From the IMG/VR virus record IMGVR_UViG_2648501186_000006: a DNA stretch of 19,651 nt. One strand, given 5' to 3'. This document shows positions 1-19,651 of the stretch, piece after piece. The translations under genes were made by a program, and so were the position numbers. The stretch comes from a virus. Lineage: Duplodnaviria > Heunggongvirae > Uroviricota > Caudoviricetes. Numbering within the stretch: the first letter of the stretch is position 1; each line of letters opens with the position of its first letter. The notes below the pieces were generated by a model that saw only the letters and a program-made list of their open reading frames with translations, did not search any database and was not told the DNA's origin.

Positions 1-306
1 GATGAACAATACCGTCATGCTTTTGAACTTGCCGATCAGCTTGGTTTAAAACATCCAGATTGTATCGAGCATGTATTTCCAACTTATGCTGATGAGCAAT
101 GTAATCAAGTGCTTATTGAAGAGGATTTTTTCAGCACTGAAGAACGAGAAAGCGTTGATCGCTGCATTGGTGTGATTTGTTCTTCGGTAAGTGATGATTT
201 ATTCCCTAATGTGCCGGAAGGTGGTGGTGTTGGATACCAATTCCTGTATGAAGGCGATGAGCTTAAATGTTATGAACATGGTCTTCTCATCGAAAGCGTA
301 GAATAA
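1..306 (+). CDS. 3' end of a gene that starts upstream of the window (hypothetical protein, partial)
   Basis: Frame 1 is open from base 1 to the TAA at 304-306; the listed 65-aa ORF (109..306) is only its tail. Product not recognised. Confidence 0.5.
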   Translation, partial: DEQYRHAFELADQLGLKHPDCIEHVFPTYADEQCNQVLIEEDFFSTEERESVDRCIGVICSSVSDDLFPNVPEGGGVGYQFLYEGDELKCYEHGLLIESVE

Positions 307-320
307 TACGGTTTCCTTCC

Positions 321-346
321 AACCGGCTTTGTTGGCCGGTTTATTC
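321..346 (+). terminator. Putative intrinsic terminator after the upstream gene
   Basis: Hairpin AACCGGC-tttgttg-GCCGGTT (321-341) followed by a T-rich tail (TTATT). Confidence 0.4.
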
Positions 347-349
347 AAC

Positions 350-358
350 TTATCCACA
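350..358 (+). promoter_or_regulatory. DnaA box (TTATCCACA) at the plasmid origin
   Basis: Exact match to the 9-mer DnaA box consensus TTATNCACA, placed just upstream of the GATC cluster and iterons as in P1 oriR-type origins. Confidence 0.5.
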
Positions 359-363
359 GCATA

Positions 364-420
364 GATCCAATAAACAGATCCCAAAGAGAACCTAGGAAGA
401 TCCAAAGAAGATCCCGGATC
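364..420. promoter_or_regulatory. Cluster of five GATC (Dam methylation) sites in AGATCC-type heptamer repeats, origin-like
   Basis: GATC at 364, 377, 399, 410 and 417 within 57 bp, mostly as AGATCCA/AGATCCC; a sixth at 454. P1 oriR has a comparable 5x GATC heptamer block (established knowledge). Confidence 0.55.
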
Positions 421-462
421 GCTGTAAGCCGCGCCGTTCATGGCCTAAAACGGGATCAACAT

Positions 463-561
463 TGACTATACGCGATTTTATGTTGACTGTGTGCGATTTT
501 ATGTTGACTGCACGCGATTTATTGTTGACTATACGCGACAGAAACATTGACTGTACGCGAT
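463..561 (+). repeat. Five direct origin iterons (incC-like), core TTGACT-RYRYGCGA(T)
   Basis: Copies start at 463, 483, 504, 524 and 547 (TTGACTATACGCGAT, TTGACTGTGTGCGAT, TTGACTGCACGCGAT, TTGACTATACGCGAC, TTGACTGTACGCGAT), spaced 20-23 bp, all in one orientation, immediately upstream of repA. Confidence 0.8.
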
Positions 562-640
562 TTTAGAGCCTGACTATTCACAGTTGTTGATAACTGCAAT
601 CCAGATGACGCCAGGCCGCGCCACATATGGAGAAATCACG

Positions 641-1525
641 ATGCCGGAAGAAAATAAAGGCTTCCTTAGCGTTGAAGAAGTTGCAGGAAATACAGGAGAA
701 ATCCACAGCCTGAAACCCAATAACAATAGCACTATACAACCCATCGCTTTGTTGCGCTTAGGTGTGTTTGTGCCAACCTTAAAATCTACCAATGTGGCAC
801 TACGTCGCGGATCGTCAGTTACTACAAACACAACGAACGCAACCGAAGAACTATCAAGCCTCAAAATTGTTGAGCAGGAAGGCTATGAGGGAATTGAAAT
901 TCATGGTCCACGCCTGGATATGGATACTGATTTTAAGGTGTGGGTGGGCATAACCTCCGCGTTGTTTGACTACGCACCTGATGATGACGGCATAATCACC
1001 CTGCCATTCTCCGAGTTTGCCGATCGATGCGGCTATCCACGTAAGCGCCTTTCAAAGGCGTTCCGTAAAAGTATTGATGACTCTCTGACACGCATTCAGC
1101 AGACAGTTGTCAAATTCCGCTTCCCGGCGGCAAAAGGTCATCTCAATAACATTAACGTCAACTTGTTGGCATATAGCAGCCTGAATACCGAGCTTGATGT
1201 TATCGAGATCCAGCCGCAGAAACAGCTATCTGAACTTTACTATGTTGACTATAAGCGAATCCTGAAGCTGAAGATGCTGGATAAGCTCGGGCGCAAAGAG
1301 ACAGCCAAGGTACTGTATACATTCTTTGAGGCTCTACCCGCCAACCCGGCACCTGTCAGCATTGAGCGCCTTAGAGCAAGGCTTAATCTCAAATCATCCG
1401 TTAGCGTGCAAAATAGCGTTATCAGAAAAGCCATGAAAGATTTGGAAGCTATTGAATATCTTAAATTTTCAGAGATAAAAAACGGCAGGAAAATCGGCTT
1501 CCAGATCCATAAGCGCAATCCATAA
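641..1525 (+). CDS. repA: Iteron-binding plasmid replication initiator RepA (P1 / RepFIB-like)
   Basis: ORF flanked by iteron arrays. Start chosen at ATG 641 with SD GGAG at 629-632; the track start at 584 lies inside the iteron/promoter region with no SD. Protein shows the family's LRLGVFVP and GPRLDMDTDFK motifs as I recall them. Confidence 0.85.
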   Translation: MPEENKGFLSVEEVAGNTGEIHSLKPNNNSTIQPIALLRLGVFVPTLKSTNVALRRGSSVTTNTTNATEELSSLKIVEQEGYEGIEIHGPRLDMDTDFKVWVGITSALFDYAPDDDGIITLPFSEFADRCGYPRKRLSKAFRKSIDDSLTRIQQTVVKFRFPAAKGHLNNINVNLLAYSSLNTELDVIEIQPQKQLSELYYVDYKRILKLKMLDKLGRKETAKVLYTFFEALPANPAPVSIERLRARLNLKSSVSVQNSVIRKAMKDLEAIEYLKFSEIKNGRKIGFQIHKRNP

Positions 1526-1527
1526 TA

Positions 1528-1782
1528 TTGACTATATGCGATAGCGAGAAGTTGACTATAGGCGACATTCGTTGACGCTGGTGGATTTTTGCTGGCGTCA
1601 ATATTCTGCAAGTCGCTATTGAGATGGCTTTTAGGGTCATTTCATCGCGTATAGTCAACGTTTCTCCCGACAATATCTTACATAGTCGATCTTTGGTGGA
1701 GTTAAATCGACTACAGTCAACTTTTGACTGTAGTCACATCGCGCATAGTCAACTATTCACATTAACCTTCGCGCATAGTCAA
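1528..1782. repeat. Control iteron array downstream of repA (incA-like), about 8 copies in both orientations
   Basis: Same core as the origin iterons: + copies at 1528 and 1552 (degenerate 1572) and 1724; - copies at 1644-1658, 1706-1720, 1738-1752 and 1768-1782. Mixed orientation and position after rep match the P1 incA copy-control locus. Confidence 0.75.
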
Positions 1783-1817
1783 CATTTGCGCGGTTCTCAT
1801 CAAGCAGTGGTATTGAT

Positions 1818-2627
1818 ATGCAAGAAGAGAAACAACACTACCTCTACGTTCTGGTGCCAGAGAACGGAGATACTTTTAAAATCGGCATTTCATGTGGTCC
1901 ATTGGCACGGTTTAAAGGGCTACAAGTGAATCCCGATTTTGCGCTTTCACGGGTCTATCGTGGTACGCGTTTGGCAATGGTTAATCTTGAGCGGGCTTTA
2001 CACGCAACCTTTTTCCCCTGGAATGCGCCGTGGGAGAAAAGCGCCGGTGGCGGGCATACTGAATGGTTTACACGAGAGTGTCTTGATAAGGTTTTGGCTC
2101 ATATCGAATATCTAAATGATATGTGGGGAGTGATTCTCGAGCGCATTAAGTCGAATGATTTACTTCAGCGTCCAGTAGATGCTGCTCGCTCTTTCGAAAA
2201 AGAGCTGGATGTTACTTCTATCGTGACTTTCAAAGATGACGCAGGAATGAGGGACGTGGCTTATGTCTCCATATCTGGCTATGAACTGGACGCGATCCGC
2301 GCTCAATGTGAATTGCTGAAAGCAATGTTTATGCTTCGGGCTAAATATCCCTGGGAGACAAGGCGGGTGTGCTTCCCTATGGAAGAGTTAACCGGCACCA
2401 TTGATTCCCAGCTTTACCACGATAATCCAGAGAAGTTTTTTAGCCTTTTAGCCGGTAATGGGCTTAACTGTGTGTCCGGGCTGGGGCGAAGTAGAATCCA
2501 ACATGCCTCGCTCTTCGGTCCCTTCTTTTACGATCGACACGGGTACTTTGAGACTGAACTTCCGGCGCTTACGCGTGCTATAGATACTATCGATTTCGAA
2601 CGATTATTCGCTGCTCTTAGCAAATAA
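1818..2627 (+). CDS. GIY-YIG-like (T5orf172-type) domain protein with an unrecognised C-terminal half
   Basis: N-terminus YLYVLVPENGDTFKIGIS...LARFKGLQ...LERALHATF...GGHTEWF fits the Y-x-Y-hh...KIG-x-S/T...R...L...E..LH..F...EWF pattern of the T5orf172 / GIY-YIG-like family. Weak SD. Sits between the control iterons and the parA operator. Confidence 0.55.
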   Translation: MQEEKQHYLYVLVPENGDTFKIGISCGPLARFKGLQVNPDFALSRVYRGTRLAMVNLERALHATFFPWNAPWEKSAGGGHTEWFTRECLDKVLAHIEYLNDMWGVILERIKSNDLLQRPVDAARSFEKELDVTSIVTFKDDAGMRDVAYVSISGYELDAIRAQCELLKAMFMLRAKYPWETRRVCFPMEELTGTIDSQLYHDNPEKFFSLLAGNGLNCVSGLGRSRIQHASLFGPFFYDRHGYFETELPALTRAIDTIDFERLFAALSK

Positions 2628-2634
2628 CACTGAT

Positions 2635-2656
2635 GCCCCTGAACGGGGCTTTTTTG
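2635..2656 (+). terminator. Rho-independent terminator
   Basis: GCCCC-tgaac-GGGGC stem-loop followed by TTTTTT, 8 bp after the stop of the 1818..2627 gene. Confidence 0.6.
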
Positions 2657-2744
2657 TGTCCTCCTTGTAACTCTCAATCGTGCAAAATGAACCAAACATG
2701 CAGAGAATGCTATGTACAAGCATCTGTGCATACATTATTATTTT

Positions 2745-2780
2745 ATGCAGCATTTTTAATTAAATTCAAAAATACAGCAT
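2745..2780 (+). promoter_or_regulatory. Imperfect inverted repeat upstream of parA, candidate par operator/promoter
   Basis: ATGCAGCATTTTTAATT / AAATTCAAAAATACAGCAT arms match at 13 of 17 positions, centred near 2762, in an AT-rich region directly upstream of parA. P1 ParA autoregulates through a large imperfect palindrome (established knowledge). Confidence 0.35.
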
Positions 2781-2795
2781 AAAGGATGACTTTCG

Positions 2796-3992
2796 ATGAG
2801 TGATTCCAGCCAGCTTCACAAGGTTGCTCAAAGAGCAAACAGAATGCTCAATGTTCTGACTGAACAAGTACAGTTGCAAAAGGATGAGCTACACGCGAAC
2901 GAGTTTTACCAGGTCTATGCGAAAGCGGCACTGGCAAAATTGCCTCTACTGACTCGAGCGAACGTTGACTATGCCGTAAGTGAAATGGAAGAAAAGGGTT
3001 ATGTTTTCGATAAACGCCCTGCTGGCTCTTCAATGAAATATGCGATGTCAATTCAGAACATCATTGACATATATGAACATCGCGGAGTGCCAAAATACCG
3101 GGATCGCTACAGCGAAGCGTATGTGATTTTCATCTCCAATCTTAAAGGCGGTGTGTCAAAAACTGTATCGACGGTTTCTCTGGCGCATGCAATGCGTGCC
3201 CACCCTCATCTTCTGATGGAAGATTTAAGGATTCTGGTTATTGACCTTGATCCGCAATCTTCAGCAACGATGTTTTTAAGCCATAAACACTCTATTGGTA
3301 TCGTAAACGCAACATCTGCACAGGCTATGTTGCAGAATGTAAGCCGTGAAGAGCTGTTAGAGGAGTTTATTGTTCCTTCTGTTGTACCTGGGGTTGACGT
3401 TATGCCTGCGTCGATTGACGATGCCTTTATTGCATCCGATTGGAGAGAGCTGTGCAATGAGCATCTACCGGGTCAGAACATCCATGCTGTCCTGAAAGAG
3501 AATGTGATTGATAAGCTGAAGAGCGATTATGACTTTATCCTCGTTGATAGTGGTCCTCACCTTGACGCCTTCCTGAAAAATGCTTTGGCCTCGGCCAATA
3601 TACTGTTTACACCTCTGCCGCCAGCAACTGTCGATTTCCACTCATCGCTTAAATACGTTGCCCGCCTTCCTGAGTTGGTGAAACTCATTTCGGATGAAGG
3701 CTGCGAGTGCCAGCTTGCGACTAACATTGGTTTTATGTCCAAGTTGAGTAACAAGGCAGATCATAAGTATTGCCATAGCCTGGCTAAAGAAGTGTTCGGT
3801 GGGGATATGCTCGATGTCGTCCTCCCTCGCCTTGACGGTTTTGAACGTTGCGGCGAGTCTTTTGACACTGTTATTTCAGCTAACCCGGCAACGTATGTTG
3901 GTAGTGCTGATGCATTGAAGAACGCGCGAATTGCCGCGGAAGATTTTGCTAAAGCAGTGTTTGACCGTATTGAATTTATCAGATCTAACTGA
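2796..3992 (+). CDS. parA: Type Ia partition ATPase ParA (P1-type, 398 aa with N-terminal DNA-binding extension)
   Basis: Deviant Walker A KGGVSKT at about residue 117 after a roughly 100-aa N-terminal extension, typical of large ParA. SD AAGGATGA. Followed within 16 bp by parB, then a P1-type parS. Confidence 0.93.
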   Translation: MSDSSQLHKVAQRANRMLNVLTEQVQLQKDELHANEFYQVYAKAALAKLPLLTRANVDYAVSEMEEKGYVFDKRPAGSSMKYAMSIQNIIDIYEHRGVPKYRDRYSEAYVIFISNLKGGVSKTVSTVSLAHAMRAHPHLLMEDLRILVIDLDPQSSATMFLSHKHSIGIVNATSAQAMLQNVSREELLEEFIVPSVVPGVDVMPASIDDAFIASDWRELCNEHLPGQNIHAVLKENVIDKLKSDYDFILVDSGPHLDAFLKNALASANILFTPLPPATVDFHSSLKYVARLPELVKLISDEGCECQLATNIGFMSKLSNKADHKYCHSLAKEVFGGDMLDVVLPRLDGFERCGESFDTVISANPATYVGSADALKNARIAAEDFAKAVFDRIEFIRSN

Positions 3993-4008
3993 GGAGTAAG
4001 AAACCCCC

Positions 4009-5010
4009 ATGTCAAAGAAAAACAGACCAACAATTGGGCGAACCCTTAATCCTTCAATATTAAGCGGATTTGATAGTTCTTCAGCCTCTGGCGATCGAGT
4101 CGAGCAGGTATTCAAGTTATCAACTGGTCGCCAGGCCACATTTATCGAGGAGGTAATTCCTCCGAACCAGGTAGAAAGCGATACCTTTGTTGATCAGCAT
4201 AACAACGGGCGTGACCAGGCATCTCTTACGCCAAAATCATTAAAAAGTATCCGAAGCACTATTAAGCATCAGCAATTTTACCCTGCAATAGGTGTTAGAC
4301 GGGCTACAGGGAAAATTGAAATTTTGGATGGTTCCCGGCGTCGAGCTTCTGCCATCTTAGAGAACGTAGGGTTGCGGGTTTTAGTCACGGACCAGGAGAT
4401 CAGCGTTCAGGAAGCGCAAAATTTAGCGAAAGACGTTCAGACAGCATTGCAGCACAGCATTCGAGAAATAGGTCTGCGTTTGATGCGAATGAAAAATGAT
4501 GGGATGAGTCAGAAGGATATTGCAGCCAAAGAAGGGCTATCTCAGGCGAAGGTCACGCGTGCTCTCCAGGCAGCGAGTGCTCCGGAAGAATTAGTCGCCC
4601 TTTTCCCTGTGCAGTCGGAATTAACCTTTTCGGACTACAAAACGCTTTGTGCTGTTGGCGACGAAATGGGGAACAAGAATTTAGAGTTTGATCAGCTTAT
4701 TCAAAATATATCCCCGGAAATAAACGACATCTTATCCATTGAAGAAATGGCCGAAGATGAAGTTAAAAATAAAATCCTGCGCTTGATAACAAAGGAAGCC
4801 TCACTACTCACGGATAAAGGTTCTAAAGATAAGTCCGTAGTTACTGAATTATGGAAATTTGAGGACAAGGATCGCTTTGCAAGGAAGCGCGTGAAAGGCC
4901 GTGCATTTTCTTATGAGTTTAATCGACTCTCAAAAGAGTTACAGGAAGAACTCGACAGGATGATTGGGCATATCCTTAGAAAGAGCCTCGATAAAAAGCC
5001 GAAGCCTTAA
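4009..5010 (+). CDS. parB: Partition centromere-binding protein ParB (P1-type, 333 aa)
   Basis: SD GAGGAG at 3991-3996, ATG at 4009. Immediately downstream of parA and upstream of the parS boxes, with a central HTH-like segment (MSQKDIAAKEGLSQAKVTRAL). Confidence 0.93.
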   Translation: MSKKNRPTIGRTLNPSILSGFDSSSASGDRVEQVFKLSTGRQATFIEEVIPPNQVESDTFVDQHNNGRDQASLTPKSLKSIRSTIKHQQFYPAIGVRRATGKIEILDGSRRRASAILENVGLRVLVTDQEISVQEAQNLAKDVQTALQHSIREIGLRLMRMKNDGMSQKDIAAKEGLSQAKVTRALQAASAPEELVALFPVQSELTFSDYKTLCAVGDEMGNKNLEFDQLIQNISPEINDILSIEEMAEDEVKNKILRLITKEASLLTDKGSKDKSVVTELWKFEDKDRFARKRVKGRAFSYEFNRLSKELQEELDRMIGHILRKSLDKKPKP

Positions 5011-5014
5011 ACTT

Positions 5015-5097
5015 TCGCCATTCAAATTTCACCATTAAATTACTGTTTTTAAAGTAAATCCTTCTAAAATTTCAAGGTGAAATCGCCACGATTTCAC
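5015..5097 (+). other. parS: Partition site parS (centromere): boxA heptamers and boxB hexamers around an AT-rich IHF-type bend
   Basis: BoxB TCGCCA at 5015-5020 and 5083-5088; boxA ATTTCAC at 5026-5032 and 5091-5097, ATTTCAA at 5069-5075, inverted GTGAAAT at 5077-5083; AT-rich spacer between the arms. Matches the published P1 parS architecture. Confidence 0.85.
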
Positions 5098-5147
5098 CTT
5101 GGATTTTACCTTTCTCCCCTCCTCCCGAAAAAAATTTCTTGTCACGA

Positions 5148-5168
5148 GAAAGTCAACAAGTGACTTTC
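5148..5168 (+). promoter_or_regulatory. Perfect 8-bp inverted repeat GAAAGTCA-acaag-TGACTTTC, candidate operator/promoter element for the capsid gene
   Basis: Seen directly, about 60 bp upstream of the capsid gene start and followed by an A/T-rich -10-like stretch (TTCAATAAAAT). Confidence 0.3.
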
Positions 5169-5227
5169 AATAAAATCTCTTCCGAAAAGGGATTCACACA
5201 AGTGCCTTGTGTTTAAGGAAGAGTAAA

Positions 5228-6934
5228 TTGAGTAACTTACGCGAATACCAGAATCGTATTGCAGATATCGCAAAACGCTCTAAAGCCGTTCTTGGCTGGG
5301 CAAGTACAGCACAGTTCGGTACTGATAACCAATTCATTAAAGATGATGCCGCGCGTGCCGCATCTATCCTTGAAGCTGCACGTAAAGACCCAATTTTTGC
5401 GGGTATCTCTGATAATGCCACCGCTCAAATTGCTACCGCGTGGGCAAGTGCACTGGCTGACTACGCCGCAGCACATAAATCTATGCCGCGTCCGGAAATT
5501 CTGGCCTCCTGCCATCAGACGCTGGAAAACTGCCTGATTGAGTCCACCCGCAATAGCATGGATGCCACTAATAAAGCGATGCTGGAATCCGTCGCAGCAG
5601 AGATGATGAGCGTTTCTGACGGTGTTATGCGTCTGCCTTTATTCCTCGCGATGATCCTGCCTGTTCAGTTGGGGGCAGCTACCGCTGATGCGTGTACCTT
5701 CATTCCGGTTACGCGTGACCAGTCCGACATCTATGAAGTCTTTAACGTGGCAGGTTCCTCTTTTGGTTCTTATGCTGCTGGTGATGTTCTGGACATGCAA
5801 TCCGTCGGTGTGTACAGCCAGTTACGCCGCCGCTATGTGCTGGTGGCAAGCTCCGATGGCACTAGCAAAACCGCAACCTTCAAGATGGAAGACTTCGAAG
5901 GCCAGAATGTACCAATCCGAAAAGGTCGCACTAACATCTACGTTAACCGTATTAAGTCTGTTGTTGATAACGGTTCCGGCAGCCTACTTCACTCGTTTAC
6001 TAATGCTGCTGGTGAGCAAATCACTGTTACCTGCTCTCTGAACTACAACATTGGTCAGATTGCCCTGTCGTTCTCCAAAGCGCCGGATAAAGGCACTGAG
6101 ATCGCAATTGAGACGGAAATCAATATTGAAGCCGCTCCTGAGCTGATCCCGCTGATCAACCACGAAATGAAGAAATACACCCTGTTCCCAAGCCAGTTCG
6201 TTATCGCGGCTGAGCACACGGTACAGGCGGCGTATGAAGCACAGCGTGAATTTGGTCTGGACCTGGGTTCCCTACAGTTCCGCACCCTGAAGGAATACCT
6301 GTCTCATGAACAGGATATGCTGCGTCTTCGCATCATGATCTGGCGTACTCTTGCGACCGACACCTTTGACATCGCTCTGCCGGTTAACCAGTCCTTTGAT
6401 GTATGGGCAACCATCATTCGTGGCAAATTCCAGACTGTATATCGCGACATTATTGAGCGCGTTAAATCTTCTGGTGCGATGGGGATGTTTGCTGGTGCTG
6501 ATGCAGCATCTTTCTTCAAACAGTTGCCGAAGGATTTCTTCCAGCCAGCCGAAGACTATATCCAGACTCCGTATGTTCACTACATCGGTACCCTGTTCGG
6601 TAACGTGAAAGTGTACGAAGTACCTGCTGGTATTTGTAAGAACTTAACGACAGAGAACATTCAGTTCAGCTCGATGGATGTGCTGTGCTACGTCCGTGAT
6701 GAAAATCCGGGTAAAGCAGGCTTCGTGACTGGTGATGCTGTCCCGGCCATCCCGTTCCAGCATCCAACCACTCCGGCGCTGGTCAACCGTACCACGCTGT
6801 GGGGTTCGGCTATCAACGATATGCACCCACGCAACGGCGCTGATTACTTCACTCGTGTAACGCTGACAATGGCCAAAAAAGGCGGGCTTAACTTCATAAG
6901 CGGCGACACGATTGATGCCGGTGACTCTGAGTAA
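5228..6934 (+). CDS. Putative major head (capsid) protein precursor with an N-terminal helical delta-like region
   Basis: 568-aa ORF directly after parS, in the position of P1 gene 23. No in-frame ATG for about 90 codons, so start assigned to TTG 5228 with SD AAGGAAGAG at 5215-5223 (track start is TTG 5207). Ala-rich helical N-terminus consistent with a processed capsid precursor. Confidence 0.5.
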   Translation: MSNLREYQNRIADIAKRSKAVLGWASTAQFGTDNQFIKDDAARAASILEAARKDPIFAGISDNATAQIATAWASALADYAAAHKSMPRPEILASCHQTLENCLIESTRNSMDATNKAMLESVAAEMMSVSDGVMRLPLFLAMILPVQLGAATADACTFIPVTRDQSDIYEVFNVAGSSFGSYAAGDVLDMQSVGVYSQLRRRYVLVASSDGTSKTATFKMEDFEGQNVPIRKGRTNIYVNRIKSVVDNGSGSLLHSFTNAAGEQITVTCSLNYNIGQIALSFSKAPDKGTEIAIETEINIEAAPELIPLINHEMKKYTLFPSQFVIAAEHTVQAAYEAQREFGLDLGSLQFRTLKEYLSHEQDMLRLRIMIWRTLATDTFDIALPVNQSFDVWATIIRGKFQTVYRDIIERVKSSGAMGMFAGADAASFFKQLPKDFFQPAEDYIQTPYVHYIGTLFGNVKVYEVPAGICKNLTTENIQFSSMDVLCYVRDENPGKAGFVTGDAVPAIPFQHPTTPALVNRTTLWGSAINDMHPRNGADYFTRVTLTMAKKGGLNFISGDTIDAGDSE

Positions 6935-6960
6935 TCAGGGGAAGTTCTCCGTTTAACATA

Positions 6961-6979
6961 GCGCCCCCGTGCGGGGCGC
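6961..6979 (+). promoter_or_regulatory. GC-rich stem-loop between capsid and sheath genes (no U-tract)
   Basis: GCGCCCC-cgtgc-GGGGCGC, 7-bp all-GC stem; followed by ATAACAGGG rather than a T-run, so more likely a processing or stability element than a terminator. Confidence 0.3.
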
Positions 6980-6994
6980 ATAACAGGGAAAGTT

Positions 6995-8584
6995 ATGTCT
7001 CAATATTCAATTCAACAGTCATTAGGTAATGCATCCGGCGTCGCGGTTAGCCCGATCAATGCCGATGCGACGTTATCTACCGGTGTTGCATTAAATAGCA
7101 GCTTGTGGGCTGGTATTGGCGTATTTGCGCGTGGCAAGCCGTTTACTGTTCTGGCGGTTACTGAGTCCAATTACGAAGATGTTCTCGGCGAACCGCTGAA
7201 GCCGTCTTCCGGCTCACAGTTCGAACCAATTCGTCATGTGTACGAAGCTATTCAGCAAACGTCTGGTTATGTTGTTCGTGCTGTTCCGGATGATGCGAAG
7301 TTCCCGATTATTATGTTCGATGAATCAGGCGAACCGGCTTACAGTGCGTTGCCATACGGTTCTGAAATTGAACTTGATAGCGGCGAAGCCTTTGCTATCT
7401 ACGTTGATGATGGTGATCCGTGTATTTCACCTACCCGTGAGTTAACCATCGAAACGGCAACAGCGGACAGCGCAGGTAATGAACGCTTCCTCTTAAAACT
7501 GACCCAGACGACTTCGCTCGGTGTGGTAACGACCCTGGAGACACACACTGTGTCTTTGGCGGAAGAAGCGAAAGATGACATGGGCCGCTTGTGTTATCTG
7601 CCTACGGCTCTGGAAGCCCGTTCTAAATATCTGCGCGCGGTTGTTAATGAAGAGCTGATTTCGACGGCGAAAGTAACAAATAAAAAATCGCTGGCGTTCA
7701 CTGGTGGTACCAACGGTGATCAGTCGAAAATCTCAACCGCTGCGTACCTGCGTGCGGTGAAAGTGCTGAACAATGCGCCGTACATGTACACCGCTGTTCT
7801 TGGCCTGGGTTGCTATGACAATGCGGCGATCACTGCGTTAGGTAATATCTGTTCTGATCGCTTGATTGATGGCTTCTTTGATGTCAAACCGACATTGACG
7901 TACACGGAAGCGATCTCTGCTGTTGAAGATACCGGTTTACTTGGTACCGATTATGTAAGCTGTGCTGTCTATCATTTCCCGTTCTCCTGCAAAGACAAAT
8001 GGACCCAATCCCGCGTGGTCTTCGGTCTGTCTGGCGCGGCGTATGCGGCGAAAGCTCGTGGCGTCAAGAAAAACTCCGATGTCGGCGGTTGGCATTACTC
8101 ACCGGCTGGTGAAGAACGTGCCGTCATTGCTCGTGCATCACTTCAACCGCTGTATCCGGAAGACACCCCGGACGAAGAAGCTATGGTCAAGGGCCGACTC
8201 AATAAAGTATCTGTAGGTACTTCGGGCCAGATGATCATCGATGATGCTTTAACTTGCTGCACGCAGGACAACTATCTGCATTTCCAGCACGTCCCATCCC
8301 TGATGAACGCAATCAGCCGTTTCTTTGTCCAGTTAGCCCGACAGATGAAGCATAACCCGGACGGCATTACTGAGTCTGGCCTGACTAAAGGGATGACCAA
8401 ACTTTTGGATCGCTTTGTCGCCTCCGGCGCTCTGGTGGCTCCTCGTGATCCTGATGCTGACGGTACAGAACCGTATGTGCTGAAAGTTACGCAGGCGGAA
8501 TTCGATAAATGGGAAGTAGTCTGGGCCTGCTGCCCGACTGGCGTAGCCCGTCGTATCCAGGGCGTGCCGCTGCTTATTAAGTAA
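6995..8584 (+). CDS. Putative contractile-tail sheath protein
   Basis: 529-aa ORF with SD GGGAAAG, in the position of P1 gene 22; size and position fit a myovirus sheath. Assigned by context, not by motif. Confidence 0.45.
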   Translation: MSQYSIQQSLGNASGVAVSPINADATLSTGVALNSSLWAGIGVFARGKPFTVLAVTESNYEDVLGEPLKPSSGSQFEPIRHVYEAIQQTSGYVVRAVPDDAKFPIIMFDESGEPAYSALPYGSEIELDSGEAFAIYVDDGDPCISPTRELTIETATADSAGNERFLLKLTQTTSLGVVTTLETHTVSLAEEAKDDMGRLCYLPTALEARSKYLRAVVNEELISTAKVTNKKSLAFTGGTNGDQSKISTAAYLRAVKVLNNAPYMYTAVLGLGCYDNAAITALGNICSDRLIDGFFDVKPTLTYTEAISAVEDTGLLGTDYVSCAVYHFPFSCKDKWTQSRVVFGLSGAAYAAKARGVKKNSDVGGWHYSPAGEERAVIARASLQPLYPEDTPDEEAMVKGRLNKVSVGTSGQMIIDDALTCCTQDNYLHFQHVPSLMNAISRFFVQLARQMKHNPDGITESGLTKGMTKLLDRFVASGALVAPRDPDADGTEPYVLKVTQAEFDKWEVVWACCPTGVARRIQGVPLLIK

Positions 8585-8593
8585 GGGAATACA

Positions 8594-9409
8594 ATGAGCA
8601 AAAACTTTTTTCAATCCGGGGCATTTTTGGGGAATGGACTGTCCCGTTTCGCTTTGAACTCTGATCCTGTGCAGCTGATGGAGTCTGCCCGAGCAAGCGC
8701 CGAACCGCCAACAGATCCGGTTATTAATAATAATCCGGAACCGGCGGCACAGACTAACGATAACGTTCCATCTGATCCGGCTCCTGAGCAAATCCTGGAA
8801 GGGAAAGACGGTAAAGAATGGACCGTCGAACAGGCGCACCAGATGATTCTGGAAGCTGCAAATCGAAGTGCTATGCAGAATGCGTTGAGTGATGCGGCCG
8901 ACGCCGTTTTCGCCTGGGCTGATAGCGGTGATCTGACTTTCGACTCCCTTGATGGTTTCGTTCAGGCTATCGCTGGTATCTCTGATGACGACGACTCCGA
9001 AGTTACAGAAGAACAGGACGATGCCTATAACGAAGCATGGGCAAATGTTGCTGACTTCCTCGCAGCATGCGGTGTAGATGATGACCTGATCGAAGCACTG
9101 GCTGACGATGAAGACGACGACGCAGCTGCTGATGTTGGTGCCTCTATCGCTGGTTTAGATAGCGACGACCGCGACGAACTGGAAGCGGCGTTTGTTGTTG
9201 CTGGCACTTCTGATGAAATGCTGACTGAAGCATTTAAGAAGGTTGTTCGTAACGGTGAGATCAAACTCATCCGTAAACGCCTGCGTAAAAAACGTCTGAC
9301 TGCGGCTCAAAAATCGGCGCTGAAAAAAGCGCGTCGAAAAGCCCAGACCGGCGCGGCAAAACTTGCCCGCAAAAAGTCAATGAAACTGCGCCGTAAGCGC
9401 CTTGGCTAA
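8594..9409 (+). CDS. Acidic protein with a strongly basic C-terminal tail (function unknown, virion-associated by context)
   Basis: 271 aa; D/E-rich centre (DDDDSEVTEEQDD..., ADDEDDDAAAD...) and a last roughly 50 aa dominated by K/R (KLIRKRLRKKRLTAAQKSALKKARRKAQ...KSMKLRRKRLG). SD AGGGAA 6 nt before ATG. Confidence 0.6.
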   Translation: MSKNFFQSGAFLGNGLSRFALNSDPVQLMESARASAEPPTDPVINNNPEPAAQTNDNVPSDPAPEQILEGKDGKEWTVEQAHQMILEAANRSAMQNALSDAADAVFAWADSGDLTFDSLDGFVQAIAGISDDDDSEVTEEQDDAYNEAWANVADFLAACGVDDDLIEALADDEDDDAAADVGASIAGLDSDDRDELEAAFVVAGTSDEMLTEAFKKVVRNGEIKLIRKRLRKKRLTAAQKSALKKARRKAQTGAAKLARKKSMKLRRKRLG

Positions 9410-9416
9410 AGGAGGA

Positions 9417-9434
9417 GGCCGGAGAACTCCGGCC
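9417..9434 (+). promoter_or_regulatory. Hairpin between a strong SD (AGGAGG, 9410-9415) and the ATG at 9445 (possible split RBS)
   Basis: GGCCGGAG-aa-CTCCGGCC; the only good SD for the 9445 gene is about 30 nt upstream in linear sequence and about 11 nt if the hairpin forms. Confidence 0.3.
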
Positions 9435-9444
9435 TTTAACTTGA

Positions 9445-10026
9445 ATGGCACCTATACCTTATGGGGTTTACAGCCAGGCTGACGGTGTATCACCATTTCT
9501 GAAAGTTACTTTAACGAACTCTCAGTACCAGGTTACCGGATATATCAGCCAGGGGGCGGCAATGAACATGGCCCAGAATTGGGAAGCGCCGTTTACCGGT
9601 ATGTCCATGGGATCTGTTTCTGGTGCTCTGGGTGGTTTTGTGCAAGTAGGTACTGAAACAACGTCGGTTGCCCGTTGGAATAGCTTAATGGTTTGGGAAG
9701 GGGGGGCTCCGCCGACGTTCACGCTGCCTGTAACTTTCATTGCTTTGAACAATCCATTCATTGAAGTTTCAGGCGCTATCGCCGCGTTGACAGCCATGAT
9801 TAGCCCGGAACTAAAAGCGGCCAATGTTGGTGGTCGAATCCCGGAGCGCGTGACGCTAAACATTGGTCGCCGGATCAACATCACCGATGTCGCCATCCAG
9901 GACTTAAGTTTTGATCTCGATGCGCCAAGGGACAGTAATGGATATTTCCTGAAAAACACCGTCAACCTCCAGTTGACCGGTTCTTCGATATATAACAGCT
10001 CCGATATTGTTCGGGCGTTCCAGTAA
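9445..10026 (+). CDS. Phage tail or baseplate-associated structural protein (hypothetical)
   Basis: 193-aa ORF in the late gene block, Gly/Ser/Thr-rich with beta-type composition; no specific motif recognised. Confidence 0.55.
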   Translation: MAPIPYGVYSQADGVSPFLKVTLTNSQYQVTGYISQGAAMNMAQNWEAPFTGMSMGSVSGALGGFVQVGTETTSVARWNSLMVWEGGAPPTFTLPVTFIALNNPFIEVSGAIAALTAMISPELKAANVGGRIPERVTLNIGRRINITDVAIQDLSFDLDAPRDSNGYFLKNTVNLQLTGSSIYNSSDIVRAFQ

Positions 10027-10037
10027 AAGGATTTTAT

Positions 10038-10547
10038 ATGGGGCACAATAACACTAAGGGAAACCGTAAATTTATTAAGGGCCGCTATACTGCCAACGCG
10101 GCCAAAGGCGAACGACTGGTATCTTCTGAATTCCAGCTCACTTTTGCAGGCCATGAAGATATCAGCGTACTGGTTCGCACGTCGCAAATCCCTGAAATGA
10201 CCCGCGAGGATGTGGAGGACTATGGTCCGAATGGTGTGAAGTTCAACCAGCACGGTCCAATTCGAAACTCTGGGGAAATCCAGGTCCAGTGCGTGGAGAC
10301 TATCGAAGGCGATATTCTTCAGTTCATTAAAGATCGCATTGCGGCGAAGGACTATGTTGATATCACGATGGCTGCTACCCCTGAATCCAAATCTTCCGGG
10401 GTTAACGCTGTGACAAAAGCTGCTACAACAATTGAAATGTTGGACTGCAAAATCTACAGTGATGCAATCGACTTTAGTACCGAAGATGTGACTGCTGCTG
10501 TGCGTCCGTCACTTCGTATTGTCTACAACTGGATTGAGTGGGATTAA
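10038..10547 (+). CDS. Putative tail tube protein (T4 gp19-like size and C-terminus)
   Basis: 169 aa, SD AAAGGA; C-terminal ...LRIVYNWIEWD resembles the aromatic C-terminus of contractile-tail tube proteins. Follows the sheath-like gene. Confidence 0.4.
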   Translation: MGHNNTKGNRKFIKGRYTANAAKGERLVSSEFQLTFAGHEDISVLVRTSQIPEMTREDVEDYGPNGVKFNQHGPIRNSGEIQVQCVETIEGDILQFIKDRIAAKDYVDITMAATPESKSSGVNAVTKAATTIEMLDCKIYSDAIDFSTEDVTAAVRPSLRIVYNWIEWD

Positions 10548-10567
10548 GAGTCATCACTTGTATTTTA

Positions 10568-10591
10568 AAGCTCCTACGGGAGCTTTTTTTT
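10568..10591 (+). terminator. Rho-independent terminator ending the structural gene block
   Basis: AGCTCC-tacg-GGAGCT stem-loop followed by 8 T. Confidence 0.7.
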
Positions 10592-10719
10592 ATAACTATT
10601 TTATATAAAAATGCATTGATAACATTGTCTGGAGTTTTATGTTAGATTATTAATGTTCTAATAAACTACAATTATTGAGGTAGAGGTTTGTGCCTGTACT
10701 GTTAAAGGGGGACTCTAAA

Positions 10720-11316
10720 ATGGCTGTGATTCCAATGTCGTACTCCCCGGGTACTGTCGCTCGTCGATTTTCGATCCTGGACGGAGTTACCATCCAGGGT
10801 GTGCTTTACCAGGTTATATGGGATTCCAAAACCCCATTTGCAGCTGTAATAGAGGCTGCGCCTTCTGTTATCGATGGTGATATGCGGCATAAGGTTGTCG
10901 CTACTCTTGAACTTCAACGTCGCCCGCAGCTTGAAGGTGTACTGGTAAGGAGGTTCTGGGAGGATAGTGATGTTGCCCAAATTGAAGGTATCGTGGTTGA
11001 TGGAACCGTCCGTGATGTCGGTTTAGCTACTTTTGTTTACGAAACCGTAGCCTCAAAAGCTGGTGTTGTTTTGCTTAGTGATAATGAGCAATACGAAGGT
11101 GGAAAAGCTCTTTGGCAACACATCGCCCGTCGCTCTTCCGAGCTAAAAGTGTTTATCCTCGACACCGATGCCGCTCAGTATTACCCGTTTGACGGCGAAC
11201 GTGTTTGCTATGACGGGGTAAGTATTCCTGAATCTGAGATATGGAGTGAACACCCAGATCGAAGTAAGCATGGGGTTGTTCTTGTCGCTGAATCCATAAC
11301 TGGAAAGGCGGCATAG
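10720..11316 (+). CDS. Hypothetical protein (199 aa) with its own promoter; weak GNAT-like motif
   Basis: Start ATG 10720 with SD AAGGGGG (track start is GTG 10690). Preceded by a terminator and a promoter-like TTGATA...TAGATT region. Segment RDVGLATFVYETVASKAGVVLLSDNEQYEGGKALW loosely resembles GNAT motif A. Confidence 0.55.
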   Translation: MAVIPMSYSPGTVARRFSILDGVTIQGVLYQVIWDSKTPFAAVIEAAPSVIDGDMRHKVVATLELQRRPQLEGVLVRRFWEDSDVAQIEGIVVDGTVRDVGLATFVYETVASKAGVVLLSDNEQYEGGKALWQHIARRSSELKVFILDTDAAQYYPFDGERVCYDGVSIPESEIWSEHPDRSKHGVVLVAESITGKAA

Positions 11317-11559
11317 CAGTAAAATTCCTTGCTCCTTAAAAGGGGAGAGGGTTAATCTAGATATGCTAAGCATGGATATGGCCTCAGATTAATGTTAAGC
11401 GTCTTGCAGGACGCGTAATGTTATCTGGGGCTTTCTTCTGTTATTTGTTTGAGTGCTAGGTAGCAAAGAGAGCTAGCATTCATCAGGCAAATCTATCAAT
11501 AAATAGCGTTAGTTTTTGTTGTGTGTATGTTTCTTTATTGTTATTGTGTTGTTTGTTTT

Positions 11560-11582
11560 TTGGACAACGCAATTCCTATAAT
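11560..11582 (+). promoter_or_regulatory. Candidate promoter for the DUF3892-like gene (perfect -10 TATAAT)
   Basis: TATAAT at 11577-11582, 22 nt upstream of the SD; the upstream TTGGAC spacing is suboptimal, so the -35 assignment is uncertain. Confidence 0.3.
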
Positions 11583-11604
11583 CTATAGAATAAAGGAAGT
11601 ATAT

Positions 11605-11892
11605 ATGGCTGATGTACGCATTACTTGCATTACCCTCTCCGGCTCGCAATCAATCCATGAGCATATTACTCATGTGGGAAGTCCTCAATTTAATACTAGC
11701 AATGGGAAATGGACTGTTGAGCAGGTAATTAATGCTATTGATAATAATCTCCATACATTCTATGTAACAGATAATGCAGGTAATCGTGTAGAAGTTGGGG
11801 TTGTTAATCCTGGTAATGGTGGAAGGCAGTTTATTAGAACGTATGCAGACAATCGATGGAATAATAATTTACTATCGCTACCAGTCTGTTAA
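11605..11892 (+). CDS. Small DUF3892-like protein (95 aa)
   Basis: ATG 11605 with SD AAGGAAG at 11593-11599. Motifs MADVRITCI...SGS..HEHITHVG...GKWTVEQVINAI...NLHTFYV.D..GNRVEVGVV...RTYADNRWNNNLLSLP.C match a small conserved family I recall as DUF3892. About 36% GC, well below the backbone. Confidence 0.6.
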   Translation: MADVRITCITLSGSQSIHEHITHVGSPQFNTSNGKWTVEQVINAIDNNLHTFYVTDNAGNRVEVGVVNPGNGGRQFIRTYADNRWNNNLLSLPVC

Positions 11893-11903
11893 TGTAATTT
11901 TAT

Positions 11904-11938
11904 AAAAAAGGCTGCAACCTCTGTTGCAGCCTTTTTTT
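11904..11938. terminator. Bidirectional intrinsic terminator between convergent genes
   Basis: A-run, GGCTGCAAC-ctct-GTTGCAGCC, T-run (7 T); can terminate both the + DUF3892-like gene and the - ATPase gene. Confidence 0.7.
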
Positions 11939-11962
11939 AGCCATTATGACTGAGATAAGCCA

Positions 11963-13018
11963 CTATAAACTCTGAACAAGACGTTCGATTGCTGCACCAT
12001 ATCTTTCTAATGGTTCATTATTGATTTGTGGCTCAGTGTCATGGATCTGATATCTGCCTGGTTTTATATCAAATAGAGGTCTTCCTAGATGGGAAGATAC
12101 TATAGCTACGGAATGGTTATCTGGCACAGTAAACGTTTTTAAATTTCCGCCTTGGAACGCTGTTGGTTTATTCGTCCGCAGATTTTCAGCTCTATCCCTG
12201 ATTTCGTCGAACATTGCCGAAAACGCTTTACTTGCTCGTTTGTCATACTCTGTCGAACGATTAAAAACTAGAGAATGAATGACAGGAACCGCTAGACCAA
12301 ACTGTTGACACCGATCGTAAAAGTTAACAGAACGATAATCGTTTTGTACTCCAACGCCATAAACCAACTGGCTTAGGTTATCCACTGCTCGAGCCGAAGA
12401 ACCATCACTTGAGCAAGGTATTATAATTGCATTTGCTGCTATCAGTGATAGTTCGGTATAGGCAGAGAAACTGGGGTTGCAATCAATAAAGCAAATGGTT
12501 TCTTCGATACCTTGTTGTTGTGCGCATGCAACAAGCAAATCTCGTAGCCACAGGTGGATGCTTTTCCATGAGTCAACTGGTAAGTTTACGCTGCTTAACT
12601 GATTGATTACTTGCGCCTGAACTTCCAGGCTTGGGTCGCCTGCAATCAAAAATACATTGTCAGGGACATGCTCGTTAATTTCAGAGACATGAATTAAGAA
12701 ACTTGTTTCTGAACCAGTAAGCATGTGGGGGCTACGGGTTCTTCTGTCAAAGTACCCACCGACAGTTTTTCGTTGTTGAATTAAGCTCGCGAGGTTAGCA
12801 GCACCAGTACCGTTACCGCCGAGCAATATTTCAGATAAGTTAGCCTGTGGACACATATCTGCAAAAATAATACGCTTTTCTGGATTTTGCCTTGCGTATT
12901 CACAGGCCATAGCGAAAGATAAGTAGGTCTTTCCTACGCCACCTTTATTATTCCAAATAGCATATGATTTCATGGTATCCCCGGCGTTATCTGCTGTTTG
13001 TGTGCCAGCATAAGTCAT
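11963..13018 (-). CDS. ParA/MinD-family P-loop ATPase (deviant Walker A), orphan with no adjacent ParB
   Basis: NNKGGVGKT Walker A and hydrophobic-D Walker B (ICFIDCNPS). 351 aa from ATG 13018, or 336 aa from ATG 12973 which puts Walker A at residues 9-16; both have a plausible SD. Co-directional with and just downstream of repL; about 41% GC. Confidence 0.7.
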   Translation of the reverse strand: MTYAGTQTADNAGDTMKSYAIWNNKGGVGKTYLSFAMACEYARQNPEKRIIFADMCPQANLSEILLGGNGTGAANLASLIQQRKTVGGYFDRRTRSPHMLTGSETSFLIHVSEINEHVPDNVFLIAGDPSLEVQAQVINQLSSVNLPVDSWKSIHLWLRDLLVACAQQQGIEETICFIDCNPSFSAYTELSLIAANAIIIPCSSDGSSARAVDNLSQLVYGVGVQNDYRSVNFYDRCQQFGLAVPVIHSLVFNRSTEYDKRASKAFSAMFDEIRDRAENLRTNKPTAFQGGNLKTFTVPDNHSVAIVSSHLGRPLFDIKPGRYQIHDTEPQINNEPLERYGAAIERLVQSL

Positions 13019-13282
13019 TATGCATCTCCATTACTATCCATGAATTAAGTCAAAAAATATGTAAAAGTAGCAATTTATCACTCTTTTACTCATTATAAAC
13101 GTTACAGGTTGTGATGGTTAGCTGTGTTTTTATCAGTACAAGTTTTGATCTGGCTTTGGGGGGTTATATATGGATATGTCTCAAAGATGCCCTGCAAAAA
13201 GCGATCGCTAACTGTAAAAAATCAGATTGCATCTTCGACCTCAAACTGAAAACGCCAGGTGACTCCAGATTAGAGCAATCTA

Positions 13283-14128
13283 TCACCCTCTGAATCCTGC
13301 CGGTATACCCCATTGTTCGTTATCTTTATTTTTGGCTAAAACCGCATTAAGAGCTTCGTTTACCGTCATGCAATGCGGCAGATTATCGAAGTTTGATACC
13401 CCGCCAATATCAGGAGAACGCTTGTTCTTCAGGTAAGCATATTTCCGCGCTGCCGCCTCTACTTTCTGCTTGAACTCATGTTTTTGAGCGCGTTTTTTGG
13501 ATAAACGCAGATTGTCGGCCTTTGCTTTTGCCCCAGCGATCCATGAAGTCAATTTTTTGAGTTTGGTCGTTCCGGCAGCGCCGGAAACTGATCTTTTTGT
13601 TTTTTTAAATTGTGACTTCTTATTCTTTATTGCCACGTCATCCTGACAGGGGGAGGGGGTATCATTTTGACATGGGGGTGTGGATAAAAAATCAAATAAA
13701 GCCAATGTCTTAGCGAGAACAGCTTTAACCTTGGTTGCGGCTGAAGAGATCTTTAATTTGCTTTCAATTAGCGCATTTTTGGCTTGTTGAGCAAAGGCTA
13801 AAAAGGATGGTGTAAACCGGTACAGGTTAGCGCGGCGTTCACGGTGATCGCCGATAACAATCTCTACCGACAGGATTCCTTTGTTTACAGCTTCACGGAA
13901 TGCGCGAACGACGGTTGATTGGCTATAACCAGTTTCTGCCGCGATCATGCGGTGAGGCTTGTGAATGAAGTATTCACTGGTTGTTGCCGCGAGATTTGCA
14001 CATTGCGACAGGATATGCCCGGCGCTACGGGATAGACCGGAGTGTGTTACAAAGCAGGCCAATTCATAGCCAGAAAAAGTAAAATCGCTCATCGTTATAC
14101 AGCTCAGGAAAGTGACTTTAGCCAGCAT
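13283..14128 (-). CDS. repL: Lytic replication protein RepL (P1-type)
   Basis: Immediately downstream of kilA on the same strand under a C1-operator promoter, the P1 kilA-repL arrangement; sequence matches my recollection of RepL. True start may be the internal ATG at 14092 (MSDFTF...). Confidence 0.75.
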   Translation of the reverse strand: MLAKVTFLSCITMSDFTFSGYELACFVTHSGLSRSAGHILSQCANLAATTSEYFIHKPHRMIAAETGYSQSTVVRAFREAVNKGILSVEIVIGDHRERRANLYRFTPSFLAFAQQAKNALIESKLKISSAATKVKAVLAKTLALFDFLSTPPCQNDTPSPCQDDVAIKNKKSQFKKTKRSVSGAAGTTKLKKLTSWIAGAKAKADNLRLSKKRAQKHEFKQKVEAAARKYAYLKNKRSPDIGGVSNFDNLPHCMTVNEALNAVLAKNKDNEQWGIPAGFRG

Positions 14129-14157
14129 TACAATGCTGGTGGTTCTTACTACGTCTG

Positions 14158-14958
14158 TTAGCGCGTTGCCGCGACAGGTACCAGCACACCAGCATCAAGC
14201 AATCGCTTTATCAGCCACTGCTGACCTTTGCCGGTTATACGAGTCGTGAAAGAAATCCTGCTTCCATTGCTTGTATCGATCACGGTTTCTTTAAGGGTGA
14301 AATACCCACGAGATATGTATTCTTGTTTGGGAACGTTCCTGCGTTCACCGGTTGCGATCAGAATTCCGTTATCACGCAACCAGGTGAAGAGATAGTTTTG
14401 GCCCAGGCCGAGCACTTTGGCATAGTTGCCGATTAGAACCCCGCTGGCGGTAGCAACGCGTTCGGCGAATTCGACTTTAGGTGCATCCATCAGCATTTTT
14501 TGCTCCAGCCGTTGCTTTTGCTCTGCCAGGTCGGCAGCCAAACGGAGAGCTTCTGGGAGGCTCTTCGGAATAGCAGGTTGTAATCTTCCAGCTCGATAGT
14601 CGATAAATGTCTGGTTTACCTTCAGCCGAAACGCGGGAGAAATCCAGCCTGCGTACTCCACAGCGAGCAATTCATGGGCAAAAGTGCCGCCGCCACGGCC
14701 TTCGAACGAAACTATGCAATTCTGCATAGTTTCTTTTTCCAGCTCTTCGATGAGCTGTTTGGCTGACAGCGTTCTTAGCCATTGAGCTGGCGCTTTATGG
14801 GCACCGAGTCCGCTCGCTCTGTGTAGAGCATTAAGGTTGTAACGGCCAGCGCGGTCGGTCGTAATTTCAACACCACAAATAACAGGCAGAGTGGTTGAAG
14901 GATCGACATTTTGATGAAGGTTTGATATATTCATATCCGCATTGAATGTTTGTTGCAT
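14158..14958 (-). CDS. kilA: KilA (KilA-N domain plus C-terminal ANT/KilA-C domain)
   Basis: 266 aa, SD GGAG before ATG. The C-terminal roughly 130 aa is clearly paralogous to the Ant C-terminus in this window (shared LPEALRLAA-LAEQK...GKGQQWL...LLDAG). Position upstream of repL. Confidence 0.8.
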   Translation of the reverse strand: MQQTFNADMNISNLHQNVDPSTTLPVICGVEITTDRAGRYNLNALHRASGLGAHKAPAQWLRTLSAKQLIEELEKETMQNCIVSFEGRGGGTFAHELLAVEYAGWISPAFRLKVNQTFIDYRAGRLQPAIPKSLPEALRLAADLAEQKQRLEQKMLMDAPKVEFAERVATASGVLIGNYAKVLGLGQNYLFTWLRDNGILIATGERRNVPKQEYISRGYFTLKETVIDTSNGSRISFTTRITGKGQQWLIKRLLDAGVLVPVAATR

Positions 14959-15027
14959 TTTTTCTCCAAATTTGCATCAACCTTCAATCACCAGCTCGAA
15001 ATGGTGATTCTTTGCACTTAGAAAACG

Positions 15028-15044
15028 AAATTTATTAGAGCAAA
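15028..15044 (-). promoter_or_regulatory. C1 repressor operator (Op53-like), 16 of 17 match to ATTGCTCTAATAAATTT, over the kilA-repL promoter
   Basis: - strand reads tTTGCTCTAATAAATTT; located 70-90 bp upstream of the kilA start, as for P1 P53/Op53 (established knowledge). Confidence 0.55.
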
Positions 15045-15086
15045 TTTTTCTGACTCGATCCAGATCGGGTTGGTCGATCTGCTCAG

Positions 15087-15120
15087 AAACCTGCCAGTTT
15101 GCTGGCAGGTTTTTTCTTTT
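15087..15120 (-). terminator. Terminator after ant (hairpin CCTGCCAG-caaa-CTGGCAGG)
   Basis: Stem-loop 2 nt after the ant stop. The U-tract on the - strand is short (TTTCT) while the + strand side has a long T-run, so efficiency in the ant direction is uncertain. Confidence 0.5.
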
Positions 15121-15121
15121 G

Positions 15122-16165
15122 TTAACCTATTGCTACTGGTTTTAACAAACCAGCATCAAGTAGCTTGCGAGTTAACCACTGCTGGCCTTTACCCGTTAAT
15201 TGGGGCGTCAGCCGTATCTGGTAGCCATTTTCATCATCCAGCACCACTTCTTTCACCGTGAAATACCCGGCGTTAATGTACTGCTGGCGCGGTACGTTTT
15301 TGCGCGCACCAAAAGCCATGAGAATGCCGTTCTGGCGCAACCATGAGAAAAGGGCGTTTTGCTTAAGTCCAACGACCTTTGCAAAGTTCCCGATCAGGAT
15401 TCCATTAGCCACTGATACCCGGTCGGCAAAATCGACTTTAGGGGCTGCGGCCACCAGCTGTTGTTCCAGCTGCAATTTCTGTTCTGCCAACTCGGCAGCC
15501 AGGCGTAGGGCTTCTGGTAATGTTTGGGGGATCGATGGGGTAGGGGAGTTTGCCTGCTGCAATTCTTCCAGTTTGTCGATCAGCGAACGGCGGACCGCTT
15601 TCGATTCGCGCGCGGCGACTCGCAGGGCTTGTTTGTAGGTCATGGTTATGACAACCATAGGCGTACCGCCACCTGGCGGCACGGTTGCACTTTTTGTGTA
15701 ACCGTCCTCACCTTCTAATTCGTCGAGTATTTTTTCGATGAATTTGTTGTTCCGAACCTCTGGTTCCCCACATAACTTACGCGCTTCATTGACCATCTTT
15801 AACAGTGTCAGGCTGTCGATTGTGTCTCCGGTGGTGGGGATGACATTCACGGCTGGTGCTGGCGTTGCTGAAGCAACAGGTGCTGGTTTTTTAACATTCA
15901 AATTATTACTGGTCATTCTATGTGCCTCCTTTCTCATTTCTGCTGCCACCGTTGCGTAACGTAGACGTCCTTGTTCAATCAAATAATCCCTGATCTCGGC
16001 TATCAGTAGCCTGTTGATCACAGCCTTATCTGTTCGGGTATAAAAACGCCTGGTTATCATGAAATAGTTGGCAATTGCGCCGGGGATCTCCCGTGTCGGT
16101 ATACAGGCAGTATGCAGGGCGATCGCTTCGGCTATGTCATTACGGGTGACGAGAGGTTTTTTCAC
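15122..16165 (-). CDS. ant: Antirepressor Ant (Ant1; internal in-frame Met near residue 77 could give an Ant2-like product)
   Basis: 347 aa, downstream of c4 and icd with a GTG start overlapping the icd stop (GTGA); C-terminal ANT/KilA-C domain shared with KilA. Matches the P1 immI layout. Confidence 0.85.
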   Translation of the reverse strand: MKKPLVTRNDIAEAIALHTACIPTREIPGAIANYFMITRRFYTRTDKAVINRLLIAEIRDYLIEQGRLRYATVAAEMRKEAHRMTSNNLNVKKPAPVASATPAPAVNVIPTTGDTIDSLTLLKMVNEARKLCGEPEVRNNKFIEKILDELEGEDGYTKSATVPPGGGTPMVVITMTYKQALRVAARESKAVRRSLIDKLEELQQANSPTPSIPQTLPEALRLAAELAEQKLQLEQQLVAAAPKVDFADRVSVANGILIGNFAKVVGLKQNALFSWLRQNGILMAFGARKNVPRQQYINAGYFTVKEVVLDDENGYQIRLTPQLTGKGQQWLTRKLLDAGLLKPVAIG

Positions 16166-16383
16166 AAACCCCCCTGAACGTCGGCAGAGAAGGGGAGGCT
16201 CCAGTAACTAAGTGAATTGCGCGAGTTAGTTGAAAAACGGGCAGTAAAAATGCAGGGGCCATCAGGCAATTGAGAGCGTGCTTCGTCTTCAGTTGCTGCG
16301 ATAACGAAGTGATAGTGGTGTTTTTTACAGGAATAGAAACGCCAGATGAATTCTGGGCGTGCGCAAGGATTGGCATTAACCAT
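16162..16383 (-). CDS. icd: Icd (73-aa cell division inhibitor whose translation is coupled to ant)
   Basis: 73 codons; SD GAGG lies inside the b2 antisense target; its stop overlaps the ant start. Size and position match P1 icd as I recall it. Confidence 0.65.
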   Translation of the reverse strand: MVNANPCARPEFIWRFYSCKKHHYHFVIAATEDEARSQLPDGPCIFTARFSTNSRNSLSYWSLPFSADVQGGL

Positions 16384-16435
16384 AGTTACGGCCTCACAAT
16401 CAGGTTTAACAACCTGCTACCCGCTGCTAAACAGG

Positions 16436-16512
16436 TGGCAGGACGTGACGGGGTTAGCAGACTGGCGATTGTGAAACCAGCAGGCCGAAGCCTCCCCATC
16501 ACGCCCCACCAT
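16436..16512 (-). ncRNA. c4: c4 antisense repressor RNA (boundaries approximate)
   Basis: - strand segment CGTGATGGGG...CCCCGTCACG forms a closing stem and contains CACAATC (b') and CTGCTAACC (a'). Complementary targets occur upstream (a1 16592-16603, b1 16579-16585) and downstream (a2 16423-16433, b2 16395-16401, over the icd SD). Confidence 0.55.
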
Positions 16513-16630
16513 AATTTGGGCGTAACGCGGTTTTACGGACACAAAAATACCGCAATATCGGATATCTGCGGCTGTCCGCACAATCATTCAGGCTGCTAAA
16601 CCCGGTCGCAGAATTTGCTACGACGGCGGA

Positions 16631-16659
16631 ACTATAAGCCTGAACGATTAAAAGGTCAA
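16631..16659 (-). promoter_or_regulatory. Sigma70 promoter for the c4-icd-ant transcript (P51-like): TTGACC, 17 nt, TATAGT
   Basis: On the - strand TTGACC (16659-16654), a 17-nt spacer, then TATAGT (16636-16631); a1/b1, c4, icd and ant lie downstream. Confidence 0.6.
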
Positions 16660-16697
16660 TATGATGCGAAAAGATAGCATTCGTGACTTAAAAATAC

Positions 16698-16714
16698 AAA
16701 TTTATTAGAGTATT
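16698..16714 (-). promoter_or_regulatory. C1 operator-like site (15 of 17) in the divergent immI / sim-like control region
   Basis: - strand reads AATACTCTAATAAATTT against consensus ATTGCTCTAATAAATTT; sits between the P51-like promoter and the + strand secreted-protein operon. Confidence 0.45.
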
Positions 16715-16810
16715 ATCTGCTTAATAAATACACAATTGGATCTAATAACCTCTTTTTTTTAAAGGCGAAAATATGTACCTTAAATGGGTTATAAGGCAGG
16801 TGAGGTTATA

Positions 16811-16942
16811 ATGAGAAAACTATTACTATCGTTATTATTTATGGCTGGGACTGTTAATGCAGCATCAAGCGTAAAGGAGATTTGTACCGATTATACGAAA
16901 TACCTTTGGCAAGTTTACGCCTTTGCGATCAATGACTATTAA
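16811..16942 (+). CDS. Small secreted peptide precursor (43 aa, SPI-type signal peptide), first gene of the sim-like operon
   Basis: Not in the ORF track. ATG 16811 with SD GGTGAGG; MRKLLLSLLFMAGTVNA|ASS... is a textbook signal peptide with an AxA cleavage site; mature peptide about 26 aa. About 30% GC. Confidence 0.45.
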   Translation: MRKLLLSLLFMAGTVNAASSVKEICTDYTKYLWQVYAFAINDY

Positions 16943-16963
16943 TCCATGCGTAGGAGTGGATTT

Positions 16964-17281
16964 ATGCTGATTCGTTTGTTTTTAGTGCTTTCCTTTTTAA
17001 CATTTAATGTTTTTGCTGATGAAGTTGACTTTTCGAAGGTAGATTGTAATTCAGTGGAAACAAGAAAAGCTCTTATTGAAGAATATAACGAAATATTATC
17101 GTCATATGGAATAACAGTGGTTGATTCTTATAATCAAAAAACTATTCAGAAAGGAATAAATAAACTGGTCTGTTATGGGGTTTACCAATATTCAGATGGC
17201 TCTTCGGAGTATGTTATTTATAAAGCATACCCAAATAGTCTTGGTGAATTAATTAGTGAGTTTAAACCGATTAATGAGTGA
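16964..17281 (+). CDS. Secreted protein (105 aa, signal peptide), sim-like operon
   Basis: ATG 16964 with SD GGAG at 16952-16955 (track start 16946 is upstream of the SD). N-terminus MLIRLFLVLSFLTFNVFA|DEV is a signal peptide. Confidence 0.55.
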   Translation: MLIRLFLVLSFLTFNVFADEVDFSKVDCNSVETRKALIEEYNEILSSYGITVVDSYNQKTIQKGINKLVCYGVYQYSDGSSEYVIYKAYPNSLGELISEFKPINE

Positions 17282-17288
17282 ATGGAAA

Positions 17289-18068
17289 ATGAAATTATTT
17301 AATGTAATAACATTTTGTTGTGCTATTTTTGCTGGAAGCGCGATAGCTGATAATAAATTGCCAGATTGGCTTTCTACCTCAAAGAAAGATTATGATTTAG
17401 TAAGGGCATTCTATTTGTCTGGATTTGCTTCGAAAGCAATGAACAATCAATTTGGTTATCATTTGCCATCTGAGTTGGTTAATGATTTTAAAGATAATGA
17501 ATTTGCTGCTCAGGAAAAATGGAACACAATTCCAATTGTGTATGGTGAAATAAAATCCATAAGAATGGTGAATAATAAACCAATTGTAGAGTTATTTACT
17601 CCAGGGGAAAATGCAACGCCACTAAATTATATCAAATTGAAAATATTGGATTCAAAGCAAGACTCTCTGTTAAAACTAAAAAAAGGGGATGATATATATG
17701 CAGTGTGCTCAGGTGCTAATTTTAGCTTAGTGCCAATTCTGAGCAACTGCACTCCTGCAACAGACGTCATTGATGCTGCACTCTCTTTTTCTGGTGAATA
17801 TATGTTCCCTGCTTTTGATTCTTTTTCACCTACTAAGCAAAACGTCAAATATATATTCACAAATCAAGATCCTGTTCAGATGATGAATTTTATAGGGTAC
17901 CTATCCTTAGTCGATACAACGAAGGATAAGAAAAAAATGGATATGGTTCGTAAGTGTACGCCTTGGAAGCCGGAATGTTCACAACAATTCGTTGATGTAA
18001 TGGAAGGATTTGATAGCATCATGTATAAATATGAGGGAGAATTTAAAAATTACATAGAATTAAAATAG
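17289..18068 (+). CDS. Secreted or periplasmic protein (259 aa, signal peptide), candidate SimC-like superinfection exclusion protein
   Basis: ATG 17289 gives MKLFNVITFCCAIFAGSAIA|DNK (track start 17256 adds 11 aa before the signal peptide). Third gene of an AT-rich operon divergent from c4-icd-ant, the position of P1 sim; no sequence-level confirmation. Confidence 0.55.
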   Translation: MKLFNVITFCCAIFAGSAIADNKLPDWLSTSKKDYDLVRAFYLSGFASKAMNNQFGYHLPSELVNDFKDNEFAAQEKWNTIPIVYGEIKSIRMVNNKPIVELFTPGENATPLNYIKLKILDSKQDSLLKLKKGDDIYAVCSGANFSLVPILSNCTPATDVIDAALSFSGEYMFPAFDSFSPTKQNVKYIFTNQDPVQMMNFIGYLSLVDTTKDKKKMDMVRKCTPWKPECSQQFVDVMEGFDSIMYKYEGEFKNYIELK

Positions 18069-18097
18069 TATTTGAAAGGATAGTCAATTTAAGTTTT

Positions 18098-18130
18098 AAA
18101 AAAACGCCCATTAAAGGGCGTTTTATTGTT
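18098..18130 (+). terminator. Rho-independent terminator after the sim-like operon
   Basis: A-run, ACGCCC-attaaa-GGGCGT, then TTTTATTGTTTT. Confidence 0.6.
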
Positions 18131-18274
18131 TTACTCAAAACAACCTGACTCAAAGCAACCTGATTGTGTGATAACCATATGATACTCCTCATTCCATCTA
18201 CACTACCTACTCTAACTTAATGATACCATATTACTCCCGGACGGCAATATTCCCACTCAATGGACAAATGACTA

Positions 18275-18882
<608 letters not shown>

Positions 18883-18917
18883 GGGAGCTGATAGCGCAGG
18901 CGATAAAAAACGGAGAT

Positions 18918-19651
18918 ATGCCACCAGCTATTGACTGGTTTTCCATTCGCCCAACCAGGGTGAAAGCATTCCTTAGCGCGGCGCATTCGGCATCACCATT
19001 GGCAGAAATGGTTCAGAGGTTGTCGCTCATATTCACAGACCATACCGCGTTGGGTGATCTGACTCTGGACGAGATGAAAGAAGCCTCCATTCAGTGGGCC
19101 GATCAACAAAATGAGGTTAACTCTGACTTCTTGCCAGCATTCAGGAAGGCCGTTAGTAAAGCGGATGATGCCCGTGGAATTCTGAAGGCATTTAAGGCAT
19201 TGCAAAGTCGTGTTAATAAACATGTCGGTGATATCGATGGGGTAACGGCGGAAGGCCGGGATATCCTTAAAGAGCACGGCATAACGCCAGAGTTTATTGA
19301 TGAGATCAGGACTGATATGCAGCGTGAGGTCGTATCGTCCCTGCAAATCGTAGCCAGAGCGTTGGCGGATGCTAATCCGAAGAGTGCGGCCATTGTTAAC
19401 CGGGTTATTGGTGATATTGAAGCATCGGAGGGCATGGGGGCACTGAAACTCTTCCTTTCGCGAGCGTTTAATCCTAACGGCAATATTCTCCCTGGCATTA
19501 TTGGTGAGGCTAAAAGGTATGTCAGTGAAGAAGAACTTGAGCAGCTTGACCAACTACTTAAGCGATTCTCATATAACCCGCAGACACGCTGGCAAATGAA
19601 TCAGCGAAGTATGGGTTCGGTCCACGAGAAAGTGTTATCTGCCATGAACAG
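18918..19651 (+). CDS. 5' part of a larger helical protein continuing past the window end (possibly a tail structural or tape-measure-like protein)
   Basis: Frame is open from 18879 to the window end (more than 250 codons) and so is absent from the ORF track; first ATG at 18918 (a GTG at 18879 overlapping the upstream stop is also possible). Helical, Ala/Glu/Lys-rich composition. Confidence 0.5.
   Translation, partial: MPPAIDWFSIRPTRVKAFLSAAHSASPLAEMVQRLSLIFTDHTALGDLTLDEMKEASIQWADQQNEVNSDFLPAFRKAVSKADDARGILKAFKALQSRVNKHVGDIDGVTAEGRDILKEHGITPEFIDEIRTDMQREVVSSLQIVARALADANPKSAAIVNRVIGDIEASEGMGALKLFLSRAFNPNGNILPGIIGEAKRYVSEEELEQLDQLLKRFSYNPQTRWQMNQRSMGSVHEKVLSAMN

Follow-up and report, generated by a model that had tools for sequence, protein, structure and literature searches.

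A p0111-type replicon at the oriR-repA-incA position of a P1-like phage-plasmid

The stretch of DNA analysed here (the window, 19,651 nucleotides of IMG/VR record IMGVR_UViG_2648501186_000006) very probably carries the replicon by which a P1-like phage-plasmid is maintained in its plasmid-prophage state, and this replicon is of the p0111 type, not IncY, as the result of a cassette exchange within the P1-like family. The exchanged block, of approximately 2.3 kb (~346–2693), stands in for oriR-repA-incA of P1 (Table 1). A first-pass annotation of the sequence had proposed that the replicon of a P1 backbone had been swapped, and the comparison bears this out, given that the initiator (RepA') and RepA of P1/P7 share, over the full length, 41% of residues by BLASTP (E = 2e-71) and 43% in a global alignment, that positions 436–2693 have no detectable nucleotide similarity to P1, and that both flanks are P1-like.

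Replicon typing, which had been recommended as a check, gives p0111 and not IncY. Over 5,321 aligned bases (5.3 kb), nucleotide identity is 98.2% with pO111_2 of E. coli O111:H- 11128 (NC_013370, which is AP010962 in RefSeq), and AP010962.1 is the p0111 reference (PMC11165635). With the stop codon counted, 294 of the 295 aligned positions agree between RepA' and the RepA of pO111_2, which leaves one differing residue, and the placement of the replicon between upfA and parA is that of the p0111 backbone. Neither of the sequence features that define IncY was found, that is, a near-identical P1 RepA (there is no nucleotide match) and the 19-bp iteron GATGTGTGCTGGAGGGAAA in both arrays; near-identity to P1 in iterons and RepA was the very result that had been named as contradicting a swap.

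The exchange of p0111 for IncY on a P1 backbone is already in the literature, and the finding is correct but ordinary. In 2021, Pfeifer et al. described IncY and p0111 as alternative replicase families that occupy this position in P1-like phage-plasmids (PMC7969092), and the two types are also described elsewhere (PMC9603915; PMC5241659). As a discovery the present case has little weight, two P1-like replicon types being known already; in practice it is useful to know that the correct replicon type of the window is p0111. Plasmid typing tools carry both types.

Table 1. Features of the replicon and its immediate flanks, in window coordinates
Feature	Position	Strand	Details
upfA 3' end, P1-like backbone left of the replicon	1..306	+	89–94% identical to P1 upfA (100-bp bins)
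DnaA box TTATCCACA	350–358	+	Perfect consensus match; left end of origin
Five GATC (Dam) sites, AGATCCM-type heptamers	364..420		GATC at 364, 377, 399, 410, 417
G+C-rich spacer	426..457		59% GC; between heptamers and first iteron; sixth GATC at 454–457
Five direct origin iterons (incC equivalent)	458..564	+	22-nt register AAYRTTGACTRYRYGCGATTTT; 458–479, 479–500, 500–521, 521–542, 543–564
Two DnaA-box-like sites	574–582; 585–593	+; -	One mismatch each; between iterons and repA'; origin right end
repA', p0111-type initiator, putative iteron binder	641..1525	+	294 aa; GGAG Shine-Dalgarno at 629–632, 8 nt upstream
Iteron-like site within repA' coding sequence	1241..1262	+	TTGACTATAAGCGA; one mismatch to core
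Forward control iterons (incA equivalent)	1524–1545; 1548–1569	+	Strong; 26.6 and 26.2 bits
Degenerate third forward control iteron	1568–1589	+	TTGACGCTGGTGGAT; 7.0 bits; expected phasing
Reverse control iterons (incA equivalent)	1641–1662; 1703–1724; 1735–1756; 1765–1786	-	Strong; array values as listed 29.9, 26.9, 27.2 and 28.1 bits
Degenerate reverse control iteron	1672–1693	-	7.4 bits; expected phasing
T5orf172/GIY-YIG-family gene	1818..2627	+	269 aa; inside swapped block; Pfam T5orf172 27 bits
Terminator-like hairpin and T-run	2635..2658	+	Ends swapped block
P1-type partition module	2694..5097	+	par promoter/operator; parA 2796–3992; parB 4009–5010; parS 5015–5097

The exchanged block and its P1-like flanks

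The right junction of the block is abrupt, since at 2693/2694 the sequence passes from no similarity to 98.3% identity with P1. The P1-like stretches 2694–10589 (98.3% identical) and 13269–18893 (96.2%) hold parA, parB, parS, genes 23/22/21, repL, kilA, ant, icd, c4 and sim, in agreement with the first-pass annotation, which had called the parS boxes, c4, kilA and repL P1-type. In the partition module, ParA is 99.7% and ParB 100% identical to the P1 proteins (ParA is just 57.8% identical to that of P7), 77 of the 83 bases of parS match P1, and the A and B boxes, TCGCCA and ATTTCAC, are identical; by all of these features the module is of the P1 type. This element retains the P1-identical ParB, the P1-type parS boxes and the P1 immunity regions. 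It also has a deletion junction at about 18893, found in only two plasmids.

On the left, identity to P1 is 96–100% further upstream of the upfA end, as read in the 100%-identical plasmid pLR-21-1_3; the decrease from 97–100% further left to the values of the upfA end in Table 1 means that the left junction is not sharp and that the exact left end of the block is uncertain. The segment from the DnaA box to the iterons is 86% identical to a non-P1 locus (L007/L012, e.g. NZ_CP085065.1, hereafter L007, in a phage-plasmid of about 94 kb that carries ParM and has a RepA 85% identical to RepA') and only 70% identical to P1, and therefore belongs to the imported module. A non-P1 block between P1-like flanks supports the swap, and the exact filling of the oriR-repA-incA position, with upfA on one side and P1-type parA-parB-parS unchanged on the other, points to a cassette exchange. 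The same upfA/parA arrangement is found around the replicon in SJ46 and pLR-21-1_3. The block also includes the T5orf172 gene; annotations in relatives place its product in the GIY-YIG nuclease family, and neither P1 nor P7 has a counterpart.

Origin, initiator and iterons

The elements that had been listed for this replicon (a DnaA box, five GATC heptamers, five direct iterons and repA) were all found where they had been placed. The DnaA box pairs, in the alignment, with the second of the two tandem boxes of P1 and P7, and it is kept in L007 despite the unrelated upstream flank of that locus. The heptamers form the densest GATC cluster of the window and the sole 60-bp stretch with five GATC sites, their AGATCCM style is common to this replicon and P1, and they are presumed to be the region of unwinding and methylation control. 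The spacer that follows aligns with that of P1/P7, GCCGCGCC. The two DnaA-box-like sites that close the origin on the right are, each taken alone, at the level of chance; their position agrees with the P1 plan, which has TATCCACA there.

The iteron of this replicon is AAYRTTGACTRYRYGCGAT, a sequence unrelated to the P1/P7 19-mer, and the presumed p0111-type recognition sequence is TTGACTRYRYGCGAT. All five origin iterons (462–560) match TTGACTRYRYGCGA with 0 mismatches, their start-to-start spacing is 21/21/21/22 bp, and they score 27.7–31.6 bits with a weight matrix, against a shuffle maximum of 17.2. When the window was searched with the iteron pattern at up to two mismatches, 13 matches were found where 1.6 were expected, a number reached by 0 of 200 shuffles, and 12 of the 13 fall within 462–1782; in the weight-matrix scan, 11 iterons score 26–32 bits and the best of 50 shuffles 17.2. 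In contrast, the 16-nt P1/P7 iteron core ATGTGTGCTGGAGGGA has 0 matches at up to three mismatches in the whole window, and the first-pass annotation was right in setting the iteron apart from the P1 repeat. No paper in the searchable literature contains both “p0111” and “iterons”, and none contains the iteron string; the iteron consensus and array layout set out here are of practical use.

Downstream of the initiator gene lies the second iteron array that this class of architecture demands, here as presence in the sequence (1524–1786). The estimate of about eight control iterons in mixed orientation was a fair one, as there are six strong and two degenerate copies, forward and then reverse. 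The reverse copies are spaced by approximately 31 bp, like those of P1 incA, and the degenerate forward copy is kept in L007 as TTGACGCTGGCGGAT. The site within the coding sequence of repA' scores 17.3 bits when it is held out of the matrix, a value on a par with the best of 50 shuffles, and occurs at the equal position in L007. Its perfect conservation over 14 nt between 77%-identical genes is not significant alone, because many such runs are expected; it could be an extra binding or regulatory site for RepA' that is absent from P1.

RepA' has a Pfam Rep3_C domain (27.3 bits, cut-off 21.1) and a Rep3_N domain marginally under its cut-off (22.0 bits, cut-off 22.4). The AF2 model is of moderate confidence (pLDDT 69.7), and a fold search with it matches RctB domains 2–3, RepE, pi, pPS10 RepA and TrfA at a probability of 1.0, with TM-scores of only 0.3–0.45 to the solved initiators. 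The WH1 and WH2 of an initiator of the Rep_3, P1-RepFIB-like class are thus present, with Rep3_N marginal, and the origin is that of the Rep_3 class in its phased direct iterons, DnaA box and adjacent GATC-rich region. A sequence search of RepA' against solved structures returned noise only, an NCBIfam search returned no family, and tblastn against phage records returned no homologue in D6, a candidate source that was therefore rejected. With regard to transcription, a scan for consensus sigma-70 promoters found none on the + strand of 458–640, that is, in the origin iterons and their vicinity; each iteron contains TTGACT, a 5/6 match to the -35 hexamer, and at 16–18 bp from it nothing convincing as a -10 was seen by eye, only weak candidates.

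Provenance, working and incompatibility of the module

The module is widespread: it is 97–100% identical to that of SJ46, RCS47, JL22 and more than 400 plasmids, is carried by 484 plasmids of PLSDB and occurs in 415 of 5,426 complete E. coli genomes (about 8%), and RepA' is 100% identical to the RepA of SJ46 and JL22. With regard to its source, the first-pass annotation had suggested a comparison with RepFIB replicons. It is very improbable that a conjugative plasmid of the F or IncFIB(K) type was the source of a captured RepFIB (IncFIB) replicon, which should then be IncFIB in both typing and behaviour. Several database records do name RepA' “RepFIB replication protein A”, and the protein is slightly closer to RepA of the IncFIB and SSU5 types (44–49%) than to that of P1. 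However, every IncFIB-type RepA falls below 50% identity, for which reason membership of RepFIB was rejected at the typing level, and the relative at 49% carries a different iteron, ATCTACTGTATGCTAC. Above 50% there are only the p0111 cluster (at least 99%), the 85% variant on another phage-plasmid and then proteins of Proteus/Providencia at 53%, and on its left side the origin has a heptamer design like that of P1.

It is likewise highly unlikely that there was no exchange and that the P1 replicon diverged vertically, and fast, as diversifying selection favoured a new incompatibility specificity. Element by element, the architecture matches that of P1, the part with the DnaA box and GATC sites is about 70% identical to P1, and the identity of upfA falls gradually towards the replicon, all of which would suit such a divergence. 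Against it stand the abrupt right junction, the T5orf172 gene that P1 does not have, and the closely related module that L007 carries in an unrelated genomic context; the modularity of the replicon is, at the level of sequence, shown by that module. Moreover, no intermediates with 43–99% RepA identity were found within P1-like elements (in PLSDB, 394 records are at 99% or more, 4 at 80–99% and the rest below 60%), and on the backbone phylogeny of Salmonella phage-plasmids IncY and p0111 types are intermingled, with 17 inferred changes of replication type (PMC11165635).

It is scarcely credible that another replicon keeps the element and that the module is only a relic, decayed or redundant. 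The element does look like a deletion derivative, with a size of about 66–68 kb, and some carriers are cointegrates, because 13 are typed as conjugative and 103 as mobilizable. However, the repA' reading frame is intact, the high-scoring iteron arrays are complete, RepA is at least 99% identical across about 400 plasmids, the carriers are for the most part non-mobilizable plasmids of about 90–100 kb, and SJ46 and JL22, once introduced by transformation or lysogenisation, are kept as plasmids (PMC5241659; PMC9603915).

The module is homologous in design to oriR-repA-incA of P1, with an initiator and iterons that presumably co-diverged to TTGACTRYRYGCGAT. By analogy with P1, RepA' monomers would bind the five origin iterons and would open the origin in concert with DnaA and with the heptamer region in its methylated state; judging by position and by the P1 case, binding of RepA' to these iterons probably also keeps repA' repressed. 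The iterons downstream, again as in P1, may cap the copy number through titration of RepA' and through “handcuffing”, in which the array pairs with the origin. The module was very probably exchanged by recombination among P1-like elements; the specificity of replication control would thereby change, and that of partition stays.

This bears on incompatibility, for which the first-pass annotation had predicted a different specificity. The prediction fails for partition, where ParA, ParB and the parS boxes are P1-type and incB therefore stays P1-type, and it can hold only for the replication determinants; from the sequence, the change should be confined to the equivalents of incA and incC. Pfeifer et al. 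draw the same inference of compatibility from the replicon type (PMC7969092). In the 5,426 complete E. coli genomes, IncY and p0111 occur together in the same genome in 2 cases, where about 28 are expected under independence. We tentatively suggest, against the compatibility inference of the literature, that replicon exchange alone may be too little for IncY- and p0111-type elements to coexist. In practice, replicon typing alone is insufficient to foretell whether the two types will coexist, because the partition and immunity modules stay P1-type and natural co-residence is rare.

Comparison with known replicons

With P1 and P7 (IncY), whose RepA proteins are 100% identical to each other, the replicon has in common a DnaA box, five GATC heptamers, a G+C-rich spacer, five origin iterons at 21-bp phasing and a Rep_3-type RepA of about 290 aa, followed by forward and then reverse iterons near parAB-parS. 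It differs in having one DnaA box at the left of the origin, whereas P1 and P7 have two in tandem, and in its control array, which in P1/P7 consists of nine iterons. It also differs in the T5orf172 gene before par and in the iteron itself, TTGACTRYRYGCGAT as opposed to the annotated GATGTGTGCTGGAGGGAAA.

RepFIB-type replicons (IncFIB plasmids and SSU5-like phage-plasmids) share the initiator family and the layout of a repA flanked by iterons; in the one relative examined, at 49%, the iteron has its own sequence and the same 21-bp phasing. The replicon of L007 is nearer, as it shares the iteron core, the layout of DnaA box, GATC sites and spacer, the 21/21/21/22 spacing, the iteron-like site within the gene and the degenerate copy that forms the third forward control iteron. 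It lies, however, among tail genes, with flanks unrelated to upfA and par of P1, no adjoining parAB and no T5orf172 gene. The p0111 members pO111_2, SJ46, RCS47, JL22 and phi456 show no substantial difference from the replicon described here; the T5orf172 gene is shared with these relatives and is split into two CDS in pO111_2.

Anatomy of the replicon

The first-pass annotation placed a DnaA box, GATC heptamers, iterons, repA and control iterons at 345-1790, and all of these elements are found there (see table). The five GATC sites form the densest GATC cluster anywhere in the window and lie within heptamers that differ little from the P1 ones, while the origin iterons are spaced 21, 21, 21 and 22 bp from start to start. 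The iteron repeats are far above chance: the pattern has 13 matches at two or fewer mismatches (1.6 expected), a number reached in 0 of 200 shuffles, and the weight-matrix scores of 26-32 bits exceed the maximum of 17.2 obtained with 50 shuffles. An iteron-like site, TTGACTATAAGCGA, is located inside the repA' coding sequence (1241-1262, +). It has one mismatch and reaches 17.3 bits in a matrix built without it; it could serve RepA' as an additional binding site or be no more than a codon-constrained coincidence. No such site exists in P1 repA, and none was listed by the repeat search within repA of locus L009, whose initiator is a 49% relative.

Features of the window and its identity to P1 (NC_005856)
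Feature	Position	Strand	Remarks
upfA 3' end, left part of origin	3-435		87% to P1
DnaA box	350-358		TTATCCACA, perfect match
Five GATC sites	364, 377, 399, 410, 417		within AGATCCM-type heptamers
GC-rich spacer	between GATC heptamers and first iteron		59% GC
Iterons, repA', control iterons, T5orf172 gene	436-2693		no detectable P1 match
Five direct origin iterons	458-564		each fits TTGACTRYRYGCGA, 0 mismatches
repA'	641-1525	+	294 aa; GGAG 8 bases upstream
Strong downstream iterons (2)	1524-1545, 1548-1569	+	
Degenerate downstream iterons	1568-1589, 1672-1693		fill out ~31-bp phasing
Strong downstream iterons (4)	1641-1662, 1703-1724, 1735-1756, 1765-1786	-	
T5orf172/GIY-YIG-family gene	1818-2627	+	between control iterons and par promoter
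par promoter, parA, parB, parS, genes 23, 22, 21, pmgG, bplB	2694-10589		98.3% to P1
Second variable region	10590-13268		no P1 match
hok/mok-like segment	11346-11434		
DUF3892 protein	11521-11892		
ParA-like AAA_31 ATPase	11963-13018	-	
repL, kilA, ant1/2, icd, c4, sim, pmgC	13269-18893		96.2% to P1

The exchanged block and its surroundings

In the annotated P1 and P7 records the iteron is GATGTGTGCTGGAGGGAAA, with five copies at the origin and nine in incA. The first-pass annotation was right that the P1 repeat differs from that of the window, where the P1/P7 motif has 0 matches at three or fewer mismatches. Over its full length RepA' shares 41% identity by BLASTP and 43% by global alignment with the RepA of P1 and P7, so that high identity to P1, the result that would speak against a different replicon, is seen neither in the iterons nor in the initiator. 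The proposed swap of the replicon on a P1 backbone is likewise supported by the profile of P1 identity along the window, in which the segment without a detectable match (436-2693) directly adjoins one that is 98.3% identical.

The exchanged block spans about 346-2693. On the right it ends abruptly at 2693/2694, just before the P1 par promoter. On the left the transition is gradual: P1 identity is 73% across the DnaA-box/GATC segment, 89-94% in upfA and, farther upstream, as seen in the 100% identical plasmid pLR-21-1_3 (NZ_AP027490.1), 96-100%. The segment from the DnaA box to the iterons is 86% identical to the replicon of L007, a locus of non-P1 context, and only 70% identical to P1; it is therefore part of the imported module, and its likeness to P1 reflects the old common ancestry of both replicon families. 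The block also contains a terminator-like hairpin that P1 lacks, and the T5orf172 gene, which is missing from P1 and P7, split into two CDS in pO111_2 and absent beside the p0111-like replicon of L007 and L012. This nuclease-like gene at the edge of the module could contribute to the exchange of cassettes.

Elsewhere, the region 10590-13268 takes the place of P1 pmgF-rlfB-rlfA, a site at which like substitutions have been described (Venturini et al., 2019; PMC6906374). At ~18893 (18890-19651) pmgC is fused straight to P1 darA operon sequence (AJ000741 ORFVI/VII, 99%), omitting the tail-tube, baseplate and tail-fibre block. This junction occurs in two PLSDB plasmids only, both from pig-faeces E. 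coli (CP122667.1, 66.1 kb; NZ_CP122664.1, 68.0 kb), and most relatives measure 90-100 kb. Deletion has probably left the element defective and maintained solely as a plasmid.

Predicted initiator function and incompatibility

RepA' matches Rep3_C above the Pfam cut-off and Rep3_N slightly below it. Its AF2 model is moderately confident (pLDDT 69.7) and in predicted fold most resembles RctB domains 2-3, RepE, pi, pPS10 RepA WH1 and TrfA. By analogy with the well-studied P1 replicon, and in keeping with the P1 annotation notes, RepA' monomers on the five origin iterons would act with DnaA to open the neighbouring region; this step probably depends on Dam methylation of the heptamers, which probably also links initiation to sequestration. 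Origin-bound RepA' probably represses its own promoter; a scan for consensus promoters found none on the + strand of 458-640. The downstream iteron array would hold copy number down both by titrating RepA' and through pairing with the origin.

The incompatibility determinants of P1 are of two kinds, replication (incA/incC) and partition (incB = parS). ParA and ParB are 99.7% and 100% identical to those of P1 (ParA only 57.8% to that of P7), and parS matches P1 at 77 of 83 bases, with all A and B boxes identical. The partition module (2796-5097) thus remains P1-type, so that the different incompatibility specificity proposed earlier should hold only for its replication-based part. The ParA of phage SJ46 (L003 5302-6498) gives the same figures, 99.7% to P1 and 57.8% to P7, and the published statement on this P1/P7 par point appears to be reversed for SJ46 and this element.

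Natural coexistence was estimated by inclusion-exclusion. Among 5,426 complete E. coli genomes, the module is present in 415 and the classical P1 replicon in 361, and a query joining both matched 774; p0111 and IncY therefore share 2 genomes (415 + 361 - 774), against ~27.6 expected if independent, a crude comparison since genomes are not independent samples and the count carries no correction for population structure. The two types are never on one record. Host range, partition incompatibility or immunity in common may equally lie behind this deficit. What it does show is that having different replicon types has not made co-residence frequent.

The p0111 family and known exchanges

The replication module belongs to the 'p0111' replicon type. 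It matches pO111_2 of E. coli O111:H- 11128 (NC_013370 = AP010962) at 98.2% over 5.3 kb, with RepA differing at one residue; AP010962 is cited as the p0111 reference (PMC11165635). Phages SJ46, RCS47, JL22, phi456 and others are 97-100% identical to the module, and 484 PLSDB plasmids carry it. The label 'IncHI1B' given to pLR-21-1_3 by PLSDB MOB-suite typing is not meaningful for its P1-like p0111 replicon.

The RepA' cluster is tight (at least 99% identity in 394 plasmid records); below it come an 85% variant, a 53% Proteus/Providencia relative and then IncFIB-type/SSU5-type proteins at 44-49%. The 85% variant (L007 3700-5130; L012, NZ_CP085065.1 61722-94191) has the same iteron core and origin layout as the window, and its replicon is inserted among tail genes in a ~94-kb phage-plasmid from E. 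coli / E. marmotae that bears ParM and lies outside P1 subgroup 1, a setting that points to one cassette family travelling between phage-plasmid backbones. In the 49% relative, five copies of a distinct iteron, ATCTACTGTATGCTAC, follow the 21-bp phasing of the window. The module is therefore a mobile cassette in the large P1/RepFIB-like iteron replicon family, whose members each pair an initiator with an iteron of their own.

Taken together, the observation is confirmed and the swap is supported, with the caveat on partition. No account of the p0111 iterons was found in the searchable literature; setting them out here adds descriptive detail rather than a discovery. Replicon exchange on a P1-like backbone is already known, ordinary and explained: JL22 carries repA' (p0111) and an unknown gene where repA (IncY) would be (PMC9603915), SJ46 RepA is 42% identical to that of P1 (PMC5241659), and 17 changes of replication type have been inferred on a phage-plasmid tree (PMC11165635). 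In P1 subgroup 1, two replicase families, typed IncY and p0111, occupy the same position and have been suggested to be replication-compatible (Pfeifer et al., 2021; PMC7969092).

Follow-up and report, generated by a model that had tools for sequence, protein, structure and literature searches.

The 19,651-nt stretch of viral DNA analysed here (in the following the window, always at its full length) contains a complete plasmid maintenance region, in which an origin, the initiator gene repA, copy-control iterons, a 269-aa ORF and the par genes have been found in the following arrangement:

350-358, + strand: DnaA box TTATCCACA, an exact consensus match on the left margin of the plasmid origin, in the position corresponding to the DnaA box of P1 oriR
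364-420, no strand: five GATC (Dam) sites in the origin, at 364, 377, 399, 410 and 417
460-560, + strand: five origin iterons with the core TTGACTATACGCGA and 21-22 nt spacing, located by a repeat search and a mismatch scan
641-1525, + strand: repA, encoding a Rep_3-family initiator of the p0111 class (Pfam Rep3_C and Rep3_N matches)
1526-1787, both orientations: copy-control iteron array with two forward (1526-1541, 1550-1565) and four reverse iterons (1645-1663, 1707-1725, 1739-1757, 1769-1787)
1818-2627, + strand: 269-aa ORF, a predicted T5orf172 nuclease with a predicted winged-helix C-terminal domain
1818-2129, + strand: N-terminal domain of the ORF product (aa 1-104), T5orf172/GIY-YIG fold, with Y10, K21, R31, E58, H62 and E82
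2190-2624, + strand: C-terminal domain (aa ~125-269), a predicted winged helix that comes nearest to the WH1 domains of Rep initiators
2635-2659, + strand: intrinsic terminator of the ORF, with the stem at 2635-2649 followed by a T-run
2694-2697, no strand: right boundary of the replicon cassette, where 99% identity to P1 begins (blastn), 67 nt past the ORF stop codon
2713-2798, + strand: promoter Ppar and ParA operator, from a promoter scan and from positions carried over from the P1 annotation at 99% identity
2796-3992, + strand: parA
4009-5010, + strand: parB

The origin resembles that of P1, for which five Dam sites are annotated at the equivalent place, and the ParA and ParB proteins of the window are 100% identical to those of P1. 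The ATG at 641 has been taken as the start of repA from the RefSeq CDS of a plasmid that is 100% identical. Regarding the ORF, the original prediction that it occupies the gap from the control iterons to the parA operator and has its own terminator has been confirmed; the span of 1783-2660 given there also takes in the stretch that separates the ORF from the last iteron and, on the other side, the terminator. The latter folds with -13.2 kcal/mol (z = -3.2), and none of 200 shuffled sequences folded equally well. A scan for terminator-like sites between repA and the ORF has found none, a consensus scan has returned no promoter for the ORF, and its ribosome-binding site is weak; we infer that it is co-transcribed with repA.

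The window is 100% identical to NZ_CP122664, a 67,952-bp IS-bearing P1-like plasmid from a pig E. coli strain, and 98-99% identical to the phage-plasmids SJ46, RCS47 and JL22. P1 itself matches it only up to ~435 and again from 2694 onwards, and DNA identity to P1 is absent in between. The RepA of the window shares 41-43% identity with P1 RepA, and the iteron core reads TTGACTATACGCGA in the window versus ATGTGTGCTGGAGGG in P1 and in L004, one of the related contigs described below. Judged from these comparisons, the block from ~435 to 2694, including oriR, repA, the control iterons and the ORF, is a replicon cassette of its own, belonging to the ‘p0111’ class as opposed to the IncY class of P1. 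The p0111 class has been described for P1-like elements (PMC9603915), and one matching plasmid record carries p0111 in its name. An identification as the P1 R-replicon (IncY) has been rejected, as both a P1-type RepA and the 19-bp P1 iterons are missing. The ORF had been regarded as an insertion into this very replicon. The P1 annotation does show that P1 has no gene between incA and parA; an insertion, nevertheless, is not what has been found, since the whole cassette differs, from RepA to the iterons, and the gene is fixed within the p0111 cassette. Remnants of the ORF have been sought in the incA-Ppar spacer of P1 and after the iterons of CP042620, where only chance-level matches occur.

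On sequence grounds the ORF is a real gene for a predicted DNA-cutting enzyme, standing last in a common P1-like replication cassette. Residues 8-85 score 27.0 bits (E = 6.5e-6) with Pfam T5orf172 (PF10544), for which the cut-off is 20, and 65 of 67 aligned relatives show the same match. The GIY-YIG-related domain that had been proposed from motifs alone thus lies above the Pfam gathering threshold, and all of these motifs are present: Y8-L-Y10, F20-K-I-G-I-S25 with ‘KIG’ at the place of ‘YIG’ in classical enzymes, R31, E58-x-x-L-H62-x-x-F65 and E82-W-F84. Across ~150 relatives no or almost no variation is seen at Y10, K21, G23, R31, E58, H62 and E82 (Y10 is found in 147, R31 in all and E82 in 148 of 150 sequences), and Y10, R31 and E82 do not vary at all in the 67-sequence alignment. 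As to whether the catalytic Arg, Glu and Asn of GIY-YIG nucleases are retained, the Tyr, Arg and Glu that align with GIY-YIG catalytic residues are kept, and no counterpart of the Asn has been found. The first helix of the domain carries a Leu four residues after R31, where classical GIY-YIG enzymes have His or Tyr. The structural model of the domain shows a GIY-YIG fold, and its BFVD matches include many T5orf172 phage proteins. Over its full length the ORF product corresponds to PHROG 2876, a family of unknown function, and RefSeq names it ‘GIY-YIG nuclease family protein’ (WP_046788896.1). NCBIfam and PADLOC searches with the product have given no match, and PDB sequence searches have returned nothing for the whole protein or for a profile of the C-terminal domain. 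The G+C content of the ORF is not distinct from that of its neighbours and thus does not indicate a recent foreign origin. A literature search has found no functional studies of the ORF or its homologues; the gene, being absent from P1, is not universal at this position among P1-family replicons.

Relatives have been collected from 5.8 billion proteins with a word-indexed search and from 1.84 billion representatives with a full HMMER scan. Only three of them are full-length, namely P0004 (43% identity), P0009 (27%) and P0011 (26-30%), and all three reside in P1-like contigs (L003, L004, L005), in the same slot between a repA with control iterons and parA. Together with the window these contigs represent four cassettes with three iteron types, and the ATG of the ORF lies 21-31 nt past the last control iteron in all four lineages. 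The RepA of L004 is 83% identical to that of P1, so that a close relative of the P1 replicon carries the gene; at its place P1 has 214 bp of unrelated sequence, and the gene is missing from IncY plasmids. The HMMER scan has yielded 165 matches, of which the other ~160 have the N-terminal domain alone in common with the ORF product. True fusions to Pfam Rep3_N, in part also to Rep3_C, occur in the same T5orf172 subfamily (P0015, P0048 and P0128), and their Rep domains are recognised by Pfam at E values of 1e-7 to 1e-11. L016, a 58.9-kb metagenomic contig, contains three 32-nt iterons and a rep gene, which is separated by 20 nt from the fusion gene of P0048 behind it; the Rep portion of P0048 and the Rep encoded next to it share 47% identity (E 4e-64). 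The succession of a rep gene and a T5orf172 nuclease whose DNA-binding domain is of the initiator type (by prediction in the window) thus occurs at least twice independently. Other members of the subfamily have been located on a plasmid, in an HNH-endonuclease-rich phage and in a defence-island-like chromosomal neighbourhood, the last of these settings being that of P0014, which adjoins Mrr- and WYL-domain genes.

Comparison of sister genomes has allowed us to delimit the exchanged block. The window and P1 are 99% identical outside 435-2694, and L003 and L004 are 96-98.6% identical outside a block of ~2.2 kb. In both pairs the unrelated block consists of oriR, repA and iterons plus the gene where present, and it ends 63-84 nt past the stop codon of the gene, just before Ppar. 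IncY plasmids with ParA and ParB of other lengths diverge from P1 exactly at the end of incA and do so without the gene. As these gene-less plasmids break at the same place, the rep/par junction is a module boundary anyway, and its position requires no nuclease. The ~100 nt downstream of the junction are identical in nuclease-bearing plasmids and P1, and a search of them for a sequence difference that protects the bearer has found none; a target that spares the bearer would therefore need to be part of the rival cassette or to straddle the junction. The GT at 2726-2727 has been considered as such a protective difference and rejected, since it is private to this plasmid and other nuclease-bearing plasmids read AC, like P1.

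The distribution of the gene follows that of the cassette. In PLSDB, 397 records contain a p0111 replicon (≥90% identity) and 401 the gene, and among complete E. coli genomes it is present in 412 of 5,426 (~7.6%), nearly always on a plasmid. In at least 374 IncY records incA and parA have no such gene between them. It is present in every p0111 replicon, and plasmids that are nearly identical except for its presence have not been found, so that recent homing is not visible. Likewise, a clean empty site between near-identical genomes has not turned up, the gene-less plasmids differing in the whole cassette. Presence and absence at the same locus have been observed among related replicons, with the gene in L004 and without it in P1 and IncY plasmids. 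Being fixed in ~400 p0111 records, the gene is common, already annotated and not peculiar to the window. In E. coli and Salmonella, P1-like phage-plasmids are a widespread vehicle of resistance genes; they form two main replicon classes, IncY and p0111, and about half of these phage-plasmids carry the nuclease gene.

Within its cassette the gene is, judged from allele comparisons, dispensable and fast-evolving. Over ten p0111 loci its pN/pS is 0.48, compared with 0.02 for repA, 0.00 for parA and 0.06 for parB, and disruptions have been found in four of the ten alleles, comprising two nonsense mutations (Q228* in SJ46, W72* in pTA13-2) and two frameshifts, which are small deletions and possibly sequencing errors. 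The allele of the window has five private non-synonymous changes, all in the C-terminal domain, and zero private synonymous ones, a difference that is not significant on its own. All four lineages nevertheless keep a full-length ORF with the invariant residues. Between the window and L003 RepA is 83% identical and the ORF product 43%, with 63% in the N-terminal and 30% in the C-terminal domain. Between L004 and L005 the N-terminal domains are 61% identical (76% over 231 nt of DNA), at a RepA identity of 43% and with repA unalignable as DNA. N-domain identities of 61-63% in two pairs, spanning all four lineages, whose RepA identities are as far apart as 43% and 83%, hint that the gene or its nuclease domain may have moved between cassettes.

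The C-terminal half of the protein, described from the outset as unrecognisable by sequence, has remained so: neither Pfam, scanned with all four homologues, nor the PDB profile search has given a match. A fold has been predicted by AlphaFold with the 67-sequence alignment, of which only four sequences cover the C-terminal part, at a mean pLDDT of 84 (35 in a single-sequence run). The model consists of the nuclease domain, a long linker helix and a C-terminal winged helix. In Foldseek searches with the whole model the best PDB matches are all replication initiators with weak scores, including RctB domains 2-3 (E 9e-3), the Rep WH1 domain 6h24 (E 0.023), RepE54 and the WH1 domain of pPS10 RepA, and a COG5527 Rep is also among the structural matches in BFVD. 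By two methods, again at weak scores, the winged-helix domains of Rep initiators have come out as the best or near-best structural match of the C-terminal half. At the sequence level the domain shows no link to the RepA of the window (BLASTP, E 3.1), to the P1-type RepA family (hhalign, probability 0.2%) or to the true Rep_3 fusions (hhalign, 0.5-1.5%). We thus treat the predicted likeness to Rep WH1 as a lead and not as a result. The C-terminal domains of the window and L003 are only 30% identical despite shared iterons, which indicates that the domain does not track the iteron type of its cassette. Zinc-finger modules of the CapR, DUF723 or DUF4397 type have been sought in the C-terminal half and are absent, the sequence having no CxxC pairs.

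In I-TevI and the Seg proteins of T4, a GIY-YIG-type catalytic domain at the N-terminus is joined by a linker to a DNA-binding domain at the C-terminus, within ~220-270 aa. The ORF product shares with them the domain order, a similar size and the free-standing position between conserved genes, but they belong to another GIY-YIG subfamily and have a different DNA-binding domain. Published T5orf172 proteins fall into three groups, i.e., putative phage homing endonucleases (PMC10448857), the nuclease Odn of ICP1 (PMC8263062) and the domesticated repressor CapR. Odn (Gp88) is a proven T5orf172 nuclease that depends on the equivalent Glu; a RepA-like domain is fused to its T5orf172 domain, it cuts the origin of a rival at its iterons, and it is active although it has no His or Tyr in the first helix (PMC8263062). 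Both proteins combine T5orf172 with an initiator-type DNA-binding domain, which for the ORF is predicted from the fold, and both have the conserved Arg and Glu and no His or Tyr in the first helix. Odn is linked to replicon conflict, a theme that may extend to the ORF. The initiator-like domain of Odn, however, is N-terminal and 42% identical to RepA_N, whereas that of the ORF product is C-terminal and resembles Rep_3 WH1 by predicted fold only; moreover, the odn gene belongs to a lytic phage and the ORF lies inside a plasmid's own replicon cassette.

In phages, genes for T5orf172 family nucleases mark the boundaries of genetic exchange, and ~87% of the T5orf172 homing endonucleases carry CapR, DUF723 or DUF4397 zinc-finger modules (PMC10448857). 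The ORF product belongs to the same nuclease family as these homing endonucleases of ICP1-like, T5-like and other phages, and it shares with them the modular build of two domains, the vicinity of essential genes, the location at an exchange boundary and the fast turnover. It differs from them in having no zinc finger and in being a single, fixed plasmid copy, whereas they occur in many copies in lytic phages. The Rep_3 fusions P0048, P0128 and P0015 come from the same T5orf172 subfamily and likewise place the nuclease before an initiator-type winged helix (predicted in the ORF product), and the fusion gene of L016 directly follows a rep gene with iterons, as the ORF follows repA. Their Rep domains are recognisable by sequence, in contrast to the C-terminal domain of the ORF product, which has no detectable sequence similarity to any Rep. 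CapR, from the PLE satellite of Vibrio cholerae, shows the same nuclease family put to regulatory DNA-binding use; it represses through a zinc-finger domain, whereas the ORF product keeps the nuclease residues. The gene is common and was already annotated in RefSeq as a GIY-YIG nuclease; new are the three diverged homologues in the same slot, the position at the cassette edge, the fast evolution, the predicted winged helix and the Rep_3-fused relatives.

Taking into account the modular build, the intact residues, the place at the cassette edge, the presence and absence among related replicons, the fast divergence, most of all in the putative targeting domain, and the frequent inactivation of alleles, a selfish or competition nuclease fits better than a housekeeping part of the replicon. 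We propose, at about an even chance and from sequence and model together, that the gene encodes a homing-endonuclease-like or origin-directed nuclease of the selfish or competition type that is tied to its replicon cassette. The product would be an endonuclease of two domains that cuts DNA at specific sites, and its expression, driven from the repA/iteron region, would be low. Neither replication nor partition needs the gene. Its winged-helix domain would bind a specific site in a related plasmid without the gene, probably in or beside the replication region of the rival, and the tethered nuclease domain would cut near the bound site. The cut rival would then be lost, or it would be repaired by copying the nuclease-bearing cassette. 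The analysis shows the family membership, the conserved residues, the predicted folds, the position and distribution of the gene, its relaxed constraint and its frequent inactivation, and from these we infer nuclease activity, target and outcome. The idea put forward originally, that the gene product acts on related replicons, fits these findings. Should rivals indeed be cut or their cassettes converted, the gene would be for plasmids what the ‘origin-directed nuclease’ is for phages, and it would offer a mechanism by which replicons are replaced and related plasmids compete; if neither occurs, it would be one more selfish nuclease gene and an ordinary finding.

A narrower version, which we regard as less likely than not, is that of an initiator-mimicking nuclease guided by its Rep-WH1-like domain to the iteron region or the RepA of a competing P1-type plasmid, where the cut would lead either to loss of the rival or to conversion of its replicon cassette into the one with the nuclease. 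If this is true, the protein would be an active ‘incompatibility weapon’ that helps to explain the exchangeable replicon classes of P1-like phage-plasmids, and it would belong to a wider class in which a rep gene is joined by a T5orf172-Rep-like nuclease, with L016 as the second example.

Some of the same observations may also be read as signs of domestication. In an unlikely alternative, the protein would be a non-cutting, CapR-like accessory of the replicon that binds DNA or RepA, its winged helix attaching to the iterons or pairing with the WH1 domain of RepA and thereby modulating handcuffing, copy number or par expression. Fixation in every p0111 replicon, synteny in four diverged cassettes, the constant distance of 21-31 nt between the last control iteron and the ATG, the WH1-like fold of the model and the precedent of T5orf172 relatives domesticated as repressors all speak for such a role. 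The catalytic-type Tyr, Arg and Glu, however, have stayed invariant, which is unexpected for a non-catalytic derivative; furthermore, the gene is dispensable, with four of ten alleles broken and a pN/pS of 0.48 against 0-0.02 for repA and parA, and P1 and IncY replicons function without it. We consider equally unlikely an accessory nuclease for defence or exclusion, directed against unrelated phages or plasmids. A fast-evolving single-gene nuclease on a phage-plasmid would suit this role, as would the Mrr- and WYL-domain genes beside P0014, and defence had been among the contexts named in the original prediction. PADLOC-DB 2.0, however, contains no family that matches the protein at E values up to 1, the full-length relatives are confined to one slot of P1-like replicon cassettes and never occur in variable cargo regions, and the linkage to a rep gene recurs elsewhere.

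Two further readings differ from our main proposal in assigning the protein a service to its own replicon or no function at all. A structure-specific nuclease that resolves paired (handcuffed) origins or replication intermediates, or that nicks the origin, is very improbable: a match to Slx1 is explained by the common GIY-YIG core alone, the gene can be dispensed with and is under little constraint, and a nuclease of this kind is not required by iteron replicons of the type to which P1 also belongs. It is improbable, too, that the gene is a decaying passenger without a present function, carried along by a successful replicon. The relaxed constraint, the frequent nonsense and frameshift alleles and the window allele with its five private non-synonymous against zero private synonymous changes would be expected of a passenger, but full-length ORFs with intact invariant residues have persisted in four lineages at 26-43% identity, and most of the ~400 alleles are annotated as full-length.

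Rep and par modules reassort at the junction where incA, the control-iteron region of P1, ends, and they do so without any nuclease gene. Many P1-like plasmids of the IncY class (e.g., L022 and L023) carry a par operon different from that of P1, encoding a ParA of 401 aa and a ParB of 321 aa, which match in length those of L005, a P1-like contig with a homologue of the nuclease gene in its repA-parA slot. Since the homology of these plasmids to P1 has been found to stop exactly at the end of incA (L022 and L023, 1145-1261), module reassortment at this point does not need the nuclease gene. The 93.7-kb plasmid CP042620, whose RepA is 85% identical to that of the window and whose control iterons are similar, lacks both the nuclease gene and parA after these iterons, which are followed by ∼350 bp of non-coding DNA and then by tail genes.

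L002 4248-5700: repA region and downstream DNA of CP042620

Where the nuclease gene is present, it has been found disrupted in the reference phage-plasmid SJ46 and in three other sampled elements (L014, L008 and L013), the lesions across these four copies being Q228*, W72*, two 1-nt deletions and one 2-nt deletion. The metagenomic contig L016 carries a T5orf172-Rep fusion gene that begins 20 nt after a Rep_3 initiator gene; the Rep portion of the fusion has 47% identity to the adjoining Rep, and its final ∼165 nt share 85% DNA identity with the adjoining rep.

L006 (SJ46) 3319-4128: disrupted nuclease gene
L014 4020-4829: disrupted nuclease gene
L016 3617-6293: three 32-nt iterons, Rep_3 initiator gene and T5orf172-Rep3_N-Rep3_C fusion

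Several further features of the window have also been observed.

Window 1245-1258 and L003 5610-5630: near-perfect iteron copy (TTGACTATAAGCGA, one mismatch) inside the repA coding sequence
Window 1571-1600: palindrome TTGACGC-N16-GCGTCAA, between forward and reverse control iterons
Window 2726-2727: AC to GT change in the par promoter spacer, within the ParA operator
Window ∼12900-15900 (L015 15445-18429): IS91-family and IS100 transposase genes

The intragenic iteron keeps its position in the diverged cassette of L003, and the TTGACGCTGG portion of the palindrome recurs at the equivalent place in L003 and CP042620. As no T-run follows it, the palindrome is probably not a terminator. The GT dinucleotide is private to the window's plasmid, with AC in P1 and eight other p0111-type loci. 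Based on the transposase genes and its size of only 67,952 bp, this source plasmid appears to be a P1 derivative reduced by deletion and probably defective. The MOB-suite type given for its replicon class via PLSDB (typing lines of L009-L015), 'IncHI1B', appears to be a mislabel, because the RepA of this class shares 41-43% identity with that of P1 and one of the records takes its own name from p0111.

What the first reader, a model, noticed from the sequence alone, without database searches (positions are those of the whole stretch)
11330..13282. Low-GC island downstream of repL: convergent DUF3892-like small protein and orphan ParA/MinD-type ATPase
GC drops from about 50% (backbone) to about 36-41% across exactly these two genes. 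The 95-aa protein has its own promoter and SD and carries conserved HEHITHVG / NNLL-LP-C motifs typical of a widespread uncharacterised family. The 351-aa protein is a deviant Walker A (KGGVGKT) ATPase with no ParB partner or centromere nearby, lying co-directional with and immediately after the lytic replicon kilA-repL. The two genes converge on a shared bidirectional terminator. P1 carries rlfA and rlfB (replication-linked functions) at this position; I cannot tell from memory whether these are homologues or a replacement cargo. An orphan ParA-like ATPase expressed with the lytic replicon, paired with a constitutively expressed small conserved protein, is a plausible two-component accessory system (positioning of replicating phage DNA, interference with host division or Min/Par systems, or defence/anti-defence), and I know of no described function for the pair.
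Basis: partly seen in the sequence, partly recalled or inferred. Interest (0 to 1): 0.62.

Follow-up and report, generated by a model that had tools for sequence, protein, structure and literature searches.

The report
Two unrelated cargo genes in P1
The two genes are real and sit in a known swap-in/swap-out slot of a P1-like phage-plasmid, but they are two independent passenger genes rather than a partnered system; the more interesting one is an unusually conserved, unstudied ParA-like ATPase that other prophages carry right behind their repressor gene.

Summary
A 1.74-kb low-GC block (window 11440-13181, 39% GC) carries a 95-aa DUF3892 protein and a convergent ParA/MinD-fold ATPase that share a strong bidirectional terminator. 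It replaces P1's rlfA/rlfB downstream of repL.

The interpretation as a two-component system is not supported.
- The pair occurs only as one near-clonal module (98-100% identical) in about 40 P1-like plasmids.
- Among roughly 155 other ATPase loci, DUF3892 lies nearby once, and there it belongs to a different operon.
- Among 30 other viral DUF3892 loci, the ATPase is never nearby.
- DNA homology to relatives stops at each gene's own boundaries.
- The slot is a published variable, dispensable region of P1-like elements.

Most likely these are two independent accessory genes. The ATPase belongs to a compact, strongly conserved clade: 55-60% identity across bacterial phyla and about 50% to archaeal MAGs. 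A cysteine replaces the catalytic aspartate of Soj/MinD (DxCPQ). In lambdoid prophages of Escherichia/Serratia, Klebsiella and Pseudomonas it sits directly downstream of cI, the lambda rexAB position, which suggests an exclusion or defence role. DUF3892 is a predicted conflict-system sensor found next to varying effector-like genes. Neither function has been tested.

The parts
11440..13181 (.). Cargo block: the segment that replaces 252 bp of the closest P1-like relative lacking it (phage vB_EcoM-673R5). It holds both genes; GC is 0.394.
   Evidence: The BLASTN breakpoints against L184/L185 fall at 11439 and 13182. GC. The whole block is 98-99% identical in about 40 P1-like plasmids.
11573..11604 (+). 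Putative expression signals of the DUF3892 gene: a perfect -10 (TATAAT, 11577-11582), a Shine-Dalgarno sequence (AAGGAAG, 11593-11599) and an imperfect palindrome (11573-11598) that overlaps both.
   Evidence: Read directly from the sequence. Palindrome I2, 88% complementary. The consensus promoter scan did not call this site, so it is an inference.
11605..11892 (+). DUF3892 protein, 95 aa. Cys8, the I-T-H-V-G motif (His23), the N-L-L motif and the C-terminal Cys95 are invariant.
11904..11937 (.). Bidirectional intrinsic terminator shared by the two convergent genes.
   Evidence: Perfect 15-bp arms with a 4-nt loop. dG -21.3 kcal/mol, z = -5.7.
11963..13018 (-). Orphan ParA/MinD-fold ATPase of the DxCPQ clade. 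The ORF is 351 aa; the probable true start is Met16 (ATG 12973-12971), giving 336 aa. Motifs: NNKGGVGKT (both lysines present), DMCPQAN with Cys in place of the Soj D44 / MinD D40 catalytic Asp, and DCNPSF as Walker B.
13019..13181 (-). Upstream region of the ATPase inside the cargo block. It has a perfect -10 hexamer (TATAAT, 13097-13092) and a weak -35. No terminator was detected here.
   Evidence: Read from the minus-strand sequence. The scan found no promoter or terminator here at its thresholds, so a private promoter is an inference.
13269..13279 (-). Backbone, not cargo: core of the C1 repressor operator Orlf/Op55, just after the repL stop codon. It is conserved with P1.
   Evidence: Exact ATTGCTCTAAT. 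It aligns with the operator annotated in P1.

Best explanation
The island holds two independent, separately mobile accessory genes. They were dropped into 'variable region 5' (the rlfA-rlfB-pmgF slot between bplB and repL) of one sublineage of P1-like phage-plasmids and have been inherited together since then as one clonal block. They are not a functional pair.

Gene 1 (DUF3892) is a small stand-alone copy of a domain that elsewhere heads or ends operons with varying effector-like partners. In P1 and in E. coli satellite-like elements it stands alone. The published prediction is that it acts as a sensor or adaptor in conflict systems.

Gene 2 is a solo ParA-fold ATPase. From its motifs I infer that it binds ATP and forms the sandwich dimer, because both the signature lysine and the Walker A lysine are present. 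I also infer that it hydrolyses ATP slowly, because the water-activating Asp is replaced by an invariant Cys. That would make it an ATP-gated switch or scaffold rather than a partition motor.

Because it repeatedly sits immediately downstream of cI, the lambda rexAB slot, I infer that it is a lysogeny-associated exclusion or defence gene, or another lysogenic-conversion gene.

Shown here: the gene anatomy, family membership, lack of co-occurrence, the hot-spot location, purifying selection, the Asp-to-Cys substitution and the cI adjacency. Inferred: slow hydrolysis, the defence or exclusion role, and how each gene is expressed in P1.
For: The slot:
- P1 has rlfA/rlfB here, P7 has rapA/rapB, and other relatives have only a hok/mok remnant or IS elements.
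- The region is published as low-GC variable region 5 (PMC9603915).
- '3 orfs between repL and bplB substitute rlfA-rlfB-pmgF' was noted in pTZ20_1P (PMC6906374).
- rlfA, rlfB and pmgF are non-essential by CRISPRi (PMC10695390).

Independence of the two genes:
- DUF3892 is absent from all non-P1 viral ATPase loci.
- It occurs in 1 of about 155 non-P1 ATPase loci overall, inside another operon.
- The ATPase is absent from 30 non-P1 DUF3892 loci.
- Nucleotide homology to relatives is confined to each CDS.
- 146 neighbours from 52 dereplicated ATPase loci show no recurrent partner.
- The ATPase is destroyed by IS elements while DUF3892 stays intact in CP122667.1.

Within the P1 lineage:
- 42 plasmids carry both genes at 98-100% identity, consistent with a single acquisition.

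The ATPase:
- The fold is ParA-like.
- The Cys aligns with Soj D44.
- DxCPQ is present in about 65 of 74 full-length representatives from an unbiased HMMER scan.
- A CI-like repressor lies directly upstream on the same strand in 32 loci, from three divergent clades.
- This includes the annotated phages phi297 and ST11-VIM1phi8.2.
- An N antiterminator lies downstream.

DUF3892:
- Varying partners: FRG, DUF4917 or DUF2188.
- It has been linked to defence and to CapH/CapP regulators in the literature.
Against: - Within P1-like plasmids the two genes are always found together and share one terminator and one indel block. A pair-specific function that arose in this lineage cannot be excluded.
- One independent locus (L129) also has them convergent and about 950 bp apart.
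- Neither protein, nor any neighbour pattern, matches a PADLOC model. The defence reading rests on position and context only.
- The very high conservation of the ATPase (64% mean column identity) is unlike typical fast-evolving defence genes.
- In P1 the ATPase is co-oriented with the lytic replicon, not with a lysogenic repressor.
- No biochemical data exist for the Cys variant.
Confidence: 0.6

Rival explanations
1. One reading: DUF3892 and the ATPase form a two-component accessory system, for example a sensor plus an ATPase effector, or a toxin-antitoxin-like pair.
For: - They are always linked in P1-like plasmids.
- They are convergent and share a terminator.
- They form a single replacement block.
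- One further co-location exists, in L129.
Against: - The linkage in P1 is clonal (98-100% identity), so it counts as one event.
- 0 of 30 and about 1 of 155 co-occurrence elsewhere.
- In L129, DUF3892 belongs to a Multi-ubiquitin/ThiF operon.
- The genes are convergent rather than co-transcribed.
- DUF3892 persists with the ATPase disrupted. This argues against the ATPase being an essential antidote.
Confidence: 0.1
2. The ATPase is a replication-linked function of the P1 lytic replicon. It would be co-transcribed with kilA-repL after C1 derepression and would position or organise replicating phage DNA, or modulate host DnaA or cell division as Soj and MinD do.
For: - It is on the same strand as repL, 264 bp downstream, with no terminator detected between them.
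- The C1 operator core is retained at 13269-13279 and Op53 lies upstream of kilA.
- The fold is ParA/MinD-like.
Against: - The same gene family sits behind cI in integrated lambdoid prophages, where it would be expressed in lysogeny.
- The slot is dispensable and variable.
- Most P1-like elements lack the gene.
- It has a candidate -10 of its own.
Confidence: 0.15
3. The ATPase is a second partition or maintenance ATPase for the plasmid prophage.
For: RefSeq and PHROGs annotate it as a 'ParA family' or 'ParA-like partition protein'.
Against: - No ParB and no centromere-like repeats nearby.
- It scores 39.9 bits against a cut-off of 180 for NCBIfam ParA_partition.
- The family is common in integrated prophages and in chromosomes, as a solo gene.
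- The catalytic Asp is replaced.
- P1-type elements already carry parAB (known from P1 biology; PMC6906374).
Confidence: 0.05
4. The solo DUF3892 is a counter-defence decoy. A phage-borne copy of a host sensor domain would titrate or poison DUF3892-containing host immune systems.
For: - DUF3892 occurs in host conflict operons with effector-like partners.
- It occurs alone, without an effector, in P1 and in satellite-like elements.
- The published prediction is that it is a sensor domain.
Against: There is no direct evidence. Solo copies are 50-70% identical to the operon-borne ones and show the same invariant residues, which fits either role equally well.
Confidence: 0.1

Closest known systems
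P1 rlfA-rlfB / P7 rapA-rapB (variable region 5 of P1-like phage-plasmids)
   Same: Same chromosomal slot between bplB/pmgF and repL. Low GC. Downstream of the Orlf C1 operator. Dispensable cargo.
   Different: No sequence homology: best BLASTP E is about 1 and there is no DNA homology. rlfA is a DUF3800 protein. Here the genes are convergent, whereas in P1 both are co-oriented with repL.
ParA/Soj/MinD/McdA deviant Walker A ATPases
   Different: - An invariant Cys replaces the catalytic Asp (Soj D44 / MinD D40).
- Walker B is DxNPSF rather than DxPPS.
- About 80 extra residues, with many family-specific invariant motifs (GDPSLE, PCSSDGSSAR, NRST, ASKAF, PDxHS).
- No ParB, MinE or McdB-type partner gene.
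- It fails the NCBIfam partition-ParA cut-off.
- It occurs as a solo gene on mobile elements.
Lambda rexA-rexB and other genes in the cI-to-N slot of lambdoid prophages
   Same: In 32 loci the ATPase occupies this slot: cro is divergent, cI and the ATPase are co-oriented, and N lies beyond. In lambda this slot holds lysogenically expressed exclusion genes (established lambda biology; gene order also in PMC10695390).
   Different: No sequence or fold relation to RexA or RexB. It is a single gene. No exclusion phenotype has been shown. In the P1 window the gene is not next to a repressor.
DUF3892-containing predicted conflict systems (Burroughs and Aravind 2020 as cited; CapH/CapP-associated DUF3892 operons; Min-Wnt-DUF3892 fusions)
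   Same: Same Pfam domain with the same invariant residues. Mobile-element context.
   Different: The P1 copy is a stand-alone 95-aa protein with its own terminator. It has no fused or co-transcribed effector and no CapH/CapP-type regulator.
DIP2308 of Corynebacterium diphtheriae (PDB 3pg5)
   Different: About 20% identity. It keeps the canonical DxDPQ aspartate.

Membership tests
Pfam PF13031 DUF3892 | Score above the curated gathering threshold over the full domain | tested here: met
   57.7 bits against a cut-off of 22.3; profile positions 1-71 of 71 are matched.
ParA/MinD superfamily (deviant Walker A, SIMIBI class) | KGGxGK[ST] P-loop with the N-terminal signature lysine | tested here: met
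   NNKGGVGKT is invariant in alignments A1 and A2.
ParA/MinD superfamily (deviant Walker A, SIMIBI class) | ParA/MinD three-dimensional fold | tested here: met
ParA/MinD superfamily (deviant Walker A, SIMIBI class) | Catalytic Asp of Walker A' (DxDPQ; Soj D44 / MinD D40) | tested here: not met
   A Cys occupies this position (DMCPQ). It aligns with the mutated residue of Soj D44A in 2bek. The Cys is present in about 65 of 74 full-length representatives.
Partition ParA (ParABS-type segregation system) | Equivalog-level sequence match (NCBIfam NF041546) | tested here: not met
   39.9 bits against a cut-off of 180.
Partition ParA (ParABS-type segregation system) | Adjacent ParB/adaptor gene and centromere repeats | tested here: not met
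   No such ORF or repeat array in 11300-13300. No recurrent partner among 146 neighbours from 52 loci.
Partition ParA (ParABS-type segregation system) | ATP-dependent non-specific DNA binding and partner-stimulated hydrolysis | not testable with these tools
   This needs biochemistry.
Known or candidate anti-phage defence systems (PADLOC-DB v2) | HMM match of either protein to a catalogued defence component | tested here: not met
   No hits at E <= 0.1 for DUF3892, the ATPase or the 208-aa neighbour.
Known or candidate anti-phage defence systems (PADLOC-DB v2) | Protection against phage when expressed | not testable with these tools
   No experimental report was found in the searched literature.
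Conserved two-gene system (DUF3892 + ATPase) | Co-occurrence of the two genes in unrelated genomes | tested here: not met
   Found together only in clonal P1-like loci plus L129, where DUF3892 belongs to another operon.
P1 rlfA/rlfB orthologues | Sequence homology to RlfA or RlfB | tested here: not met
   Best BLASTP E-values are 1.1-2.5. No DNA homology between 10589 and 13269.

The most novel reading that the evidence does not exclude
The DxCPQ ParA-like ATPase is a new single-gene, lysogeny-expressed exclusion or defence module. It would be an ATP-locked ParA dimer that acts on incoming or competing DNA elements, or on a conserved host target. It has spread by horizontal transfer across bacterial phyla and into archaea, and it repeatedly occupies the rexAB slot of temperate phages. 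It would be the first immune effector built on a ParA/MinD scaffold.
Probability: 0.25. Interest if true: 0.7.

Novelty: new variant of a known kind. Interest (0 to 1): 0.4.

Why it matters
For P1 biology the result is modest. It shows that one more occupant of a known hot spot is cargo, and that 'ParA family protein' is a misleading name for it.

The wider value lies in the ATPase clade.
- It is a compact family: 97 clusters at E <= 1e-30 among 1.84 billion representatives.
- It is 55-60% identical across phyla.
- It has a diagnostic substitution of the catalytic residue.
- It has a stereotyped position behind prophage repressors, and no described function.

If it proves to be an exclusion or defence gene, it would add a new protein scaffold to prophage-encoded immunity and give a simple single-gene system to study. 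If not, it is still an uncharacterised lysogenic-conversion gene carried by clinical E. coli, Klebsiella, Serratia and Pseudomonas prophages.

The data also add context for DUF3892: it is a small module paired with interchangeable effector-like genes (FRG, DUF4917, DUF2188, Ub-like E1 operons).

Tried and rejected
- PADLOC scans of both proteins and of 146 neighbours found no system-level match.
- A Pfam census of neighbours looking for a partner of the ATPase found none. The hits were only integrases, IS elements, methyltransferases and sporadic HEPN, SocA and M78 proteins.
- The genome-contig scan with a single sequence returned only 4 loci. I should have used an alignment. It did reveal homologues in archaeal MAGs.
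- Rfam found no RNA family in the island. The only hits in the window were C4 and its a1b1 targets, elsewhere.
- The generic promoter/terminator scan found no convincing promoter for either gene and missed the obvious terminator.
- I searched for centromere-like repeats and found only chance two-copy matches.
- A donor carrying both genes as one block could not be found. Homology with relatives ends at the CDS borders.
- Literature searches for a ParA-like defence gene or for this gene pair found nothing relevant.
- dN/dS for the ATPase could not be given as a ratio because dS is saturated.
Full report
**1. What is in the window**

The window is a P1-like (IncY-type) phage-plasmid segment. It carries bplB, a PmgF-related gene, repL, kilA, ant, C4 RNA and sim-like genes.

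- 11605-11892 (+) encodes a 95-aa protein that passes the Pfam DUF3892 model (57.7 bits against a cut-off of 22.3). It also matches phrog_8224.
- 11963-13018 (-) encodes a 351-aa protein with the deviant Walker A NNKGGVGKT. It hits AAA_31, CbiA and phrog_164.

The genes converge on a perfect 15-bp hairpin flanked by A and T runs at 11904-11937 (dG -21.3 kcal/mol, z = -5.7).

GC is 0.385 for DUF3892, 0.423 for the ATPase and 0.36 for the intergenic DNA. Flanking backbone genes are 0.46-0.50.

There is no ParB gene and no repeat array.

One amendment: the ATPase most likely starts at Met16 (ATG 12973-12971), giving 336 aa. Homologues are 333-338 aa, and nucleotide homology with relatives ends at 12979-12986.

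**2. The island is cargo in a known hot spot**

- Against P1 itself, homology stops at 10589 and resumes at 13269, at the core of the C1 operator Orlf/Op55 just after repL.
- Against the closest relative that lacks the genes (phage vB_EcoM-673R5), the breakpoints are 11439 and 13182. The insert is therefore 11440-13181, and it replaces 252 bp.
- P1 has rlfA (DUF3800) and rlfB here, and P7 has rapA/rapB. Others have a mokW/hok element or IS elements.
- RlfA and RlfB are not homologous to either protein (best E about 1).
- The literature already lists rlfA-rlfB-pmgF as one of eight low-GC variable regions of P1-like phage-plasmids (PMC9603915).
- It also notes '3 orfs between repL and bplB' substituting for them in pTZ20_1P (PMC6906374).
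- rlfA, rlfB and pmgF are non-essential for plaque formation (PMC10695390).
- None of the 50,697 deposited phage records carries the block.
- About 40 PLSDB plasmids and 38 of 5,426 complete E. coli genomes carry it, at 98-99% identity.

**3. Are the two genes a pair?**

Within P1-like plasmids they are always together. DUF3892 is in 42 P1-like records and the ATPase is in the same 42. At 98-100% identity this counts as a single acquisition.

Outside this lineage the association disappears.
- I built a DUF3892 HMM from 112 homologues and scanned all ORFs of at least 40 aa in every fetched locus. Among the 80 viral-contig ATPase loci it hit only the P1-like ones.
- Among the 80 metagenome ATPase loci it hit the one P1-like locus (L103) and one independent locus, L129.
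- In L129, DUF3892 is the terminal gene of a Multi-ubiquitin/ThiF(E1) operon with a divergent HTH plus Peptidase_M78 pair. This is the CapH/CapP-type arrangement described in the literature. The ATPase lies beyond a SEC-C gene and next to an IS1 fragment.
- In the reciprocal test, 30 non-P1 viral loci with DUF3892 have no ATPase within 4 kb.
- The contexts looked up individually agree. The ATPase is alone in Oleidesulfovibrio, Serratia and Halomonas.
- DUF3892 is alone in E. coli satellite-like elements, lies next to an FRG gene in a Salmonella island, and lies next to DUF2188 in Methylotenera.
- Nucleotide homology with all non-P1 relatives is confined to each CDS.
- In CP122667.1 the ATPase is cut by IS91/IS100 while DUF3892 remains intact.

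I leave it about 10% because a lineage-specific partnership cannot be excluded by comparative data alone.

**4. The ATPase**

Distribution and conservation:
- The word-indexed search returned 4,521 homologues. They are 55-60% identical across Pseudomonadota, Desulfobacterota, Patescibacteria and others.
- Archaeal MAG contigs encode proteins 48-52% identical.
- Mean column identity in a 41-sequence alignment is 64%, and there are many invariant motifs beyond the nucleotide site.
- Against relatives about 90% identical in protein, nucleotide identity is only 74-77%, and dN is 0.07 with saturated dS. This indicates strong purifying selection.
- An exhaustive HMMER scan of 1.84 billion representatives (50% clusters) gave only 1,189 hits at E <= 1e-3 and 97 at E <= 1e-30. 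The clade is compact.

Structure and motifs:
- The HMMER alignment to Soj places the family's invariant Cys (DMCPQAN) at Soj Asp44. The 2bek sequence, which I recall is the D44A mutant, reads VDLAPQ at that position.
- That D44A and the MinD D40 equivalent are the classic hydrolysis-deficient mutations rests on my own knowledge of the Soj and MinD literature.
- In the unbiased representative set, about 65 of 74 full-length members have DxCPQ, and most have DxNPSF as Walker B.
- The protein fails the NCBIfam partition-ParA equivalog (39.9 bits against a cut-off of 180) and has no PADLOC match.

Genomic position:
- In 32 non-P1 loci (30 of 69 viral ones), a CI-like repressor (HTH_3 plus Peptidase_S24) lies directly upstream on the same strand, with gaps of 37-433 bp.
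- These loci come from three divergent ATPase clades, about 90%, 71% and 36% identical to the window protein.
- An N-antiterminator gene lies downstream in several of them.
- Independent annotations of Pseudomonas phage phi297 and Klebsiella phage ST11-VIM1phi8.2 show cro divergent, then cI, then the 'ParA-like' gene.
- This is the position of rexA-rexB in lambda.
- The neighbours of 52 dereplicated loci show no recurrent partner. They are mobile-element or defence-island genes such as integrases, IS elements, methyltransferases, HEPN, SocA, PD-Lambda-2_B and M78.

**5. DUF3892**

- The family is 50-73% identical across Proteobacteria and beyond. Cys8, I-T-H-V-G, N-L-L and the C-terminal Cys are invariant.
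- dN/dS is about 0.1.
- The AF2 model (pLDDT 80) has no significant PDB match.
- Downstream genes vary: FRG, DUF4917, DUF2188 plus unknowns, or none.
- Published analyses predict a sensor role for RNA or ribosomes in conflict systems, and link the domain to CapH/CapP regulators.

**6. Mechanism and confidence**

The best explanation (about 0.6) is two independent accessory genes parked in a dispensable hot spot. For the ATPase I infer an ATP-dependent dimeric switch with slow hydrolysis that is used for exclusion, defence or lysogenic conversion. For DUF3892 I infer a stand-alone sensor or adaptor, or possibly a decoy. The functional parts are inference only. Expression in P1 is unresolved: the ATPase could be read through from the C1-controlled kilA-repL operon, since no terminator was detected and Op53 lies at 15028-15044. 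It could also use its own -10 at 13097-13092.

**7. Novelty and score**

The island as such is an already noted substitution in a known variable region. The pair hypothesis fails. What remains new is the definition of the DxCPQ ParA-like clade and its cI-adjacent, solo, cross-phylum distribution, for which I found no description. I rate it a new variant of a known kind, with interest 0.4. The most novel reading, a ParA-scaffold exclusion or defence gene, has a probability of about 0.25.

Noticed in passing
window 11350-11439: A 90-bp segment 95.6% identical to the region just upstream of the mokW (hok-family) gene in a P1 relative, and 87-89% identical to hok/mok loci of many lambdoid phages. 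No Hok-like ORF and no Rfam hit are present here, so it looks like a remnant of a hok/sok locus at the left edge of the island.
   Followed up: partly
window 10690-11316: A 208-aa ORF (phrog_7522). Residues 14-76 are 43% identical to the 98-aa P1 PmgF. The C-terminal extension has only a sub-threshold GNAT-like hit (E = 0.07). It is probably a longer PmgF variant and part of the same variable region.
   Followed up: partly
window 11573-11598: An imperfect palindrome (TTCCTATAATCTATAGAATAAAGGAA) covers both the -10 hexamer and the Shine-Dalgarno sequence of the DUF3892 gene. It could be an operator or a translational hairpin.
   Followed up: no
window 16431-16516 and 16585-16637: C4 antisense RNA (69.6 bits) and its a1/b1 target elements (55.5 bits) of the P1 immI region, with a C1 operator-like site at 16698-16714.
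   Followed up: no
window ~16900-18100: A second, deeper low-GC island (30-35% GC) with two signal-peptide-like ORFs of 111 and 270 aa. It lies at the position of the P1 sim (superimmunity) variable region.
   Followed up: no
L129 1-6445 (metagenome contig Ga0097691_1002847): A compact island containing an IS1 fragment, the DxCPQ ATPase, a SEC-C motif protein and a Multi-ubiquitin / unknown / ThiF-E1 / DUF3892 operon with a divergent HTH plus Peptidase_M78 (CapH/CapP-like) pair.
   Followed up: partly
L097-L099 and L200-L201; L224; L100-L102: DUF3892 genes are followed, on the same strand, by different effector-like genes: an FRG-domain protein (Salmonella island and viral contigs), DUF4917, or DUF2188 plus unknown proteins. 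This suggests one sensor module with interchangeable partners.
   Followed up: partly
L009, L011, L012 (archaeal MAG contigs): The ATPase family is 48-52% identical to proteins encoded on long contigs assigned to Methanoperedenaceae, an uncultured archaeon and Bathyarchaeia. The Bathyarchaeia copy is split into two ORFs, so it may be a pseudogene.
   Followed up: no
L228 (CP122667.1 10148-12536) and NZ_CP122664.1: Natural knock-out: in two pig ETEC plasmids the 5' part of the ATPase is removed by IS91-like and IS100 insertions, while the DUF3892 gene is intact.
   Followed up: partly
L093-L096 and L202-L209: The closest non-P1 DUF3892 (73% identity) sits alone, on the opposite strand, at the edge of an E. 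coli element that carries capsid, head-decoration, AlpA, SSB and D5-primase genes. The element resembles a capsid-forming phage satellite and abuts lambdoid tail genes.
   Followed up: no

Follow-up and report, generated by a model that had tools for sequence, protein, structure and literature searches.

The AT-rich three-gene stretch at positions 16660-18130 of the viral DNA analysed here (19,651 nt in full, hereafter the window) is, with near certainty, the simA-simB-simC superimmunity operon of phage P1, which has already been described. The fuller account, which we hold to be highly probable, is that of a P1 sim operon carried on a P1-like E. coli plasmid from which tail genes have been deleted, with simA surviving as a remnant and SimC acting as a block in the periplasm. 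There is no new locus here, the P1 sim operon, its low GC content and its variability having been published (PMC9603915). What the comparison adds to the existing annotation is of modest value: the likely remnant nature of simA, a probable OB fold in SimC, and the Oc4-pmgC interval as a site at which cassettes are swapped.

A megablast search of phage genomes matched 16600-18140 to P1 with 98.7% nucleotide identity over 1539 nt, and beneath this match the P1 annotation carries simA, simB and simC. By blastn, collinearity extends over 13269-18893, following the P1 order repL-kilA-ant-icd-c4-sim-pmgC. Synteny, annotation and Rfam all place sim between Oc4 with c4-icd-ant on one side and the pmgC late operon on the other, divergent from c4, as in P1. 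The P1 simABC operon (NC_005856 46786-48070) has the same genes in the same order and the same genomic position (Oc4/c4 to pmgC), whereas the window differs from it by extra bases in the simC-pmgC intergenic DNA. Outside phage genomes, 12975-19651 is 100% identical to plasmid unnamed4 of E. coli ETEC4073 (NZ_CP122664.1; 67,952 bp; pig faeces), a carrier that, relative to P1, is without about 20 kb of tail and lysis genes. The features of the sim region and of the divergent genes beside it are as follows.

16811-16942, + strand: simA, 43 aa; an alternative start at 16784 gives the 52-aa form annotated in P1
16964-17281, + strand: simB, 105 aa; an alternative start at 16946 gives the 111-aa form annotated in P1
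17289-18068, + strand: simC, 259 aa; alternative starts at 17274 and 17256
15122-16165, - strand: ant, divergent from sim
16162-16383, - strand: icd, divergent from sim
16431-16516, - strand: C4 antisense RNA (Rfam RF01695, 69.6 bits)

The original prediction, made from the letters of the DNA, had placed three consecutive + strand open reading frames here, divergent from c4-icd-ant, and had likened their position to the P1 sim locus. All three frames are present, the divergence is confirmed and the placement was right. The suggested novelty does not survive. Near-identity to P1 SimABC had been named in advance as an outcome that would speak against it, and SimB is 100% identical (111/111 residues), SimC has a single change (263/264; K in the window, N in P1) and SimA has three (40/43, or 48/52 in the annotated long form). 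In the 43-residue form of SimA these are residue 7 (S versus P) and W33/Q34 in the window, which are G/H in P1.

The start codons chosen for simA and simB are preceded by Shine-Dalgarno-like sequences, GGTGAGG before 16811 and AGGAG before 16964. For simB and simC they coincide with those called by PGAP on NZ_CP122664.1 (16964 and 17289), and ORF2 (simC) of the 1990 GenBank entry M34382 also starts at MKLFNV. PGAP calls simB and simC but not simA on this matching plasmid, and this explains why simA had been described as absent from the open-reading-frame track. That description is correct for PGAP and incorrect for the P1 reference, where simA is annotated. The Rfam matches to C4 and to the c4-a1b1 target element together span 16431-16637 on the - strand, and Rfam gave no match within the sim genes. 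Minus-strand open reading frames inside 16660-18130 are 31-77 aa long, lie in AT-rich DNA and are without support.

The cassette is compositionally distinct, as had been predicted: GC content is 0.326 over 16715-18140 (0.356 in simA, 0.305 in simB and 0.335 in simC) versus 0.484 in each flank. Sec-type export is predicted for all three proteins by a rule-based check, in which each has an N-region that is short and basic, then a hydrophobic core whose best 10-residue Kyte-Doolittle mean is 2.4-2.7, and finally a small-x-small site at -3/-1. The predicted cleavage sites, VNA|AS in SimA, VFA|DE in SimB and AIA|DN in SimC, fit those proposed earlier. No lipobox cysteine is found at +1 in any of the three.

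Three further features bound the operon.

16698-16714, - strand: C1 operator Oc4 (formerly Op51), a pattern match with 2 mismatches to ATTGCTCTAATAAATTT, at the position homologous to Oc4 as annotated in P1
16688-16746, + strand: candidate sim promoter region, from a consensus scan and the predicted PsimA of the P1 annotation
18101-18134, + strand: intrinsic terminator of the sim operon, stem-loop AAAACGCCCATTAAAGGGCGTTTT with a T-rich tail

The C1 operator-like site noticed earlier in the shared control region is thus the known P1 operator Oc4/Op51. The pattern search is expected to give 0.11 chance matches across the window, and compared with P1 Oc4 the site has one extra mismatch, at 16711. 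In P1, Oc4 is annotated as controlling the c4 promoter P2c4/P51a. On the sim side, a sigma-70-like site at 16688-16716 agrees with the consensus at 9/12 positions and its -10 element overlaps Oc4, whereas the ‘predicted sigma 70 promoter PsimA’ of P1 falls at the homologous position 16720-16746, outside Oc4. Promoter-like sites in the control region and the AT-rich DNA were, by consensus scan, no commoner than in shuffled sequence. C1 bound at Oc4 may or may not repress sim. The terminator is the sole terminator-like site in 16500-18350 and lies at the right edge of the variable cassette, 5' of the late promoter LPsit and pmgC of the P1 annotation. The operon is transcribed away from c4-icd-ant, from the control region that contains Oc4 to this terminator.

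The 43-codon frame had been presented as an unannotated secreted peptide. In fact this is simA of P1, which has carried an annotation since the 2004 genome, and comparison with related elements points to a 5' remnant. We judge it likely that simA is what is left of a decaying gene for a secreted protein of 179-215 residues, and not a gene for a dedicated secreted peptide. SimA consists of the signal peptide MRKLLLSLLFMAGTVNA followed by 26 residues. In vB_EcoM-Ro157c2YLVW (hereafter Ro157) the ATG of simA opens a 215-residue frame, and a full-length simA-type gene begins at this same ATG in the contigs L010 and L012 as well. Nucleotide homology between Ro157 and the window reaches about 16951 and then ends. 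By tblastn, the long SimA protein occurs at full length in 84 plasmids; in sim-type plasmids the match covers residues 1-48 of it and so extends across the simA stop codon. Beyond that stop, simA is in the same frame as the P1-annotated simB start, with only TAA and TCC between them, and ‘SMRR’ after the stop is the counterpart of ‘SMRK’ inside the long SimA protein. The extra codons of the P1-annotated simB start (MRRSGF) would accordingly derive from the ancestral simA frame.

The alternative is that SimA is a functional small secreted peptide (a signal, a bacteriocin-like peptide or an accessory exclusion factor) in a three-component system with SimB and SimC. Its strong Shine-Dalgarno sequence and canonical signal peptide, its retention in most of the sim-type elements examined and the P1 annotation as ‘putative superimmunity accessory function’ speak for this reading, which we nonetheless regard as improbable. 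SimA aligns with positions 1-41 only of the 213-position profile of its family (phrog_3933), related elements hold a full-length gene at its position, and the in-frame homology crosses its stop into what had been taken as the N-terminus of SimB. The stop itself is variable, being TAA in P1 and the window, GAA in Ro157 and AAA in the Klebsiella pneumoniae plasmid pMCR_SCKP-LL83, where a fused simA-simB frame of 156 codons results. In the Escherichia albertii plasmid p2RM10705, simA has a frameshift at codon 3 while simB and simC are intact. Nine sim-type sequences were examined, few and closely related, and seven of them were compared codon by codon. Among these seven, 4/43 simA codons vary, every variant changing the amino acid (0 synonymous), and the LGH motif, which the long forms conserve, is among the residues affected. 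Amino-acid changes affect 6/364 codons of simB and simC (Fisher p = 0.014 versus simA). The full-length simA, in turn, is under purifying selection, with pN/pS within the 0.19-0.50 range that it shares with simB and simC.

In L010 (GCA_053108235.1) a 179-residue SimA homologue lies before the SimB and SimC homologues, in the order ant, icd, an IS605-type gene, the SimA, SimB and SimC homologues, pmgC, tub, pmgB and sit. The ancestral operon therefore likely had a full-length simA, most of which an internal deletion in the P1 lineage would have removed. What remains would at most still provide a promoter-proximal translation start. Since the sample of simA sequences is small and closely related, the remnant conclusion is probable, not proven, and simA may keep a residual role, given that most sim-type copies retain its Shine-Dalgarno sequence and an intact signal peptide. 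A remnant simA argues for focusing experiments on simB and simC. L010 is itself a diverged, more distant P1-like contig.

SimB comprises the signal peptide MLIRLFLVLSFLTFNVFA and a predicted mature protein of 87 aa with 2 Cys, and phrog_14329 covers residues 7-111 of its 111-aa form. In L010 a 59%-identical SimB homologue lies directly 5' of a SimC homologue of about 39% identity, keeping both the order and the genomic site of the sim pair. With pN/pS of 0.19-0.43 for simB, and 0.19-0.50 for simB and simC together, simB-simC is, by codon comparison, a conserved gene pair under purifying selection. The SimB family comprised 12 clusters in the homologue search. A weak Pfam match of SimB to TcpS (E 0.068) was set aside, as it is confined to the signal-peptide region and reflects signal-peptide similarity.

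SimC comprises the signal peptide MKLFNVITFCCAIFAGSAIA and a predicted mature protein of 239 aa, whose 4 Cys fit a periplasmic protein with probable disulfide bonds. Its layout is probably one of N-terminal helices, a PF12869-type OB fold in the centre (about residues 60-156) and a further helical region towards the C-terminus. Residues 62-154 match Pfam PF12869 (tRNA_anti-like) at 19.0-19.1 bits (E 1e-3), under the gathering cut-off of 23.5. Four of the eight aligned family members match the same entry, the best with E 2e-14. Both a fold match to a solved PF12869 member and a link through intermediate homologues were found.

Structural modelling was performed using AF2. From an eight-sequence alignment the SimC model reached pLDDT 75.4 and pTM 0.54, with the five models ranging from pLDDT 44 to 75, and placed helices at 32-78 and 157-257 on either side of a beta domain at 83-156. 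A single-sequence model of mature SimC (pLDDT 33) was discarded. In BFVD the OB domain has phage tRNA_anti-like proteins as structural neighbours (E 1e-7 to 6e-5), among them one that bears the name ‘Host cell surface-exposed lipoprotein’. The SimC family is tiny: searches of 5.8 billion proteins gave 4-14 clusters, and a set of 1.84 billion gave 15 representatives. The SimB family is likewise tiny, and no deep alignment was obtainable for either. A search of PDB sequences with the SimC family profile returned only a chance match (E 0.16). Exported OB-fold proteins of PF12869 are exemplified by PDB 3f1z, a putative nucleic-acid-binding lipoprotein of Klebsiella pneumoniae. SimC differs in falling below the gathering threshold, in not being a lipoprotein (no lipobox) and in adding to the 3f1z layout a helical segment at the N-terminus and, at the C-terminus, about 100 residues of helical region. 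Our literature searches found no link of PF12869 to exclusion. The predicted OB fold would be the first structural lead for a superinfection-exclusion protein described in 1982-1990.

The interval between Oc4 and pmgC is, on comparison of the sequences found there, a swap site for alternative secreted-protein cassettes. The left flank is matched by 523 PLSDB plasmids, of which 136 have 80% or more of a query spanning the sim cassette. In others the match breaks off at 16710, within Oc4, and picks up again at about 18098-18107, by the terminator. The cassette thus has its left edge at about 16710/16711, within Oc4, and P7, SJ46, RCS47 and many plasmids match only to 16710. At this site P7, SJ46 and RCS47 carry a lipoprotein (with a weak TraT-like Pfam match, 23.1 bits versus a cut-off of 31) and a DUF5384 protein. 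Ro157 carries the long SimA and a 158-residue exported protein, whose homologue in L012 is marked PF27224 YfjT. The metagenomic contig L012 has simB-simC followed by a long simA and the YfjT-like gene. The alternative cargo consists of proteins with signal peptides, and the three cassette types at one site form a natural set for studying the specificity of phage-plasmid exclusion. The simCBA region has already been counted among eight regions of P1-like phage-plasmids that are highly variable and low in GC (PMC9603915).

The title of the 1990 paper by Maillou and Dreiseikelmann speaks of a ‘processed protein’. Together with Devlin et al. 1982, Kliem and Dreiseikelmann 1989 and Lobocka et al. 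2004, that paper reportedly describes normal adsorption to sim-expressing cells, SecA-dependent processing of Sim, and exclusion by multicopy clones. As these were multicopy clones, it is less certain that the operon acts at single copy in a lysogen. Our literature searches found no paper that gives the mechanism of Sim. More recent sources name simC as a superinfection exclusion gene (PMC2409434), state that sim confers superinfection exclusion in P1 (PMC9177967) and suggest that Sim may stop superinfecting phages from injecting their DNA into the cytoplasm (PMC8546580). CRISPRi screening across the whole genome showed simA, simB and simC to be non-essential for lytic growth (PMC10695390).

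We propose a mechanism of periplasmic binding by SimC, for which we consider the chances evenly balanced. Mature SimC would be a soluble periplasmic protein, with SimB as its small periplasmic partner. Through its OB and helical domains SimC would bind a part of the machinery that delivers the P1 genome, or else a factor of the host envelope on which that machinery depends, and so block the transfer of DNA across the periplasm or the inner membrane, after adsorption. The choice between a phage ejection protein and a host factor as the target is purely one of inference, and the present data fit both.

That SimC acts on the host envelope, for example by masking or altering an inner-membrane or periplasmic factor for translocation of P1 DNA, strikes us as rather unlikely. 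Exclusion through a host factor has a precedent in DicB, which inhibits inner-membrane receptor proteins (PMC6832061), and the OB folds of the periplasmic PF12869 family are without a defined ligand. No host partner of SimC is known, however, and the sim cassette lies beside the operon for tail tube and tape measure and is exchanged as a unit among P1-like phages, which fits a phage-specific target at least equally well. The host-factor reading is a variant of the periplasmic mechanism and is compatible with it. We give far less credence to the suggestion, also raised in the original prediction, of a module for toxin-immunity or envelope modification that has nothing to do with phage exclusion. 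Three exported proteins of unassigned biochemistry in a horizontally acquired AT-rich cassette would suit such a module. Nevertheless, simC is nearly identical to a gene that experiment links to P1 superinfection exclusion, and the literature ties it to that function. PADLOC and NCBIfam scans of the three proteins gave no meaningful match and a Pfam scan none above threshold, with no toxin, immunity or defence family found by any of them, and the cassette holds no exporter or modification enzyme. The narrower case of a secreted-peptide toxin or bacteriocin with its immunity protein was rejected, simA being truncated and having stop-loss and frameshift variants, and the cassette being without an exporter or an immunity family.

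Periplasmic binding by SimC invites comparison with Ltp of the Streptococcus thermophilus phage TP-J34, a prophage-encoded surface lipoprotein that blocks DNA injection (PMC3952083). Ltp and Sim, the latter as known from the literature, are alike in being prophage-encoded, exported and active against genome entry after adsorption. By contrast, SimC is not homologous to the Ltp repeat domain in sequence or in fold, has no lipid anchor and would reside in a Gram-negative periplasm; judged by Ltp-type features, the three Sim proteins have no lipobox and no Pfam match to the Ltp domain. The reported target of Ltp is the tape-measure protein.

A joint reading, which we put forward as tentative and on the doubtful side, would make SimC a Gram-negative counterpart of the Ltp type, SimA a third ancestral component since lost, and Oc4-pmgC a hot-spot for exclusion cassettes. 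SimC with SimB would capture Sit, the tape-measure/transglycosylase of P1, or else the tip of the tail while the genome is being delivered, and full-length SimA would have been a third secreted component of the ancestral system, lost by P1. The swapped exclusion cassettes would then be simABC, the long SimA with the YfjT-like protein, and the weakly TraT-like lipoprotein with the DUF5384 protein. If true, this would give a first function to the widespread exported PF12869 family.

Other envelope-located phage proteins that block injection by related phages, as Sim may do, are Sp (spackle) and Imm of phage T4 and SieA of P22. [quoted passage not shown]

The complete 67,952-bp E. coli ETEC4073 plasmid NZ_CP122664.1 and the window share an identical pmgC/ddrB junction. 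In the window this junction lies at 18885-18895, immediately 3′ of the pmgC stop, where the sequence switches to the interior of ddrB, and window 18890-19651 corresponds to P1 25937-25176 (inside ddrB) at 99.1% identity. Approximately 20 kb of P1 is absent at this point, and a 4-bp GATA microhomology is found at the junction. The absent P1 genes are:

tub, pmgB, sit, pmgA, bplA, gene 16, R, S/U, cin, lydABC, hdf, darA, ddrA and the 5′ part of ddrB

Because the junction is also present in the complete plasmid, it is a real deletion. The window belongs to a P1-like plasmid that is defective and tail-less.

The variable cassette has its left breakpoint (16710/16711) inside the C1 repressor operator Oc4 (16698-16714), in which window position 16711 carries one mismatch to the C1 consensus beyond those in P1 (AATACTCT... 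vs AATGCTCT...). In P7-type elements the place of sim is taken by a lipoprotein:

P7 locus L003, 3897-4415, upf50.5 lipoprotein; equivalent site in SJ46 and RCS47

This protein gave a sub-threshold match to Pfam TraT, a conjugative surface-exclusion lipoprotein, of 23.1 bits (cut-off 31). Its RefSeq label, ‘DNA methyltransferase’, appears to be a misannotation.

In the inducible P1-like phage vB_EcoM-813R1 (ON470617.2, 14335-15873) a frameshift breaks simC, which is annotated as two SimC fragments; simB is intact. It follows that simC, the exclusion gene, is dispensable and that it is decaying in some lineages.

A published scan of P1 predicted two adjacent Arg-box-like sequences within simC and a third exactly on the simA/simB junction (PMC2409434). 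The equivalent sites, placed in the window by homology to P1 47270 and 47906, are:

window ~17570-17600, two adjacent Arg-box-like sequences
window ~16940-16950, third Arg-box-like sequence

The third predicted sequence falls on the junction formed by the simA stop codon and the probable deletion within the ancestral simA.

Upstream of C4, a sub-threshold Rfam match to isrK was observed at window 16543-16624 on the minus strand (43.7 bits vs a gathering score of 50), overlapping the c4-a1b1 element. isrK is an Hfq-binding sRNA, and the match probably reflects the known kinship of these prophage immunity leaders.

Two further stretches of the window, 1-2693 and 10590-13268, are mostly unmatched when compared with P1 25000-70000, the sole match within them being window 3-435 (87%). 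They map to the known variable regions repA/upfA and rlfAB/pmgF. The window and its close relative NZ_CP122664.1 diverge upstream of window position 12975, with a shift of ~2.9 kb, and the plasmid region equivalent to window 10590-13268 contains IS91- and IS100-family transposase genes.
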